Origin: Patescibacteria group bacterium
GTDB taxonomy: Bacteria; Patescibacteriota; UBA1384; DATEAH01
DNA length: 64,000 nucleotides
NCBI GenBank assembly: GCA_035288465.1
Contig: DATEAH010000006.1
Span: 27,770 to 91,769, forward strand
Direction: 5' to 3'
How positions within the stretch are numbered: the first letter of the stretch is position 1; each line of letters opens with the position of its first letter. Positions 1-64,000 of this stretch are shown piece after piece. The position numbers and the translations under genes are program-made. Under the pieces are notes generated by a model, which ran no database searches, had not been told where the DNA came from, and saw only the letters and a program-made list of their open reading frames with translations.

Positions 1-100
1 AATATTCAATTCGCCCTAAACCTTACACTTATTTCATTTACCACCAAATGATTTTTATTATTATTTAATCATTTTTTATCAGCTTCGGAATAAATTTTGT

Positions 101-931
101 CTATTTATATTTTTTCCATTTGACTTTAGTTTTATTGGGTTTTGATTTTTCTGGAGTTGCTTTTTCTAAGGGCTTTCGCATTATAATTAAGTGTTTAAAA
201 CCTCTAAGAAAAAAATTAAATTTTCGAGCTCGATAATGCCAAACTCCTGTGTTTGAACTTTGTTGTCTTCTTGTGACACAGATTAAGTCCACAGGTTCAA
301 AATATTTATCCATCATCGCATATATTTTAAAACCAACCGGCGTGAATTTTCTTTTAACCCATTGGTCGCCGATTAACCACCCGACCACCTTGCCTGGTTT
401 TAAAACGCGATAAATCTCTTTAGTTGTTTTTTCGAGCTCTTGATAAAATTTCGAATCTTCAGCGGATATTTTACCAATATCTAAAGGGTCAGTACCATAA
501 TTTACGTTATCACCATAAGGCGAATCAATAAAAACCATATCGGCCGAATTATCTTTAAGAGGAATTTTACGGGCATCGTTTTTAATAATATCTTCTCTTT
601 GGGGATGGATGTCATAACCGATTACCTTTCTTCCTTCTTCATTACAAACATCAATGGTTGTACCGCTACCACACATTGGATCAACAACTAAATCTCCTGG
701 TTGGGTATATCTTTGAATCATGTTCCAGATAATAAATGCCGGCGTTACTCCCTGAAATTTATTATTACCTTTTGGGATAGCACCATAGCTTTGTTTAGGA
801 TAATCCCATAAAGTTGTGGTTTCAAAAGGTGGCTTTTCGTCATTTTTAGGATTCGTCAGTTTTTTTTGTTTGATTAGTTTGATGTTTTTAGCCTTAAAAA
901 GCATTCCGTTTTTTAATTTTTCATCGCTCAT
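101..931 (-). CDS. SAM-dependent methyltransferase with motif I DPMCGSGTT followed about 44 aa later by a DPPY-like DSPYG; likely N6-adenine/N4-cytosine DNA methyltransferase, with m2G RNA MTase as the alternative
   Basis: Translation shows VVDPMCGSGTTIDV then FIDSPYGDNVNYG and RVLKPGKVVGW. The ORF overlaps the upstream ORF by 4 nt (ATGA), suggesting an operon. Confidence 0.55.
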   Translation of the reverse strand: MSDEKLKNGMLFKAKNIKLIKQKKLTNPKNDEKPPFETTTLWDYPKQSYGAIPKGNNKFQGVTPAFIIWNMIQRYTQPGDLVVDPMCGSGTTIDVCNEEGRKVIGYDIHPQREDIIKNDARKIPLKDNSADMVFIDSPYGDNVNYGTDPLDIGKISAEDSKFYQELEKTTKEIYRVLKPGKVVGWLIGDQWVKRKFTPVGFKIYAMMDKYFEPVDLICVTRRQQSSNTGVWHYRARKFNFFLRGFKHLIIMRKPLEKATPEKSKPNKTKVKWKKYK

Positions 932-1596
932 TTACAAATCCTCCTTAGATCTTCAATAAATTTATCAAATGATTTCACTTTATCGCTTTCATCAATATTC
1001 TTATCAGACATTACATAACTACCATCAGTATCTACCTCGACGATGGCTCGACCTTTTTTGGTCGGTTTTTTGGAAGTTAAAGTGCCATCTTCGTCCGGAG
1101 TAATAAAGAATACTTTTATATTTTTGGTCACCGGGTCTTGCAAAAATTTAAGTTTCCAATACCCTGTTTGGGCAATTCTTTCTCTTAATGTGACCTTACT
1201 TGAGATAGCGGCTAAAACTTTACAGTTTTTGGGGTTGTAAATAATTAAATCAACATCGGGTAAATGATGACCAAATTCTCCATAATCGATTAAAAGATTC
1301 CTTTTTATTTTACTTACATCTGGGGGTAAATTAGCATTTCCTGTCCTTTCAAATGTACTGCCGGAGATAATTTTTAATCCCAAACTCTCGACTTGATCTT
1401 GAATAATATACATTATCAATTTTTCCAAGTTTTTACCCTTAAACGACCTCCAAGATTGTTCATGATCAGTTAGGGTAAAATCTTTTTTGTGGATTTCTTT
1501 TGCTTTTTTAAAAATGTCGGAAATGTGTTTGTAAATTTCCCGGCCATATTTCTTTTTTTCAATCTCATAAATTTTTATTACCTCGTCAAATTTCAT
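928..1596 (-). CDS. Hypothetical protein co-transcribed with the methyltransferase; candidate restriction endonuclease partner
   Basis: A 222 aa ORF translationally coupled to the downstream MTase. It has a weak PD-(D/E)xK-like stretch (LPDVDLIIY...SSKVTLRE). No strong motif is present. Confidence 0.3.
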   Translation of the reverse strand: MKFDEVIKIYEIEKKKYGREIYKHISDIFKKAKEIHKKDFTLTDHEQSWRSFKGKNLEKLIMYIIQDQVESLGLKIISGSTFERTGNANLPPDVSKIKRNLLIDYGEFGHHLPDVDLIIYNPKNCKVLAAISSKVTLRERIAQTGYWKLKFLQDPVTKNIKVFFITPDEDGTLTSKKPTKKGRAIVEVDTDGSYVMSDKNIDESDKVKSFDKFIEDLRRICK

Positions 1597-1703
1597 AATT
1601 CCCCCATATTAAAACACACCAAATATAATATTGCTTTAATTTTACCGCGAATAAAGCTGAAAGGCAAACTTGTGCAGGGTCAAATCTTAATTTGACTGAG
1701 GAA

Positions 1704-1753
1704 ATAAAAAAACGTGGCTAAAAACCGACTTTTGGGTTGGTTTCGAACCACGC
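1704..1753 (-). terminator. Intrinsic terminator-like hairpin downstream of the 1769..2575 gene
   Basis: On the minus strand, an imperfect hairpin (cgtgg...ccacg with inner aaacc/ggttt pairing) is followed by a T-run (plus-strand A-run 1704-1711). It contains a tRNA T-arm-like GGTTCGAAACC, but no full cloverleaf can be drawn. Confidence 0.4.
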
Positions 1754-1768
1754 TTAGAATTTGAAAAT

Positions 1769-2575
1769 TTAAGTTTCTGCCAACAATTGCGCCCTAAACT
1801 TCTGAAGAATAATTGCTTCTTGCCGTTTTTGATCTTGCAAAGCCTGCGCTTGCTGCTGTTCTTGGGCTTTTTTTTTATCTTCCCTCTTTTGGTAATACTG
1901 TTGGTATACTTCAAGATATCCATATTCTTGGGCGATTTTAGAATTTGAAAAGGAATGGGATAGTCTATATCTGACCCTGATATCTGGGATCTCCCAACAA
2001 ATTGATTCTTCTTCAATCTTGGGTGGCTGGACTTTAGGATTAAAACCAAAATATTGTTGGCGATCAGAATCAGAGTGATAAGTAAGAAGAGACGAATCAA
2101 CATGAATTTCACACCAATCATCCTTGCACAATTGATACCGACCATAGCCGATCTCGCGGGAATCCAAAAATTCTTTCCAGGTTCTGATTCGGGCAACTAC
2201 AGGCAACAAATCATCAGGTATTTCTTCTTCGGGCAAATCAGCCGCTATTTCTAATTTGCCATCAGAATGACTCTCTGATTTTCTTGACACGATGTGGGCA
2301 GTAATTGTCTCAAAAATATCAGGGTAAAGTCGATATTGCGCTCTTAGCTCTTCATTATCAACTAAACACTCACGAACAAAGTAAACCGCAGGTTCAACAG
2401 TTTTCCAAAACAAATCTAATTTAGTTTCAGAAAAGCGTCTTTGAAAGATGTTGATTTGAACCCGAAACAAGCGATTAATTGGGGGAAGAGTTCCTGAATC
2501 AACAACAATAACAAAGCCCAAGACACCAAGTCCTGATACATATGTTGTGTAATGATATCTTTTTCCCTCAACCAT
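1769..2575 (-). CDS. Hypothetical protein
   Basis: A 268 aa ORF with no recognisable motif and a Gln/Lys-rich C-terminus. The overlapping alternate-frame ORF 1687..2196 is judged spurious. Confidence 0.45.
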   Translation of the reverse strand: MVEGKRYHYTTYVSGLGVLGFVIVVDSGTLPPINRLFRVQINIFQRRFSETKLDLFWKTVEPAVYFVRECLVDNEELRAQYRLYPDIFETITAHIVSRKSESHSDGKLEIAADLPEEEIPDDLLPVVARIRTWKEFLDSREIGYGRYQLCKDDWCEIHVDSSLLTYHSDSDRQQYFGFNPKVQPPKIEEESICWEIPDIRVRYRLSHSFSNSKIAQEYGYLEVYQQYYQKREDKKKAQEQQQAQALQDQKRQEAIILQKFRAQLLAET

Positions 2576-2860
2576 TAGGATCTGCCTCCTTGGAAGGAAA
2601 AGTTGTAGGGTGCGATGACTGCGTTTATTTTATTATAAATTGATGCCCAAGTCAACCATACAACTCGAACCCCCTGTCATCACATACGAAACTCTTGCAA
2701 TCTTGGAAAAAATCTGATATCTTATAAAGAGTAAAGATAAAAAAGTCAAAAGCAAAAATGAAGATTAAATTTTAAAATTGAATCTTATATTTTATTTTTT
2801 ATCTTAATTTATAATCTTTTCTCTTTAATTTTTAATCTTGACGAGCGAAAGCGAGGAATC

Positions 2861-3262
2861 GTGCCACAAATAAAATCTGCTAAAAAAGCCAAAAAACAAT
2901 CAGCCAAAAGACGACTTGGCAATGTTGTCACCAAAAACGTAATCAAAAAAGCCAAAAAAGCCGCCTCGGCCGCCTTAGCCAAAAAAGCCGGTGCTGCGGA
3001 AGTGAAAAAATTAGTTTCTGTGGTTGATAAAGCCGCCAAAAATCATGTCATTCATAAGAACAAAGCCGCTCGAATTAAATCAAAATATTTAATTCAATTG
3101 GCAAAATTAAAGCTAGCTTTACCCAAAAAAGAAAAAGTCAAACCGGTGGTAAAAAAACCAGCCGCCAAGAAAGCTACCAAACCAACCGCCAAATCTGCTG
3201 CCAAGAAACCGGCTAAAAAAACTGCGGCAAAAACTGCGAAAAAACCGGCTAAAAAATCATAA
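2861..3262 (+). CDS. rpsT: 30S ribosomal protein bS20 with a Lys/Ala/Pro-rich histone H1-like C-terminal extension
   Basis: GTG start. The N-terminus MPQIKSAKKAKKQSAKRR matches the S20 signature (MANIKSAKKR...). The C-terminal roughly 50 aa are AKKPAKK-type repeats. Confidence 0.8.
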   Translation: MPQIKSAKKAKKQSAKRRLGNVVTKNVIKKAKKAASAALAKKAGAAEVKKLVSVVDKAAKNHVIHKNKAARIKSKYLIQLAKLKLALPKKEKVKPVVKKPAAKKATKPTAKSAAKKPAKKTAAKTAKKPAKKS

Positions 3263-3308
3263 TTTTTATATTTAGATAAAGCCCGACTTAACTTATCATT
3301 CGCCTTTC

Positions 3309-3438
3309 CAGTATTACCGCGCCCCGCCATGCAAAACAGTTTGCTGGCGTTGCGGGCGGGTTCATGCACGACTCATGATGCGTTTGGTCGTCGGGCTGCA
3401 CAACCTATTTTTATATAATTTATGGAGTGCAGGAGGGG
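3309..3438 (+). promoter_or_regulatory. Conserved structured leader element, copy A (candidate cis-regulatory RNA) upstream of lepB
   Basis: About 130 nt, sharing conserved blocks with 16266..16387: cagtattaccgcgcc(c)cgcca, ggcgttgcgggcgggttcat, gggctgcacaacc, an AT-rich spacer, then ggagtgcaggagggg immediately 5' of the start codon. A 6-bp inverted repeat ctgcac/gtgcag flanks the AT-rich spacer. Confidence 0.5.
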
Positions 3439-3439
3439 T

Positions 3440-4051
3440 ATGCGCAATGTGATTCGACCGCGTCTATCATTAGAAAATAAAAGTTCTAAAAGCAAAATTT
3501 TTTATAGGTTAGCGCGGTTTTTTGATTTAAGCAAATGGGTTATTTTAATCGCGATTGTGATTTATTTAGGACATTTGTTTGTGGTGAGCATTTTTGCGGT
3601 TTCTGGGGCGAGCATGGAGCCAAATTTTCACGACAAAGAATATTTAATCGTCAATAAAACCTTTCGAATTATTGACCGAATTCAACGCGGTGATGTGGCG
3701 ATTTTTAAATTCCCCGGCGATCCAAACGAGCTTTATATTAAAAGAATAATTGGTTTGCCGGGCGATACGATTGAAATCAAAGATAAAGCGGTTTGGGTTA
3801 ATGGTCGGAAAATGATTGAAATGTATTTAACTAAAGATATGGTCACGGATAAATTATCAAATCAGCAAAAATGGCATCTGGGTGCCAATGAATATTTTGT
3901 GATGGGTGACAATCGCGAAAATTCGAACGACTCGCGGGTTTGGGGCAGTTTACCCAAAGAAAATATTGTTGGCATTGCTAATTTCGTAATTTTGCCAGCA
4001 GCGATGGCTGGCAAGATTCCTATCCCTGATTATTATACGAGCTCAAAATAA
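3440..4051 (+). CDS. lepB: Signal peptidase I
   Basis: S26 motifs GASMEPNF and GDNRENSNDSRVWG, with an N-terminal TM. The track ORF starts at 3422, but the ATG at 3440 directly follows the GGAGGGG SD and is the more likely start. Confidence 0.85.
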   Translation: MRNVIRPRLSLENKSSKSKIFYRLARFFDLSKWVILIAIVIYLGHLFVVSIFAVSGASMEPNFHDKEYLIVNKTFRIIDRIQRGDVAIFKFPGDPNELYIKRIIGLPGDTIEIKDKAVWVNGRKMIEMYLTKDMVTDKLSNQQKWHLGANEYFVMGDNRENSNDSRVWGSLPKENIVGIANFVILPAAMAGKIPIPDYYTSSK

Positions 4052-4054
4052 AAT

Positions 4055-5671
4055 CTAAATTAATGGTTCTTTGAGGGCCATTAGGGTCTGGGTGATAATT
4101 TCAATCATTGGATAAAGCCTTTGCGTAAATTTTGGCAAAGTGCCAATTTCGTGATAAGACAAATACCATTCAGGTAAATTAAAGGGGATACGGCTAAAAT
4201 GATTAGCCCATTCTTTCTCGCAACCCAAAACCACCGCATATGGTAAATAATTAATGAATTCTTCCCGCTGTGCTTCGGCGGCGGTAGTTTGTTTGGGATA
4301 ACGAATTAAATAACGGCGAAAAGCCAGCCAGTCCGACAAGGCGCGTCGGCCTTTTTTAGTGCGCATCGGCATTTTGCTCGATAAAGCAATGATAAATAAA
4401 GCGGCAATTGCAGATCCCGTGAAAACCAAAACTATATAAGGCGGATTGACAAAAGCTGGAGAGATAAAAACTGCCAGCGCTGACAAGAAAAACAATAAAA
4501 TGCCAAAAATTTGATATCGATAGAGTATCGTTCTGGGGCCTTGGACAAAATAACCTAATTTCGCGATTTGATCATATGCTTTGGCATATATTTTAAAAAC
4601 TGCCTCGGAAAATAAGACTTTTTCGGGTTGCTCCTCAATACCGGCTAAACTTTCTTTAAAATGGCCTTTGAGCAATTCTTCAGATAAGGCGCGATCAAAT
4701 GGCTGGGCATCGTTAAATGATTTTTTTTCACCAATATTATAGCCATCGCCTTTTTCAGAAATAACCAAATAGCCACGATTAGCTAAGTCCAAAATTTGGC
4801 TGGCAATTTCCGCCGGCCCGATTTTTTGCCGAAATAAAACGCCCACTAAAAGCGGGCTCATTTGATTGGGAGGCCGATCTGAAACTCGATCGGAAATTTC
4901 CGGCCCACCAGAACGTCGGCGAATTAAAATCATCGCTAACAAACTTAAGATGATCACGCTCGGCAAAAAGATGGTCGCCGCCAGCCAAAAATCCAAACCA
5001 GCTAATCGGATTTCCGTCATTATCTTGACCATAGTCGCCATTTTGATTAAATTTTTATTAAATTTAACTTGGCAGGTAAAGCTACTATACGGCGAGAGAT
5101 TTTTGGCATAATAATACATAGCGCCATTTTTGACTCGCGCCCCACTCTTGCCTACTCCATGAATTGCATAATGAGATAAATAAACCTGGTTAGCTTTGAC
5201 ATTCTGCGGAAAAACGAGAAAGACCTCAAGGCTATCAATATTAATCCCGGGATTTTTAATCGGCTGAAAGCGCAGTTGATATTGGTTTTCGGTTGGCATA
5301 AATTCGGCGGCTTGTTCATATTCAATGCGCCAAGTATCACCCAAATTTGGGCTTGCTAAATCATAGATTAAAATCTGGTTATCAACTTTTCGAATTTTAT
5401 ATTGATCTTTGGAGATTTTCGTGTCTGAACGATAAATTTGTAAATTTGAAATATTTTTGGCATTAATTGCCCAGGCAAAATCAGCCACAAAGCGATTTGA
5501 AAAGACAAAATTTTCCTGCACTTTTAGCCGGCCATTGTTACCAAGAATGGCATTAATTTTAAGCTGGCTAAGACTAATTGGTACAAAATTTTCTTGAGCC
5601 TGAATAGATCTTGGCCAAAACAAGATCAAACTGGCAAAAATAATTAACAAGCACTTAGACCGGAATTTCAC
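4055..5671 (-). CDS. DUF2207-like membrane protein with signal peptide, large extracytoplasmic domain and three TM segments
   Basis: Topology read from the translation: signal peptide, a roughly 200 aa domain, a TM, a roughly 130 aa loop, a TM pair and a C-terminal domain. The call rests on architecture only. Confidence 0.35.
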   Translation of the reverse strand: MKFRSKCLLIIFASLILFWPRSIQAQENFVPISLSQLKINAILGNNGRLKVQENFVFSNRFVADFAWAINAKNISNLQIYRSDTKISKDQYKIRKVDNQILIYDLASPNLGDTWRIEYEQAAEFMPTENQYQLRFQPIKNPGINIDSLEVFLVFPQNVKANQVYLSHYAIHGVGKSGARVKNGAMYYYAKNLSPYSSFTCQVKFNKNLIKMATMVKIMTEIRLAGLDFWLAATIFLPSVIILSLLAMILIRRRSGGPEISDRVSDRPPNQMSPLLVGVLFRQKIGPAEIASQILDLANRGYLVISEKGDGYNIGEKKSFNDAQPFDRALSEELLKGHFKESLAGIEEQPEKVLFSEAVFKIYAKAYDQIAKLGYFVQGPRTILYRYQIFGILLFFLSALAVFISPAFVNPPYIVLVFTGSAIAALFIIALSSKMPMRTKKGRRALSDWLAFRRYLIRYPKQTTAAEAQREEFINYLPYAVVLGCEKEWANHFSRIPFNLPEWYLSYHEIGTLPKFTQRLYPMIEIITQTLMALKEPLI

Positions 5672-5822
5672 AGCCCCCCTTGTGAGCTCCGATGCGATAT
5701 CGGAGCGAATTATGAATCATGAATCGCCTCCTCGGCGATCCACCGAAGAGGTGGATTGAGAATAATAGAATAATTAGAAATTAGACTAATTAGGTTAATT
5801 AGTTAATTCTGTCCTTATTTTA

Positions 5823-6761
5823 TCATCCCATCAAACCCAAGACAAGCAATTCCAAAGCAAAATCTGGATCAATTTGGCCAGTTTTCATGGCAATTTCCGC
5901 CGACATTAATTTTTGATAAATCAGTTTCAGATTTGATAAAGAAAAATTTCTAATCTGTTGCAAACTTTTTTGAATAACAAAAGGGTGCAATCTGGTTTTT
6001 TCGCGAATTTGGGCTGATCCCAAACCAGATTCGGATAAGGCCTTTATAATAATCAAATTTCGAAACTGGTACACAATCATGGTATGAATATATAAAGCAT
6101 TTTCGCCGGCGACGAGTAAATTTTTTAAAATTTGCTGGCTTTTGGCTAAATTTTTCGCGGCTAACGAATCAATAAGCTCAAAAATGCTGGGTGAAAATTG
6201 CGGTTTGACCAAGTCACGAACATCTTCCACGTGAATTTCTTTCCTATCTTTATATTCTATAAGTTTGTCAATTTCTAAATCTAAACGACCCAAATCATTG
6301 CCAACAAAAAAAGTTAAGGTTTCGGCGGCCTCAAAATCAATTTTGCCACCTTTTTCTTCGACTCTTTTTTTAGCCCAAGTCAAAATCCCTTGGCTTGCGA
6401 GAGGCTCAAATTGCCAGACTTTGCCAATTTCAGTGACTTTTTTAAGCACTGGATTTTTTGGGCTAAGTTCTGATTCAACAAAAACCACTGTCACTTCGGC
6501 TGGAATTTTGACAATAATTTTGGCAATTTCTTTGGCATCAGTTGGGCTGGCTTTCTTAAGGAAATTTTTCACGATGATGAGTTTTTGGGCTGATAAAAAA
6601 TTAGTAACGATAAGTGAGTTTTTAAATTGACTCAGGCTCATATTTTCGTCAAATTTTTCAATATTAAACTCAGAACCGGTTTTTTCGACAAATTTTGCTT
6701 GAACCTGGTTCATTTTTTCTAAAACGCGAAAATTGTCCTTACCATAGATTAAAAAAATCAT
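5823..6761 (-). CDS. holA: DNA polymerase III delta subunit
   Basis: N-terminus MIFLIYGKDNF, a size of 312 aa and a position overlapping the polA start by 4 nt fit HolA. Confidence 0.6.
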   Translation of the reverse strand: MIFLIYGKDNFRVLEKMNQVQAKFVEKTGSEFNIEKFDENMSLSQFKNSLIVTNFLSAQKLIIVKNFLKKASPTDAKEIAKIIVKIPAEVTVVFVESELSPKNPVLKKVTEIGKVWQFEPLASQGILTWAKKRVEEKGGKIDFEAAETLTFFVGNDLGRLDLEIDKLIEYKDRKEIHVEDVRDLVKPQFSPSIFELIDSLAAKNLAKSQQILKNLLVAGENALYIHTMIVYQFRNLIIIKALSESGLGSAQIREKTRLHPFVIQKSLQQIRNFSLSNLKLIYQKLMSAEIAMKTGQIDPDFALELLVLGLMG

Positions 6762-9505
6762 AATTTTATTTTTTTCAGTTCTTGCCAGTTGTCGCCAACC
6801 GAAATATCAACCTTGATTGGCACGTCTAATTTAAAAACATTTTCCATAATTTCGCGAATTTTAACCGCAGCACTGGCAACTTGGTCTTTGGGTACCTCAA
6901 AAACCAATTCATCATGAACCTGTAATAACATTTTTACTTTTGGCTCTTTAATTTTTGATTTTATTTTTATCATCGCCATTTTAATAATTTCCGCGGCTGT
7001 GCCTTGCGCCGGCATATTAATCGCCATTCTTTCGGCGGCTTTTTGAACTTGAGACATGCCTGAATGAATTTCTGGCAAATAGCGCTTATGACCTGATAGG
7101 GTTTCGACAAAACCGGTTTCGCGCGTCTCGGCAATCACTTCCTCAAGATATTTTTTAATGCCAGCAAAGGCTTGAAAATAGCGTTCAATAAAATTCGCGG
7201 CTTCTTTTTGGTTAATGCCCAAGCTTTGTGCTAAACCATAGGCGCTCATACCATATAAAACGCCAAAGTTGACGGTTTTGGCAACCCGTCGTTGTTGCGG
7301 AGTTACTTGATTTAAACCAACTCCAAAAATCTCCGCGGCGGTGGCAGCATGAAAATCTTCACCCTCTTTAAAAGCTTTGATGGCTTTTTGATCATCTGCC
7401 AATGACGCCATCACCCTTAATTCAATTTGGGAATAATCTGCGGAAACAATTTTATTGCCAAGACTAGCGATAAAGGCTTTGCGAATTTCCCGTCCCAACT
7501 CAGTTCGAATCGGGATATTTTGCAAATTTGGCTCAGAAGATGACAATCTGCCCGTGGCTGTAATGGTTTGATTAAAACTGGTATGCAGCCGACCAGTTTC
7601 GGGATTGATTAATTTTGGCAAGGCGTCTAGATAAGTATTTTTAAGTTTGGTCATTTCTCGATAATCGCGGATTAGGTCAATAATTTCGTGCTTGCCTTTG
7701 AGTTTTTCAAGTTCAGAGGCGGCCGTAGAATGACCAGTTTTGGTGCGCTTAACCTGAGTCAAAGGAATTTGTAATTTTTCGAACAAAATTTTTGAAAGCT
7801 GCTGGGTGGAACTAATATTAAATTCCTCACCGGCTAATTTCCAAATTTTAGCTTTAAGTTTTTCAATCTTCAAGCTAGTCTGGCGGGATAATTGCTTAAG
7901 GAATTTAGCATCAACCTTGATGCCGGCTAATTCTATTTCGGCTAAAACTTTAATTAAAGGCATTTCAATTTGATAAAAAAGCTGATCAAGTTTTTCTTCG
8001 CTAATTTTGGGCTTAAAAATATTGACCAATCTGAGCGTAATGTCAGCGTCTTCACCAGAATATTGGGCGATTTTGGCAGTTGGCACCTCGGTTAATGATT
8101 TTAAATTTTTACCTTTGCCGATCAAGTCTTCAATCGGAATCATTTCCACGCCTAATTCCGCAAAAGCGATTTGGTCTAAGTTGTGAGCGCGGGTGTGTGG
8201 ATTTAATAAATAGGACGCAATCATCGTATCAAAACTAAGCGGCGTCAATTCAATGCCATTTCTTTTTAAAACTAGATAATCATATTTTAGATTATGGCCG
8301 AATTTGGCAATTTTCGGATTTTCCAAGATTGGTTTGAGTTTTTTAAGCCAAGCTTGACCATGGTCGTTATCAACCGGAATATAAAAGGCTTTTTTTTCTT
8401 CAAAACTGACCGAGATTCCTAATAATTTGGAGGAGATTGCGTCAAGCCGGTCAGTTTCAGTGTCAATGACAATCCCTTTTTGCTGGGAAAGTTTTTGGCA
8501 GATTTGCTCAAATTGATCATTGGTTACTATTAAAAGATATTCAGCTTCAGTTTTGTGGATTGGGATATTTTTTGGGGTGGTTTTGGTTTTTTCAACGGCG
8601 GCCTCAAACAAGTTTGTTTGGCTGGTTTGTCTGGCGCCGGGAATTCTGGTCATTAAACTTCTAAATTCTAATTCTTGGAATAAATTGGCAATTCGGGTAC
8701 GGTCAAAATCGCCAAAAGCGCATTTTGCTAGTTGAATTTCTAGTGGTACATTTTGATCGATGGTGACTAGTTTTTTGGCTAATTCAGCCTGTTTTTCTGC
8801 GCCGGTTAAGAGCTTTTGGAGTTTAGGCGAAAGTTCGTCGAGGTTTTTGAAAATTTGTTCAATTGAGCCGTATTTTTCAATTAATTCCTGGCCGGTTTTT
8901 TCACCAATCCCCGCCACGCCTGGAATATTATCAGATTGATCGCCTCTCAAGGCTTTAAAATCGATCAGGCTCGTTGGTGGGAGCTGGTAGCGTTCTTGAA
9001 CTAAATCTTCATCATAAATGGCGGTATCAGTTAAACCGCGTTTCATGGTGTAAACTTTGGTTTTAGGGTTAACTAATTGCAAAGTATCAAGATCACCGGT
9101 AACAATAATAACTTCATCAACTAATTTTTGGGTCTTGGCTGCAAAAGTGCCAATAATATCGTCGGCTTCAAAACCAGCCTTTTCGATCACTGGCACACTA
9201 AAAGCTTCAATAATTTCTTTAATTTTGGGAATTTGATCGTATAATTCCTGAGGCGCGGCAACCCGTTTGGCTTTGTACTCTTTAAAAGCTTTATGCCTGA
9301 AAGTTGGTTTTTTAATATCAAAAGCCGTCACTAAAAAATCCGGTTTTAAGTCCCGAATCATATTCAAAAAAATCATGCAGAAACCATAAACCGCATTCAC
9401 CGGCTGACCAGATTTTGTGGTAAGATGCGGAATTGCATGAAAGGCGCGGTGCACAATCGCTGGCGCATCGACTAAAACTAATCTTTTTTTAGTTTTGGAC
9501 ATCAA
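6758..9505 (-). CDS. polA: DNA polymerase I
   Basis: A 915 aa protein with a 5'-3' exonuclease N-terminus (LVLVDAPAIVHRAFHA), a 3'-5' exonuclease region and polymerase motifs (DYSQIELR, KTVNFGVLYG, QVHDELVFE). Confidence 0.95.
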   Translation of the reverse strand: MMSKTKKRLVLVDAPAIVHRAFHAIPHLTTKSGQPVNAVYGFCMIFLNMIRDLKPDFLVTAFDIKKPTFRHKAFKEYKAKRVAAPQELYDQIPKIKEIIEAFSVPVIEKAGFEADDIIGTFAAKTQKLVDEVIIVTGDLDTLQLVNPKTKVYTMKRGLTDTAIYDEDLVQERYQLPPTSLIDFKALRGDQSDNIPGVAGIGEKTGQELIEKYGSIEQIFKNLDELSPKLQKLLTGAEKQAELAKKLVTIDQNVPLEIQLAKCAFGDFDRTRIANLFQELEFRSLMTRIPGARQTSQTNLFEAAVEKTKTTPKNIPIHKTEAEYLLIVTNDQFEQICQKLSQQKGIVIDTETDRLDAISSKLLGISVSFEEKKAFYIPVDNDHGQAWLKKLKPILENPKIAKFGHNLKYDYLVLKRNGIELTPLSFDTMIASYLLNPHTRAHNLDQIAFAELGVEMIPIEDLIGKGKNLKSLTEVPTAKIAQYSGEDADITLRLVNIFKPKISEEKLDQLFYQIEMPLIKVLAEIELAGIKVDAKFLKQLSRQTSLKIEKLKAKIWKLAGEEFNISSTQQLSKILFEKLQIPLTQVKRTKTGHSTAASELEKLKGKHEIIDLIRDYREMTKLKNTYLDALPKLINPETGRLHTSFNQTITATGRLSSSEPNLQNIPIRTELGREIRKAFIASLGNKIVSADYSQIELRVMASLADDQKAIKAFKEGEDFHAATAAEIFGVGLNQVTPQQRRVAKTVNFGVLYGMSAYGLAQSLGINQKEAANFIERYFQAFAGIKKYLEEVIAETRETGFVETLSGHKRYLPEIHSGMSQVQKAAERMAINMPAQGTAAEIIKMAMIKIKSKIKEPKVKMLLQVHDELVFEVPKDQVASAAVKIREIMENVFKLDVPIKVDISVGDNWQELKKIKL

Positions 9506-9510
9506 ACCTC

Positions 9511-9660
9511 TGGAAAATTTCTAATTTCTAATTATTCTAATTTCTAAACAAATCCCAATGTTTAAATTCCCAATAACTAAATTCAGATATTTGAAATTGA
9601 GTAATTGGGTATTCATTAGGTCAATTAGAGTAATTAGGTTAATTGAACTAATTATACCTA
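9511..9660. repeat. AT-rich palindromic MITE-like intergenic repeat, copy R2
   Basis: Contains ctaatttctaaacaaatcccaat plus a taattaggttaatt sub-repeat that is also present at 5781..5810. It is the reverse complement of the ttgtttagaaattag arm seen at 27021, 31738 and 49905. Confidence 0.6.
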
Positions 9661-9723
9661 TTCTATTTTACCAAAAAAAGCCCGCTGAAGCGAGCCCATC
9701 ATCGATTTATTTAAAATTAAGGG

Positions 9724-11058
9724 CTATTTTTTCAAATGCTTTTTGAGTTCATCGCGGACGATTTGGCGTTCGTCCCAAGGGATTTTTTTATCACCCACCG
9801 CCATACACATTTCCGCCCCTTTGCCGGTAATGACCACTAAATCATCTTTTTCAGCCAGTTGAATCGCTTTTTTGATCGCTTTTTGGCGATTTAAAATTTT
9901 GTAATAATCTTGACCCAGCACCATTTTTTGATTTTTTTTGCCACGCGGCACACCGGCGGCGACTTGATCAATAATGTCTTTAGGCCTTTCGTGATAGGGA
10001 TCTTCGTCAGTGACAATCACAATATCAGTCCATTGCGAAGCTAAAGCACCCATAATTGGTCGTTTGGTTTTGTCGCGGTCGCCAGTGGCACCTAAAACTG
10101 AAATAATTTTCCCGGGCACCAAAGGCTTGACGGTTTGGTAAATTTTTTGCAAAGCATCTGGGGTGTGGGCATAATCAACAATCACCCCAAAATCCTGGCC
10201 TTCTTCTATTTTTTCCATTCGCCCTGGTACCTGCACTAATCTTTCCAAGCCTAATTTAATATATTTGAGGTCAATATTTTGAGACAAACCAACGCAAATA
10301 GCAGCTAAGGCATTTTCAATGTTGAATTTGCCAGGCAAAGCTAAAACAAATTCCGCTGAGCCAAAAGGTGTTTCGACCACAAATTGGCTGCCGGCAATAT
10401 CTGAAAAAGTGTGGCGAGCAATAATTTCATGGTCAGCTTTGGCGCGCGGTCCAATTCGATATGAATATTTTTTATCAGCCGGAAATTGCCAAAAATATTC
10501 AAAGGTTGGGTCTTCGGCGTTTATGACCGAGACTTTTTTCACGCCTGGTTTGCGTTCAAATTTCATTAATTTGGCAAATAATTTACCTTTGGAGTCGCGA
10601 TATTCAGTCATAGAGTGGTGATAATCTAAATGGTCGTGCGTTAAATTTGTAAAAGCCAAAATATCATAAGGAATGCCCCAAACCCGATTTTGATCAATGG
10701 CGTGAGAAGTGGTTTCCACAACCACATATTGGCAATCAGCTTTGAGGGCTTTGGCTAAAAAACTCTGCAGATGAAAAGCGGAAATCGTGGTCATCTTGGT
10801 TAAGTTTGGCCAAAGCTCATCGCCGATTCGAAAATTAACCGAACTTATGTGCGCGGTTTTATAACCAGCGCCCTGCAAAATTGAACTAATTAAATTAACA
10901 ACCGTAGTTTTGCCGTTGGTGCCGGTGACGCCGATAATGATCATTTTTTGAGCGGGAAAACCAAAACGGACACAGGCAATCCGGCTCTGCATAAGGTGAT
11001 AAAAATTTATAAAACCTGAGGGGAGAATTTTTTTCAAAAATTGTTTAATTTTATACAT
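9724..11058 (-). CDS. Mur ligase family protein, MurE-like
   Basis: P-loop IIGVTGTNGKTT, Mur ligase motifs TTSHAIDQNR and FTNLTHDHLDYH, and DYAHTPDAL, which is typical of MurE. It lacks the usual N-terminal domain. Confidence 0.6.
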   Translation of the reverse strand: MYKIKQFLKKILPSGFINFYHLMQSRIACVRFGFPAQKMIIIGVTGTNGKTTVVNLISSILQGAGYKTAHISSVNFRIGDELWPNLTKMTTISAFHLQSFLAKALKADCQYVVVETTSHAIDQNRVWGIPYDILAFTNLTHDHLDYHHSMTEYRDSKGKLFAKLMKFERKPGVKKVSVINAEDPTFEYFWQFPADKKYSYRIGPRAKADHEIIARHTFSDIAGSQFVVETPFGSAEFVLALPGKFNIENALAAICVGLSQNIDLKYIKLGLERLVQVPGRMEKIEEGQDFGVIVDYAHTPDALQKIYQTVKPLVPGKIISVLGATGDRDKTKRPIMGALASQWTDIVIVTDEDPYHERPKDIIDQVAAGVPRGKKNQKMVLGQDYYKILNRQKAIKKAIQLAEKDDLVVITGKGAEMCMAVGDKKIPWDERQIVRDELKKHLKK

Positions 11059-11132
11059 TGAAGCTCCAAAAACTCATTATTTTTAGGGTGAAACCTCGGC
11101 GAAATTACGATCGCGATTGGGATTTAGACGGG

Positions 11133-12146
11133 TTAAAACTTTCTCCTCAAAAAACTCAAACCGCGATAAAATTGATATAAAACATGCACAAAAACCAAAT
11201 CAAAACCGCCCAAGTAATTTACTCGCTCGCCACCAAAACCCAATTTAAAACGCGTCAAACCCAACCATTTGTGGTGAGATTGGTCAGCAGGCGCCACGCC
11301 CCAAAAATCATAAAATTTCTGGCCATTTTTTTGAGCGTCTTGAATTGCTTGCCATTGTAATAAATGAGGCGCCATAACCTGGTGGAATTTTGGCAAACTG
11401 CCGCCATGCAAATAACAGGCATCGGAACCGAAAAATGAGACTAGAATTCCCGCCACCACCTCATTTTGATGTTCCGCCAGATATAATTTCGCTCGGCCAT
11501 TTTTACCAAAAACCCTTAATAATTTATCATAATGCTCTTTTTTGAAAATATCGAATTTTTGATTTTGGCTCGTCTCAGATAAAATTTTATAAAATGCCTC
11601 GATGTCTTGACTGAAGTTTTCGGAAACTCGAACCTGAACGCCTCTTTTTTCCGCTAACCGGATATTGTAGCGGGTTTTATGATGCATTTGGGCTAACAAT
11701 TTTTCAGGAGATATTTCCAAAGGTAAAACTAAAGTTGAAGCAGGCTGAATCCCGGGTGATTTTTTAAATTTTTCGGGAATTTGAAGCTGATATGGTTTTT
11801 TGACCTTGGGTTCAATTTTGAGGAAAATCGCTTTTTCTTTTTTGGCAATTTGCGCAATTTTAGCAAAAAGCGCTTGGCCAATTTTTAAATCCCAGTTGCG
11901 AATTCCCAAAACTGGACCGCGCGGACAATATAACCAACTCAAATTGCGAGGCAGTTTATGTTTAATAATAAGTGCTATGGCAATTATTTTATCATTTTCA
12001 ATGATTTTAAGGCGAAAAGCGCGATTGCCTAATGATTCTTGAAAATCACCCCATTCCCAACTTTGCAAAAAACTGCCCAATTCTGAGGTTTGGACAAAAT
12101 TATTCCAATTTTCTTGATCGCAAATTTCAGCTGGTAAAATTTCCAT
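11133..12146 (-). CDS. FemAB-family peptidoglycan interpeptide aminoacyltransferase (FemX-like)
   Basis: Carries the FLQSWEWGDFQ motif characteristic of FemAB (PF02388) at a size of 337 aa. It sits next to the Mur ligase gene. Confidence 0.7.
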   Translation of the reverse strand: MEILPAEICDQENWNNFVQTSELGSFLQSWEWGDFQESLGNRAFRLKIIENDKIIAIALIIKHKLPRNLSWLYCPRGPVLGIRNWDLKIGQALFAKIAQIAKKEKAIFLKIEPKVKKPYQLQIPEKFKKSPGIQPASTLVLPLEISPEKLLAQMHHKTRYNIRLAEKRGVQVRVSENFSQDIEAFYKILSETSQNQKFDIFKKEHYDKLLRVFGKNGRAKLYLAEHQNEVVAGILVSFFGSDACYLHGGSLPKFHQVMAPHLLQWQAIQDAQKNGQKFYDFWGVAPADQSHHKWLGLTRFKLGFGGERVNYLGGFDLVFVHVLYQFYRGLSFLRRKF

Positions 12147-12274
12147 TAATTTCGGCTTTCTCTTTTCTCTAATTTTATCATTTCAAGCTAAAAATGACAA
12201 GAAAAAAGCTGGCAAAAGTTCTGTGAGCAGAATTGTTGCCAGCAATTAGAAAAAAATGTTGAATAATTATTATA

Positions 12275-12727
12275 TTATAGGGAAATTGAAGAAGTACTTT
12301 CAGAGGGCAAAACTGCTGGTGGACGCAACATAAAATGTATATCCCGGGCTATTGTCTGGTCAGTATCTTGATCGGATTGTTTGTCAGAAATGCGCATAAG
12401 CCGTCTTAATCTCACAACCCCAGAACAAAGATTTTGTCTTTCAATATCGGGTAGTTTTTGATACCATCTCCGAATATCAATTACCAATGATGCTGAATGC
12501 ATATTCCTGTTTGGCAAAAGGTCCGGGACTGCCTGGGGTCCGTTCTGATTCCAGCCAAAAATACGTAAAGCCTCTTCCATCATCAATTCAATTTCATTTT
12601 TTGGCAATTGTTTTTCTTGGGCTTGAAGATAAAAAGGTTCAAGTGCTTCCTCAATCGCTTTAAAATCTTTTTGGGCTTGAAGAATTTCTCTGGTTTGGTC
12701 TATATCAGTCGCAGTATTTTCCGACAC
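12275..12727 (-). CDS. Hypothetical protein
   Basis: A 150 aa ORF with no recognisable motif. Confidence 0.4.
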   Translation of the reverse strand: MSENTATDIDQTREILQAQKDFKAIEEALEPFYLQAQEKQLPKNEIELMMEEALRIFGWNQNGPQAVPDLLPNRNMHSASLVIDIRRWYQKLPDIERQNLCSGVVRLRRLMRISDKQSDQDTDQTIARDIHFMLRPPAVLPSESTSSISL

Positions 12728-12825
12728 TTTATCTGCCTCCCTTCCGAGATATTTACATTATATCATTCCAATGTTTAACCGTCTATTTCCTTTTAAATCG
12801 AATGGAAAAATGGTAAAATGGCTTT

Positions 12826-13947
12826 ATGAAAATTTTAGGGATTGAAACCTCTTACGACCCCGCAAAGTCCCGACAAGTCGGAACAGCGGGGCAAGTGAAA
12901 CCGCGACAACTTATTCTTGGCATCGAAACTTCATGTGACGAAACAGCAGCAGCGGTTGTTAAAGTAGGTTCTGAAATTGAGATTCTGTCTAATGTCGTTG
13001 CCTCGCAAATTAAATTACATCGCCAATACGGCGGTGTTTTTCCTGAATTAGCCTCCAGAACTCATTTAGAAAATATTTTACCAACCATTAATTTAGCGTT
13101 AAAAAAGGCTCGGACTAATTTTGCCGAACTCGAGGCGATTGCCGTCACGGTCGGGCCGGGTTTAATTGGCTCACTTTTGATGGGGGTGGAGACTGCTAGA
13201 ACCTTGGCATATAGTTTCAAAAAACCTTTAATCGGCATAAATCACCTAGAGGGGCATCTGGCGGCTAATTTTGTTGATAAAAATTTAAAACAAATTGAAT
13301 TTCCGATTATTTGCTTAATCGTGTCGGGCGGGCATACTAGTTTAGTATTAATGCGTAAATTGGGAAATTATAAAACGATTGGCCAAACCCGAGATGATGC
13401 GGCCGGTGAAGCTTTTGATAAGGTGGCGCAGTTGTTGGGCTTAGAATATCCTGGAGGACCAGCAATTGAAGTCGCAGCTTTAAAAAGTAGAAAATTAGAA
13501 CTTAAAATTAAACTTCCAAGACCGATGATTGACAGCGAAGATTTTGATTTTTCGTTTTCCGGACTTAAGACCGCAGTTTTAAGGCTGACTAAAGAATTAG
13601 GACCTAAAAAAATCCAACAATTTAGAAACGAAATCGCGGCTGAATTTCAACAGGCAATTGTGGATGTTTTGGTCGCAAAAACCTTGAAAGCGGCTCAAAA
13701 ATATCAGGCGAAAACTATTTTGCTCTCTGGCGGCGTCGCGGCAAATTCAGCTTTAAGGAAAAAATTAGAAGCTGAAACCCTTAATTCAAAAGCTAATTTT
13801 TTGATGCCGCCCAAAAATCTCTGCACAGACAATGCGGCGATGATCGCGGTCGCCGCGGCTTTAAAAATTAACACAAAATCCGCCGCTCAAGAATTTAATA
13901 AAGGGTGGCAAAAAATCTCCGCGCAATCTAATTTAGAGTTGAGCTAA
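12826..13947 (+). CDS. tsaD: tRNA N6-adenosine threonylcarbamoyltransferase
   Basis: LILGIETSCDETAAAVV and the HxxGH-type Kae1/TsaD core. The first 33 codons duplicate the ILGIETS motif around a GC-rich hairpin. An in-frame GTG at 12895 preceded by GGGG is an alternative start. Confidence 0.85.
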   Translation: MKILGIETSYDPAKSRQVGTAGQVKPRQLILGIETSCDETAAAVVKVGSEIEILSNVVASQIKLHRQYGGVFPELASRTHLENILPTINLALKKARTNFAELEAIAVTVGPGLIGSLLMGVETARTLAYSFKKPLIGINHLEGHLAANFVDKNLKQIEFPIICLIVSGGHTSLVLMRKLGNYKTIGQTRDDAAGEAFDKVAQLLGLEYPGGPAIEVAALKSRKLELKIKLPRPMIDSEDFDFSFSGLKTAVLRLTKELGPKKIQQFRNEIAAEFQQAIVDVLVAKTLKAAQKYQAKTILLSGGVAANSALRKKLEAETLNSKANFLMPPKNLCTDNAAMIAVAAALKINTKSAAQEFNKGWQKISAQSNLELS

Positions 13948-13978
13948 TTATTAAAATCAGCTATAATAAAATTACATT

Positions 13979-16180
13979 ATGAATAAAGAATTGTCTAAAC
14001 AATACGAGCCGAAAAAAGTTGAGCCTGAAATTTATCAATATTGGGAAAAAGGCAAATTTTTTGAAGCTAATATTGATACCGGCAAAGAACCATTCTGCAT
14101 GATGATTCCGCCTCCAAACGTGACCGGTGAATTGCATATGGGTCATGCTTTAAACAATACGATTATTGACAGCTTGATTCGCTGGCAAAGGATGAAAGGC
14201 AAAAACGCTCTCTATCAGCCAGGTACTGATCATGCCGGCATTGCCACTCAAAACAAAGTTGAGCAAAAATTAGCCAAAGAAGGCAAAACCCGCTTGGATC
14301 TTGGCCGAAAAAATTTTGAGAAAGAGGTTTGGAACTGGAAAAACCAATACGAAAAAAGGATTTTGGGCCAGCTAAAAACTTTGGGCTGTTCGTGTGATTG
14401 GCAACGCAACCGCTTTACGATGGATGCCGAATATACTGAAGCGGTCATGACCGCCTTTAAACATTATTATGATAAGGGTTGGATTTATCAAGGTACGCGC
14501 GTAGTTAACTGGTGCCCGCGTTGCGCAACTTCAATTTCCGATATTGAGGTCAAACACAAACCGCAAAAAACTCTCTTATATTATTTTAAATATGATTTAA
14601 AATTTCCGATTACCATCGCCACCACCAGGCCAGAAACAAAACTTGGCGACACTGGCGTGGCAGTGCATCCCAAGGACAAGAGATATAAAAAATTTATTGG
14701 CAAAACTTTTCAAATTGATTTTGCCGGCCAAAAACGCGAGATCAAAGTGGTCGCCGATTCTTCGATTAATCGCAAATTTGGCACCGGGGCAGTGGGCTTG
14801 ACGCCAGCGCATTCAATAATTGATGAAAAAATCGCGGACAAAAATCACTTGGAAAAAATCAAGATAATTGATGAAAAAATTAGAATGACTGAAGCTGCTG
14901 GCAAGGATTTTGTCGGTTTGCGGCCAAAAGCAGCTCGCGAAAAAGTTGTCGCCTGGTTGCGCGATCAAAAATTAATATCAAGGGAAGTTGAAATCGAGCA
15001 TAATTTATCACTTTGTGATCGCTGTTCAACTACGGTTGAACCTTTGCCGTCTTTGCAATGGTTTTTAAAAATGTCGCAATTGGCTAAACCCGCCATTGAA
15101 GCTGTAAAAACGGGGAAAATTAAATTTCACCCCGCATTTTGGAAAAAAGTGTATTTGGCTTGGATGGAAAATATTGAAGATTGGTGCATTTCCAGACAGC
15201 TTTGGTGGGGACACAGATTGCCGGTATGGCACAAACAGGAAGAAATCCGAAATCCGAAATCCGAAATCCTAAACAAATCCCAATTTCAAAATTCCAAAAG
15301 TTTAGAAATTAGAAATTCGGATTTAGACATTTATGTTGGCGATAATCCGCCTGAAGGTTATGAACAAGTTGAAGATGTTTTAGACACTTGGTTTTCATCA
15401 GCCTTGTGGCCGTTTGCGGCTCTGGGTTGGCCGCAACCATCGCCGGTTTTTCAATATTATTTTCCCACCCAAATTTTGTCAACCGCCCGTGATATTATTT
15501 TCTTATGGGTGGCGAGAATGATTTTTTCCAGCTTGGAGTTAACTGGCGAGATTCCCTTTCGCGATGTTTATATCCATCCGACAATTTTTAATATTGAAGG
15601 CAGGCGCATGTCTAAATCTTTAGGCACTGGTGTTGATCCTTTGGAATTAATTAAAAAATACGGTGCAGATGCGGTTAGATTTGGTTTGCTCGCACAAAAT
15701 ACTGGGGTTCAGGATTTAAAATTTTCCGAAGACACCATCGCGGCTGGTGCAAAATTTGCGAACAAAATTTGGAATGCGGTCAGATTCGTGCGCATGAATT
15801 TGGAAATTTCCGACACCAAACTCCAAAAAATGGACAAAGCCCCAAAAGCGATTACTGACCACGATAAGAAGTTTCTCAACAACTTGAATAATATCATCAA
15901 ATCAACTGATAATAATTTGACGAATTTCCGCTTTGGCCAGACTGCCCAAGAATTATATAACTTTTTCTGGCATACTTTTTGCGATCAATATTTGGAATAT
16001 TCCAAAGAGCAGATGAAAGACGAAAAGCTCAAAAAAAATACCCAAAAAATTTTATATTACACCATTTGCCAAAGTTTGAAATTAATGCATCCGATTATGC
16101 CATTTATTACCGAAGAAATTTGGCGTGAACTCGGTCAAAAAACGCCATTGATAATTTCTGAGTGGCCGAAAAGTCAGTAA
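13979..16180 (+). CDS. valS: Valyl-tRNA synthetase (short form lacking the C-terminal coiled coil) with an in-frame repeat-derived insertion
   Basis: PPPNVTGELHMGHA (HIGH), DWCISRQLWWGHRLP, DTWFSSALWPF and GRRMSKSLG (KMSKS) identify the enzyme. A roughly 30 aa insertion lies between the WCISRQ and DTWFSS blocks. Confidence 0.9.
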   Translation: MNKELSKQYEPKKVEPEIYQYWEKGKFFEANIDTGKEPFCMMIPPPNVTGELHMGHALNNTIIDSLIRWQRMKGKNALYQPGTDHAGIATQNKVEQKLAKEGKTRLDLGRKNFEKEVWNWKNQYEKRILGQLKTLGCSCDWQRNRFTMDAEYTEAVMTAFKHYYDKGWIYQGTRVVNWCPRCATSISDIEVKHKPQKTLLYYFKYDLKFPITIATTRPETKLGDTGVAVHPKDKRYKKFIGKTFQIDFAGQKREIKVVADSSINRKFGTGAVGLTPAHSIIDEKIADKNHLEKIKIIDEKIRMTEAAGKDFVGLRPKAAREKVVAWLRDQKLISREVEIEHNLSLCDRCSTTVEPLPSLQWFLKMSQLAKPAIEAVKTGKIKFHPAFWKKVYLAWMENIEDWCISRQLWWGHRLPVWHKQEEIRNPKSEILNKSQFQNSKSLEIRNSDLDIYVGDNPPEGYEQVEDVLDTWFSSALWPFAALGWPQPSPVFQYYFPTQILSTARDIIFLWVARMIFSSLELTGEIPFRDVYIHPTIFNIEGRRMSKSLGTGVDPLELIKKYGADAVRFGLLAQNTGVQDLKFSEDTIAAGAKFANKIWNAVRFVRMNLEISDTKLQKMDKAPKAITDHDKKFLNNLNNIIKSTDNNLTNFRFGQTAQELYNFFWHTFCDQYLEYSKEQMKDEKLKKNTQKILYYTICQSLKLMHPIMPFITEEIWRELGQKTPLIISEWPKSQ
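15241..15330. repeat. MITE-like palindromic repeat copy R3, inserted in-frame inside valS
   Basis: The DNA agaaatccgaaatccgaaatccgaaatcctaaacaaatcccaatttcaaaattccaaaagtttagaaattagaaattcggatttag matches the intergenic copies at 9537, 27021, 31660 and 49830. It includes the same ctaaacaaatcccaat core and has inverted-repeat ends. It encodes EEIRNPKSEILNKSQFQNSKSLEIRNSDLDI. Confidence 0.65.
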
Positions 16181-16265
16181 ACGGTTAACAATCAACAGTT
16201 AATAACTCTGTGGTCCGAAATAGAGATTGGGGATTATGCCCGCCAAGTCTTAGAACTCACCTTTT

Positions 16266-16387
16266 CAGTATTACCGCGCCCGCCATTACTACGCTCAGGC
16301 GTTGCGGGCGGGTTCATACACGGTTCGTGCTGCGAATATCAGCGGGTTGCACACCAATTATATTAATTTTCTGGAGTGCAGGAGGGG
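16266..16387 (+). promoter_or_regulatory. Conserved structured leader element, copy B, upstream of the TPR gene
   Basis: It shares the same conserved blocks as 3309..3438 at about 85-90% identity. Intervening variable segments could each form their own hairpins. It ends ggagtgcaggagggg. Confidence 0.5.
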
Positions 16388-17314
16388 ATTTTGAAGAAAA
16401 AAATTTTAATAATTTTAGGCATTATTCTAGTTCTCGTGGGAATTTTTTTCGCGACTAAACCATACCGAACTAGTTTAGCTGCAACATATCTTAGTTTGGG
16501 TGATAAATTAATGGAAAACCAAGAATATCCGGAAGCGAAGACCCAATATTTAAAAGCGCGCTTGCTTTTACCTGGTAATTTTGGGGTGACTTTTAAAGTG
16601 GCCGAAACATATGAAAAATTGGGAAATTATCAATTATCCTATTCCTATTATAATAAAGCTAGGAAAATCTTACCAAATGACCCGAAAACATATTTAGCAA
16701 TGGCAAATATCAATTGGCGAAATAATAATTTAGACAAAGCGGTCGAGATTTTAAATAAAGGACTTGACAAAATTTCTAACAACAACGATCGCCAACTTTT
16801 ACAAATTAACCTGGGTAAAATTTATTTAATTAAAAAAGATTCCGCCAAAGCGAAAACTGCTTTTTCTGATACTGGTTCTAATTATTGGCTAGGAATTTAT
16901 TTCGCCTATCTCGGTGATTACCAAAGCGCTAAAAATTATTTTAGAAAAGAAACAACTGATAACGCCAAACTTTTTAACCAAGCGACAGTAAAAATTATTA
17001 ATACCAAAAGCGAGCCAACCCAAAAAGCGATTTTGGCCCAGATGCTAAATCAAACTGGTGAAGCCAGACTTGCGCTTCCAATTCTTAAAGATTTGGTTCA
17101 AAAAAATCCCGAATATCGGGATGCCTGGATATTTTTAGGTTATTCGAATTTAGAATTAGGAAATTCCAGTGAAGCCCTTGCTGCGCTCGAAACTGCCCAA
17201 AAATTAGACCCGATATATCCCCTAACATATGAACTCTTGGCCAAGCTCTACCAAAATAAAGGTAATGAGGCAAAAGCCAAAGAATATTTAGACCGCGCTA
17301 ACGCTCTCAAATAA
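16376..17314 (+). CDS. TPR-repeat protein with N-terminal transmembrane anchor
   Basis: An N-terminal TM (ILIILGIILVLVGIFF) followed by multiple TPR-like 34-aa repeats. The likely true start is the TTG at 16391 after the SD. Confidence 0.65.
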   Translation: MQEGILKKKILIILGIILVLVGIFFATKPYRTSLAATYLSLGDKLMENQEYPEAKTQYLKARLLLPGNFGVTFKVAETYEKLGNYQLSYSYYNKARKILPNDPKTYLAMANINWRNNNLDKAVEILNKGLDKISNNNDRQLLQINLGKIYLIKKDSAKAKTAFSDTGSNYWLGIYFAYLGDYQSAKNYFRKETTDNAKLFNQATVKIINTKSEPTQKAILAQMLNQTGEARLALPILKDLVQKNPEYRDAWIFLGYSNLELGNSSEALAALETAQKLDPIYPLTYELLAKLYQNKGNEAKAKEYLDRANALK

Positions 17315-17327
17315 AACTTATTCGAGT

Positions 17328-19154
17328 TTATGGACTTTTGATGCCAAATAAAATGCTGCGAATTGGCGGATCGGAAACTTCAAGATTGGCATTAATCACT
17401 TTGCGCACAGTTTGACCGGTGACTTCAACCGAACCTGCGGAGCCAGTTAAACGAATTGCAATAACGCGGCCGGAAATACCGCGATTTAAAATTTCAATTT
17501 TTTGTAAAGTGCCGACATTGGTTTCGGCATTATTGGCAAAAATTTTTGATAATTCATCGCGACTAAAAACTTTACTGGACCATTTCCACCAGGGCGAATC
17601 TTCTTCCCATAAACTTGGCACTGCTCTCAAATATGGCCGTGGACTACCACCCCAAACATTTTCATTATTTTCCGTATATCCACCAGAAGTGGAATGATAA
17701 TAAGTGGGAATGACTTCGGCGCCATATACAACAACTTGGCCGCTGGTTTCGTCAACGGCTTTGTCTGTTTCGGTTGATTGATGCTTTTTACCTAAATAAA
17801 CTTGAAAACGCGTCGTGTCATCAACATCAAAAACTGCTTGAGGCTTGATGGCTCGAAAAGCATATGACCTGGCCGCGATAGCTTGCGCTTTTAAGGCTTC
17901 AGCGGGCCAGGAATGCGGCATTTCCGAAGGCACGACGCCTTTGAGATATTGCTCAAAACTGACAATATTAATCGTGTATAGCGAGCCACCAATATTTTTA
18001 ACCTGCATTGCGCCGTAATATTCATTATAACCCGACATTTTATAATCCACCCGCAACACGCCAGCAGCTGTCAAAGGTGCTATGGTGACATCGCCGGGAT
18101 TAGTGATGGTGGCGAGATTTTTACCCGAAGCATCAAAAATTGTAATTTGATTTTGAGAAATATTGGCACAGCCATTTTCGGGTATTGTCCTGGCTAAGAC
18201 CTTGGCCGATCCCGCGAGGCTGCAAATTTTTCCACCCGCCCCACCCAAAACTAAGCCGACACGAATTTTTAAACTGGCAGTATTTTTATTGGCAAGGTGA
18301 GTATTTTGATAATAATAACTCAAAATCTCTTGATAATTTTTACCTAATTTTGCTAAACCGCGCGCGCCATACTGGCTCATGCCAATGCCGTGCTCGGTGC
18401 CGCCGCCGGTAAAAATAAAAGTCTCGCCTGAGGCGGAATTTTGAGAAACAAAATCCCGTTCCAATAAAGAATTAATATGTTGCAATCTTAATAAATACTC
18501 TTGAATTTTGGAAGCGCGCAAATCCAAACTGCTTAAGCCTTGTTGCTTGGCAGATAGTTCCACCGCCAACAAAGCCATTCTGCCGGCAATCTCTTGTTGT
18601 TGAGATTTGAGATCGGAAATTTGGTCATCAAATAATTTCTCCCGCCTTGAAATTAGAGACAAAACTCGATCAATTTGACCGATTTTTCTGATTCGATCTT
18701 CAACCATAATCTGGGTTTCATCTTTGCCTTTTAAAAGATCAAAAAAATGCCCGGCATCGACATAATATGTGATATAAAAAAGCTTATCGTCAAAAACCAA
18801 ATAGAGTTCACGAAGAAGTGCTTTCCGCTGGCTAGCTAATTTAGGGGTAATAATTTTTAGCTTGGCTTTTTTGGTTTGCAGGCTGGTGATATCTTGATCT
18901 ATTTTTTGCTGCTGAGCTTCGAGATCTTTGAGTTTAGTGTCAAAATTGATAAATTTTTCTTCTAAATCCGAGACTTGGCTTTCATAAACTTCGCGGTCAG
19001 ATTTAATTTTTTCAAGCTGTGTTTCGGCTTGGCTTTTTTCGCTATCAACCGTTTGGTTGGCGTGAATTGATTGAGTCAGAAAAATACCTGCAAAGAGAAA
19101 AAGGACGAATAATATTTGAAGAATTTTTTTGAATTGTCGATGCACTTGCCCCAC
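17328..19154 (-). CDS. SpoIID/LytB-domain protein with N-terminal signal/TM and a long coiled-coil
   Basis: The C-terminal half has VPSEMPHSWPAEALKAQAIAARSYA, typical of SpoIID/LytB (PF08486). The N-terminal half is a heptad-rich coiled-coil. Confidence 0.65.
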   Translation of the reverse strand: MGQVHRQFKKILQILFVLFLFAGIFLTQSIHANQTVDSEKSQAETQLEKIKSDREVYESQVSDLEEKFINFDTKLKDLEAQQQKIDQDITSLQTKKAKLKIITPKLASQRKALLRELYLVFDDKLFYITYYVDAGHFFDLLKGKDETQIMVEDRIRKIGQIDRVLSLISRREKLFDDQISDLKSQQQEIAGRMALLAVELSAKQQGLSSLDLRASKIQEYLLRLQHINSLLERDFVSQNSASGETFIFTGGGTEHGIGMSQYGARGLAKLGKNYQEILSYYYQNTHLANKNTASLKIRVGLVLGGAGGKICSLAGSAKVLARTIPENGCANISQNQITIFDASGKNLATITNPGDVTIAPLTAAGVLRVDYKMSGYNEYYGAMQVKNIGGSLYTINIVSFEQYLKGVVPSEMPHSWPAEALKAQAIAARSYAFRAIKPQAVFDVDDTTRFQVYLGKKHQSTETDKAVDETSGQVVVYGAEVIPTYYHSTSGGYTENNENVWGGSPRPYLRAVPSLWEEDSPWWKWSSKVFSRDELSKIFANNAETNVGTLQKIEILNRGISGRVIAIRLTGSAGSVEVTGQTVRKVINANLEVSDPPIRSILFGIKSP

Positions 19155-19286
19155 CTTTTTAATTCAAGATTTATATTCTAATTTGACATTTTTAGTCAAT
19201 TTTATGGTATATTATAAATAGTAAAGAATCAAATTTGCTTAGCCTCGCGACGAGGATTATTTTGAGGTTATATATAAAATTCCAAA

Positions 19287-19673
19287 TTGCAACAACCGAT
19301 GACCAATCAAATTACAAATTCCAATCACCAAATAAAATTTGACTTAGAGGAACGTACCTCAAACTTCGGGAAAGAGATAATTAATTTTTCTAAGGGCATT
19401 AAAATAAATCCAATTAATAATCCAATAATTAACCAACTGGTAAGATCCGGAACAAGCGTTGGAGCAAATTATTGTGAAGCAAATGAATCAAATTCAAAAA
19501 GGGATTTTATCCATAAAATATCTATTGCCAAAAAGGAAGCTAAGGAAACCATGTATTGGCTTGGCCTGATAAGTAGTGCCGAACCAACCAAAGAAAATGA
19601 TGCAAAGCAGTTACGTAAGGAAGCTCACGAATTAGTCTTAATATTTTCATCAATAATTAAAAACAAGAAATAA
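19287..19673 (+). CDS. Four-helix-bundle protein (23S rRNA IVS protein / Avd-like family), paralog 1
   Basis: Motif QLVRSGTSVGANYCEANESNSKRDFIHKISIAKKEAKETMYWL matches the LxRSxxSIxANIxE...DF...E signature. It is paralogous to 25676..26050 and 28908..29273. Confidence 0.7.
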   Translation: MQQPMTNQITNSNHQIKFDLEERTSNFGKEIINFSKGIKINPINNPIINQLVRSGTSVGANYCEANESNSKRDFIHKISIAKKEAKETMYWLGLISSAEPTKENDAKQLRKEAHELVLIFSSIIKNKK

Positions 19674-19736
19674 ATTCGCACCTGAATATTGGACATTGAT
19701 TGGTGATTGAAATTTGATAATTGGAATTTATCCTAA

Positions 19737-20933
19737 TTGGGGGGGGCTTTGAAAAAATCAACGAAAATCATTTTAATCGCTTCTGGAACAGTAATATTAG
19801 TAAGCGTTATTTTGATTGTGATTTTTGCCTATATTTCAAAGGCTAGCCCAAACACACCAGAACCAGGACAGCCGAATTTAAAACTACCACCAAAACCTAC
19901 AAATGTTAAAGCCGAGCTGGTTAATGTCCCGGGTAAGGGAAAAGCCATTTATATAACATGGGAAGCGCCTGAAACATACAATATTACTATTACAACATCT
20001 ACACCGACTCTTCCTTCTCGCCCTGGCGAAGGCACCACGCCTCAACAAACCCCAAAAACATATGATTATCATTTTGAAGTTACCATAAACAAAACTTCGC
20101 TTTTTAATGGAAAACCTCAAATTGTAGATGGAATTGTGCCCAGGGACCAAGAAGGTGCTTTTAAAATTGGGAAAAATCGATTTAGATATCAACATTTTAT
20201 TACTTACTCGGATCGAGAACAAAGTTATGGTGTTACAACTATTGCCTCCGGGCAAATCGCCGGATTATATGATAGACCAAATTCTATACCCGTTTATACA
20301 TCTTATAAACCCACCAACCAATCAGATGATGACCTTGCCCGCAATTTAGCCCAAAAATACAGCCAAGCCTGTTCGGATCTTAACGAATTATATAAACCAA
20401 GCAATCGTTCAAAATATTGGTATGATGTCAGCAAAGCCGAAGCCCGGATTCAAGCATTTATTGGAGGCAGTGGTACTGCAATTACCCCATCTGAATTAAC
20501 CGAAGATGGCATTAAATTATATTATCAATTGCAAAATGAGGTTGCAGACGCGAATGCTAATTTAAACGAGCTAAGCGGACGAGGTTGGGATGATGCACAT
20601 TCATTTCCAAGTATCGCAATGTGCGGACCAAGACAGGTGAATATTACAACTTTTGGCAAGATGAAGGAAGAATTAGCAATTTTATCCAAGTCTGCACCTG
20701 GTGCGGGACCAAGTGCTGGAGTAGTTACGGGCGGCAGTGATTGCACACAAAGCAACTTATTAGAAAAAATTAGCTGCGATATTGTTACGGGAATTCTTAA
20801 TTTTTTAGCCCAATCCTTTGATTTTGCTTTAAATTTGGTCAAAGATTGGTCAGGTATTTCAGATTCTCCGGCAACAACCCCAACAACCTCGCCTATACCA
20901 ACTCCCTCCACAGCCCCATCTACTACTCCCTAA
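19737..20933 (+). CDS. Membrane-anchored secreted protein with Ser/Thr/Pro-rich C-terminus
   Basis: An N-terminal TM, a Pro-rich linker and an STP-rich tail (TTPTTSPIPTPSTAPSTTP). TTG start; an alternative TTG at 19749 would give MKKSTKIIL. Confidence 0.45.
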   Translation: MGGALKKSTKIILIASGTVILVSVILIVIFAYISKASPNTPEPGQPNLKLPPKPTNVKAELVNVPGKGKAIYITWEAPETYNITITTSTPTLPSRPGEGTTPQQTPKTYDYHFEVTINKTSLFNGKPQIVDGIVPRDQEGAFKIGKNRFRYQHFITYSDREQSYGVTTIASGQIAGLYDRPNSIPVYTSYKPTNQSDDDLARNLAQKYSQACSDLNELYKPSNRSKYWYDVSKAEARIQAFIGGSGTAITPSELTEDGIKLYYQLQNEVADANANLNELSGRGWDDAHSFPSIAMCGPRQVNITTFGKMKEELAILSKSAPGAGPSAGVVTGGSDCTQSNLLEKISCDIVTGILNFLAQSFDFALNLVKDWSGISDSPATTPTTSPIPTPSTAPSTTP

Positions 20934-20961
20934 ATTAATAATTTATTTAAATTAATATAAT

Positions 20962-23589
20962 ATGAATAAAACCAAAAAGATTTTTCTAATTTATTTAATT
21001 ATTTTTATGCTTTCTATTTTTATTTTACCGAAAGCAATCTTTGCACAAAGTTCAGCGGATAACCAGCAGAATGCCAACCAAACAAATACCACTAATTCTA
21101 CAAATTCCACCAATCCTCTCCCGGGTACGGTTGTCACTGGATCAAACGACCCAACAGCCGCCGAACATCGCAGCCTTTCGACACAATTAAGGAAAAATAA
21201 TTTTATTAAAGAAGCTTGGAAGTATGTTTTAGCCCTTTTAAATGCTGTCGTAGTTTTAGGTTTAATTTTTATCGCCTTGGCTAATATGTTGAGAATTAAT
21301 GTTGAAACATATGAAATCAGGCGAATGCTACCGGCAATTATTATCGGTGTAATTTTAGCGAACTTTAGCTATTTAATTTGCCGAGTAATGGTTGATTTTA
21401 CCCAGGTGTTAGCTGACTTTTTTATTAAAGGCGTTACCGGCCAAGATCTTTTGGTTGTTTTTGGTTTCGCGGATTTGGCGCCGGGTGATACTGCACCAAC
21501 TGTGGGGACAATGCTTAAAGTTTTAATGGCATTTAACATTGGCGGCGGGGTTATTACAGGTGTTGCGACTGGCGGTTTAGGCGGAGCACTTTTTATCATT
21601 GGTGGCGCTTTTTTAATTATTGGGGTACCATTTTTATTAATTTTGTTTATTGGTTTGTTGTTGGCAGTTCGAATTTATATGATTTGGGCATTAGTAATCT
21701 TGTCGCCAATCGCCTTTTTCGGCTTATTTTTTACGCCAATAACTAAATTCACTTGGCAAACCTGGTGGAGCATGTTTGTACGCTGGATCTTTTTTGCCCC
21801 GTTTTCTTTTGTTTTTATTAAATTAGCAACAATTGTGGCTAAATCCAGCTGGCCTGAGGGCTCTGGCCCAGGTTTTGCAAAATGGTTTTTTGGGGTAGTG
21901 CTTTTTGCTTTAGCAATTTATATTCCCTATATGCTCGGTGGGAAAATCGTTTCCGGCTGGACCGGTTTATGGAAAAGCGCCGCTAGATACGGCGCAATCG
22001 GGTTAGATAAAGGTAGAAAAGGGGTTGGGGCCTGGGTTACTGGCAGATATAAAGACGAAAATAGGTGGCAAAATAAATTTGGAAAGGCTTTAATGTTTAG
22101 CCCATCAGTTGTTTGGGCTGATAGAGTAAAACAGTCGCAAAAAGACGTTGAATTAGCAACGCGCACCGGTCCACTCAGATCCATCGGAGGAAAGAGATCT
22201 TTAACTGAAACAAGAATTGGGTTTGGAGAAGCAATGGCCGGCAAAGATCTTGCATTATCAGAAAGTATTTTTACTGCTGCACCAACGAGAAACCCAAATG
22301 TCAATAGGTCGGGAATTGATGAATACATCCAAAACAAAGCAGCTAACCCCAAATATCAACTTGCCGGCGACGATGCAATATTAATTGCTGGAGAATCATG
22401 GATAGGCGAAGCGAAAAGGCAAGCGCAACAAGGAGAAGCTAATGCTCAAACTTTAATGTGGCGCCATTTTAATAATGCTGGGGTTGATTTAAATAATCCC
22501 CTCACCAAACAACAGGAAAAAAACCAGTTCTTAAAAGAAGCCAAGGAATCCTATGACGCTGGCTATAAACGGACCCAATCGGTTGCGGGAACTGTTATTG
22601 GACAAGTTGAACCACCTCCGGGCGGTGGACCCATAGCTGGTGGTCCGGGTGGTCCCGAAGGTCCATCAACTCTACCAAATTTTAATAAGGAATTAGAAAT
22701 TTCCGAACCATTAAGGGTTCATCTTCAACCTGAGATAGAAAGCGGCAGATTAAAACTAAGTGATGTCAGAGCCGCTATTAGAGAACTGGAAAATCCATTG
22801 GCAGGAGACTCAAGCTTTGTAATGAATAGGGCTTTTAGTTTTGTCCAAAGATATACCCCGACCGAAAAAGTTGAAATCGGACACTTAAAAGGAAATCGAG
22901 AAGAATTGCTTAAACATTTACAAAATATGGAAAGTTTGGGAAGAGCGATTAAAGATAATCCTGGGGTAACCCCGGAAGTCATTAAACAAAAACATTTAAT
23001 AAACTTAACGCAAGACTGGGATGTTGGGCAAATTCATGATACAATTTCGGGTGCAACTCAAGGAAAAACCCCTGAAGGAATCCGGGCTGCTTTAAATGAA
23101 GATACATTAAAAGTACCGTTAAAACAGAAAGTTTTGACATATTTAACTACCTCGGGTGTAGGTGTCGAACAAGCCAAAAAACAACTTGATGCAACTTATG
23201 GTGATCTGGTTGATAATCTAAGCAAGTTACCTGCAGGAAGAACAACTCGTAGCGCAACCTCTGAAATATTATTAAGATATACAAAACCTACTCTAAAAGT
23301 TACTGAAACACCTGGTCCTGCTCCAATTCCCAATAAACCTGCTGCTCCCGCCTCTGCATCAACACAAGCTCCCGGCGCTCCCGGTGGCACTGCTCCTGCC
23401 ACGTCAGCAAAAACCAACCCTACCAATTCTGCGGCTCCTGAAGTTAGCGGCAAAACACCTTTCACCGATAAAGATATTGAGAATTTAACGAACCAGATTA
23501 ATGTTGAGCGTGCATCTGGTAATTTCGAAAAGTCTTATCAGCTAACAGAAACTAGAAATAAAATGATTGAAGAAAGAAAAATGAAATAA
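20962..23589 (+). CDS. Large polytopic membrane protein with Asn-rich signal region and a roughly 550 aa C-terminal domain; VirB6/ConG-like by architecture
   Basis: A signal peptide, at least 6 TM helices between aa 90-330, then a soluble domain ending in a Pro/Ala-rich tail. The call rests on topology and T4SS gene context only. Confidence 0.35.
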   Translation: MNKTKKIFLIYLIIFMLSIFILPKAIFAQSSADNQQNANQTNTTNSTNSTNPLPGTVVTGSNDPTAAEHRSLSTQLRKNNFIKEAWKYVLALLNAVVVLGLIFIALANMLRINVETYEIRRMLPAIIIGVILANFSYLICRVMVDFTQVLADFFIKGVTGQDLLVVFGFADLAPGDTAPTVGTMLKVLMAFNIGGGVITGVATGGLGGALFIIGGAFLIIGVPFLLILFIGLLLAVRIYMIWALVILSPIAFFGLFFTPITKFTWQTWWSMFVRWIFFAPFSFVFIKLATIVAKSSWPEGSGPGFAKWFFGVVLFALAIYIPYMLGGKIVSGWTGLWKSAARYGAIGLDKGRKGVGAWVTGRYKDENRWQNKFGKALMFSPSVVWADRVKQSQKDVELATRTGPLRSIGGKRSLTETRIGFGEAMAGKDLALSESIFTAAPTRNPNVNRSGIDEYIQNKAANPKYQLAGDDAILIAGESWIGEAKRQAQQGEANAQTLMWRHFNNAGVDLNNPLTKQQEKNQFLKEAKESYDAGYKRTQSVAGTVIGQVEPPPGGGPIAGGPGGPEGPSTLPNFNKELEISEPLRVHLQPEIESGRLKLSDVRAAIRELENPLAGDSSFVMNRAFSFVQRYTPTEKVEIGHLKGNREELLKHLQNMESLGRAIKDNPGVTPEVIKQKHLINLTQDWDVGQIHDTISGATQGKTPEGIRAALNEDTLKVPLKQKVLTYLTTSGVGVEQAKKQLDATYGDLVDNLSKLPAGRTTRSATSEILLRYTKPTLKVTETPGPAPIPNKPAAPASASTQAPGAPGGTAPATSAKTNPTNSAAPEVSGKTPFTDKDIENLTNQINVERASGNFEKSYQLTETRNKMIEERKMK

Positions 23590-23619
23590 AATAATACAAT
23601 AAAAAGAAAAGGAATAAAT

Positions 23620-24309
23620 ATGTTTAGATTATTTGGTGGTGGTCGCGGACCAGAGGGTATGCCAGACCATTCAACTGTCGGGCCAGAAGCTGAAAGATCC
23701 AATACGCCACCTCAACCTCCCCAAGATACTCCACAAACCCTAGACCCTTCTGAACCCTCAATAACAAATCAACCAGAAACAGGAGAAAATATTTTTATAG
23801 CTGTTCCCAAAGAATTAGCGCAAGAAGTTTTACCTACCATTCAATATATTTACAAAAATAATATAGATAAATTTATATTAAAAAGAAGCCACGATCCAAT
23901 CGCTACATTATTAAATCCGGAGCGAATTAAATCCGCAGGAGAAGAAAGACGGATCGACCAACTCGCTGAGGAAAAAATTACCAAAGGCGAAGCCGAAAAC
24001 CTCGATGAAGCAAGACAAAAATTACTTTATGAACATATTTATGCACCACCGATGGCTCAGCATCTTGATCAATTAAGACGAGGATTAGGCGCAGAAGAGA
24101 AAATAAATTTAACTTTTTTGACGGACAATTTACAAAGCCGGTTTGATCATGAAGATGGAGTAGCAAAGGGCGATCTAAAACACTGGAGTTACGAAAAACA
24201 CGGAGGAAAGGGTCCATCAAAAGAAACGGTCAAAAAATCCGAAAAAGAACGCGATAAAATGGATCGATTTTTAAAGGAATTGGCTAAGTTAATTCCGCCT
24301 AAATCATAA
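23620..24309 (+). CDS. Hypothetical protein
   Basis: A 229 aa ORF with a Pro-rich N-terminus and no recognisable motif. Confidence 0.4.
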   Translation: MFRLFGGGRGPEGMPDHSTVGPEAERSNTPPQPPQDTPQTLDPSEPSITNQPETGENIFIAVPKELAQEVLPTIQYIYKNNIDKFILKRSHDPIATLLNPERIKSAGEERRIDQLAEEKITKGEAENLDEARQKLLYEHIYAPPMAQHLDQLRRGLGAEEKINLTFLTDNLQSRFDHEDGVAKGDLKHWSYEKHGGKGPSKETVKKSEKERDKMDRFLKELAKLIPPKS

Positions 24310-24319
24310 GAGGAAGAAA

Positions 24320-25090
24320 ATGAATATATCGCCAGAAATGTCGCCAGAATTATTATCCCATGAAGGAAAACCAGTCTTTGCTGATTCACCAGAAACAGGT
24401 GATAATAGGTTAAAGATTGAATTCGCGGGGTTTGACCATGAAAAAGCCCCCATCAACGAATCGGAAATTAAAGATAAAGTTGCATGGCTAAAAGATGGCT
24501 TAGACAAAGAAGATCTCCAACCAGGATTGGTTGAGACTCTAATTAGCAAAATAGAATATAATCCTGTTCAAGTAGAAATTGATGAAAAATATGGTCTTGA
24601 GGGTAATGGGGCGCCTCATAAAGCTGCTGCATATTGTTATTTCATGGAAGGCAAAATTGTTTTTTATGACGCAGTTGCAAGTTGTAAAAGTTTTAATTAT
24701 ATTTTAGCCCACGAATTCGGTCATTTGGTTGCGACCCAAACCATGACCGAACCAGCCCGAGCCACATATTTAGCCAAGCGTGCCGATTTGTTGGCACAAG
24801 GAAAAATCCAAGACACGAGATATGTTGCCGGCATGAACGAAGATCTCAAGGATGGCGAAAGATTGGCTGAAGATTTCGCCTTATTAATGACTGATCAAAA
24901 AATGAATCGGGAATTAAGTCAGGCCCTAAAAGAAGCTATCAGGTCCAATTCGGCCGAACAAACTAAAATTAATTTACAAGCATCAATCGAGCGAGCCAAA
25001 AATATTCCTGACCAAGATAAACGTTTTGAAGATTCAAGTTTGATGGGAAGTTTAGAATATCCACGCAAGAAAAAACCCGGCGAAATATAA
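24320..25090 (+). CDS. Putative zinc metallopeptidase-like protein (HExxH)
   Basis: Contains ILAHEFGHLVATQ. No signal peptide is evident. Confidence 0.35.
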   Translation: MNISPEMSPELLSHEGKPVFADSPETGDNRLKIEFAGFDHEKAPINESEIKDKVAWLKDGLDKEDLQPGLVETLISKIEYNPVQVEIDEKYGLEGNGAPHKAAAYCYFMEGKIVFYDAVASCKSFNYILAHEFGHLVATQTMTEPARATYLAKRADLLAQGKIQDTRYVAGMNEDLKDGERLAEDFALLMTDQKMNRELSQALKEAIRSNSAEQTKINLQASIERAKNIPDQDKRFEDSSLMGSLEYPRKKKPGEI

Positions 25091-25179
25091 AAACAGGTTA
25101 TAGCTTTTAGGTTTCAGTTTCTAGAAAAAACCAAAAACCGACAACTATAAGCTAGCAAATAGAATCTAAAAAGGGAAAT

Positions 25180-25686
25180 ATGCAATTTGAGGTGCCGCAA
25201 AAAATTGATTTAGAAGACAAGGTAATCGGACCACTAACTTTAAAGCAGTTCTTTTATCTTTTGGCAGGTGGGATGCTTGATTATATTTGGTTTCGATTTT
25301 TCAGTTTTGCTATTTTCGTGATTTTGGCTTTGCCCACCACCGCCTTTTTTGTGGCCATGGCTTTGGCTCGAGTTCAAGATCAGCCTTTTCCAAAATTTTT
25401 AGGCAGTTTAGTTTTATATACCCTGCGACCAAAACAAAGAACCTGGGGTCGAGGCGCTCCCCTGCCAAAATTAATGGTGCGAACACCAAAATTAAAACAA
25501 GAGATCCAACCAGAAACTAAAAAAATGTCACCCGGGGAACTTGAAAAATTGGCGACAATCTTAGATACTAAAGGTTGGGACAAGGGTGAACCCGAGATGA
25601 AAGAAAGGGTAGTTTCACAGCCCGAAGCTCGTCCCAAACTTAATGTAGAGACGAATTCAAAATTAAAAAATCAAAATGCAAAATGA
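25180..25686 (+). CDS. Small two-TM membrane protein, possible VirB3/PrgI-like
   Basis: A 168 aa ORF with a hydrophobic hairpin (FFSFAIFVILALPTTAFFVAMALA) located just upstream of the VirB4 homolog. This is inference from context. Confidence 0.3.
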   Translation: MQFEVPQKIDLEDKVIGPLTLKQFFYLLAGGMLDYIWFRFFSFAIFVILALPTTAFFVAMALARVQDQPFPKFLGSLVLYTLRPKQRTWGRGAPLPKLMVRTPKLKQEIQPETKKMSPGELEKLATILDTKGWDKGEPEMKERVVSQPEARPKLNVETNSKLKNQNAK

Positions 25687-26050
25687 TAATGAAAATTTTA
25701 AAAATGAATTCAAAAAAAGACTATACTGTTTTGTCTTAAGGCTAATCAAATTTATAGAAAGTCTGTCAAAAAATGATATAGTTTGTAAAACTATTGGTAG
25801 CCAATTACTTAGAAGCGGAACAAGTATTTTAGCAAATTTTGTAGAGGCTAAATCCGCCAGCTCCAAAAGAGATTTTATTAATTTCTTTACGCATTCATTA
25901 AAATCCGCCAATGAATCAAAAATGTGGTTATGTTTATTAAAAGATACGGACAGAGGAAATAAAAACGAATTAAAATTTCTTCTTAAAGAATTAACTGAAA
26001 TATCAAAAGTAATCGCTTCGAGCATATTAACCCTTAAGGGTAAAAAATAA
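25676..26050 (+). CDS. Four-helix-bundle protein (Avd-like family), paralog 2
   Basis: Contains QLLRSGTSILANFVEAKSASSKRDFINFFTHSLKSANESKMWL. It overlaps the preceding gene by 11 nt. Confidence 0.7.
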   Translation: MQNDNENFKNEFKKRLYCFVLRLIKFIESLSKNDIVCKTIGSQLLRSGTSILANFVEAKSASSKRDFINFFTHSLKSANESKMWLCLLKDTDRGNKNELKFLLKELTEISKVIASSILTLKGKK

Positions 26051-26136
26051 TTTTGAATTTTAAACTGTCACTTTGATTTTTACATTTTGCAGTTTGAATT
26101 ATGGAAGTATAAACAACAATAACATAAAGAGGGGCA

Positions 26137-26916
26137 ATGACTAGTTCTAGTTCTGGATTTGGTTCAAATTCGAAGCAGGCGCAGAAGAAAAAAGAAACTA
26201 CCCAGGCTCATTTGCCGATCGCCGAGATTCGAAATGGCTGCGTGGTTTTAAAAGACGGCAGTTTGCGTTTGGTGCTTTTGGTTTCCACTATTAATTTTGA
26301 CCTGAAAAACGAGGACGAGCAAAACGCCCTGGTTTATGCATATCAGAATTTTTTGAATTCCCTGACTTTCCCAATCCAAATTGTGATGCAATCGCGACGA
26401 ATTGATTTGTCGGGCTATTTATCAGAGTTAAGCGCCAGATTGCCGCAAATCGAAAATCCCCTTTTACAGCTTCAGATTGAAGATTATTCAGCGTTTATTC
26501 AAAAATTAATTACTGTCGCCAATATTATGAATAAAAAGTTTTTTATCGTCATCCCTTTTTTCCCGCCAGCCCTGAAACAAACGGCTGGTTTTTGGGAAAA
26601 AGCTAAATCTGCGATCACGGCGCAAGAACCAGTCATTGACATGACTCATTTTGAAGAATACCGCAAAGAATTGATCCAGCGGGCACAAGCAGCCGCTTCC
26701 GGATTAGCGGCTTTAGGTTTGCGAGCAATTCAACTGACAACTCAAGAATTAATTGAATTATATTACCAAAGTTATAACCCAGAATTGGCGGTCCGTGAAA
26801 AATTAATCCCGATTGAGCAATTATCCGCGGCGGTCAGCCAAAGCCGAGACCAAACGCCACCAAGCTCACCACCAACCAACAATTACGGACAAGGTCCAGC
26901 CGCCAATAAGCAGTAA
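26137..26916 (+). CDS. VirB4/TrbE-like N-terminal domain protein (split VirB4, part 1)
   Basis: LPIAEIRNGCVVLKDGSLRLVLLVSTINFDLKNEDEQNALVYAYQNFLNSL resembles the VirB4 N-terminal region (…vLKDGS…e…g.~fe…). Confidence 0.45.
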   Translation: MTSSSSGFGSNSKQAQKKKETTQAHLPIAEIRNGCVVLKDGSLRLVLLVSTINFDLKNEDEQNALVYAYQNFLNSLTFPIQIVMQSRRIDLSGYLSELSARLPQIENPLLQLQIEDYSAFIQKLITVANIMNKKFFIVIPFFPPALKQTAGFWEKAKSAITAQEPVIDMTHFEEYRKELIQRAQAAASGLAALGLRAIQLTTQELIELYYQSYNPELAVREKLIPIEQLSAAVSQSRDQTPPSSPPTNNYGQGPAANKQ

Positions 26917-26974
26917 ACATCCGCCAGCTGGCGGAAACAGACAGCAATCATCAATTACCAATCAAATCTTAAGT

Positions 26975-27056
26975 ATCAAATTCTAAACCGTTTGGAATTT
27001 GAAAATTTAAATTTTAAAAATTGTTTAGAAATTAGGATTTAGAGATTAGAATTTAA
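26975..27056. repeat. MITE-like palindromic repeat copy R4, between the two VirB4 parts
   Basis: Contains ttgtttagaaattaggatttagagattagaattt. It is flanked by GC-rich palindromes ccgccagctggcgg (26922-26935) and aagcccccatgggctt (27058-27073). Confidence 0.55.
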
Positions 27057-27084
27057 CAAGCCCCCATGGGCTTGAAGGAGCTGA

Positions 27085-28860
27085 ATGCCATTTTTAGGAG
27101 ATTTAAGATCAGGTCAAAAATCAGGCACGGAAAAAACCTATCGAGAAGGCTTGGCTTCGGTATTGGATTTAATTGCACCGGGCGATTTTATTGTCACCCC
27201 AAATTATCTGCAAATTAACCAATATTATGTGAAGACTTTATTTGTCTATACATACCCGCGATATTTATACACTAATTGGCTTTCGCCGGTCATCACTTAT
27301 GACGTCACCATGGATTTAGGCATGTTTGTTTATCCGGTGGAAAGCCGTAAAGCCTTAGAGGATTTAAAAAACCGGATTGGGCAGATGGAATCGGCATACC
27401 GAATGGAAAAAGAAAAAGGCTTGGTATCAGATCCTGAATTAGAAACCGCTATGCAAGATGTCGAGTCGTTACGATTTGCCCTACAAAAAGGCGAAGTTAA
27501 ACTTTTCAAGTTTTCACTTTATTTTACGATTTTTGCCAAAACTCCCGAGGAATTAGAAACCGTCACCCAACAACTCGAGAGCCATTTGGGCGGCAAATTG
27601 ATTTACACCAAGCCGGCATTTTTGCAAATGGAAGAAGGCTTTCACTCCACCTTGGCTTTGGGCTTAGATAATATTATGATTACTCAGAATTTGGACACCG
27701 GTTCGGTTTCTTCTACTTTTCCTTTTACCTCAACTGAATTGACCTCAAATGACGGCATTTTATACGGCATTAACCGCCACAACAATTCGCTGATTTTATT
27801 TGACCGCTTTGCTCTGGAAAACGCCAACATGGTGGTTTTTGGCAAGTCAGGCGGCGGTAAAAGCTACGCGATTAAATTAGAAGCGTTGCGGTCTTTGATG
27901 TGGGGTACGGACGTGATTGTCATTGACCCAGAAGATGAATACCGCAAATTAGCCGAATCCGTGGGCGGCACTTATTTAGAAATTTCGGTTAAATCCAAAC
28001 AGCGCATCAATCCGTTTGATCTGCCGAAAATTTCTGAAAATGAAACCGGCGAAGACGTTTTGCGGGAAGCGGTGGTTTCCGCGCATGGTTTGATTAACTT
28101 GATGGTTGGCGGTTTAACACCGGCCGAAGATGCACTGTTGGATCGCGCTTTGTTTGAAACCTATGCAATTAAGGATATTACCGTAGATCCGGTTTCACAT
28201 AAGAATCCCCCACCACTCTTGACGGATCTGCACAATGTGTTGAAAAATATGCGCGGTGCGGAAAATATTGTTTACAAGTTATCCAAATATACCGAAGGTT
28301 CATTTGCCGGCTTATTCAACCAGCCCACAAATGTGAATTTAGGCTCAGGATTTATTGATTTTTCGATTAAAAACTTGGAAGACCAGCTGCGCCCAGTCGG
28401 AATGTATTTGATTTTGAATTTTATTTGGCAAAAGGTCAAGTCTGAGATGCGTCGCCGAATTCTGATTGTTGATGAGGCGTGGTGGATGATGCAATACGAA
28501 GACTCAGCGCAATTTTTGTCAGGTTTGTGCCGGCGAGCCCGAAAATATTATTTGGGCGTCTCGGTGATTTCTCAAGATGTGGAAGATTTTTTGGCGAATA
28601 AATATGGCAAAGTGATTGTGAGCAACTCTGCTTTGCAGTTATTGTTAAAACAGTCACCGGCATCGATTGATAAAATTTGCGAGGTTTTTAATCTTACCGA
28701 AGGTGAAAAGTTTCTAATTTTAGAAGCCGACGTTGGCGAAGGGTTATTTTTTGCCGGTTTAAATCATGTCGCGATTAAGGTTATTGGTTCATATACCGAA
28801 GACCAAATTATTACTTCTGATCCGAAACAGATTCTGGCGATGCGGGGCAAAGCCGCGTAG
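27085..28860 (+). CDS. VirB4/TrbE-family conjugation-type ATPase (split VirB4, part 2)
   Basis: Walker A VVFGKSGGGKSYAI and Walker B RRILIVDEAWWMM at a size of 591 aa. Preceded by an AAGGAG SD. Confidence 0.7.
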   Translation: MPFLGDLRSGQKSGTEKTYREGLASVLDLIAPGDFIVTPNYLQINQYYVKTLFVYTYPRYLYTNWLSPVITYDVTMDLGMFVYPVESRKALEDLKNRIGQMESAYRMEKEKGLVSDPELETAMQDVESLRFALQKGEVKLFKFSLYFTIFAKTPEELETVTQQLESHLGGKLIYTKPAFLQMEEGFHSTLALGLDNIMITQNLDTGSVSSTFPFTSTELTSNDGILYGINRHNNSLILFDRFALENANMVVFGKSGGGKSYAIKLEALRSLMWGTDVIVIDPEDEYRKLAESVGGTYLEISVKSKQRINPFDLPKISENETGEDVLREAVVSAHGLINLMVGGLTPAEDALLDRALFETYAIKDITVDPVSHKNPPPLLTDLHNVLKNMRGAENIVYKLSKYTEGSFAGLFNQPTNVNLGSGFIDFSIKNLEDQLRPVGMYLILNFIWQKVKSEMRRRILIVDEAWWMMQYEDSAQFLSGLCRRARKYYLGVSVISQDVEDFLANKYGKVIVSNSALQLLLKQSPASIDKICEVFNLTEGEKFLILEADVGEGLFFAGLNHVAIKVIGSYTEDQIITSDPKQILAMRGKAA

Positions 28861-28907
28861 CGACTTCAAACTCTAAGCACGAAACTCTAATTACTAAACA
28901 AACTACA

Positions 28908-29273
28908 ATGACACAAATTTCAAATAACAAACAATACGATTTGGAAGATAGAACACTTAAGTTTGCCAAAACTATTATCCGGTTTATTAACAAATTACCC
29001 AAAACTATTTCTAATATTGAAATTGCCAGACAACTAATTAGATCTGCGGGTTCAATTGGTGCAAACTATATTGAAGCTAACGAGTCGTTAAGCAAAAAAG
29101 ATTTTATTATGAGAATAAAAATTTGTAAAAAAGAAGCGAAGGAAAGTCGTTATTGGCTCAATTTGATTGAAATAATTAAAAACCCCGAATTAGATGAAGA
29201 AAGATTAAACTATCTTCAAGAAACTACTGAATTGATGAAAATTTTTGGTTCAATATTAGAAAAAATAAAATAA
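28908..29273 (+). CDS. Four-helix-bundle protein (Avd-like family), paralog 3
   Basis: Contains QLIRSAGSIGANYIEANESLSKKDFIMRIKICKKEAKESRYWL. Confidence 0.7.
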   Translation: MTQISNNKQYDLEDRTLKFAKTIIRFINKLPKTISNIEIARQLIRSAGSIGANYIEANESLSKKDFIMRIKICKKEAKESRYWLNLIEIIKNPELDEERLNYLQETTELMKIFGSILEKIK

Positions 29274-29280
29274 TTTTTTG

Positions 29281-29345
29281 GGATTTTGGAAAATTAATAT
29301 TTATTATTTGTTTAGAATTTAGATATTATAATTTAGGATTTAACT
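29281..29345. repeat. MITE-like repeat copy R6
   Basis: atttgtttagaatttagatattataatttaggatttaac is similar to the right arm of the other copies. Confidence 0.45.
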
Positions 29346-29349
29346 TACA

Positions 29350-30543
29350 ATGGATTTATCTGAATTTAAAGAAAAACTTAACCATTGGTGGGCTTTCCCG
29401 TGTTGTGGTTGCGCATTAATTTTGGCATTAATTATAATTACCATCGCCGCTCTTGCTAGCACCTATACTAAATCACTTGGCGACCAAACCCCAGCTGGCG
29501 GCGGTGCTGGTGTTTGTAGTAACGTTCCTGCGCCATATGATAAAATTTTTGGTACCGCCGGAGACAAGTGGAAAGTTCAGCCAGGTTTTTTGGCAGCAAT
29601 TTTTGTTGCTGAACATGGACCAGTAATACGATATCGATCAGGATATAGTCCGGTTACTTCAAAAACTGCTGAATTTCCTGAAGCGGGTGGCGATCCCGAA
29701 GCAATAATAAAATGGGAAACATCCAGCGCTGGAGCCTTAGGTCCAATGCAATTTATGCCCGGAACATGGCCTGGTTATGCTCAAGATGCAAACGGAGATG
29801 GAAGCACCGATCCTCAAAATATTGTTGATGCCGCCTTTGCTTCTGCAAAATATTTAGCGATGGCCGGAGCTGGAGGAAATACTACCGACCTTGACAAGTT
29901 AAGAGATGCCGCCTCCCAATATAATAGCGGCCGACCATGGAGTCAGGGACAGAATATTAGAGAAACGAGCAGATATGTACCAAAAGTAATTAATAAGTTT
30001 CAACAATTCTATTGTGACGCAGGCGGCGCCGGTTATGCTGCAATAACAGGTAAAACATATTATCCTGTTAAGCCGCCGATTATTAGCTTTGGCAATAGCC
30101 GGCACCATTGCACACGAAATCGACCCTCTCCATGTAATCCTAATGGAACAGGACACAGTAAATTTCATAAAACTGGAGTTGCTATTGGGGATGCGGTTGA
30201 TTTAAAAAGTGGGGCTGGTAATCAAATTTATGCTATTTTTGACGGAGTGGCTGAAAAAAGATATACGAGGAGTGGTGGATTTAGTCACCTCAGGCTACAT
30301 TCTGCTTCAAATTCCGTAGTATTTGCAAATTATGCCCATATAAACGCAACCAAAACTGGAAGGGTTAATGCTGGAGACATAATTGGTTATTATGGAGTTG
30401 GGGCTGGACATCTCCATTTCGAATTGTGGCCGAATGAAGGCAAATCGATAGAAGGAGACCCCGCACGAGGAAGTGGCGCTGCTTATTGCAAATCAATTTG
30501 GGAAAATATGGCAAAATTCTTAGGATTAAGTCCATACCCATAA
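29350..30543 (+). CDS. Bifunctional cell-wall hydrolase: lytic transglycosylase (SLT-like) plus M23 peptidase (VirB1/CwlT-like)
   Basis: An N-terminal TM, then GALGPMQFMPGTWPGYAQDANGDGSTDPQNIVDAAFASAKYL (an SLT catalytic region), then a C-terminal HLHFELW M23 motif. Confidence 0.7.
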   Translation: MDLSEFKEKLNHWWAFPCCGCALILALIIITIAALASTYTKSLGDQTPAGGGAGVCSNVPAPYDKIFGTAGDKWKVQPGFLAAIFVAEHGPVIRYRSGYSPVTSKTAEFPEAGGDPEAIIKWETSSAGALGPMQFMPGTWPGYAQDANGDGSTDPQNIVDAAFASAKYLAMAGAGGNTTDLDKLRDAASQYNSGRPWSQGQNIRETSRYVPKVINKFQQFYCDAGGAGYAAITGKTYYPVKPPIISFGNSRHHCTRNRPSPCNPNGTGHSKFHKTGVAIGDAVDLKSGAGNQIYAIFDGVAEKRYTRSGGFSHLRLHSASNSVVFANYAHINATKTGRVNAGDIIGYYGVGAGHLHFELWPNEGKSIEGDPARGSGAAYCKSIWENMAKFLGLSPYP

Positions 30544-30553
30544 AGGAGGAAGG

Positions 30554-31639
30554 ATGAATAAAAAAACCATTATTTATATAACACTTGGCGGAATATTATT
30601 AGTTTTGATAATCTTGGCTATAATTTTTTCTAAAAATCAAGGCTATAATAATTTATTAAGCAAAAAAGCCACGACTAACATAAATAGTGAAAAAATTTTA
30701 AACAGAAAAATTTCTTATCCCTCCTTATTGAAAGAAAAAAATAATATATTATTTTTAGACATTGTTGAAGAAAAGTTAGGTGTGATTAATTTAGAAACCA
30801 AAGATTCTGAATTTATTTCACCTGATTTAAAATTGTTTGAATCATTATATGATATTATTTGGTCCCCCGAAGCCAAACAAGTATTTTTTAAGATAATTTA
30901 TAATGATAGTTTTAATAAGTGGGGTGGCTTCTTCTGGGAATCTAAAATTAAAGAAGGGGAAAATACAATCTGGCATTTTGATCTAAATGAAAACAAACCA
31001 AAAATACTTCAAAACAATATTGTAGATTTACTATGGTTGTCTGAATCTCAAATTATGTATATTTATCAAGAAAATAATAAAAGCAAATCCTTGTATAAGA
31101 GTAACCCCCAACTTACCAACCAACAAAAATTGTTCAATTTGCCTAACGAGGCCTTTGAATTGTTAAATTATAATCGACAGACTAATATTTTATACTACTC
31201 CAGATCTATACAATCCATAGGGGGAGGTTTTGACATCTATAAACTCAATCTAAATACAGGAAAAGAAGAAAAAATTCTAGGCGGAATTAGGCAAATATTT
31301 ATTTCGCCTGATCAAAGATTTATTGTTTATGGTAAATATGAAGAAGATGACCAAACTTATTTACTTAAAGTAGATGGAAATCAAATCAATAAAATGGATT
31401 TTATCCCCAATGAATGTATTTTTTACATTAAAGATAATAAGCCCCATGCTCTTCTGTCAGGACTCAAAAAAAATGATCCTTTATTGGGAATGATAGATTT
31501 AAATGAGGGGAAAATAATAAAATATATTTATTCAAATAAAGATATAAAATTTTACGAAAATCTAATACTATCCCGTGACGGCAAAGCTTTGTATTTCACA
31601 TCAGATGATTATTTATATAAAATGGAAATAGCAGAATAA
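30554..31639 (+). CDS. Membrane-anchored hypothetical protein (Asn/Lys-rich, beta-rich)
   Basis: An N-terminal TM (IIYITLGGILLVLIILAIIF). No motif was recognised. Confidence 0.4.
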   Translation: MNKKTIIYITLGGILLVLIILAIIFSKNQGYNNLLSKKATTNINSEKILNRKISYPSLLKEKNNILFLDIVEEKLGVINLETKDSEFISPDLKLFESLYDIIWSPEAKQVFFKIIYNDSFNKWGGFFWESKIKEGENTIWHFDLNENKPKILQNNIVDLLWLSESQIMYIYQENNKSKSLYKSNPQLTNQQKLFNLPNEAFELLNYNRQTNILYYSRSIQSIGGGFDIYKLNLNTGKEEKILGGIRQIFISPDQRFIVYGKYEEDDQTYLLKVDGNQINKMDFIPNECIFYIKDNKPHALLSGLKKNDPLLGMIDLNEGKIIKYIYSNKDIKFYENLILSRDGKALYFTSDDYLYKMEIAE

Positions 31640-31640
31640 A

Positions 31641-31772
31641 AAATTCTAAATCCTGAATCCGAGATCCTAAACAAATTCTAATTTTCCAAATTACAAATTT
31701 CAAACAAGTTTGAGATTTAAAACATTGGAATTTAAATATTGTTTAGAAATTAGTGCTTAGGATTTCGAATTT
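31641..31772. repeat. MITE-like palindromic repeat copy R7 (most complete)
   Basis: Left arm gagatcctaaacaaattctaattttcc and right arm attgtttagaaattagtgcttaggatttcgaattt. It is followed by a ccugcc-UUCG-gcggg tetraloop hairpin (31774-31788) just 5' of the AAGGAGGGG SD. Confidence 0.6.
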
Positions 31773-31803
31773 ATCCTGCCTTCGGCGGGACTAAGGAGGG
31801 GTT

Positions 31804-33759
31804 TTGGCAAACAGCGATAATGACGACAAAAAATCACAACTCTCAGCCAAAGAGCTCGAATTATATTTAAAAGAAAAACACGTTCAAACTCCTGCAGATG
31901 AGGAAACTAAACAAATAGAAGGAAAGGACGAAAAAGAAGGAGAAGAAACTGCGGGAGAAGACAAGCTCGAAGAACAAGGCATTAAAATCGAGTCTGTTTC
32001 TGGTGGACCAAAATTTAACCCGCCAGCCCTAAATAAACCAGTTCAACCTGGCACAGAATTAGGTCCCAAGCCAATTAATGTTAATGAGGATTTTAGGCCA
32101 AAATCACCAACCACGGCCCAACCGCAACCGACTCCTCCTGCTCCAGCAGTAACTGCCCCAACGCCAACGCCCACAACGCCAACTTCAACCACCACTACAC
32201 CGACCACAACACCAAGCCCTAAAGAACCGGTAATGCCAGCAGGTGCACCAGTAGTTGTTCCCGCACCTCAAAAACCTAGCACCCCAGAACCGGTTTCTAA
32301 CTCAAAATATTTAAATATTTCCACGCCTGAATCCAATAAAAAATCAGCTGAAACCAACAAACTTCCGTATACTACCCCCGAGCAAGATTCAAACATAGAT
32401 AAAGAAAAACCCTCGGCATTGGGAAAAGTTTTTAAAATATTTTTAATCATAATTCTTTTGGCAGGATTGGGTGGTGGTACTTGGTGGTATTTTTTGGCAC
32501 CAGGTTATTTGAATTTAACCGTGAATCCACCTGGCGCAACAATTCAGGTTGATAATAATAAAACCTCTGATACAAAAACCAAGCTCAAGCCTGGTTCTCA
32601 CACCCTAACGGTTCAAAAGCAAGGTTATGTTAATTATTCAAAACAAATTAACATTAAAAGGCTCCAAACCATCCAATTATCCGTAGAATTAATGAAAAAT
32701 CCTGCTCCGGCAAAAGTCTCCTCGACACAAATTAGTAATTTTTTTACCGATAAAGACGGCTTAGTGGTTTTAGGCAATAACGGCAAAACATTATACAAAA
32801 TAGAATCCGAAACTACCACGACTAATACTTCGAGCTCAAACAGCGATAGCTCCGAATTGACACAAAAGGCGATCAGTCCTGACAACCTGGGCGGAATCGA
32901 GGATATAATCTGGCACCCCAAAGAAAACCTGGCGATTATGAAAATTAAACAGAATAAGGCGGCCTTGGCAACAACGCTTTTTGCCAATAAAAGTGTGGCT
33001 AACGACCAAATTATGACTTATTTATTTGATTTTAAGCGTTATGATTTGGTTAATCAGGAAGTAACTTTTTGGGGAACCGATATTGGCGATATTGTCTGGT
33101 CACCCAGTGGGGAAAATATTTATTATTCATATGCACCAGCTTCTGGAGAAAAAACGCTGATCTCTGCCTCTAAAAACAATCAAAATTTAGAAAGATTGCT
33201 CAACTTCAAAGAAAGTAAAATTGAAAATCCAAATATTTCAATTTCTGCCGACGGTAAGTATTTATTAATCGTCTCGCATTCTTCGAATTATGATTCTAAT
33301 GAGGTGTATTTATTTGAAATTGTCACCAAGCAATTAACCAAATTAACCACCGGCGGGCATAAAATCAAGGCTAAATTTAGCCCAAATAGCCAGCAAATTT
33401 TATACACTTCTTACGGCGCCAACGACATTGAACCTACCGAATATTCGACCCTTGGAGTTGTTAATGTGACCACCAAAAAAACTAAAGCATTAAACGCACG
33501 TGCCACCACTGATCGAGCTGATTTTACCACAGATTCAAAATATATTTTGGCGGCGGTCTCGGTGGGAACTAATAAAAATGATGTCTTTGTTAAAATTGAT
33601 CCTGAAACTGTGGCTAAAACCGAGTTACCAATAGAAATGTCCTCAACACCACCAGACAACAGCAAACTAATTAAACCCGCTAAAGTGATTTTTATCGAAA
33701 ATAAGGCATATTATATTTATTTAGGGAATTTATATAGTCTTAATTTAGTAAATATATAG
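31804..33759 (+). CDS. Membrane protein with Pro/Thr-rich linker, PEGA domain and TolB-like beta-propeller repeats
   Basis: TTG start after SD. PEGA-like LNLTVNPPGATIQVDNNKTSDTKTKLKPGSHTLTVQKQGYVNYSKQINI. Repeated SPDG/SPSGENIYYS/SADGKYLLIV/FSPNSQQILYTS TolB/PD40-like blades. Confidence 0.5.
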   Translation: MANSDNDDKKSQLSAKELELYLKEKHVQTPADEETKQIEGKDEKEGEETAGEDKLEEQGIKIESVSGGPKFNPPALNKPVQPGTELGPKPINVNEDFRPKSPTTAQPQPTPPAPAVTAPTPTPTTPTSTTTTPTTTPSPKEPVMPAGAPVVVPAPQKPSTPEPVSNSKYLNISTPESNKKSAETNKLPYTTPEQDSNIDKEKPSALGKVFKIFLIIILLAGLGGGTWWYFLAPGYLNLTVNPPGATIQVDNNKTSDTKTKLKPGSHTLTVQKQGYVNYSKQINIKRLQTIQLSVELMKNPAPAKVSSTQISNFFTDKDGLVVLGNNGKTLYKIESETTTTNTSSSNSDSSELTQKAISPDNLGGIEDIIWHPKENLAIMKIKQNKAALATTLFANKSVANDQIMTYLFDFKRYDLVNQEVTFWGTDIGDIVWSPSGENIYYSYAPASGEKTLISASKNNQNLERLLNFKESKIENPNISISADGKYLLIVSHSSNYDSNEVYLFEIVTKQLTKLTTGGHKIKAKFSPNSQQILYTSYGANDIEPTEYSTLGVVNVTTKKTKALNARATTDRADFTTDSKYILAAVSVGTNKNDVFVKIDPETVAKTELPIEMSSTPPDNSKLIKPAKVIFIENKAYYIYLGNLYSLNLVNI

Positions 33760-33766
33760 GGGCAAA

Positions 33767-36466
33767 ATGGCAGATGATGACCAAAATTTATTATCGACGC
33801 CAGGAGCTGATGATTCAGAAGAACCGGCGGGAGGGGAAACAAATCAAGAACCAGAACCGCAAATAGATTCAAACCGAGGTCCAGACGTGCGGGATAGATT
33901 GCAACAATGGGGAAAAAATCGAAAAGAAAAACAAGCAGCTAAAAAAGCCGCCAAAACTGTAGCTAAAACCGGTGAAAAAGCGGTTGAGGGTGCAGCAAAA
34001 AAGGGCGCTGCGACCACAGCCAAGGCTGGCGCTCGTGCGGCGGCACAAGCTGTGGGCACGGCGGTTTTGGATGCTCTTGGCGTGGCCACTTCTGAGGCTT
34101 GGGTGCCAATTTTAATTGGGATAATAATTCTGGTGGTTGGTTTTATTGTTTTAATAATTTTAATCATCGTTATTTTTTGGCTTTTGCGGGGCGGGGCCGG
34201 CCAATCCGCATATATGAGTGCGGGCGATCCAATTAATGGCCCAAATGCGGCAGTTTATGCAGATATGAAAAATTTAATTGATAAAGGCAAAATTGTCGCG
34301 CCCTCAGAATCCCCGGAACCCGATAAGACCGAGGTTCCTTCAGAAAAAGAATTTTTATTAGGGAAAAAACATCCCACGGTTGGCCATGTTGATGTCAGGC
34401 TCTTAAAATCCCTGGTTTATTTGGGCGAAAAACACGAACGTATTTACGTTCGTAATGTTTTATATCCTTATGTTTATATGCCCGTCAATACCATTGAGAC
34501 CAAAAATACCAAAGACAACACCTTTGAAAAATCAATTTCTGCCCATAAAGAGGGTAAAGCCGCAGATATTAGCCAAATTGACAAGGGTTGTAAGAAAAAC
34601 TTAGAGGTCTCATGGCAAGATGATCCGGTCCAAACTGAAACCGAGGATCGCGGTATCCAACGCGACGAGGCAATCAATATTTTAGAAGAATCAATGGGCT
34701 TGGCCCAAAATAGCCTTGAGGGTAAAAACTTTGAAGAGATTTTACAGAACACTGGCCAGGCTGAATTAGAAAGATATTTCAAGCTTGAACCGGGCAGTTT
34801 AGACGGCAAGGATTTAAACGAGGTGATTAGTAACTGGGGACAAAGAGAATTTAATGAAAAGTTGAATTTGCCTTACGAAGTTAACGGTGTAAATTTTGAT
34901 CAATATGTCATTGATCTGGCGCAAACCAAAATTGAGGAGGTTTTCGGCTTACCCAATGAAAGCTTGCGCGGTCAAAATTTACAAGAAATTGCCATTAATC
35001 TGGGACAGACTAAAATTGAAAAAGAACTCGGCTTACCGGCCGGCACCCTTACCAATAAAGACAGCTTAAAATTTTATGCCCAAAATAAATGGGGCGACCA
35101 AGTTGATGAAAATCTGCTTAAAATCGCTGCGGATTTAGACCTTGCTCAATTGGGTTTATCCGAGAGAATTTTAATTGATTTATTCCATAAAGCCGAAGCT
35201 GGACAGGATCTTTCTTTTGAATTAAAAAATATTGGTGGTGCGGTTTTGGCAAATTCTCTTGATTTGCCACAAGGTACTAATATTTTTACAAATTATATGA
35301 TTGCACCGGATCCTGGTGGTTTCTCAATTGATTATCAGCAAACCATTGTCAATCAATTTTGGCAAAGTGTCACCGATGCCGAAATAGGATCTGGACTACC
35401 AGAAGGAAGCATTAAAAATTTCCTAAACGCAATGGCAAAAGGCGAAAATCCCCAAGATTATTTTAGAAATATCGGCAGCGATATTATTGATAATAATATT
35501 GGCTGGAAGGCTCGAACTGCCTATCAGCTGGCGACGGGCGCGATTGGGGTGGAACAAGCCCTGGCCAATACTGATTATTCAATTTCTGATCTGTCAGCCC
35601 GATGGAATGTCTCCGAACAATCGGTGAGAAATTTTTTATCAGGTAATATTAGCGCCGCGATTAAAGAAGAAGGCCAGCTCAGGCTTTCCTCGACCTTTAA
35701 TCTTCCCTATGATTTGGCGGGTGATTTAATTAATGGCAGAATAAATTATCAAACCGCCTTAAGTCTTGCCGGTATCAACTTAAATGATTTAGCCAAACAG
35801 TGGGATGTGCCAATTAATTCCTTAACAAGTTTTATGTCTGGGGATATAAAGGGTGCGGCAACTTCTTATGGAATTCAGATTATGAAGGAGAATTTTAAAA
35901 TGTCTGATGCGCAGATTAATGCCGCCCTTACCCTAATTCAAACCGGCGACATTAAGGGCGCTGCTGAACAATTTGCTAAAAACTATGCTCTAAACGCGAT
36001 TGGCGTTGCCTTCGGTTTGCCGCCTGGCACGATTCAGGCGGTGTTAATGGTGATTGAAAATCCAGAACTACTCTTAAATCCTTTAAAACAATTAGGCTCG
36101 ATGGCAAAAGAAGCGATTAGCGGCATTAGCAAAACCATCAAAAGTATTTTAAGTTTTGGCGGAATTTTCGGCCGAAAAAAATGCAGCACGCGCGACAAGG
36201 TGAGAGCAAAAATTCATCAAGTTACTAAAGAATTATTAGAAATGCCTGCGGCGAATATTCCAAAACTTGGTTTGCCTGACCGGTCCGAAATGAGGGTGAC
36301 GCAACTAATTGTCTGGAGCTATGAACGCGACGTGATGCCACTTGAAATTGGGACCGAGCAACCGACCTTAGATTATGTGTATGGCACCGGTCGGCAACCA
36401 AATTATGGACTTTTTGCGACAAAGGGTAATAATTATTTACTTGATCATATTCACGTTGGTTACTAA
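33767..36466 (+). CDS. Large membrane-anchored protein with LAS/M15-like peptidase motif and about eight internal ~35-aa GQ/GLP repeats
   Basis: An acidic then AKK-rich cytoplasmic N-terminus and one TM. HPTVGHVD...SISAHKEGKAADIS fits the M15 (VanY-like) H...SxHxxGxAxD pattern. Repeats such as NLQEIAINLGQTKIEKELGLPAGTLT recur. Confidence 0.4.
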   Translation: MADDDQNLLSTPGADDSEEPAGGETNQEPEPQIDSNRGPDVRDRLQQWGKNRKEKQAAKKAAKTVAKTGEKAVEGAAKKGAATTAKAGARAAAQAVGTAVLDALGVATSEAWVPILIGIIILVVGFIVLIILIIVIFWLLRGGAGQSAYMSAGDPINGPNAAVYADMKNLIDKGKIVAPSESPEPDKTEVPSEKEFLLGKKHPTVGHVDVRLLKSLVYLGEKHERIYVRNVLYPYVYMPVNTIETKNTKDNTFEKSISAHKEGKAADISQIDKGCKKNLEVSWQDDPVQTETEDRGIQRDEAINILEESMGLAQNSLEGKNFEEILQNTGQAELERYFKLEPGSLDGKDLNEVISNWGQREFNEKLNLPYEVNGVNFDQYVIDLAQTKIEEVFGLPNESLRGQNLQEIAINLGQTKIEKELGLPAGTLTNKDSLKFYAQNKWGDQVDENLLKIAADLDLAQLGLSERILIDLFHKAEAGQDLSFELKNIGGAVLANSLDLPQGTNIFTNYMIAPDPGGFSIDYQQTIVNQFWQSVTDAEIGSGLPEGSIKNFLNAMAKGENPQDYFRNIGSDIIDNNIGWKARTAYQLATGAIGVEQALANTDYSISDLSARWNVSEQSVRNFLSGNISAAIKEEGQLRLSSTFNLPYDLAGDLINGRINYQTALSLAGINLNDLAKQWDVPINSLTSFMSGDIKGAATSYGIQIMKENFKMSDAQINAALTLIQTGDIKGAAEQFAKNYALNAIGVAFGLPPGTIQAVLMVIENPELLLNPLKQLGSMAKEAISGISKTIKSILSFGGIFGRKKCSTRDKVRAKIHQVTKELLEMPAANIPKLGLPDRSEMRVTQLIVWSYERDVMPLEIGTEQPTLDYVYGTGRQPNYGLFATKGNNYLLDHIHVGY

Positions 36467-36557
36467 GATCATTTAATAAACAGCTAACAGTAAATGATTA
36501 ACAATAAATAAATCAAGCGGCAATGTTTAATATTGTTAATTATTAATTGTTGGTTGC

Positions 36558-36845
36558 TTATTGTTTATAGATCTTTGTTCTAATGTGCCGGATGAGATCT
36601 TTTTTTAATTTATGGTTAATTTTTTTAATTAATTCCGCAGACTTAAAACGAATTTCTCCGGCGAGAATTGGATGAGAGGTTTGTAAAACCAAAGTATTAT
36701 TTTTAAAAGATGCGGCGCTAATTTCGTCATTTTTTATTATTTCATCAATGACTTGCTGAGCGCAATAACAAACCCAGGCTGATTCAATCGGAGATTGGCC
36801 TTTTTTCTTTTTGTTTAAAATATTTTCAATTTTATCAAAAGACAT
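36558..36845 (-). CDS. DUF721/DciA-like protein downstream of recF
   Basis: A 95 aa ORF at the canonical position following dnaA-dnaN-recF. The call rests on size and context. Confidence 0.45.
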   Translation of the reverse strand: MSFDKIENILNKKKKGQSPIESAWVCYCAQQVIDEIIKNDEISAASFKNNTLVLQTSHPILAGEIRFKSAELIKKINHKLKKDLIRHIRTKIYKQ

Positions 36846-36855
36846 TTTTGTCCTT

Positions 36856-37938
36856 TTATAATTTAATAATTTTAGCTTTCTTTTTTAAACTTTCTGGGAC
36901 GGTTTTTAAATCGCAGCTGCTAATAATGGTTTGGGCAGATTGGGCAACCTGCACCAAAAAATTACGGCGCTGTTCGTCTAATTCCGAAAAAGCATCATCC
37001 AATAATAATAGCGGGTAATTGTCATCTTCAACCAAAAAATCTACTTCAGCCATTTTTAAAGCCAAAACCGCAGTTCTGATTTCGCCTCTTGAGCCGAAAT
37101 GATTAATATTTTTGTCATCAATTTTAAAAATCAAGTTGTCCCGTTGTGGACCAACAATGGTTTTTTGGAAAATAATTTCCCGCTGTTGGAAGAGCTTAAG
37201 TTTTTCGCTAAATTTAGCTTTGATATCGGCAAGGTTTTTGCCGGTTAATGTATTTTTATATTCAATTTTTAAAGCTTGATTTTTACCGGCAATTTCTTGA
37301 TATTTTTCGGAAAGGTGGCGATTAAATTTAGAAATCAATTCTTGCCTTGATAAAATAATAAAACCGCCATAATCAATTAATTCCTGAGACCAAAAGTCTA
37401 ATTCCCCCACCCTGGCTAATCCCTGATTAATTTTTGCCAAAATAATATTACGGTTTTTTAAAACCCTCATAAAATACAATAAATACTTGGCATATTTGGG
37501 ATCGTGCTGGCAAATCAAAAAATCCAAAAAACGGCGCCTAAAGCTCGGCGCGCCCAAGACTATATCTAAGCTTTCCGGAGAAAACATCACAGTTTTTAAT
37601 TTTCCGATTACAAAAAAGAGTTTTCGGGCTCGATCGTCAATTTTGACGATTTTGGGTAGTTTTCGGTCAGGCCTCAAATCAATCATAAATTCAATTTTAA
37701 GTTTTTTATCATTATCCTTAATTCGAGCTTCAAGTCTGGCAAAATCCTTACCCCACAAAACTAAATCTGAATTTTTAGCGGGACGGAAAGACTTTGTCGA
37801 TGATAATAAATAAATCGCTTCCAAAAGATTAGTTTTGCCACGACCGTTTGGACCAGTAATAATATTAAATTGAGAAAAATCAAGACTGAATTTGGCAAAA
37901 TTGCGAAAATTCGTCAAGTTTAGTTTTTTTAAAAACAT
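36856..37938 (-). CDS. recF: DNA replication/repair protein RecF
   Basis: MFLKKLNLTNFRNF...NIITGPNGRGKTNLLEAIY (Walker A) and LLLDDAFSELD. Confidence 0.9.
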   Translation of the reverse strand: MFLKKLNLTNFRNFAKFSLDFSQFNIITGPNGRGKTNLLEAIYLLSSTKSFRPAKNSDLVLWGKDFARLEARIKDNDKKLKIEFMIDLRPDRKLPKIVKIDDRARKLFFVIGKLKTVMFSPESLDIVLGAPSFRRRFLDFLICQHDPKYAKYLLYFMRVLKNRNIILAKINQGLARVGELDFWSQELIDYGGFIILSRQELISKFNRHLSEKYQEIAGKNQALKIEYKNTLTGKNLADIKAKFSEKLKLFQQREIIFQKTIVGPQRDNLIFKIDDKNINHFGSRGEIRTAVLALKMAEVDFLVEDDNYPLLLLDDAFSELDEQRRNFLVQVAQSAQTIISSCDLKTVPESLKKKAKIIKL

Positions 37939-37942
37939 TTTG

Positions 37943-39055
37943 TTATTCTTCGGTTCTTAGCGGCATAATAATGTAAAAATAGTCTTTTGAATCTTCTAAA
38001 TATAATTTAGCAGGACTCAAGTTTCCCGAAAAATCAAAATTAATTTTGCCTTTTTTAAGCGCTGACATACCATCAAAAATAAATTTTGCGTTAAAAGAAA
38101 CTTCTAAATCACTGCCGGTAATCTCTGCGGCGGCGCTGGCTTTTGAGGTTCCGATCTGTTCAGCACGGGCCGAGATTATCATTTGGTTTGGGGCTTTTAG
38201 TTTGATTTTAATATTATTAGCAGATTCTTTAGCAAATAAGCTGGCAATTTTTAGGGCTGATTGGAGATCTTCAAAATTAATTTTTACTTTAGCGGTGTAT
38301 TTGGTGGGAATAATTTGTTCATAATCTGGAAAGTTACCTTCAATTAATCTTGAAATTACTTCAATATCTTCATTAATGGCAAATCTGATTTGATTTTCCG
38401 AAACTGAAACCTGAACATTTTCAGACGAAACAGCACCTAAGATTCGACCAATTTCTGAAACTGCTTTTAGGGGCACAATTACTGAATAATCTTTACCAAC
38501 AGCTTTTTCTAAAGGAATGGTTTTTTCCGCTAAACGGTAGCTATCTGTGGCGACTAATTTTAATTTATCTTTGATAAATTTAAAACAAACTCCAGATAAA
38601 ACTGGCCTAGTCTCATCCATGGCGGTCGCGCTCACTACTTGTGGGATGGCTTCTTCTAAAATTTTTCCTGAAATGGCGCAAGTTGGTTTTTCGGAAATTT
38701 CCGGAATTAAAGGAAAATCATCAGCCGCAGTGCCTTGTAAAGTAGCGGAGTATTTTTCACTTTTTAAATCAATTTTAAAATCAGTTTGTTCAAGATCTAT
38801 TTTTTTATCATTACAAGATGAGACAAATTCACTAAAAATTTTTGCCGGTAAGGTGATTTTGCCTGGTTTTTCGATTTTGGCGCCAATCCAGATATTAATC
38901 CCAATTTCTAAATCAGTGACTGATAATTTTAACCTACCTTCATCGGTTGATAATAAAACATTACTTAATATAGGAAGAGTAATTTTAGGGGTGACAACTC
39001 GACCAACTAAATTTAAACCGTGATGTAAATTTTCTTGTGTGCATGATAATTTCAT
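37943..39055 (-). CDS. dnaN: DNA polymerase III beta sliding clamp
   Basis: A 370 aa protein in the conserved position between dnaA and recF, with beta-clamp-like three-domain repeats. Confidence 0.85.
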   Translation of the reverse strand: MKLSCTQENLHHGLNLVGRVVTPKITLPILSNVLLSTDEGRLKLSVTDLEIGINIWIGAKIEKPGKITLPAKIFSEFVSSCNDKKIDLEQTDFKIDLKSEKYSATLQGTAADDFPLIPEISEKPTCAISGKILEEAIPQVVSATAMDETRPVLSGVCFKFIKDKLKLVATDSYRLAEKTIPLEKAVGKDYSVIVPLKAVSEIGRILGAVSSENVQVSVSENQIRFAINEDIEVISRLIEGNFPDYEQIIPTKYTAKVKINFEDLQSALKIASLFAKESANNIKIKLKAPNQMIISARAEQIGTSKASAAAEITGSDLEVSFNAKFIFDGMSALKKGKINFDFSGNLSPAKLYLEDSKDYFYIIMPLRTEE

Positions 39056-39357
39056 TTTTTTATTCTCCTTTTTAGGGTTGGTTCTAAATCTTATTTATCC
39101 ACAGGTTTATGTTTAATTTAAAAGTAATTAAATAAATTAGTAGTAATAATAAGGGTTAAAAAAACAGTGGATAACTAGGTTTTTAAATAAGAATTAAGGT
39201 GGATAATATGAGGACAATTTAAACCTAAATTATGGATAAGATGAGGATAATTTGTGGATAAGATTATCCATAATATTTTTTATTTTTTAGAGTTTGATAT
39301 TAATTTTTATTTAAGTGTTAAATCTTCCACAACTTATCCACAAGTTCTGTGGATAAG
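39056..39357. promoter_or_regulatory. DnaA-box cluster (oriC candidate) between dnaN and dnaA
   Basis: Perfect or near-perfect TTATCCACA/TGTGGATAA boxes at 39095-39103, 39166-39175, 39198-39206, 39231-39239, 39253-39261, 39265-39273, 39334-39342 and 39348-39356, in AT-rich DNA. Confidence 0.7.
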
Positions 39358-40704
39358 TTACATATAAAGCTTTTCTTTAATTAAAATGATTTCTTTATGA
39401 ATATTATGACCGGTCCTGATTTGTTTTTCGATTTTTTCACAACCGTACATAATTGTGGTGTGATCTTTTTTGCCGATTTTTATAGCAATCTGTGGATAAG
39501 AGTATTGTAATTCTTGTCTTAATAAATACATGGCGATTTGTCTAGGGATTACAATTTGTTTATTTCTTCTGGCACCGAGCAAATCTTCAACTTGAACATT
39601 ATAAAAACCTGCCACTGTATCCACAATCTTATCAAAAGATAAACTTTTATTTTTTGAAGAAATTGAATTGCCCAAAGCGGCCATGGCCACATCAACCGAG
39701 GGTTTGAGATTGTAAAATTGAACATGGGCAATTAATTTATTAAGCGCGCCTTCAAGTTCTCGGATATTTTGTTGGACATTGCGGGCAATAAAATCTGCGA
39801 CGTCTTCGGTAATTTCGAATTCCTTTTCCTGAGCCTTATTTTGTAAAATTGCTCTTCTCATTTCAAAATCTGGCGCTTGAATGTCGCAGGTCAAACCCCA
39901 TTCAAATCTAGACTTTAACCTATTTCCGAGAGTGGGAATTTCTTTGGGCGGCCGGTCAGAAGTGAGGATAATTTGTTTTTTGGCTTGGTGTAAAGCGTTA
40001 AAAGTATGGAAAAATTCTTCTTGGGTACCTTCTTTGCCAGCAATAAACTGAATATCATCAACTAACAAGGCATCGATTAAACGATATTTATTTTTAAATT
40101 GCTCGGCTTTGCCCCGGCCTTCTCGGACAGCCAAAATAAAATCATTGGTAAATTTTTCACAAGGTACATATAAAATTTTATAATCTGGATATCTTTTGGT
40201 AATTTCATTTTTAACAGCTTGAATTAAATGGGTTTTACCCAAACCAGAACCTCCCCAAATAAATAAAGGATTGTAGGTCAAGCCTGGTTTTTCTGCCACA
40301 GACAACGAGGCAGCATGAGCTAATTTATTACTATTGCCAACCACAAAGTTTCCAAAGGTATGATAATCAGCGCTCATTTTAGTTTCTTTGGCTTGGCTAA
40401 CCGGGCTTGGTTGAATCGCGTCTAATTTGATTTCAGGGATTTGGGTCTCATTCGATCTTTTTGAAGCAACTCTGTAATCTACGGTTTGAATTTGAGGCAT
40501 TAATTTTTTAAGTGCGGATAAAATTTCCAGATTATATTTTTTCTTAAGCCATTCAATGTAGAAATTGCTCGGTACGCCAATTACTGCACGATCATCATCA
40601 ATACTGTAAATAAAAGTATTTTTAAACCAGGTGCTAAAATTGGCCTTGGAAAGGTTTACTTCTAATTCACCGAGAACCGCCCTCCACATTGTATCTGGGT
40701 TCAT
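39358..40704 (-). CDS. dnaA: Chromosomal replication initiator DnaA
   Basis: AAA+ GGSGLGKTHL, a box VII region and the C-terminal DNA-binding domain signature. Confidence 0.95.
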   Translation of the reverse strand: MNPDTMWRAVLGELEVNLSKANFSTWFKNTFIYSIDDDRAVIGVPSNFYIEWLKKKYNLEILSALKKLMPQIQTVDYRVASKRSNETQIPEIKLDAIQPSPVSQAKETKMSADYHTFGNFVVGNSNKLAHAASLSVAEKPGLTYNPLFIWGGSGLGKTHLIQAVKNEITKRYPDYKILYVPCEKFTNDFILAVREGRGKAEQFKNKYRLIDALLVDDIQFIAGKEGTQEEFFHTFNALHQAKKQIILTSDRPPKEIPTLGNRLKSRFEWGLTCDIQAPDFEMRRAILQNKAQEKEFEITEDVADFIARNVQQNIRELEGALNKLIAHVQFYNLKPSVDVAMAALGNSISSKNKSLSFDKIVDTVAGFYNVQVEDLLGARRNKQIVIPRQIAMYLLRQELQYSYPQIAIKIGKKDHTTIMYGCEKIEKQIRTGHNIHKEIILIKEKLYM

Positions 40705-40860
40705 AAGCCTCCAAAAAAGAAATCCACAATTTCCATTTTAATGCTGTTAAATTTAGAGCTTATTGTTTTTGTTTTTGAAATTTATCCACAGGACATTACT
40801 ACTTATACACATCTTAACAAATTTATCCACAGGTGGCAAATTTATAGTCCTAATTATTTA
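40705..40860. promoter_or_regulatory. Second DnaA-box cluster upstream of dnaA (divergent dnaA/rpmH region)
   Basis: TTATCCACA at 40782-40790 and 40823-40831, plus a partial AATCCACAA at 40723-40731. Confidence 0.6.
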
Positions 40861-40898
40861 TTTAATCATTTTTTTGGTGTTTTTTGCAACCTTAAACC

Positions 40899-40927
40899 TT
40901 GACCCTGAATTCAAATCAGAGTATAAT
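40899..40927 (+). promoter_or_regulatory. Sigma70-type promoter for rpmH
   Basis: TTGACC (40899-40904), a 17-nt spacer and TATAAT (40922-40927), 24 nt upstream of the rpmH ATG. Confidence 0.6.
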
Positions 40928-40950
40928 TAAAGAGAAAGGATTGCCAGGCC

Positions 40951-41085
40951 ATGAAAAGAACATATCAGCCGAAAAAACGCAAACGCGCTAAAACCCACGG
41001 TTTCTTAGTTAGAATGAGAACCAGGGCTGGTCAAAATATTTTGAAAAGACGACGCCGCAAACTTCGAAAAAATTTAACCGTTTAA
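40951..41085 (+). CDS. rpmH: 50S ribosomal protein bL34 (44 aa; absent from the ORF track because it is under 60 aa)
   Basis: Translation [44 protein letters not shown] matches the L34 signature. It is followed by rnpA as usual. Confidence 0.85.
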
Positions 41086-41112
41086 AAATGGTAATTTTAA
41101 TTTAACCTAATT

Positions 41113-41457
41113 ATGTTACCCAAAGCAAATCGCCTTCGAAGAAATCGAGATTTTAGAAAAATATATCAAAAAAGTCGGAAATTTCGGGCAGATTTTTTTA
41201 TTATCCGATACTTACCTAATAATTTGCCAGATTCAAGAATCGGAATTGTAATTTCCGCGAAAGCGGTTAAAAAAGCGGTCCGTCGAAATTTACTGAAACG
41301 AAAAATATCTGAAATTATCAGGCTTAATCTTAATAAAATTAAACCTGGTTTAGATATTATTATTTCAGTTTTTCAGATGCCTGAAGATTTATCATCATCA
41401 ACCCTGACCCAGACAGTGATTAAAAATTTGGCATTAGCTAAAATAATTAATGATTAA
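41113..41457 (+). CDS. rnpA: RNase P protein component
   Basis: [24 protein letters not shown] at 114 aa, downstream of rpmH. Confidence 0.85.
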
Positions 41458-41686
41458 AAAAATTGCTTTACAATTAATAATTTGGTATCAAAAAACCCTT
41501 TCTCTGGATCATGGCCCATTCAATATTTTATACTCCGAAGGTTTTTGTCGTTTTAAGCCTACCTGTTCACAATATACATATTCGACAATCGAAAAATATG
41601 GGGTGATTAGGGGTGGCGCTAAAGGTTTGTGGCGGATAATGCGCTGCAACCCATGGAGCAAGGGTGGTTGGGATCCAGTTAAATAG
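41450..41686 (+). CDS. yidD: Membrane protein insertion efficiency factor YidD
   Basis: [45 protein letters not shown]. Confidence 0.85.
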
Positions 41687-41716
41687 TAATAAAATAAATG
41701 AATCAAAAGGAATAAT

Positions 41717-42460
41717 ATGAGTTCAATTTGGCATGAGGTTTTATATCGTCCCTTGTTCAATGTTTTAATATTAATTTATCATTATTTGCCAGACATTGGG
41801 GTGGCGATTATTATTTTAACGATCATTATTCGTTTGATTTTGTATCCTTCCCAATCCAAGGCTTTGCGTGCAGCTAAGAAAATGCGCGATCTCCAGCCTG
41901 AAATTAATAAGATTCAAGAGAAATACAAGCACGACAAACAAAAGCAATCTAAAGCGATGATGGAATTTTGGCAAACCCACCGTGTTAACCCCCTATCAAG
42001 CTGTTTGGGACAAATCATCCAGATTCCAATTTTGATCGCCCTGTATCAAGTTTTTAGTACTGGTTTGGATATTTCAAGGCTAACAGAATTATATTCATTT
42101 ATTCCCAAACCCACCACCATTGATCCAACCCTTTTTGGTTTAATTAATTTGGCTGAGCCAAATCGTTATATTTTACCAGTAATTGCTGGTATTGCCCAAT
42201 TTTTCCAGATGAAAATTATGATGCCGCCTGCCCTGCCCAGCCCAGCAAGTGCGAAAAAATCAAACCTTCCCAACACTCAGGAAATGATATCCAAACAAAT
42301 GATTTATTTTATGCCAGTGATGATTGTTTTCTTTGCCGCCAGCTTGCCGGCCGCCCTGCCTTTATACTGGATTGTGATTTCGATTATTGCCATTATCCAG
42401 CAAGTTTTAATTAATCGTGAAACCACCCAGAAAAAAGTGACAGTAAGGATTAAAAAATAA
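41717..42460 (+). CDS. yidC: Membrane protein insertase YidC (short form)
   Basis: A 247 aa protein with about 5 TM helices, conserved context and a C-terminal basic tail. Confidence 0.75.
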   Translation: MSSIWHEVLYRPLFNVLILIYHYLPDIGVAIIILTIIIRLILYPSQSKALRAAKKMRDLQPEINKIQEKYKHDKQKQSKAMMEFWQTHRVNPLSSCLGQIIQIPILIALYQVFSTGLDISRLTELYSFIPKPTTIDPTLFGLINLAEPNRYILPVIAGIAQFFQMKIMMPPALPSPASAKKSNLPNTQEMISKQMIYFMPVMIVFFAASLPAALPLYWIVISIIAIIQQVLINRETTQKKVTVRIKK

Positions 42461-42928
42461 ATGACTAATAAAGATGATAAATTAGGACAAATTAAACAAA
42501 TTACCTTAGATCTATTTGGTGGCTTGGGTTGGCAGGTTGAACCTGAGATTGAAATTACAGATAAAATAATTTTTGTTAAAATAGAAGCTGATCAACCCTC
42601 GTTATTAATTGGAAAAGAGGGAGAAACCTTAGCTTCTTTACAGCACATTTTGCGGTTAATGGTAAATCGCCAATTAGATGAATTTGTCCATTTAGTACTC
42701 GACATTTCAAATTATAAAAGCCGACAGCAGCTAATATTGGAGCAAGTTGGTGTCGAAAAAGCCAATTTTGTTAAAAAAACCGGCAAAAAAATTGTGTTAT
42801 CACCAATGAATAGCTACGAACGTCGAATTGTTCATTTAGCGATTAAAAAAATTGACGGAATCTCCTCGGAAAGCATCAATGAAGAGGGTGGACGCCGGAT
42901 TGTGATTAAACCGGTTGTTAAAGACTAA
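42461..42928 (+). CDS. Jag/KhpB-like RNA-binding protein (KH + R3H)
   Basis: C-terminal R3H motif NSYERRIVHLAIKK and position after yidC. Confidence 0.7.
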   Translation: MTNKDDKLGQIKQITLDLFGGLGWQVEPEIEITDKIIFVKIEADQPSLLIGKEGETLASLQHILRLMVNRQLDEFVHLVLDISNYKSRQQLILEQVGVEKANFVKKTGKKIVLSPMNSYERRIVHLAIKKIDGISSESINEEGGRRIVIKPVVKD

Positions 42929-42951
42929 TTTACGCTTGTTAATTTGTCGAT

Positions 42952-43041
42952 GGAAGGGTGTCTGAGTGGTTTAAAGAGCTGGTCTCGAAAACCAGTGGGC
43001 TCGTAAGGGTCTCGTGGGTTCGAATCCCACCCCTTCCGCCA
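42952..43041 (+). tRNA. tRNA-Ser (anticodon CGA), CCA encoded
   Basis: Acceptor GGAAGGG/CCCTTCC, anticodon stem CTGGT/ACCAG with loop CTCGAAA, a long variable arm, T-arm TGGGTTCGAATCCCA, discriminator G and CCA. Confidence 0.85.
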
Positions 43042-43181
43042 CAGCGAAGTCTCCAACCATTATTGGGGTTTTCGCTGTGGCGAGGGAGTGTTGAGAACCC
43101 GCAGGCGAAAAATTAATATTAAAAATGAAGTGATATTTGGATAATGACCTTAAAAGCTAAAAACCGAAATTGCATTGAGAC

Positions 43182-43213
43182 GGGCTTTAGCCCTTCGAAT
43201 CCCACCCCTTCCG
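43182..43213 (+). repeat. Partial direct repeat of the tRNA-Ser 3' end (T-arm plus acceptor), att-like
   Basis: gggctttagcccttcgaatcccaccccttccg matches tRNA positions 43008-43038, with 18 nt identical in cgaatcccaccccttccg. It lies about 150 bp downstream of the intact tRNA. Confidence 0.5.
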
Positions 43214-43351
43214 TTTTGTGCGGGACAAATCCTCTCTCCACCGCCAATTGGTGATATAATAAAAATAGTAAACAATTAATATTTATGCGTGTAATTTATT
43301 TATTGTTGGTCGTTATCTGCTAACCGTTAATTGATAAGCCCGCCTAAGTTT

Positions 43352-43450
43352 AGTGTTCGCCTTTTGGGAACTATTCGTTCACGGCTTACGCCGCACTTTA
43401 GCGACGGGCTGCACAACCTATTTGATAATAAATAATAGAGTGCAGGAGGG
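43352..43450 (+). promoter_or_regulatory. Conserved leader element, copy C (shorter and degenerate at the 5' side), upstream of pilB
   Basis: gggctgcacaacctattt, an AT-rich spacer, then agagtgcaggagggg immediately before the GTG start. The upstream gttcacgg...gccgcac block resembles the gttcatgcacg blocks of copies A and B. Confidence 0.4.
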
Positions 43451-45172
43451 GTGTTGGACTCAAAAAATCAAAACAATCAGTTGCCATATGATTCGGCTTC
43501 ATCGTCCCCAAAACCTGCACCCAAGGCTGGGCTTGAGCGGGTTTTTTCTGAATATATTAAAGATCAACAAGAAACCGCCACCGAAAATCGAGCTAAGAGT
43601 TTCGGCCTTTCCTATATTAACCTAATTGGTTATCCGATAAGCAATCAAACTATGCAATTAATTCCCGAAGAAATTGCCCAAAAATATCGAGTCGTCGCCT
43701 TTATGAAAGCTGAGGGGCAATTACGAGTCGCTTGCCAAGATCCAGAAAACGAACAGATGAAAATTGAATTAGCCCAAGTTGCGAAAAATTTAGACTTACA
43801 AATAATTTATACCTTGACTTCAAAAAATAGCCTAGATTATGCTTTAAAAAATTACCAATTTATTCCCAAACTCACGACGAGTGAAATTAAAGTTTCGCAG
43901 GCAGAGGAAAAAGATTTTGCCAAAGAGATTAAAAACCTTTCTGATTTGAAGGAAAAAATTAGCCAGGTGCCGATAACTAAGATTTTTGAAATTATATTAA
44001 CTGGAGCGATTAAATCTAAAGCTTCTGATGTTCATGTTGAGCCTGGGCAAAATGGCATGAAAATGCGTTACCGAATTGATGGAGTTTTGCAGGACGTGGT
44101 GAGTTTGCCTACCGAAGTTTATCGGGCTTTGTTATCTCGAGTAAAATATTTAGCCAAAATGAAGCTGGACATTAATAATAAACCGCAAAATGGCCGTTTT
44201 TCAATTACAGCCCTAGACGTGCCCATTGATTTAAGGGTTTCAACCTTGCCCACGATTTATGGCGAAAATGTGGTGATGAGACTTTTGGAGCACGGGAAAG
44301 GATTTTTGAGTTTGGAACAGCTTGATTTTTCCCCTGAAATTAAAAAGATGGTGGCTGAGGCGATTAAAAAACCATCAGGGATGATATTGAACACTGGGCC
44401 AACCGGTTCTGGCAAAACCACGACGCTTTATGCAATTTTAGAGACCTTGAATAAGCCCGGAGTAAAAATAATTACTTTGGAAGATCCGGTTGAATATCGT
44501 TTGCCGGGAATTAATCAGACTCAAGTGAATGTGGAGTTGGGCTTGGATTTTGCCAGCGGTTTGAAATCAGCTTTAAGGCAAGATCCAGACGTGCTGATGG
44601 TGGGTGAAATTCGCGATTTAGAAACCGCCGAAATCGCTTTGCAAGCGGCAATGACTGGACATTTGGTGCTATCAACCTTGCATACCAATAACGCGCCAAC
44701 CGCGATGCCTCGCTTGATTGATTTGGGCATTAAACCCTTTTTATTGCCCGGATCTGTGGATTTGGTAATGGCGCAGCGCTTGGTGAGAAAAATTTGTAAA
44801 AAATGCAAAGAAGAATATAAACCCACAGCTGAAGTAATGGAAAAGATTAAAAAAGCGCTCACAAGGATTAATCCGTCTCCTGTTAAGGCTGGAGCCGAGA
44901 CAGGTACAAAAATCCCCTCCAAACTTTTCAGGGGGAGGGGATGTCCTGTTTGCAATCAGACTGGTTATATGGGTAGAACGCCGATTGCCGAAGGCTTAAA
45001 ACCTAATGCAAAAATTGAAAAATTAGTGATTAATCGGGCGACCATATCAGAACTATATCGAACCGCAGTTGAATTAGGAATGGTTACTATGGAACAAGAC
45101 GGATTGCGAAAAGCTTTGGCGGGCGTAACTACAATTGAAGAAGTCTGGCGAGTTACCGCGAGTGAGACATAA
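43451..45172 (+). CDS. pilB: Type IV pilus assembly ATPase PilB (GspE family)
   Basis: Walker A GPTGSGKTTTLYA, GEIRDLETAEIALQAAMTGHLVLSTLHTNNA, and a tetracysteine motif CKKCKEE...CPVCNQTG. Confidence 0.9.
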   Translation: MLDSKNQNNQLPYDSASSSPKPAPKAGLERVFSEYIKDQQETATENRAKSFGLSYINLIGYPISNQTMQLIPEEIAQKYRVVAFMKAEGQLRVACQDPENEQMKIELAQVAKNLDLQIIYTLTSKNSLDYALKNYQFIPKLTTSEIKVSQAEEKDFAKEIKNLSDLKEKISQVPITKIFEIILTGAIKSKASDVHVEPGQNGMKMRYRIDGVLQDVVSLPTEVYRALLSRVKYLAKMKLDINNKPQNGRFSITALDVPIDLRVSTLPTIYGENVVMRLLEHGKGFLSLEQLDFSPEIKKMVAEAIKKPSGMILNTGPTGSGKTTTLYAILETLNKPGVKIITLEDPVEYRLPGINQTQVNVELGLDFASGLKSALRQDPDVLMVGEIRDLETAEIALQAAMTGHLVLSTLHTNNAPTAMPRLIDLGIKPFLLPGSVDLVMAQRLVRKICKKCKEEYKPTAEVMEKIKKALTRINPSPVKAGAETGTKIPSKLFRGRGCPVCNQTGYMGRTPIAEGLKPNAKIEKLVINRATISELYRTAVELGMVTMEQDGLRKALAGVTTIEEVWRVTASET

Positions 45173-45176
45173 TCAA

Positions 45177-45563
45177 TTAAGTCAAAAACCTTGAAAAAAC
45201 AAAGGTGATAATTAAATAAGATGCAAAAATTACCACCAAACCGATAATCGCATTTAGTATGCCAGTGCGAGCTTCGGTAGCCGTCTCAGCATTGCCCCCA
45301 GCCGTGATGTACTTGTAACCAGCTAAAATCAAATAGATTAATGCAACTACACCAGCCGCTATCAGAAGGAGACGAATAGCATTACTAACTATACTTTGAA
45401 GGCTTCCTCTGAAAAATTCTCCCCGTGGAACCCAATTTTTCCATGCTTCAGAGGCACCGGAAGTAGGAACTGGAACAATGTCGGCTGAGGCGCTTGCCGG
45501 AGTCAACAACAGCAAAGAGGTGGCGAAAAGATACTGAATGATTTTTGAAAAAAACTTTTTCAT
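45177..45563 (-). CDS. VirB2/TrbC-type (T4SS) pilin-like small membrane protein, paralog a
   Basis: A signal peptide, then two hydrophobic helices flanking the conserved loop AGYKYITAGGNAETATEARTGILNAIIGLVV. Confidence 0.45.
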   Translation of the reverse strand: MKKFFSKIIQYLFATSLLLLTPASASADIVPVPTSGASEAWKNWVPRGEFFRGSLQSIVSNAIRLLLIAAGVVALIYLILAGYKYITAGGNAETATEARTGILNAIIGLVVIFASYLIITFVFSRFLT

Positions 45564-45649
45564 TTTCCTCTCCTTAATTTAAATAATCAGTTATTAATTA
45601 TATTGTAAGATGATTATTTTTTTTGTCAATTTTTAGTCTTAATTAAAAT

Positions 45650-46006
45650 TTACGGCGCCTGTGGCGGTAAACCACCAATAATCGAACCCCAAGCAAAATT
45701 AATAATTGCCAGCGCTGCAAAACAAATCACCAAACCAATTACTGCCCATAAAATGGTGCTTTTCGCCTGAGCGATTGCATCTGGATTGCCGGCAGAAATG
45801 ATATATTTATATCCGCCGATAATAATATAAATAATCGCAATTGCACCAGCGAGGGTTAAAGCAACATTAATGACATTGCCAATCAAATAAACCACATCCC
45901 ATAAATCATATTCAGTACCACTACCGCCAGCATGGGGAGCTTGAAGAATTGGAAACATGGCAATTTTTGTAGATTGAATTGTCGCAAAAGTTATTAAACT
46001 ATTCAT
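45650..46006 (-). CDS. T4SS pilin-like protein, paralog b
   Basis: The same GGYKYIISAGNPDAIAQAKSTILWAVIGLVI motif architecture. Confidence 0.45.
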   Translation of the reverse strand: MNSLITFATIQSTKIAMFPILQAPHAGGSGTEYDLWDVVYLIGNVINVALTLAGAIAIIYIIIGGYKYIISAGNPDAIAQAKSTILWAVIGLVICFAALAIINFAWGSIIGGLPPQAP

Positions 46007-46008
46007 AA

Positions 46009-46602
46009 TTATTTCAAAATAAAATTAACAATTAAATATGACGAAAAAGCAATAATTATTCCGATGACCGCGCCTAAAATGGCATTTTTACCTTTATTGG
46101 CAATTTCGGGATTTCCAGCCGAAGTGATGTATAAATAACCACCATAAATTAAGACCACGGTTGCGACTACGCCAATTAAAACCAAGAGAATTGTAATAAT
46201 ATTCTGTACCACATCCTCCCATCTTCCTGGAGCATAATTGGGAATATTAATTGGCTCTAAGGGCTCTGAGTCTGATTGGGCTTGGGGAACCGTACCTCCA
46301 ACGTTTGGATTTTGTTTGAGCCAATCGTTGAAAACATCTTCAAAATACCAACCAGTTGGCAATTCAGCAGTGCCGCTTGAGCGGTAAAAAACTTTTTTAC
46401 CATCGTACATTCCATATGGAATGGTAGTTTTGTCTGGCTGAGGTTGTTTCCATTGATCGGTTACTTTGGGGTCATTGGCATCGGTTGAAACCGGCACAGG
46501 TTTTATTGCTATATCAGCTAAGGCTGGTGTCGAAATTACAAAAAAGATTCCTAAAATCAAAACCGCCCAAATTGTAAAAATATATTTTTTAAATACCATC
46601 AT
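46009..46602 (-). CDS. T4SS pilin-like protein, paralog c, with an extra roughly 110 aa N-terminal extracytoplasmic region
   Basis: GGYLYITSAGNPEIANKGKNAILGAVIGIIIAF. It has an N-terminal TM. Confidence 0.45.
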   Translation of the reverse strand: MMVFKKYIFTIWAVLILGIFFVISTPALADIAIKPVPVSTDANDPKVTDQWKQPQPDKTTIPYGMYDGKKVFYRSSGTAELPTGWYFEDVFNDWLKQNPNVGGTVPQAQSDSEPLEPINIPNYAPGRWEDVVQNIITILLVLIGVVATVVLIYGGYLYITSAGNPEIANKGKNAILGAVIGIIIAFSSYLIVNFILK

Positions 46603-46609
46603 ATTTTCC

Positions 46610-46915
46610 TTATTGTACCAAGTTCCCGCTTATTGAGGAAAGAATTAAATAACCTAAGCCCAAAACCAACAAACTGATAATTGTCCCGAAAATAATATCT
46701 TTGGCTTCGGTTAAGGCGTCTGGATTACCCTGACTACTCATATATTTATAGCCAGCATAAATTAACATTAAAATTGCCAGTCCGACCGCTAAATAACTCA
46801 CAAATTCATAAATACAGCCAATATATACACTTAAAACCACATCCATGCCTTGTTCGCAAAGACCACCTCGGGTTGGAATGGTGACGCCAATTACAGCTGG
46901 CAAAAAAGTATACAT
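46610..46915 (-). CDS. T4SS pilin-like protein, paralog d
   Basis: AGYKYMSSQGNPDALTEAKDIIFGTIISLLV. Confidence 0.45.
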   Translation of the reverse strand: MYTFLPAVIGVTIPTRGGLCEQGMDVVLSVYIGCIYEFVSYLAVGLAILMLIYAGYKYMSSQGNPDALTEAKDIIFGTIISLLVLGLGYLILSSISGNLVQ

Positions 46916-46939
46916 AATTTTCCTTTGTTGAAAAATTTA

Positions 46940-48346
46940 TTATGGAGCGTCAGTTTCTTTATTGGCCCACAGGGTTTTGATATTTTCCACGGCCGCATCA
47001 ATGGCTTTTTGTGCAGGTTGTGATTTAGCAGTAACCGCGGTAATCATACTATTAAAAATTTGATCAATTTTATTTGGCGCCTGCCCCTTGTACCAGCTCT
47101 GGGCAGTAGAAATTTGGTTTTTAAACACTGAAATATCAACATCGCCAAGATACTCTGAAACCAAATCAAGCCTCGAGGTTGGCCGGCCAGTAATTTCTAG
47201 ATATTTATATTGAATCATATTATCTTTGTCGGTAGCAAATTTTAGAAAATCCCAAGCCACAACCGAATTTTGAGAATTTTTTGAAACCACATTTGGCCAA
47301 TAACTGGCATAATTTATTCTATTATCCGATCCTTTGACTTGTGGGATTGGTGCAAAATCATATTCTAAATCTGGGGCAGAATTTTTGATTTGTTTAATTT
47401 GATAGGAATAATTGATCATCATCGCGGTTTTATTAGCGATAAAAGCTTCAGTGGAAGTAGCTTGGGAAGCATTCCAAGAATATGTTTCTTTAGCGGGTTT
47501 GGCAAAACTGGTGTAAAAATCTAAAGCCGAGGTGCCAGGATAATAGATTTGGTCATTGCTTTTTTCAATTGATAAATTAAGGGTTGGGGTGTTTTTATCT
47601 TCAGAAACCATTTTGGTACCATTTTGGAGCATTAATAACGATAAAATATCTTGTGAAGCCTCAACATTATTTGAGGTACCTAAGGCAATGCCGGACTGGG
47701 CAATATTGGTACCATTTTTTGCGGTTAGTTTTTTAATTTGACCAATTAAATCTGTCCAATTTTCAGCCACCTTATCAATTCTTAATTTGTCGATTTGGTC
47801 TGAGGAAAGGTCTGCTTGTCGGCCCACAGAATAATTATAATTACCAATTAGGGTTTTATTGTAATATAAACCCAGAGTGTCGACATAAAAAGGAATCCCC
47901 CAAATTCGATTATCAGCAATTAAGTCTTGAGCTGCAACTGGCGCAAAGATTTTTTTGTAATCATCTGTAGACATATAATCTTCGGGCATGGGACTAAGTT
48001 TGTCTTCGTGTTTGGTCAGCCAATCATTTTTAATTTGGAATAAATCTGGACCTGAGCCGTTGGCAATAGCATTAATTAATTCGGTTTCATACCCTGAGGG
48101 ATTTTTTTTGACTAAATTAATAGTGGCATTGTCATGAGCTTGTTTATATGCCTGAACAGTTGGCGTGAGAGCAGCTTCGTCGTCGTATAAATACCACCAG
48201 GTTAGCGTGACTGGGCCTGAAGGGTAGGCGGTTTTTGAGGTGTTGGTAGGTTGGTCTGAGCCCTTTTTAAAAACAACCGCGACCACAATTAAAATCACGA
48301 TTAATAAAAAAATAATTATGCCGCCGATAATGAGTCCTTTTTTCAA
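46940..48346 (-). CDS. ABC transporter extracellular solute-binding protein (family 1, sugar-type), membrane-anchored
   Basis: TTG start, an N-terminal TM and a roughly 440 aa SBP-like domain. It is preceded on the minus strand by aaattatggagtgcaggaggggat (minimal copy D of the conserved leader 3' box, 48347-48368). Confidence 0.6.
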   Translation of the reverse strand: MKKGLIIGGIIIFLLIVILIVVAVVFKKGSDQPTNTSKTAYPSGPVTLTWWYLYDDEAALTPTVQAYKQAHDNATINLVKKNPSGYETELINAIANGSGPDLFQIKNDWLTKHEDKLSPMPEDYMSTDDYKKIFAPVAAQDLIADNRIWGIPFYVDTLGLYYNKTLIGNYNYSVGRQADLSSDQIDKLRIDKVAENWTDLIGQIKKLTAKNGTNIAQSGIALGTSNNVEASQDILSLLMLQNGTKMVSEDKNTPTLNLSIEKSNDQIYYPGTSALDFYTSFAKPAKETYSWNASQATSTEAFIANKTAMMINYSYQIKQIKNSAPDLEYDFAPIPQVKGSDNRINYASYWPNVVSKNSQNSVVAWDFLKFATDKDNMIQYKYLEITGRPTSRLDLVSEYLGDVDISVFKNQISTAQSWYKGQAPNKIDQIFNSMITAVTAKSQPAQKAIDAAVENIKTLWANKETDAP

Positions 48347-48368
48347 ATCCCCTCCTGCACTCCATAAT

Positions 48369-49250
48369 TTAATGTTTGTTAATTTTCAACCCTTTTAAAT
48401 AAGCGCGAAAATCACCATTAATTTCGGGTCGCATTAAAGCAAAATCAACCACCGCTTTAAGATATTCGGTTTTATTGCCAGTATCGTAATATTTGCCACC
48501 TTCAATTTCTTTGGCATATATTTTATGATTTGGTCGTAATTTGTTAATCGCATCCACCAGCCAAATTTCACCACCTTTGCCAGGTTTAAGCTCGCGCAAG
48601 GCTTGAAAAATGTCTGGAGTTAAGATATAGGCGCCGTGCACGGCTAAATCTGAAGGGGCTTTATCTGGTTCGGGTTTTTCGATAATTTCTTCAATCTCAT
48701 AAAATTTGTCTTCAACTTCATTAACTTTGCCAATCCCATATTTGGATAAATTCTCTCGATTTTTGATTTTTACGGCCGAAATGATGATGTCTTGATATTT
48801 TTCATAAGCTTCAATCATTTGTTTCAGGCGCGGCTTTTTAGCATAAATAAATTCATCACCCCATAAAACCGCAAATGGTTCATTGCCAATAATCGGCTCA
48901 GCATTTAAAATCGGCGTGCCATTGCCGTAAGGTCCTTTTTGTCGAATATAGATAAAATTGGCTAATCGTGCGATACGTCTAATTTCTTCTAATTGTTCGG
49001 TTTTGCCGGCTTTTTCTAAGCGGTTTTCTAATTCAATACTGTGATCAAAATGATCTTCGATTGCCCGTTTGCTGTAGCCAGTGACAATGACAATATCTTC
49101 AATTCCAGAGTTGACCGCTTCCTCAACTACATACTGAATAATCGGTTTGTCAACTACCGGCAACATTTCTTTGGGAGAGGCCTTGGTCATCGGTAAAAAT
49201 CTTGTGCCAAAACCTGCTGCCGGGATGACAGCTTTTCTAATTTTTTTCAT
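48369..49250 (-). CDS. galU: UTP--glucose-1-phosphate uridylyltransferase
   Basis: AVIPAAGFGTRFLPMTKASPKEMLPVVDKPIIQY. Confidence 0.85.
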   Translation of the reverse strand: MKKIRKAVIPAAGFGTRFLPMTKASPKEMLPVVDKPIIQYVVEEAVNSGIEDIVIVTGYSKRAIEDHFDHSIELENRLEKAGKTEQLEEIRRIARLANFIYIRQKGPYGNGTPILNAEPIIGNEPFAVLWGDEFIYAKKPRLKQMIEAYEKYQDIIISAVKIKNRENLSKYGIGKVNEVEDKFYEIEEIIEKPEPDKAPSDLAVHGAYILTPDIFQALRELKPGKGGEIWLVDAINKLRPNHKIYAKEIEGGKYYDTGNKTEYLKAVVDFALMRPEINGDFRAYLKGLKINKH

Positions 49251-49370
49251 CTAATTTTACTCCGTCTTGATTAAATTATAATCTTTGTATTTTTAATTGT
49301 CAATTTAAATTGTTAGATAACAAAAATATCAACCCTATTGGGTTGATATTTTTAATAAGGAATTTTATGC

Positions 49371-49844
49371 TTATTCAGATTCGGTATCAACTTTAACAAT
49401 TTGGGTTTTACTTTTGGCTTCTTTGGGAACAATGATAGTTAAAACCCCATGTTTAAGAGTAGCTTTAGCTTTTTCTGGATCAACGCCGGTTGGTAAGGAA
49501 ACTTGTCTGGAAAATGTCCCCCAATAACATTCTTGAGCAAAATAATCTTCTGCTTTGACTTCAGCTTCTTGTTGTCGCGAACCTTTAACGGTGACGGTAT
49601 TATCAACGATGGAAACTTCTAAGTTTTCGGGTTTAACACCGGCAATAGGCGCCTTAATCACAATCGATTCCGCGGTTTGGTAAGCATCAAGCGCTAATTG
49701 GCCTTCGATTTCGGCCATCCACTCTTCTTTATTTTCAGGATTATCATCGGCTTTTTCACCGAAAATTTTAGAAACAGTTGGACTTTCTTTCGCCATCTTG
49801 CCCTCCTTTCCTGCCACAGCGGGAAAAATTGAAATCCTAAGCAC
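49371..49844 (-). CDS. Hsp20/alpha-crystallin small heat-shock protein
   Basis: ACD region ...VSLPTGVDPEKAKATLKHGVLTIIVPK at 157 aa. Confidence 0.85.
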   Translation of the reverse strand: MLRISIFPAVAGKEGKMAKESPTVSKIFGEKADDNPENKEEWMAEIEGQLALDAYQTAESIVIKAPIAGVKPENLEVSIVDNTVTVKGSRQQEAEVKAEDYFAQECYWGTFSRQVSLPTGVDPEKAKATLKHGVLTIIVPKEAKSKTQIVKVDTESE

Positions 49845-49946
49845 TAATTTCTAAACAAATCTTAAATCTCAATTTTCCAATTTTTTAAATATGTTTCTAA
49901 TTTCTAATTTGTTTAGGATTTAGAATTCCGATATTCGGATATTGTT
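49809..49946. repeat. MITE-like palindromic repeat copy R8
   Basis: Hairpin cctgcc-acag-cggg, then aaattgaaatcctaagcactaatttctaaacaaatc ... tctaatttgtttaggatttagaattcc plus the tccgatattcgga palindrome. It is the inverse complement of the R7 right arm. Confidence 0.6.
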
Positions 49947-50035
49947 AACTGTGGATAACTATTTTTATTATAAAACATTCAGAGATTTTTGCAAGTCCCG
50001 CCTTAAAGCTTTAAGATAAAAATTGGGCAAATAAA

Positions 50036-50725
50036 ATGTCAAATTTTAAAGAATTGTTTTATGATTTAATTTTTCCCAAAAAATGTATAGGCTGTGGAGC
50101 GGAAGGGAATTGGTTATGTCGGGATTGTTTTGAAAAAATTGTGATCGTGCGCCAGCCCTTTTGTCCCAATTGCCAAAAACTGACAAAATCTGGCCAATAT
50201 TGTTCAAGATGCCGGGTTCGGCAGTCTTTGACCGGAGTAATAATCGCGGCTCATTATGAAAACCCGCTCAAGGAAGCGATCCACAAATTTAAATATGAGA
50301 AATTGACTGAGTTGTCAGATCCTTTTTTGGAGATTCTGATTACTCGACTTGAAGCGGGATTTCCGGTCGGAAAATTGGTTTTGGTGCCGGTGCCGTTAAC
50401 CAAAAAAAGAGAATCGGAAAGAGGGTATAATCAAGCGGAAATTTTGGCAAATTTATTAGCCGAAGCTTTTGAAATTCCCACGATAAATAACTTATTGGTT
50501 AGGATTAAAGAAAAGCCGAGTCAGGTAAGCTTGAGAGGTGAAGAGCGGCGGAAAAATGTATTGGGGATTTTTGCGGTTCGGGGCGAGACGGCGAAAATTA
50601 AAAATAAAACAATTTTGTTGGTTGATGACGTGATGACTACTGGCGCGACCTTAAATGAATGTGCTCAGGTGCTTAAAAGCGCCGAGGCTAAAAATGTTTG
50701 GGGAGTAGTGATTGCTAAAGCCTGA
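50036..50725 (+). CDS. ComF-family phosphoribosyltransferase (competence protein ComFC-like)
   Basis: An N-terminal Cys4 (CIGCG...CRDC...CPNC...CSRC) and a PRTase motif ILLVDDVMTTGATL. Confidence 0.75.
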   Translation: MSNFKELFYDLIFPKKCIGCGAEGNWLCRDCFEKIVIVRQPFCPNCQKLTKSGQYCSRCRVRQSLTGVIIAAHYENPLKEAIHKFKYEKLTELSDPFLEILITRLEAGFPVGKLVLVPVPLTKKRESERGYNQAEILANLLAEAFEIPTINNLLVRIKEKPSQVSLRGEERRKNVLGIFAVRGETAKIKNKTILLVDDVMTTGATLNECAQVLKSAEAKNVWGVVIAKA

Positions 50726-50783
50726 TATTTTATATTTGGATTTTGGTCATAAAAATGGTATAATTATGCTTGAAAAATAAGTT

Positions 50784-51083
50784 TTGAATCCCGCACCGAG
50801 AATGTATTATATTTATATATTAAAAAGTCTAATAAATGGTAAATTATATAAAGGATATACTAGAGATATTAATAAAAGAATTTTAGGTTATAACCAAGGT
50901 AGGGTTAAATCAATAAAATCTGGGTTTCGGTGGAAATTGATTTATTATGAAGGATTTATAAATAAAACCGACGCATTGCGAGAAGAAATATTTTTAAAAT
51001 CAGATAAAGGAAAAGATAGACCTAAATATTTATTAAAAAATTCTACGGAGGAGTGCCAGAGCGGTTTAATGGGCCGGTCTTGA
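50784..51083 (+). CDS. GIY-YIG nuclease-family small protein (YhbQ/UPF0213-like)
   Basis: MYYIYILKSLINGKLYKGYTRDINKRILGYN is a GIY-YIG core. The likely start is the ATG at 50802. The stop lies 37 nt inside the downstream tRNA-Ser. Confidence 0.65.
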   Translation: MNPAPRMYYIYILKSLINGKLYKGYTRDINKRILGYNQGRVKSIKSGFRWKLIYYEGFINKTDALREEIFLKSDKGKDRPKYLLKNSTEECQSGLMGRS

Positions 51084-51133
51084 AAACCGGTGTATCCGCA
51101 AGGGTACCAGAGGTTCGAATCCTCTCTCCTCCG
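51047..51133 (+). tRNA. tRNA-Ser (anticodon TGA), CCA not encoded
   Basis: Acceptor GGAGGAG/CTCCTCC, anticodon stem CCGGT/ACCGG with loop CTTGAAA, a long variable arm and T-arm AGAGGTTCGAATCCTCT. Confidence 0.85.
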
Positions 51134-51143
51134 AATTTTTATT

Positions 51144-51171
51144 AAAAAAGCAGCTAAATAGCTGCTTTTTT
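51144..51171. terminator. Bidirectional intrinsic terminator between tRNA-Ser and the convergent radical SAM gene
   Basis: An A-run, stem agcagc/gctgct with loop taaata, then a T-run. Confidence 0.55.
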
Positions 51172-51195
51172 GAGTCTTAGTTTTTACTCAATATT

Positions 51196-52644
51196 TTATT
51201 TTTCAGCCCAGTCTTTGAAAAAACTAATACCCTGTTTTAAAAATGGCCAAAAATCTTTCGGATTTTTAACAAATTTTTTCATACTATGCAAAATATAGGT
51301 TGGCCTTAAGTAAAATTGTAAATAAGCTTTTTTGCGGAATTTCGCGAGATCTTCAACTGATAACTGCGGAGTCGAAATGATATTTTTTCCTTGTTCATAA
51401 TCCGCCCAGCTTTTAGCGGTGATCCAGCCTTTTTTAGCGGCTTCGTCGTGAAAGCGAGTCCCGGGATATGGAATAGCGGAATAAAATTGGACATAGTCTG
51501 GATTTATTTCCTTAACCAATTTCATGGTTTTTTTAATGGTTTGTTTGGTTTCGCCCGGCAAGCCAAAAATAATATAAGCGGCACTTTCAAGTTTGGCAGC
51601 CCTAGTCCATTTAAAAGCTTGCCTGATTTGCGCCAAAGTGATATTTTTGCCAACGCGGTTTAAAATCTTTTGAACACCTGATTCGACTCCATATGAGACA
51701 ACCTGGCAGCCGGTTTCTTTCATCGCTTTTAACATTTTAGGATTAATTCTGTCCACGCGCGAATTTGCCATCCAGCGAAATTTCAGCTTCCTTTTTTTAA
51801 TACCTTCACATAATCTAAAAACATAATTTCGGTCAAAAGTAAAAGAATCCGCCCAAAAAGTAATATCTTTAATTTTATAAACTTTGAGAATTTCTTCAAC
51901 TTCATCTAAGACATTTTTAACGCTCCTCATCCTAATTTTTGAGCCATAATATAGGCTGGCGGTGCAAAAACTACAATTATTTGGACAGCCGCGGGAGGTA
52001 ATGACTAAGGTATAGGGTCGGTTATAGACCGGCATTTTGTAGCGTCGATTTTTAATTAAGTCTCGAGCAGGAAAGGGTAAAAGATCTAAATTTTCGATAA
52101 AGGGCCGGTCCACATTGCTAATAAATGACGGGTTACTCTTAAAACTGAGCCCCTTAACCTTTTTCAAAGATTTTTTATCACGCAGGGAAAGCGCGAGCTC
52201 GAGCGAAGTCATTTCCGGTTCTCCTCTAATAATCGAATCCAGCGCAGTATCTTTTAGGGTTTTTAAAGGAAGGCTGGTGACATGAATGCCAATGGCGGTT
52301 AAGTGCGTCTTGGGCTGATTTTTTTTGACCTTGGCAATAAAAATTCGATCCCCATAATAGGTAACAGTGGCGAGATTTATAATAATTAAATTCGGTTGAA
52401 ATTTTTTAATCGCTCTAATTGCTTTTTTCGAGTCCAAATCTTCGGCCATTGAGTCTAAAACTTTAACCTCAATCCCATTTTCGCGCAAAAGGCCGGCAAT
52501 CGATGGCAGAGAAATCGGTACCATCAGATATTGAAAAGACGAAGCACGCTGTTCACATCGGCCTTCTCTAACATATTTTTCGTGATTTGGGCTAGGCGGA
52601 TTGACAATCATAACCTTCACATTATCCCCACTTTCAAAGATCAA
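51196..52644 (-). CDS. B12-binding radical SAM protein, paralog 1
   Basis: An N-terminal B12-binding-type domain, CxxxCxxC (RGCPNNCSFCTA) and IIFGLPGETKQT. It is paralogous to 54598..56037 over its full length. Confidence 0.8.
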   Translation of the reverse strand: MIFESGDNVKVMIVNPPSPNHEKYVREGRCEQRASSFQYLMVPISLPSIAGLLRENGIEVKVLDSMAEDLDSKKAIRAIKKFQPNLIIINLATVTYYGDRIFIAKVKKNQPKTHLTAIGIHVTSLPLKTLKDTALDSIIRGEPEMTSLELALSLRDKKSLKKVKGLSFKSNPSFISNVDRPFIENLDLLPFPARDLIKNRRYKMPVYNRPYTLVITSRGCPNNCSFCTASLYYGSKIRMRSVKNVLDEVEEILKVYKIKDITFWADSFTFDRNYVFRLCEGIKKRKLKFRWMANSRVDRINPKMLKAMKETGCQVVSYGVESGVQKILNRVGKNITLAQIRQAFKWTRAAKLESAAYIIFGLPGETKQTIKKTMKLVKEINPDYVQFYSAIPYPGTRFHDEAAKKGWITAKSWADYEQGKNIISTPQLSVEDLAKFRKKAYLQFYLRPTYILHSMKKFVKNPKDFWPFLKQGISFFKDWAEK

Positions 52645-52658
52645 ATCAATAAAATGAT

Positions 52659-53072
52659 TTAGATATGATTAAATTTATCATCTTTCGCCAGAAAAATAAA
52701 CCTTTTTACTAACCAAAAATTAGTGACCGCCGCAGCAAATGTGGCGAATATTTTAGCAAAAAGATACCATAAATGAAAAAACTGTACCAATGACGCCAGA
52801 ATTAATAAATTAATTGCTAAACCAACGCTATGAGAAATAATATATTTTATAAACTGCTGAAAATATTTTTTTTCAGAATTAGCAAAAGTCCAAAATTTAT
52901 TCAAGCTAAAACTAATCCAAACTATCACCACAATTGAAATAATCGCTGCCAGCAAATAATGAAGATGGACAAATTCAACTAAAATATAAAGAAAAATGAA
53001 ATCCAATAAAGTCGCCAAACCCCCGACCATAATGTATTTTAAAAATTGTTTTGACATAATCATTTTTACCAT
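52659..53072 (-). CDS. GtrA-family small membrane protein (polyprenol-P-sugar flippase-like)
   Basis: A 137 aa protein with 4 TM helices, YIMVGGLATLLDFIFLYIL at the start and KRFIFL at the end, typical of the GtrA family. Confidence 0.65.
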   Translation of the reverse strand: MVKMIMSKQFLKYIMVGGLATLLDFIFLYILVEFVHLHYLLAAIISIVVIVWISFSLNKFWTFANSEKKYFQQFIKYIISHSVGLAINLLILASLVQFFHLWYLFAKIFATFAAAVTNFWLVKRFIFLAKDDKFNHI

Positions 53073-53776
53073 TTATTCCTTTGCCGATAAGCACTTATTA
53101 AAATAGCCATAAAAAGAGCAAAAAGCACCACTATAAAATAATAAAATATAATTACAATTTGATTCAAAATCACCCCGATAAAAACAACAATCCAAATGGT
53201 GCCAGAACGATACGATTCGGAAAACAAGAAGGCGATTATTTTTAAAAATTTTGGAAGATTTTTTAGACTTTCCTTTTTAATATTTTCAACATCTTTATTA
53301 AATAAGAGCTGATATCTGGGTAGGGTTCTGCCAAACATTCTTTGCAAAAAAATTACCAAGGCTAAATAAAAAAAGATATGATCATTATGCACTTGCCGAA
53401 AGTTGGCCCAGGCAAGCGCGAAAAAAACCAAACTTTCTTTGATGCTGTCAAGAGAAGTATCAAGTAAGGCGCCAAAGTGGCTGATTTTTTTAAAGCCTCG
53501 GGCAAGCTGGCCGTCAACACAATCAAAAATATAAGAAATAATTAAAATACCCGCCCCCAAAATCCTTTCTGATAAATTCCCGTAAGCGATCAAGCCGATT
53601 CCGATTAGGCCGACCCCAAAACCTAAAAAATTAACAAAAGTTGGTGATAAATTGATGCTGGCAAAACCAGGAGTGATCACGCTGGCAATCGGACGATAAA
53701 AAACCCGTTCGAAAAATGGGTAAAAGGGCTTGTGCATAATTTTAGCATTAAATTTTGGTTTATGATTTTTTTTCAT
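53066..53776 (-). CDS. CDP-alcohol phosphatidyltransferase family protein
   Basis: Motif DCVDGQLARGFKKISHFGALLDTSLDSIKE matches D-G-x2-A-R-x8-G-x3-D-x3-D. Confidence 0.7.
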   Translation of the reverse strand: MKKNHKPKFNAKIMHKPFYPFFERVFYRPIASVITPGFASINLSPTFVNFLGFGVGLIGIGLIAYGNLSERILGAGILIISYIFDCVDGQLARGFKKISHFGALLDTSLDSIKESLVFFALAWANFRQVHNDHIFFYLALVIFLQRMFGRTLPRYQLLFNKDVENIKKESLKNLPKFLKIIAFLFSESYRSGTIWIVVFIGVILNQIVIIFYYFIVVLFALFMAILISAYRQRNKW

Positions 53777-54575
53777 TTAAGCTTTTTGGCTTTTGACAAA
53801 TTACCACAAATTCACGGGTTTTGGCAGTATTTTTAGAAAAATAAACATCTGATAATTTTATTTTGGCAGACTGATAAATTTTTTTCACATAAAGCCAAGA
53901 AAAAACCCTCAGATAGGTTCTGGTTGCCCAGATTTTGATGGTATGCGGTAAATTTGCATAAATAATTCTAATTAATCTTTTCGGGTTCCAGCGGGAATAA
54001 AGTAACAATTTTCGACCACGAACATATTGGCCTAAAATTTTTTGGACCTCAAAATCAGCGAGCATTTTTTTTAAATCTTCTAAATAAAATTCATAAAAAT
54101 GAAAAGGGTAAAAAGGTTTAAAAGTGCCAGGGGAATAAACCGCTTTATTTGGAGTGGAAAGAATCAGTAAGCCCCCAGGTTTTAGAACTCGGTAAATTTC
54201 GTCGATGGCCTTAGAGTAATTTTTAACATGCTCAATGGTTTCAAACATAGATACTAAATCAAAATAATTATTAGGAAAATCAAGATTGGTTAAGTCGGCT
54301 CTTTTAAAAATTAAATTTTTCCGAAGATATTTAGATTGGCAATACTGGATTGATTCGGCGACTATGTCAATTCCATAAACTTTTTTAGCGCCAGACTTAG
54401 CTAAAATATTGGCGCCGTAACCTGCTCCGCAACCAGCGTCTAAGATAATTTTATTTTGAGCATATTTGGTGGCCAATTGATAACGAGAAATGGCTAAACC
54501 ATAAATATCTTGCAAAAACTTTGCCTGGGGCATAATTGAGCCCTCGAGTCTGGGCATTAAATTGTCGGTGGGCAT
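53760..54575 (-). CDS. Class I SAM-dependent methyltransferase
   Basis: ILDAGCGAGYGANIL (motif I) and VLKPGGLLILSTPN. Confidence 0.75.
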   Translation of the reverse strand: MPTDNLMPRLEGSIMPQAKFLQDIYGLAISRYQLATKYAQNKIILDAGCGAGYGANILAKSGAKKVYGIDIVAESIQYCQSKYLRKNLIFKRADLTNLDFPNNYFDLVSMFETIEHVKNYSKAIDEIYRVLKPGGLLILSTPNKAVYSPGTFKPFYPFHFYEFYLEDLKKMLADFEVQKILGQYVRGRKLLLYSRWNPKRLIRIIYANLPHTIKIWATRTYLRVFSWLYVKKIYQSAKIKLSDVYFSKNTAKTREFVVICQKPKSLNEKKS

Positions 54576-54597
54576 AATTGTCCTTTCTGCGGGATTT

Positions 54598-56037
54598 TTA
54601 ACCCCAATTTATCAAAAAACTTGAACCTTTCTGAATAAGATTGAGCAAGTCTCGGAATGATTTAACTTTTTTTAATTGACGGGAGATAAATTTTTTGCGT
54701 AAATAAAAACCAACCATTGCTTTTTTTCGAGCCTTAGCTAAGTCTTTTTGAGACAACTCTGAAGTATTAATTATCGCTCGGTTTAGTTCGTACTGGTTCC
54801 AATCAGAAGCCTTGATCCACCCCCTTTTGACGGCTAACTTGCGAAACTCAGTGCCGGGGAATGGAATGGCACAATAAAATTGGACATAATCTGGATCGAT
54901 TTTGCGAATAAATTTAATGGTTTGATTTATGGTTTTTTTTGTTTCACCGGGAAGACCAAAAATAACATGGGCTAAAGAATCTATATTCGCTTTTCGGGTT
55001 AGCTTAAAAGCTCTTTCAATCTGTTTTAAGGTGGTGCCCTTTTTGACATTATTTAATATTTTTTGAACGCCTGACTCAACTCCATATGCCACGCCCATAC
55101 AACCAGCCTTTTTCATGGCTTTGAGCATTTCCAGATCAACCGTATTGACTCGGGCATTGCACATCCAGTTAAATTTTATTTTTTTATCAATAATTTGTTG
55201 GCAAAGTTCAAGGACAAATTTTTTATCAAAAGTAAAAGTATCAGCCCACATGGTAATATCTTTGATCTGGTCGTGATTGACAATTTGCTCAATTTCCTCA
55301 ATCACTTTTTCGACTCGGCGGACTCTAAATTTATTCCCATAATATTGTTTGGCAGTACAAAAAGTACATTTATTGGGGCATCCACGAGCCGTAATTAGCA
55401 GTGTATAGGGTCGGTTGTAAACTGGCATAAAATAGCGGTCGTTTTTAAGGAGGTGGCGGGCGGCAAAAGGTAAAGAGTCTAAATCTTTAAAATGCGGCCT
55501 CGCCGGATTATTAATAATTTGCCCATCTTTTTTATAAGATAAACCGCGAATATTATCGAGTAATTTTTTATTTTTTAGGGCCGTGGCGAGTTTTAAAACC
55601 GTTATTTCCGGTTCGCCCCGTACCACTGAATCTAATCGGGTTTCTCGAAGCACTTTTTTAGGCAGGGTCGTGACATGGACGCCAATAGCGACCAGATGAG
55701 CATTGGGCAGTTTTTTCTTCAAGCGCATCACAAATTCTGCATCTGATTTATAAGTTAAGGTTGAAAAATTTATAATCACCAAATCAGGCTTAAATCTTGC
55801 CGAGGCCGAGATCGCACCGGAAAAATCAAAATCTTCGACCATAAAATCATAAATTTTAACTTCAAAATTATTCTGTAAAAGTAAACCGGCAGTCATAGGT
55901 AAAGAAATCGGCACCATCACATATTGAAATGAGGATAGGCGCTGCTCACACCTGCCTTCTCTAATTACTTTTGGGCCATTTAATGGGGGCGGATTGATAA
56001 GTAAAATTTTCAAGATCTTCTCCATAATATTTGCCAA
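54598..56037 (-). CDS. B12-binding radical SAM protein, paralog 2
   Basis: RGCPNKCTFCTA and VIFGLPGETKKT. The N-terminus LINPPPLNGPKVIREGRCEQRLSSFQYVMVPISLP parallels paralog 1. Confidence 0.8.
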   Translation of the reverse strand: MANIMEKILKILLINPPPLNGPKVIREGRCEQRLSSFQYVMVPISLPMTAGLLLQNNFEVKIYDFMVEDFDFSGAISASARFKPDLVIINFSTLTYKSDAEFVMRLKKKLPNAHLVAIGVHVTTLPKKVLRETRLDSVVRGEPEITVLKLATALKNKKLLDNIRGLSYKKDGQIINNPARPHFKDLDSLPFAARHLLKNDRYFMPVYNRPYTLLITARGCPNKCTFCTAKQYYGNKFRVRRVEKVIEEIEQIVNHDQIKDITMWADTFTFDKKFVLELCQQIIDKKIKFNWMCNARVNTVDLEMLKAMKKAGCMGVAYGVESGVQKILNNVKKGTTLKQIERAFKLTRKANIDSLAHVIFGLPGETKKTINQTIKFIRKIDPDYVQFYCAIPFPGTEFRKLAVKRGWIKASDWNQYELNRAIINTSELSQKDLAKARKKAMVGFYLRKKFISRQLKKVKSFRDLLNLIQKGSSFLINWG

Positions 56038-56699
56038 CGTTTTTTAAATAAAAACAATAAATTTGGGATGCCATCGCGCATACGACGGAGTTTGGAATTA
56101 CCAATGCGATCTCGATAATTGATATGATACTCTCCGTATTTAATTTTAGGGTGTAATAAAGCTTCCATTTTGATTTCTTCAGAAAAAGACATTTTATTGG
56201 AAAAGGGGTGAATTTTTTTTAAAATTGAGCGTCGAAATACCCACATGCCGGTTTGGGAATCTTCGACCGGTTTTAGGGTTAGTGAATTCATCGTGAGGGT
56301 TAATATTAGATTACCTAAACGGTTTGGCCAAGGCATGGCGGATTTATATTTTAAGGGAAAACGATTTCCAGCTACAAAATCAAGATTATTTTTGAGCAAA
56401 TAATCAATCATTCGCCCAATTTCTTGCAAAGGATATGTGCAGTCAGCATCACTGGTAATAATAATGTTGCCCTTGGCTGACTTGATGCCTTTTTGGCAAG
56501 CGGCGCCATAACCTTGTTTTTTTTCGCGAATTACGGTCGCGCCGAGTTTGCGGGCAATGGGGGCGGTTTTATCAAAGGAATTATTATCAACCACCATAAT
56601 TTCATCAACCCATTTTGGGATGCTTTTGATAGTAAGGGGAATCGCTTTTTCCTCATTATAGCATGGAATCACCACAGAAATTTTATATTTTTTATACAT
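56010..56699 (-). CDS. Family 2 glycosyltransferase (polyprenol-phosphate sugar synthase / GtrB-like)
   Basis: ISVVIPCYNEEKAI, a DxD-type TSDAD and a size of 229 aa. Confidence 0.7.
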   Translation of the reverse strand: MYKKYKISVVIPCYNEEKAIPLTIKSIPKWVDEIMVVDNNSFDKTAPIARKLGATVIREKKQGYGAACQKGIKSAKGNIIITSDADCTYPLQEIGRMIDYLLKNNLDFVAGNRFPLKYKSAMPWPNRLGNLILTLTMNSLTLKPVEDSQTGMWVFRRSILKKIHPFSNKMSFSEEIKMEALLHPKIKYGEYHINYRDRIGNSKLRRMRDGIPNLLFLFKKRWQILWRRS

Positions 56700-59322
56700 T
56701 TTCTTTGCCCCCCTTTTTGGAGAGATAAAAAATAGTCCCTAATAAAATCAGCGTTACAATCGAAATAATCTTGGCAAAGTTGTGATTGGGAAGATTTTCG
56801 TATTTTAGTTTAACATTGTTATTGCCGGCGGGCAAATTGAGGGCCATCATACTATCTATATTATAAATTTTTAGAGGCTGACCATTTAAATAAGCTTTCC
56901 AGTGAGGTGAAATCGTATATGAAACAAGGACTGGGGTATTTTTTTCGGCCGTATAATTAAATTCTAAAATACCAGCCTCGGGATCTAAATTCTGGGAAGT
57001 AAATTCAATCTCCGAAATAATTTCAGAGGCAGGATTTAGACTGCCGGTCGTGATACCAGTGAGAAATTTTTGCTCTTTTTGATCGTGAGTTAAGTAGGCA
57101 TGATAAAATAAATTTCCGCCAATAAACCAGACCTTGTGGCCCTCAACATTTTTATAGCCAATTAAATTATATAAACCGCTGTCTTCATTGGTTTGATTTT
57201 TCCAGCGCGCCAGGGTACTATCCAAATTTAAATATTGAGGAAAGCGCCATTCTTTAAGCGGTGTATATTTAGCTTTCCCCAAATCAGTACCGCCAAAATC
57301 TTTGAGTGAAGGAATTTCCAAGGTTTTAGGGAGGGTATCTGCCGGAATATTTTCAGCTAATTCTAATTGCATGGTGGTAGTAGTTTTTTCGAGTGAACTT
57401 TGGACACCCAAAAAAGTTGGTTCGCCCTCAAGTTTTGAATTTTCGATATTGAGCATATCAATCGTGACATTGCCACCGTTTTTCGCATAATCTTGAATTA
57501 ATTTTTCCGCTTTCTGTTTGTTGTGGTATCCAAAACCATATAAAACTAAATTATCAAAATTGCTTAAAAATTCTAAATCATAATCATCAATATAATTTGA
57601 GCCAGCTAAATTTGAATGTGATTGAAAGGCAGCATAGTTATAACCATGCTTGCCAACGACGAGCGTTTTTTGATTTATGGGAATAAGACCATTTGACGGT
57701 TTGTCTTGGTAATATAAGGCGGTAACTGATTCGCCCGGAGCCTCAAAAACCGGTTGATAACCATTTTCTTTGAGCTTGGCCATAAAATTAGGTTTAAGCT
57801 CGGGATTGTTTTGAAAAAAGTTTTCAATATACGATGTCATCACAAAATAACGATCATTAAACAGCGCCATTTTGGAGAAGAAATAATCATAATAATCATT
57901 GTTAAAAGCGTCATTCATCCAAGCAATTTCTTTGTTTAAGCGGGTGATTGAAAAATAATGTCCTTCAGAGTAATACTTGTGATTAACGCTGGGAATTACC
58001 CAGTCAATTTTCCCAATGTTTTTAACGGTGAAAACTCGTCCCTGATTATCAATTTTCTCAAATGCTTGATTGAGTTTGGGGAAAATATTTTCAAATGGTT
58101 GTACCCAAATTCGATTAATAAAAGGATGTTGGTAGTGGAAATTTAAAATGCTAAGACCGGCAACCAAAGGGATAGCAAGAATCGAAATAGAAATTCTTAG
58201 CCAGGGTTTTAGTTTGGGAAATTCGAAAAAGGTAGTTCCCCAATAAAGCATCACCACGCAAATCCAGGTTAAAGCCGCATAAGGAAAGACCCAAGTTAAT
58301 AATTTATAGATTGGCAAACTCCAAGGGGTAGTGAGATAAAAAGCAAATAGGACCGAAGCCAGAAGCGCCCAATCTTTCGGAGTGCGCCGGCGTAAAAATA
58401 CAAATAAACCTGAAATTATGACCAAAGCGCCGCCGCTTAAAACGATTAATTCTAGAAATGACCCTGCCCCAATTTCAGAGTGGAAGGTAACGGTGGTAAT
58501 GGCCGGATAAGTATAATTTGCAGGTTCAGCAAGGAAAGGGATCGCCCACCAGGCAATTAATCCACAAGCAGTCAGAAAAGCCATCCCCCATATTTCTAAT
58601 TTTCTAAAAGTAATTTCGGAATCGAACAAGACGCGTGCTACCACATAAATAATTAAAAAAGCGAGTGAGTTGATGGCAGTAATTGGATGAGCCACAATCA
58701 TGGAGGCGATAATTATGGTCAAAATCAGGAAATTTCGAAAGCGGAACTTCTGTTCTAAGATTAGATCTGTGTAATAGAAAGCTAGGGGCAGGAGGATAAA
58801 AGGGGTGACGCGAGTGACTGAAGTTCGGGCGAGGTAAAAAATTCCCGGTACAAAAGGATAAATTATACCACCGATAATCGCCGCCCTAATATTATTTTTT
58901 TTATATAGGAAGAAAAACATTGACAGACCGGCTGATAATAAAAGTAGCAAAGAAAAAATTCGGTTAGTATAATAAATATCTTTGACTAAGTGATAGATGA
59001 TGGCGATCGGAATATAGTCTAAAAATGGGGTATGGTGTAAAGTTTCAATACCATTATACCAATAAGGATTAATGACCGGAAAACGATGATTAATTTTATA
59101 ATATTCATAAACATATTTTGGAATAAACATATGAGCGGCTTCGTCGCCACCTCGCATCATTCCCTCGGCAAAGAAGTTGGGAGAAAAAAGATAAAAAATC
59201 ACTCCCAAAACAAGCGCAACTGCCCCAATTAATACTATCCAGTGCCAAAAAGTTTTTTTAAACATTATATTTCTCCATCTATTTTTGTTCTTTAAGATTA
59301 TAATCCTGATTAATTCCGTCAA
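56692..59322 (-). CDS. Large polytopic GT-C-like membrane protein (YfhO/ArnT-like)
   Basis: An 876 aa protein with more than 12 TM helices in the N-terminal 450 aa, then a large extracytoplasmic domain and a C-terminal TM. The call rests on topology and context. Confidence 0.4.
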   Translation of the reverse strand: MTELIRIIILKNKNRWRNIMFKKTFWHWIVLIGAVALVLGVIFYLFSPNFFAEGMMRGGDEAAHMFIPKYVYEYYKINHRFPVINPYWYNGIETLHHTPFLDYIPIAIIYHLVKDIYYTNRIFSLLLLLSAGLSMFFFLYKKNNIRAAIIGGIIYPFVPGIFYLARTSVTRVTPFILLPLAFYYTDLILEQKFRFRNFLILTIIIASMIVAHPITAINSLAFLIIYVVARVLFDSEITFRKLEIWGMAFLTACGLIAWWAIPFLAEPANYTYPAITTVTFHSEIGAGSFLELIVLSGGALVIISGLFVFLRRRTPKDWALLASVLFAFYLTTPWSLPIYKLLTWVFPYAALTWICVVMLYWGTTFFEFPKLKPWLRISISILAIPLVAGLSILNFHYQHPFINRIWVQPFENIFPKLNQAFEKIDNQGRVFTVKNIGKIDWVIPSVNHKYYSEGHYFSITRLNKEIAWMNDAFNNDYYDYFFSKMALFNDRYFVMTSYIENFFQNNPELKPNFMAKLKENGYQPVFEAPGESVTALYYQDKPSNGLIPINQKTLVVGKHGYNYAAFQSHSNLAGSNYIDDYDLEFLSNFDNLVLYGFGYHNKQKAEKLIQDYAKNGGNVTIDMLNIENSKLEGEPTFLGVQSSLEKTTTTMQLELAENIPADTLPKTLEIPSLKDFGGTDLGKAKYTPLKEWRFPQYLNLDSTLARWKNQTNEDSGLYNLIGYKNVEGHKVWFIGGNLFYHAYLTHDQKEQKFLTGITTGSLNPASEIISEIEFTSQNLDPEAGILEFNYTAEKNTPVLVSYTISPHWKAYLNGQPLKIYNIDSMMALNLPAGNNNVKLKYENLPNHNFAKIISIVTLILLGTIFYLSKKGGKENV

Positions 59323-61006
59323 GCCTTAAGGCTTCTTTTTTGAAGTTAATGGCATTATTTTTATTATTATTTTGTGCGGTTGGGTTTCCAAAATTCGCTT
59401 CGGCGCCGAAACTATCTAATTCAGGGATTTTTTCCTCATATACGATATCAGAAGATGGTTTTTGGCCAGTCACAAATTGAAGAAGATTGCTGCCAAGGGC
59501 GGAAATCTTTTGTTGGCCGGTACTAATGGTGCCTTGATAATCTTTTATGGACTTAACCGGATTAACTGGTGTGGTCCAAGCCTGAGGTTCTTTTAAGACT
59601 TCCAAATATCCCGCAAAGCGGAAGAAGAAAGTAATGATTCTGAACAAGGGCATGACAAGATTATAGTGATAGCTTTTTTTAATTTTTTTCCGAGTTTCTG
59701 AATCAGCCACCACATAACAATATAAAGAATTGAAACAATCCATCACAATATAAAAAATATACATTAACAAAATGGCTTTAATGATTAATGTGGTGGAATA
59801 ACCGAAAAGGAAGAAAAGCGGCAGTAAAAACATCCAAATAATACGAGGGAAACCAAAGGTGTGGTCGATCATCAACTGCAAGCCTAACCAGAAATTACGC
59901 CAAAAACCCTTGGTTAAGTTGGCATACCAATCAAGGTGAGTACCAACCACTTCAATTTGGCCGCGATGCCAGCGCGCGCGTTGGGCATAAAATCGTTCGT
60001 AGGAAATAACTGGCTTTAAAAAGGCTTTGGCTTCTTCGGCAAAACCTAAGCGGACATTTTGCCGTTGCAGATCAAGGGTTAAATCCGTATCTTCGGAAAC
60101 GGTTCGGCTACTATAAAGGTTAGTTTTCATTAAAACCTCGCGCCTAAAAGCGGAAAAAGCCCCGGAAAAAGTATACATTGAGCCGGTAATATCTTGAAAT
60201 TGTCGTCCCAGCCTAAATGAGGTTAAGTATTCTAAAAATTGGCACTTGGCTAAAACTTTTTCTTTAAGGGTTAATTTTCTGGAGACATAATGGCCGTTTT
60301 CATCTAAAATATATTGACCTTGTGCATTCTTGCGGTAAATTAAATTCCAATCAATTTCAATATTGCCGGTGGCAGCGCCATATTTGGGATTTTCGACAAA
60401 TTTTGCCACCATATTATAAATCGCGTCTGGCGCCAAAAAGGAACGACAATCGATATTGATAATAATTCCGCCCTGAGACAATTTAATGCCGGCGTTTAAA
60501 GCCCTGGCTTTGCCTTTTTCGTATCTGACAACCAACCTAAGTAAGCCGCCAAAACCATCTGCCTGATATGTTTTGCCATTTACTTTGATCTTGCCGTTAA
60601 GATGATGGTTGAGGTTTTTAAAAGTGACGGCTTGATGTAATTTATTATGGCCGTTTTTATTCAACCAAATCTCGCGCATATGGTCTTTGACAATTTCCGA
60701 GGTTTGGTCGGTCGAGCCATTATCAACCACAATAATTTCCATTTTTTCTTGGGGATAAGTTTGAATTTTAAGGTAATTGAGGCATTCGTTGATGTTGTCT
60801 TCTTCGTTATAAGTTGGAATAATAATTGAGACCTTTGGCAGAGTCGCGGGATCAATAGGACGAATGATTCGTTTTGCTCTTTTGGTAATAATGTGAATCA
60901 TATAAATTAAAGCTAAAAATCCATCAAAAATGATCGGAATGATGATCCAGACTCCCCAAAAGATGGCCAAAATAAAGAGATTATTATTCATTCGTTTTGT
61001 CCTCAA
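59279..61006 (-). CDS. Processive family 2 glycosyltransferase (cellulose/chitin/PNAG synthase-like) with TM segments
   Basis: VSIIIPTYNEEDNI, D,D,D motifs and QRARWHRGQ (QxxRW), with N- and C-terminal TM helices. Confidence 0.75.
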   Translation of the reverse strand: MRTKRMNNNLFILAIFWGVWIIIPIIFDGFLALIYMIHIITKRAKRIIRPIDPATLPKVSIIIPTYNEEDNINECLNYLKIQTYPQEKMEIIVVDNGSTDQTSEIVKDHMREIWLNKNGHNKLHQAVTFKNLNHHLNGKIKVNGKTYQADGFGGLLRLVVRYEKGKARALNAGIKLSQGGIIINIDCRSFLAPDAIYNMVAKFVENPKYGAATGNIEIDWNLIYRKNAQGQYILDENGHYVSRKLTLKEKVLAKCQFLEYLTSFRLGRQFQDITGSMYTFSGAFSAFRREVLMKTNLYSSRTVSEDTDLTLDLQRQNVRLGFAEEAKAFLKPVISYERFYAQRARWHRGQIEVVGTHLDWYANLTKGFWRNFWLGLQLMIDHTFGFPRIIWMFLLPLFFLFGYSTTLIIKAILLMYIFYIVMDCFNSLYCYVVADSETRKKIKKSYHYNLVMPLFRIITFFFRFAGYLEVLKEPQAWTTPVNPVKSIKDYQGTISTGQQKISALGSNLLQFVTGQKPSSDIVYEEKIPELDSFGAEANFGNPTAQNNNKNNAINFKKEALRLDGINQDYNLKEQK

Positions 61007-62162
61007 TTATATTGATGGTGTAATTTGCCCGATGGCCAGAAAGATTTTTATATCTGATGGTGATAATATCGTCTGGTTGAACCTTAAGCGGTTTTTCAAA
61101 AACATTTTGATTATTTATCAATTCGCTTTCTGAACTCGTTGAAAGAGAAGTGAATTTTTGCAGAATGCCATTTTTGTATAACTCAATCCGAATCGGCTGG
61201 TCGCCGTGGATAATTTGCAGATTGATTTTGGTAGTTGATCCGGCCATAAAGCCGAAATCAATGGCTTTCCAAGCGCGCAATCTTTCGATGACAAATTGAT
61301 CTAATATAATAGGTGCTTTTTCACCTAAAATATCCCCTTGATTCTGGTTTGATGGCAGTGGCGTTGGAGTTTCAATTCCAGTTTCATCTTTATATATGAT
61401 AGGTCTATTGACGCGGGCAACTGGGGCAAAGGCTTTTTGCCAATCTTTTGAGGCAATAAAGCTATAAACGCCGGCTAAAACAACCACGACAATGACTGCT
61501 ATTTGAGTATACGCATGTCGAAGCTGTAAAGATCGGCCTGGCTGGGCGGTTTTATTGATGGGAACATCATTTTCAATACTATCACCAACAGATTTAACTG
61601 TGGTTTTGGTGATAATATACCAATAGAGAAGCAGTTCGCAGATAAAGAAGAAAATACGAGCCACGCCAGCATGAGCTAAGAAAATATAGTTTGATCCAAA
61701 CCGGTAAGCGATGATGACGATAATCATCAAGCGAAGAATATTAATCACATAAGTGACGACGAGGGCAAAAACAGATCTAAGGATTTTTTGTTTCCAGTCA
61801 AAAAGTGGATAAAAGATAATTAAGGCAAAAGCAATTGATGATTCCAAAATTGCCGAACATTCAATGCCCAACTTGAGAATGTCGGATCCTCCCACTGGCC
61901 GGATTAGCTGGAATCGGCCTGAAGAAAGCAGTTCAGTTTGGAATTTAAAGAGGTTTTTGGAAATTAGTTCCACATGGAAACTTGCCATATTAACTAAGGT
62001 TTGGTCAAAGCCGAAATATTCAGCTAACAGCACGATCATGATCGTCAAGCCAAAAGCGGCGATAAGGTAATAGAAAAGCCACTGACGATGCTGTCTAAAC
62101 AACAGCACTAAAGTCAGCCAGATGGGGAAGATGATGATTGTGGCTAACAATCGACTTTCCAT
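60984..62162 (-). CDS. Exosortase/archaeosortase-family protein with a roughly 190 aa C-terminal extracytoplasmic domain
   Basis: A multi-TM N-terminal half with a Cys motif GIECSAILES and NILRLMIIVIIAYR, resembling exosortase catalytic Cys/Arg/Asn motifs. Confidence 0.4.
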   Translation of the reverse strand: MESRLLATIIIFPIWLTLVLLFRQHRQWLFYYLIAAFGLTIMIVLLAEYFGFDQTLVNMASFHVELISKNLFKFQTELLSSGRFQLIRPVGGSDILKLGIECSAILESSIAFALIIFYPLFDWKQKILRSVFALVVTYVINILRLMIIVIIAYRFGSNYIFLAHAGVARIFFFICELLLYWYIITKTTVKSVGDSIENDVPINKTAQPGRSLQLRHAYTQIAVIVVVVLAGVYSFIASKDWQKAFAPVARVNRPIIYKDETGIETPTPLPSNQNQGDILGEKAPIILDQFVIERLRAWKAIDFGFMAGSTTKINLQIIHGDQPIRIELYKNGILQKFTSLSTSSESELINNQNVFEKPLKVQPDDIITIRYKNLSGHRANYTINIIEDKTNE

Positions 62163-63935
62163 TTATTTCCTTTTTTCTCGAGATGTAATCCCATCAATCG
62201 ACCTTCGGGGTAAATTTTGATGGGTTTTGTCTGGGGCAAGCGGGGCAGAATTTTTAGGCGGAATCAGGGTATTTTTTGGATCAGATTTTTTCTCTTTTTT
62301 AAGTTTAATTACACCCATTTTTACTCCTAGAAAAACGGCTGAACCAACCAAGATTAGGAATAATATTTCAGTTAAAGTCGGGATTGAAGTGAAAGTCACC
62401 GATTTTTCATAATAGATGTTATAGGCATAACTCGTGCTATCCCACCAGCGTGTCCATATCGTATAAGTCGTGTTTGAGGGGAAATTAGTATTAACACAGG
62501 TCCAGTTGTCATTGGCGCTGCCGCTGGCGGCCGTATCAACATTGGTATTTTGATGGGTATAATTGCCTGAAGCCCAAGACGCAGAACCAGCGCAGCCATT
62601 GGTAATGTAGGTTTCGCCGGCGTCAGGTTGGCCGTCCGCGTCGCCATCTATAAAGATGACCGCATCAATATATTTATCGTTTAAAGCGGTGCTGGCATGA
62701 TAATTGTTAACCGTGGTGGAGACAGAAATGGTTTCGCCCAGAGTCGGATAGCTTCCGGCGTCAGTGGATAAAGTCGTGGTGACGGTTTGCTTTTTAGCGA
62801 TGACAACATTGGTGTAAGGAGGAAGATTAGTGTTGGTGCCGTCGGCTAAAGTGAGCGTTGTCGGGTGTGCGTGGCCGGGAATAGTGCCCGAGCCAGAGCC
62901 GCCGACATCACTGGCGCTGGTAGAAGAAGTAGCGTTTATGTCGATATGCGAGTGTTGGTTGGCGCCACCGGTGCTACCATATGAGCCGGTAGGGCTTAAT
63001 AATTTCTGATAAAATGGTCCGCCTGAATCCGAGAGCCGCGTCCAGCCGGCAACAGAAAAACCAACTGAACTATCAGTATCGTCGAACATTGCAATCATCC
63101 CGTTGGGAATGGCGGTGTTGGCGGTGGCTTTGCCCAGGATAATGGTGATGTACGGCGGTTGAGTACCGGGCGCACTAGAAGTGCCCGAGGCGGTATGAGT
63201 GTGATTAGCTAAAGAAGAGCGGTTGGCGGTTGATCCTGATGCGGCAATGGTGCCGGCCACACCGGTTAAAGTTGCCGAAACTGAATGGCTGGTGCCTTGA
63301 TGAGCATCGCTCCCCCCAACGCCACCAGCGCTGGAGTTGCCTCGAATATAACGAAAGCCACCAGTAAAATAACCGGAAACATCCGACCAATTGGCACCGG
63401 GCACCGCGGCGTCAAAAATGGCAATTGCACCCGAAGGAATTGCCGAGTTGCCATTGGGGATGCCAGTGTTTTTAATGACGCAGAGATTTCTATAGGTGGG
63501 CAAATTGCTGATATTGCTGACACTATCAACTGTCACCGGATGGGTATGAGTATCGCTGTTATGGGTACTGCCCGCCGCGGTCTTTCGGTCAGTAGCGGTG
63601 GCGGCGGTACTGCTTCCTGTTCCGCTGTGGGTATGGGTTAAGGCACCGCCGGCGTTTCTGGCATAGCTTGAATTGCCTCTGGGGAAAAGACCGCCATTGG
63701 TTGCATCATAAAATTCTTCACCATCAGCATCAGAAACAACTGACCAGCCAGTTGGTGGAGAGGTACAATCGTCATTCCAGAAAAGCAGCATGTGGTCTGA
63801 GGCATCAACCGCTTTGGCAGGCTTTACAAAAGTGAAAAGATTTAAAATATTGGCAAAAATTGTTATGACCAAAAACACGGCAATTATTTTAGTAATTCTG
63901 ATGGCTCGAATTTTATTGGTAATATTTTTAGCCAT
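62163..63935 (-). CDS. Thr/Ser/Gly-rich cell-surface protein with signal peptide and an IPTL-type C-terminal TM anchor
   Basis: A signal peptide, a long T/S/G/A-rich region with HTH/HxH repeats, then FTSIPTLTEILFLILVGSAVFLGVKMGVIKLKKEKK (IPTL + TM + basic cluster), followed by a roughly 40 aa tail. Confidence 0.45.
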   Translation of the reverse strand: MAKNITNKIRAIRITKIIAVFLVITIFANILNLFTFVKPAKAVDASDHMLLFWNDDCTSPPTGWSVVSDADGEEFYDATNGGLFPRGNSSYARNAGGALTHTHSGTGSSTAATATDRKTAAGSTHNSDTHTHPVTVDSVSNISNLPTYRNLCVIKNTGIPNGNSAIPSGAIAIFDAAVPGANWSDVSGYFTGGFRYIRGNSSAGGVGGSDAHQGTSHSVSATLTGVAGTIAASGSTANRSSLANHTHTASGTSSAPGTQPPYITIILGKATANTAIPNGMIAMFDDTDSSVGFSVAGWTRLSDSGGPFYQKLLSPTGSYGSTGGANQHSHIDINATSSTSASDVGGSGSGTIPGHAHPTTLTLADGTNTNLPPYTNVVIAKKQTVTTTLSTDAGSYPTLGETISVSTTVNNYHASTALNDKYIDAVIFIDGDADGQPDAGETYITNGCAGSASWASGNYTHQNTNVDTAASGSANDNWTCVNTNFPSNTTYTIWTRWWDSTSYAYNIYYEKSVTFTSIPTLTEILFLILVGSAVFLGVKMGVIKLKKEKKSDPKNTLIPPKNSAPLAPDKTHQNLPRRSIDGITSREKRK

Positions 63936-64000
63936 ATCTAAACCTCGCTCTTTCTGAGAAAGTCTTCAAAATCTTTTTCTCTAACACGATAAAACTTACC

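Follow-up and report, generated by a model that had tools for sequence, protein, structure and literature searches.

Which protein-sorting system is encoded where a Patescibacteria (CPR) bacterium carries, side by side, a surface protein with an IPTL-bearing C-terminus, an exosortase-like enzyme and a series of glycan and lipid genes, and to what would the sorted protein be attached? The locus lies in a window of 64,000 nt (the whole stretch of DNA analysed), in which ten tightly packed minus-strand ORFs fill positions 51196-63935; neighbouring genes overlap by 8-44 nt, abut directly at one junction, or are separated by ≤22 nt. The tight or overlapping succession of ten named genes in the first-pass annotation was thus borne out, coordinates included, with later starts given by a metagenome gene caller for four of them (60991 for the processive GT2, 59265 for the PTPS-related gene, 56025 and 52611 for the two radical SAM genes). 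The features, in the order of transcription, are:

63938-64000, minus strand: 3' end (last 20 codons and stop) of an HTH_17 regulator gene, the eleventh gene, the remainder of which lies beyond the window edge
62163-63935, minus strand: substrate, a 590-aa secreted surface protein (ORF)
62286-62384, minus strand: tripartite sorting signal of the substrate, aa 518-550 (IPTLTE, hydrophobic helix ILFLILVGSAVFLGV, basic cluster K539...KLKKEKK)
62166-62285, minus strand: cytoplasmic extension of 40 aa that follows the basic cluster and carries RRSIDGIT as its distal motif (aa 577-584, nt 62184-62207)
60984-62162, minus strand: XrtG-like exosortase-family protein, 392 aa (TIGR04178 and XrtG model scores)
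59279-61006, minus strand: processive membrane GT2 synthase, 575 aa (570 aa with the start at 60991; TIGR03111, 303 bits)
56692-59322, minus strand: PTPS_related polytopic membrane protein, 876 aa (857 aa with the start at 59265; PF10131, 114 bits)
56010-56699, minus strand: small GT2, 229 aa (Pfam Glycos_transf_2, 105 bits)
54598-56037, minus strand: B12-binding radical SAM paralog 2, 479 aa (Pfam B12-binding and Radical_SAM)
53760-54575, minus strand: class I SAM-dependent methyltransferase, 271 aa (Methyltransf_11, 93 bits)
53066-53776, minus strand: CDP-alcohol phosphatidyltransferase, 236 aa (PF01066, 55.6 bits)
52659-53072, minus strand: GtrA-family small membrane protein, 137 aa (PF04138, 90.7 bits)
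51196-52644, minus strand: B12-binding radical SAM paralog 1, 482 aa (HpnJ, 260 bits, cutoff 578)
51142-51173, no strand: hairpin of a bidirectional intrinsic terminator, its 14-bp stem flanked on either side by A/T tracts

The translation of 63936-64000 matches the C-terminus of the gene at 6409-6741 of L001, encoding a 110-aa excisionase-type regulator with tandem HTH_17 (Pfam HTH_17, 93.9 bits). In all eight CPR loci examined, this gene immediately precedes the substrate gene, and it opens the operon. The substrate and sortase genes, with which the operon had been said to end, are instead found at its start, and it is closed at the other side by the terminator hairpin, which sits between radical SAM paralog 1, the last gene, and a convergent GIY-YIG gene.

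The 590-aa substrate begins with an N-terminal signal (aa 1-42, ...KPAKA/VD); three HxH...PPY repeats (aa ~45-382) come next, then Ig-like β-sandwiches (aa 384-517), and finally the sorting signal with the cytoplasmic extension. The protein showed no match to Pfam or NCBIfam; an alignment of 26 sequences revealed 12 invariant or nearly invariant, paired His residues and three PxY/PPY motifs, and Foldseek matches of its AF2 model (pLDDT 74.7) were confined to the β-sandwich part. Its description as a T/S/G-rich protein holds, with Thr, Ser and Gly accounting for 37.9% of the mature passenger, and aa 518-590 read out as first annotated, with I518-P-T-L-T-E followed by 15 hydrophobic residues, K539...KLKKEKK550 and the extra 40 aa. 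In nine CPR tails P, T, L and E do not vary. The tail is modular: it occurs on four or more unrelated passenger types, which also have N-terminal signals in common, and the passenger domain is found without it in other lineages. On sequence grounds, the IPTL tail is considered a real sorting signal that lies outside all curated models. Membership in IPTL-CTERM (TIGR04174) or in a classical PEP-CTERM/XrtA system would explain why the tail contains a literal IPTL tetrapeptide and is built in three parts, but four tail sequences matched none of the NCBIfam sorting-signal models even at E≤10, the consensus across the clade is not IPTL but S-[VI]-P-x-L-[GT] with a TM helix and basic residues after it, XrtA/EpsH models give only 18-32 bits on clade members, and the system is a one- or two-substrate one in monoderm-like CPR and archaea. 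This membership, for all the IPTL-CTERM likeness noted at first, was rejected by the model searches of tails and sortases and is hardly credible.

The 392-aa protein passes the TIGR04178 exosortase signature (47.7 bits, cutoff 23), and its best specific model is that of XrtG (TIGR03110), with a sub-cutoff score of 80.5 bits (cutoff 102.75); clade members reach 78-91 bits on this model versus 168-214 for genuine XrtG. Its membrane-embedded core (aa 1-197, nt 61572-62162) contains Cys102 (61857-61859), Arg144 (61731-61733) and His164 (61671-61673), all three conserved in 20 homologs. The protein is thus a true exosortase/archaeosortase family member, as first annotated, belonging to an unmodelled, undescribed sister clade of Firmicutes XrtG. 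In the protein, of which an AF2 model was made, the core is continued by one more TM helix (aa 214-237) and then by a disordered linker that leads to a β-sandwich outside the cytoplasm (aa 289-387, nt 61002-61298) weakly resembling CBM6/35/36 (E 4e-4 to 6e-3); this CBM-like module is a CPR-specific extra. The closest known system is XrtG/Firmicu-CTERM, with the same gene order: PGAP-annotated XrtG loci run from the Firmicu-CTERM protein through XrtG and the TIGR03111 glycosyltransferase to a PTPS-related/TIGR03766 glycosyltransferase, and the order here is substrate, sortase, processive GT2 and PTPS-related GT-C-like protein. Unlike in the genuine XrtG system, however, the sortase and its GT2 fall under the curated XrtG and TIGR03111 cutoffs, and the tail is not Firmicu-CTERM. 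Of the likeness to PEP-CTERM/exosortase systems drawn at the outset, the placing of a sorting enzyme and its substrate in a glycan locus stands, whereas PEP-CTERM/XrtA is not the nearest relative.

Adjacency of substrate and sortase is observed across lineages. All 18 metagenome loci retrieved by the tail pattern alone contain the sortase, immediately downstream in 16 of them, with one or two tail-bearing genes per locus; the window itself holds a single IPTL-type tail. Two archaeal MAGs encode a 39%-identical sortase preceded by a gene whose product terminates in IPTL or IPSL, a TM helix and RK, and the proteins upstream of two further stand-alone sortase members end in SVPILG and SVPSLG tails. 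Natural fusions, in which passenger and motif lead straight into sortase TM1 (P0105, P0106, P0120, P0124, P0127, P0136, P0138, P0210 and P0129), recur on independent long contigs, with a Coriobacteriia MAG protein in one of their clusters. In the fusion of the non-CPR locus L036 (68% GC), sortase TM1 and an RRRRR loop take the place of the signal's helix and basic cluster, and the accessory module is conserved there too, since this locus also encodes a GT2, a PTPS_related protein, a B12-radical SAM enzyme and a small GT2 (42, 32, 47 and 29% identity, respectively). The system is also present in archaea and actinobacteria. The tail-found loci, the archaeal pairing and the fusions support the initial proposal that a sorting enzyme is encoded next to its own tagged substrate. 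Other IPTL proteins elsewhere in the genome, which had been proposed as a check, are the wrong test, because this appears to be a dedicated system in which the enzyme has its one or two substrates as gene neighbours.

The fate of the tail depends on how the cytoplasmic extension is read. It measures 30-65 aa in most CPR tails, and some CPR tails, like those of archaea and actinobacteria, lack it; the distal [RK]S[IVN]DG[ILV] motif is kept in most CPR tails, with the exception of L012t and the PTLGQ sub-type, and is absent from all archaeal and actinobacterial tails compared. A CPR-specific cytoplasmic [KR]xxDG[ILV] motif is common to the substrate tail and the processive GT2 synthase, the cytoplasmic C-terminal tail of which ends in LRLDGIN (aa 560-566, nt 59309-59329). 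An extension of this length with a conserved distal motif is atypical of a simply discarded signal and counts against cleavage; taken with the motif ending the synthase, it suggests a cytoplasmic job of the tail's own. The tail could then be a lasting membrane anchor and the sortase homolog a non-cleaving scaffold or chaperone in a polysaccharide-secretion complex, as would suit the conserved [RK]S[IV]DG[IL] after the basic cluster and the fusions, where passenger and sortase form one polypeptide. However, Cys, Arg and His are strictly conserved in all clade members, fusions included, the most conserved part of the tail is the extracellular motif at the membrane boundary, the archaeal, actinobacterial and some of the CPR tails lack the extension altogether, and ArtA is reported to process a tripartite signal situated away from the C-terminus (reference 12 as cited in PMC7157517). 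Permanent anchoring is therefore improbable.

The processive GT2 has the QxxRW motif first assigned to it (QRARW at aa 342, 59969-59983); its best model is TIGR03111, 'XrtG-associated glycosyltransferase' (303 bits, cutoff 364), ahead of PgaC/IcaA (135 bits), and it is 40-43% identical to archaeal and actinobacterial partners versus 28% to Firmicutes TIGR03111 proteins. The 876-aa protein, initially called YfhO/GT-C-like, belongs to PTPS_related rather than YfhO, and is probably a GT-C-type extracytoplasmic glycosyltransferase: it carries a conserved acidic loop, GGDEAAH (aa 58-64, 59131-59151), with G-x-D kept in 14 homologs, an ortholog also weakly matches PMT_2, and the Firmicutes counterpart is annotated 'TIGR03766 family XrtG-associated glycosyltransferase' or '6-pyruvoyl-tetrahydropterin synthase-related'. 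The small GT2, with sub-cutoff best NCBIfam matches to dolichyl-phosphate hexose transferase (120.7 bits), AglJ (105.5) and PpgS (76.9), would be of the polyprenyl-phosphate hexose synthase type (DPM1/GtrB/AglJ-like), and the GtrA protein is a putative flippase for the polyprenyl-phosphate sugar. The small GT2, methyltransferase, CDP-alcohol phosphatidyltransferase and GtrA calls of the first-pass annotation were all supported by the family models listed above, and the duplicated B12-radical SAM pair was confirmed, with CxxxCxxC in both (CPNKCTFC in paralog 2 and CPNNCSFC in paralog 1, each at aa 220) and 55% mutual identity. HpnJ is the best NCBIfam model of paralog 2 (279 bits, cutoff 578), and AprD4 (6fd2, E 2e-32) the nearest solved structure of paralog 1, the copy conserved across loci (65-76% identity in CPR loci, 47% in the actinobacterial-type L036). 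Methylation by these enzymes, as first suggested, is not favoured because HpnJ and AprD4 are sugar-rearranging enzymes, not methylases.

Together, the locus is probably an operon dedicated to protein sorting and glycan biosynthesis within an XrtG-like exosortase system, such that one CPR operon would unite a surface protein, its predicted anchor-cutting sortase and the accompanying sugar-building enzymes. The 590-aa protein would be exported via its signal peptide and stay in the membrane through its C-terminal helix, so that S-I-P-T-L-T-E comes to lie on the outer face of the membrane, where the 392-aa enzyme, with Cys102, Arg144 and His164 near the outer leaflet, would recognise and cleave it and transfer the passenger to an acceptor; such processing by XrtG-type proteins is extrapolated from ArtA and XrtA. 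The acceptor would most probably be a glycan or lipid-linked glycan from the co-encoded enzymes. We infer that the processive GT2 may polymerise and extrude a β-linked polysaccharide, and that the small GT2 may produce a polyprenyl-phosphate sugar, to be modified by one or both B12-radical SAM enzymes and the methyltransferase, flipped by GtrA and used outside the membrane by the PTPS-related GT-C-like protein; the extracellular β-sandwich of the sortase may bind the glycan.

Alternatively, as with archaeosortase A, the cleaved passenger could be amide-linked to a membrane lipid head group, not a glycan, with the CDP-alcohol phosphatidyltransferase, perhaps aided by the radical SAM enzymes and methyltransferase, making the acceptor lipid. 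In methanogens artA adjoins a CDP-alcohol-transferase-type PssA, and in Haloferax ArtA-dependent cleavage and lipid anchoring need PssA and PssD (PMC7157517). The transferase encoded here has a perfect DGx2ARx8Gx3Dx3D motif (DGQLARGFKKISHFGALLDTSLD at aa 88) and recurs in L007 and in L014, where the next gene, an NTP_transf_3 member, could supply the CDP-alcohol. Its best NCBIfam matches, though, are sub-cutoff and to archaetidylinositol-P and phosphatidylinositol-P synthases, inositol-phosphate types that would provide no amine acceptor; it is absent from L008, L009, L012, L013, L020, L026, L036 and the archaeal loci, and it is the processive GT2 and GT-C-like protein that instead accompany the sortase in nearly all loci long enough to judge (not L038 and L011). 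A lipid head group as acceptor is thus unlikely. The CDP-alcohol phosphatidyltransferase, the second radical SAM gene and the small GT2 (counterparts in L014 and L036) each occur in some loci and not in others and are thus only loosely tied to sorting; GtrA is kept in most CPR loci, and methyltransferase orthologs (55-60% identity) are found in six further distinct CPR loci (L007, L008, L009, L012, L014 and L020).

The minus-strand operon at 51196-63935 of the window appears to encode a compact, well-delimited sorting system, in which a new sorting signal and a new sortase clade, sister to XrtG, are combined with a conserved glycan module. Patescibacteria (CPR) are thought to be attached to host cells, and the way in which they display surface proteins is little understood; full-text literature searches returned nothing on exosortases in this group. 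All ten open reading frames named in the first-pass annotation were recovered, with junctions that abut, overlap by 8-44 nt or leave a gap of at most 22 nt. On the source contig (L001), which reaches past the right edge of the window, an HTH_17 gene lies directly upstream, and the operon therefore comprises eleven genes. The surface-protein and sortase genes, previously placed at the end of this operon, instead stand at its start. The features that delimit it are as follows.

51142-51173, both strands: strong bidirectional hairpin at the operon 3′ end, facing a convergent GIY-YIG gene
62163-63935, minus strand: gene for the 590-aa surface protein
63938-64000, minus strand: last 20 codons and stop of the tandem HTH_17 gene (110 aa), 2 nt upstream of the 590-aa gene

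The 392-aa sortase passes the TIGR04178 signature (47.7 bits against a cutoff of 23, residues 101-184; homologs 46-57 bits), in agreement with its initial exosortase/archaeosortase-like call. Among 20 sequences Cys102 is at least 90% conserved, and Arg144 and His164 are invariant. An identical protein is present on 23 metagenome contigs, the longest of 98 kb, and the homologs bear the organism names Patescibacteria and Berkelbacteria. The best specific model is XrtG (TIGR03110), which gives 80.5 bits, below its cutoff of 102.75, and covers residues 9-190 only. Scores against this model are bimodal: 78-91 bits for nine clade members, the window protein included, and 168-214 for five Firmicutes-type representatives. 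When 1.84 billion representative proteins were searched exhaustively with HMMER, only 202 relatives emerged; among the best 150 of these, 111 are at least 150 aa long, and their best BLAST matches to reference sortases assign 63 to the side of this clade and 48 to that of Firmicutes XrtG. Together, the bimodal scores below the cutoff and the nearest-match split place the locus in an unmodelled sister clade of XrtG. No solved structure matched the sortase core. CPR sortases carry about 200 extra residues, modelled by AF2 (pLDDT 70-83) as a further TM helix, a disordered linker and a β-sandwich, for which Foldseek gave weak matches to jelly-rolls of the CBM6/35/36 type (E 4e-4 to 6e-3). This C-terminal β-sandwich is duplicated in tandem in the CPR sortases P0016, P0019, P0026 and P0028 (515-522 aa), and P0042 (535 aa) ends instead in a TM helix and basic cluster of its own.

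The adjacent 590-aa protein begins with an N-terminal signal, and its mature part contains 37.9% Thr+Ser+Gly, as expected from its earlier description as a T/S/G-rich surface protein with an additional 40-aa tail. At its C-terminus, I518-PTLTE is followed by ILFLILVGSAVFLGV, by K...KLKKEKK550 and by 40 more residues, with 15 hydrophobic residues separating the motif from the K/R-rich part. In nine CPR tails the P, T, L and E of the motif are invariant and precede a hydrophobic helix with conserved Gly residues and a K/R cluster; the consensus across the wider clade is S-[VI]-P-x-L-G, and the signal overall can be written as S[VI]PxL[GT], a TM helix and basic residues. The distance from motif to end is 30-38 residues in the archaeal tails, in L038 and L039 (two further compared loci) and in the tail L012t; the window protein and most CPR members have 30-65 extra residues after the basic cluster.

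The tests applied to this tail followed the criteria of Haft (bioRxiv 10.1101/2023.06.07.544157). It is carried by at least four unrelated passenger architectures that share only the tail and similar N-terminal signals, and in other lineages the HxH-repeat passenger seen in the window protein is joined to very different C-termini (P0082-P0089, P0085). By inspection, 8/8 CPR substrates have a basic n-region, a hydrophobic stretch and an A-x-A-like site at the N-terminus, and these N-termini are alike even between unrelated passengers. The 64-kb window contains one such tail only, that of the 590-aa protein. Scanning of metagenome contigs with a DNA pattern, using the tail peptide pattern alone, identified 18 loci with one or two tail genes each; a sortase homolog is encoded in all 18 and lies directly downstream in 16. 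The same pairing is seen in both archaeal loci, in L038 and in L039. The two archaeal MAGs, labelled Halobacteria and Methanomicrobia, encode a sortase of about 205 aa (39% identical) and a GT2 (40-43% identical), and the proteins preceding their sortases end in ...HSIPTLD, TM helix and RK, and in ...YYIPSLG, TM helix and RK. Upstream of two further stand-alone clade members, the proteins end in ...FYSVPILG, TM helix and R, and in ...DYSVPSLG, TM helix and RQW. A tail-alignment profile search of a word-indexed database of 5.8 billion proteins, whose prefilter is unsuited to a short hydrophobic profile, gave 2 matches, and a scan of reference genomes gave 5 loci, with peptide patterns too narrow to gauge prevalence.

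No NCBIfam sorting-signal model matched the full 590-aa protein, nor four isolated tails at E≤10. The assignment of the tail to IPTL-CTERM (TIGR04174), to which the first-pass annotation had likened it, and to Firmicu-CTERM or any other curated signal was rejected on this ground. The sequence evidence marks the tail as a sorting signal that belongs to this sortase, and its removal and the attachment of the passenger are predicted. Neither the signal nor the sortase clade is covered by an NCBIfam or Pfam model, and two new HMMs, one for each, would better annotate proteins now called 'hypothetical'.

Natural fusions of substrate and sortase provide unusually direct genomic evidence of an enzyme-substrate pair. 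In at least nine representatives, a passenger and a conserved pre-tail β-sandwich are followed by the motif [FY]xS[VI]P[TVA]LG, which runs straight into the first TM helix (TM1) of the sortase. The fusion proteins and their loci are as follows.

Fusions of this clade: P0105, P0106, P0120, P0124, P0127, P0129, P0136, P0138, P0210
Fusions of the Firmicutes type: P0201, P0191, P0213, P0234
Fusion loci: L036 (a 68%-GC non-CPR genome), 8001-11009; L037, 1405-3492

At the L036 junction, QFYSVPALG-AALVAFIAALMAPVLWAL-RRRRR-WLTYYILASFG, the enzyme's TM1 and basic loop take the place of the signal's helix and basic cluster, and the Cys, Arg and His of the active-site triad are all kept. Firmicutes-type fusions are built likewise, with an AGAS or GSSSG motif. 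An explanation of the fusions as read-through artefacts was rejected because they lack the TM helix and basic cluster that belong to the substrate, the motif joins TM1 of the sortase directly, and such proteins are encoded repeatedly on independent long contigs (up to 518 kb), one cluster including a Coriobacteriia MAG protein. They argue strongly that the two partners are enzyme and substrate, and suggest self-processing enzymes. The fusions imply an N-out topology, which would put the motif at the outer face of the membrane; the positive-inside rule and the AF2 model would place Cys102, Arg144 and His164 there as well. Such a topology would extend to the whole XrtG-type family.

The sortase genes are accompanied by a glycan module. 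The 575-aa GT2 contains QRARW, in line with its prior identification as a processive QxxRW enzyme, and its best model is TIGR03111, 'XrtG-associated glycosyltransferase' (303 bits, below the cutoff of 364), followed by PgaC/IcaA. The 876-aa protein, which had been called YfhO-like, belongs instead to PF10131 PTPS_related (114 bits) and has no NCBIfam match. A G-x-D acidic motif is present in the first loop of 14 homologs, and one ortholog matches PMT_2 weakly; with PF10131 presumably a member of Pfam's GT-C clan, the protein is consistent with a GT-C-type transferase. The small GT2 (229 aa) is similar to polyprenyl-phosphate hexose synthases. Three further early assignments held, the CDP-alcohol phosphatidyltransferase having a complete catalytic motif and the GtrA and SAM methyltransferase proteins passing their Pfam models. 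The pair of B12-radical SAM proteins (B12-rSAMs) was also correctly recognized; its members are 55% identical to each other. They match HpnJ (TIGR03471) best, at 279 and 260 bits, which is less than half of the cutoff of 577.6, and no hpn genes occur within the window or other hopanoid genes nearby, which separates them from HpnJ itself; the best solved structure is AprD4 (6fd2, E 2e-32). HpnJ, the hopanoid cyclitol-ether radical SAM enzyme, and AprD4, an aminoglycoside diol dehydratase, carry out radical rearrangement of amino-sugars and not methylation, which speaks against methylation, one of the two possibilities first raised for the pair.

A processive GT2 is encoded beside the sortase in every locus long enough to judge, be it CPR, archaeal, actinobacterial-type or Firmicutes, and a PTPS-related protein in nearly all of them, L038 and L011 being without. 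In most CPR loci a B12-rSAM orthologous to the 482-aa paralog and GtrA follow. An rSAM (47% identical) and a small GT2 (29% identical) also follow in L036. The second rSAM, the small GT2 and the CDP-alcohol phosphatidyltransferase are found in some loci only, namely the window, L014 and partly L007 (both CPR loci). Three-component extracytoplasmic glycosylation of the GtrA/GtrB/GtrC type requires a polyprenyl-phosphate-sugar synthase, a flippase and a GT-C transferase. The simplest reading of the module, from family membership, is that it constitutes such a route, with the small GT2 as putative synthase, GtrA as flippase and the PTPS-related protein as transferase. The rSAM and methyltransferase would modify the lipid-linked sugar, and the route would work beside a synthase extruding a β-glycan. 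Upstream of the operon, L001 1-3950 encodes a Polysacc_synt flippase, a nucleotidyltransferase and an NAD-dependent epimerase/dehydratase, which makes the wider region an envelope-glycan neighbourhood.

The architecture is clearly that of the XrtG systems already known, to which several unusual features have been added. The XrtG/Firmicu-CTERM system of Firmicutes was reportedly described by Haft et al. in 2012; full-text searches turned up a single relevant paper in which XrtG is mentioned, and we know of no biochemistry for XrtG-type proteins. In the PGAP-annotated loci of L. lactis pBV60 and E. eligens, the order is Firmicu-CTERM protein, XrtG (190-199 aa), TIGR03111 glycosyltransferase, a small QueD-like protein and a TIGR03766/PTPS-related glycosyltransferase. 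The 'complete XrtG system' reported for L. plantarum in 2026 comprises a Firmicu-CTERM protein, XrtG and two XrtG-associated glycosyltransferases (PMC12854382). The locus studied here has the same four-gene core in the same order: a tagged substrate, a sortase core of about 190 aa, a processive GT2 and a PTPS-related polytopic membrane glycosyltransferase. XrtG, with this shared order, is the closest known system, rather than the PEP-CTERM/exosortase pairs invoked by the first-pass annotation. The models for XrtG and the XrtG-associated glycosyltransferase score best among the specific ones, each system is dedicated to one or two substrates, and substrate-sortase fusions occur in both branches. 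The differences are nevertheless considerable. The sortase is 28-30% identical to its Firmicutes counterparts, the GT2 28% and the PTPS-related protein 22%, and the sortase and GT2 fall below the curated cutoffs. The motif S[VI]PxL[GT] is replaced in Firmicu-CTERM by G-[GA]-S-x-G (GGSTGG, AGASSGA) with a TM helix and a Lys-rich end, which is unrelated to IPTL. The small QueD-like (6-carboxytetrahydropterin synthase) gene is absent here, whereas B12-rSAM, GtrA, small GT2 and methyltransferase genes are added, and CPR members further add the sortase TM helix and β-sandwich, the HTH_17 regulator and cytoplasmic DG[ILV] motifs. Hosts differ too: the system is shared by CPR, by the archaeal (Euryarchaeota) MAGs with the labels Halobacteria and Methanomicrobia, and by other bacteria that include at least one Coriobacteriia MAG.

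Two further systems share parts of this organization. Archaeosortase A (ArtA) with PGF-CTERM in Haloferax volcanii belongs to the same superfamily and has the same Cys/Arg/His logic, its catalytic residues reportedly having been defined by Abdul Halim et al. in 2018, as well as a tripartite signal and glycosylated surface-protein substrates. It differs in its many dispersed substrates and its PGF motif and is not encoded beside a processive GT2 and a GT-C-like protein, and archaeosortase models give only 17-27 bits on this clade. With glycosylation of the GtrA/GtrB/GtrC type, this operon has in common a small DPM1/GtrB-like GT2, GtrA and a large polytopic GT-C-like member, whose first loop here is acidic; it differs in that the GT-C-like member is PTPS_related, one or two B12-rSAMs and a methyltransferase lie between the parts, and the module is subordinate to a sortase system.

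The most satisfactory explanation, and one that we hold to be probable, is a dedicated sortase-substrate pair, in which the substrate would be cleaved at S[VI]PxL[GT] and its passenger attached to an envelope acceptor. A glycan acceptor is favoured by the near-invariant partnership of GT2 and GT-C proteins and by the CBM-like domain, and a lipid acceptor by the ArtA/PssA precedent, including the genomic link of archaeosortase A to a CDP-alcohol phosphatidyltransferase in some genomes (PMC7157517), a transferase that is also encoded in this operon. With four to six genes, the system is small enough to reconstitute, which makes the acceptor of exosortases and their constant link to polysaccharide synthases testable. 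Less probably, the C-terminus is a non-cleaved anchor with a signalling tail.

The passenger of the window protein has three repeats, in each of which two His pairs are invariant and a PxY or PPY stands at the end. Ig-like sandwiches come next, and their last strand runs into the sorting motif. The segment ...NFPxxxTYxxWxxW...F[TY]S[VI]P, which precedes and includes the start of the motif, is kept even in distant fusions and is probably part of what the sortase recognizes. No sequence or fold relative of the HxH region was found in Pfam, PHROG, PDB sequences or the Foldseek PDB set. A phage tail-collar origin of the HxH...PPY repeats was considered and is unsupported, there being no Pfam match even at E≤5; the sole PHROG match (E 0.046) falls on the sorting-signal helix. 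A role as a metal-binding adhesin is a guess only. At 48.3%, the G+C content of the substrate gene exceeds that of the window (38%) and of the remaining genes in the operon (36-39%), which may be a compositional effect of its Gly/Ala/Thr/Ser-rich product or a sign of separate origin.

Besides the sortase ectodomain, two features are confined to the CPR branch. In 8/8 CPR loci examined, an HTH_17 gene precedes the substrate gene. The archaeal loci, L036, L038 and the Firmicutes loci lack this gene, and a different regulator, or none at all, is encoded there. In L. lactis pBV60, GGDEF and EAL proteins are encoded directly upstream of the XrtG locus (L034 2956-4641), and in L038 a HisKA/LytTR two-component pair is found in this position (712-3232). 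The second feature is a motif shared by two cytoplasmic C-termini: most CPR tails end, beyond the basic cluster, in [RK]S[IVN]DG[ILV], and, unexpectedly, the processive GT2 of most CPR loci has at its cytoplasmic C-terminal end a similar island, [KR][KR]x[IMF]DG[ILV][YF]. The motif is also present in L007, L008, L009, L012, L015, L020, L027, L028 and L032, and its positions in the window are as follows.

59309-59329, minus strand: LRLDGIN of the processive GT2
62184-62207, minus strand: shared motif in the substrate tail

The regular expression [KR]xx-D-G-[ILV] occurs in the last 35 residues of 22 of the 186 ORFs of 14 CPR loci, and 21 of these 22 are substrates or GT2s (shuffled-tail expectation 0.56 ± 0.73); sequences within each class are related, and the independent observation is the presence of the motif in both classes. 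A common cytoplasmic partner is the obvious hypothesis. A far-reaching and, in our judgement, improbable extension is that the CPR branch couples sorting, glycan synthesis and regulation. The motif would then dock the substrate tail and the synthase on a common partner, for which the tandem HTH_17 regulator, always adjacent, is the obvious candidate, and operon expression or synthase activity would be subject to feedback from the substrate before processing or from the TM-tail stub that the sortase sets free. The CBM-like ectodomain would guide the sortase, and the HxH-repeat adhesin would be joined covalently to the nascent polysaccharide. If true, this would represent a sortase that joins protein to glycan and has a signalling remnant built in, in organisms that live attached to other cells.

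The excisionase-type HTH_17 gene has a tRNA-Ser(gct) gene about 380 nt upstream, just past the right window edge (L001 5940-6031), and the genomic context of the cassette differs between CPR genomes. The two observations hint at horizontal mobility of the cassette; no integrase was seen. Small GIY-YIG genes are present on both sides of the operon (window 50784-51083 and L001 5619-5912), and their interpretation as island-bounding repeats was rejected, the proteins being only 36% identical and having no common DNA repeat. Some CPR loci contain two substrate genes near or flanking the sortase gene (L015, at 5428-7233 and 9085-10860; L029, L030 and L033), with unrelated passengers, one of which has weak MG2/pilin-Ig-like matches; in L015 each of the two has its own HTH_17 gene. 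Genes for small four-helix-bundle proteins of PF05635 ('23S rRNA intervening sequence protein') recur beside the cassette, and in L007 and L009 one such gene is inserted between the substrate and sortase genes. Their positions in the respective loci are as follows.

L007, about 300-850: PF05635 gene
L009, 3436-3801: PF05635 gene
L008, 6582-6959: PF05635 gene
L013, 7133-7510: PF05635 gene
L015, 3468-3968: PF05635 gene
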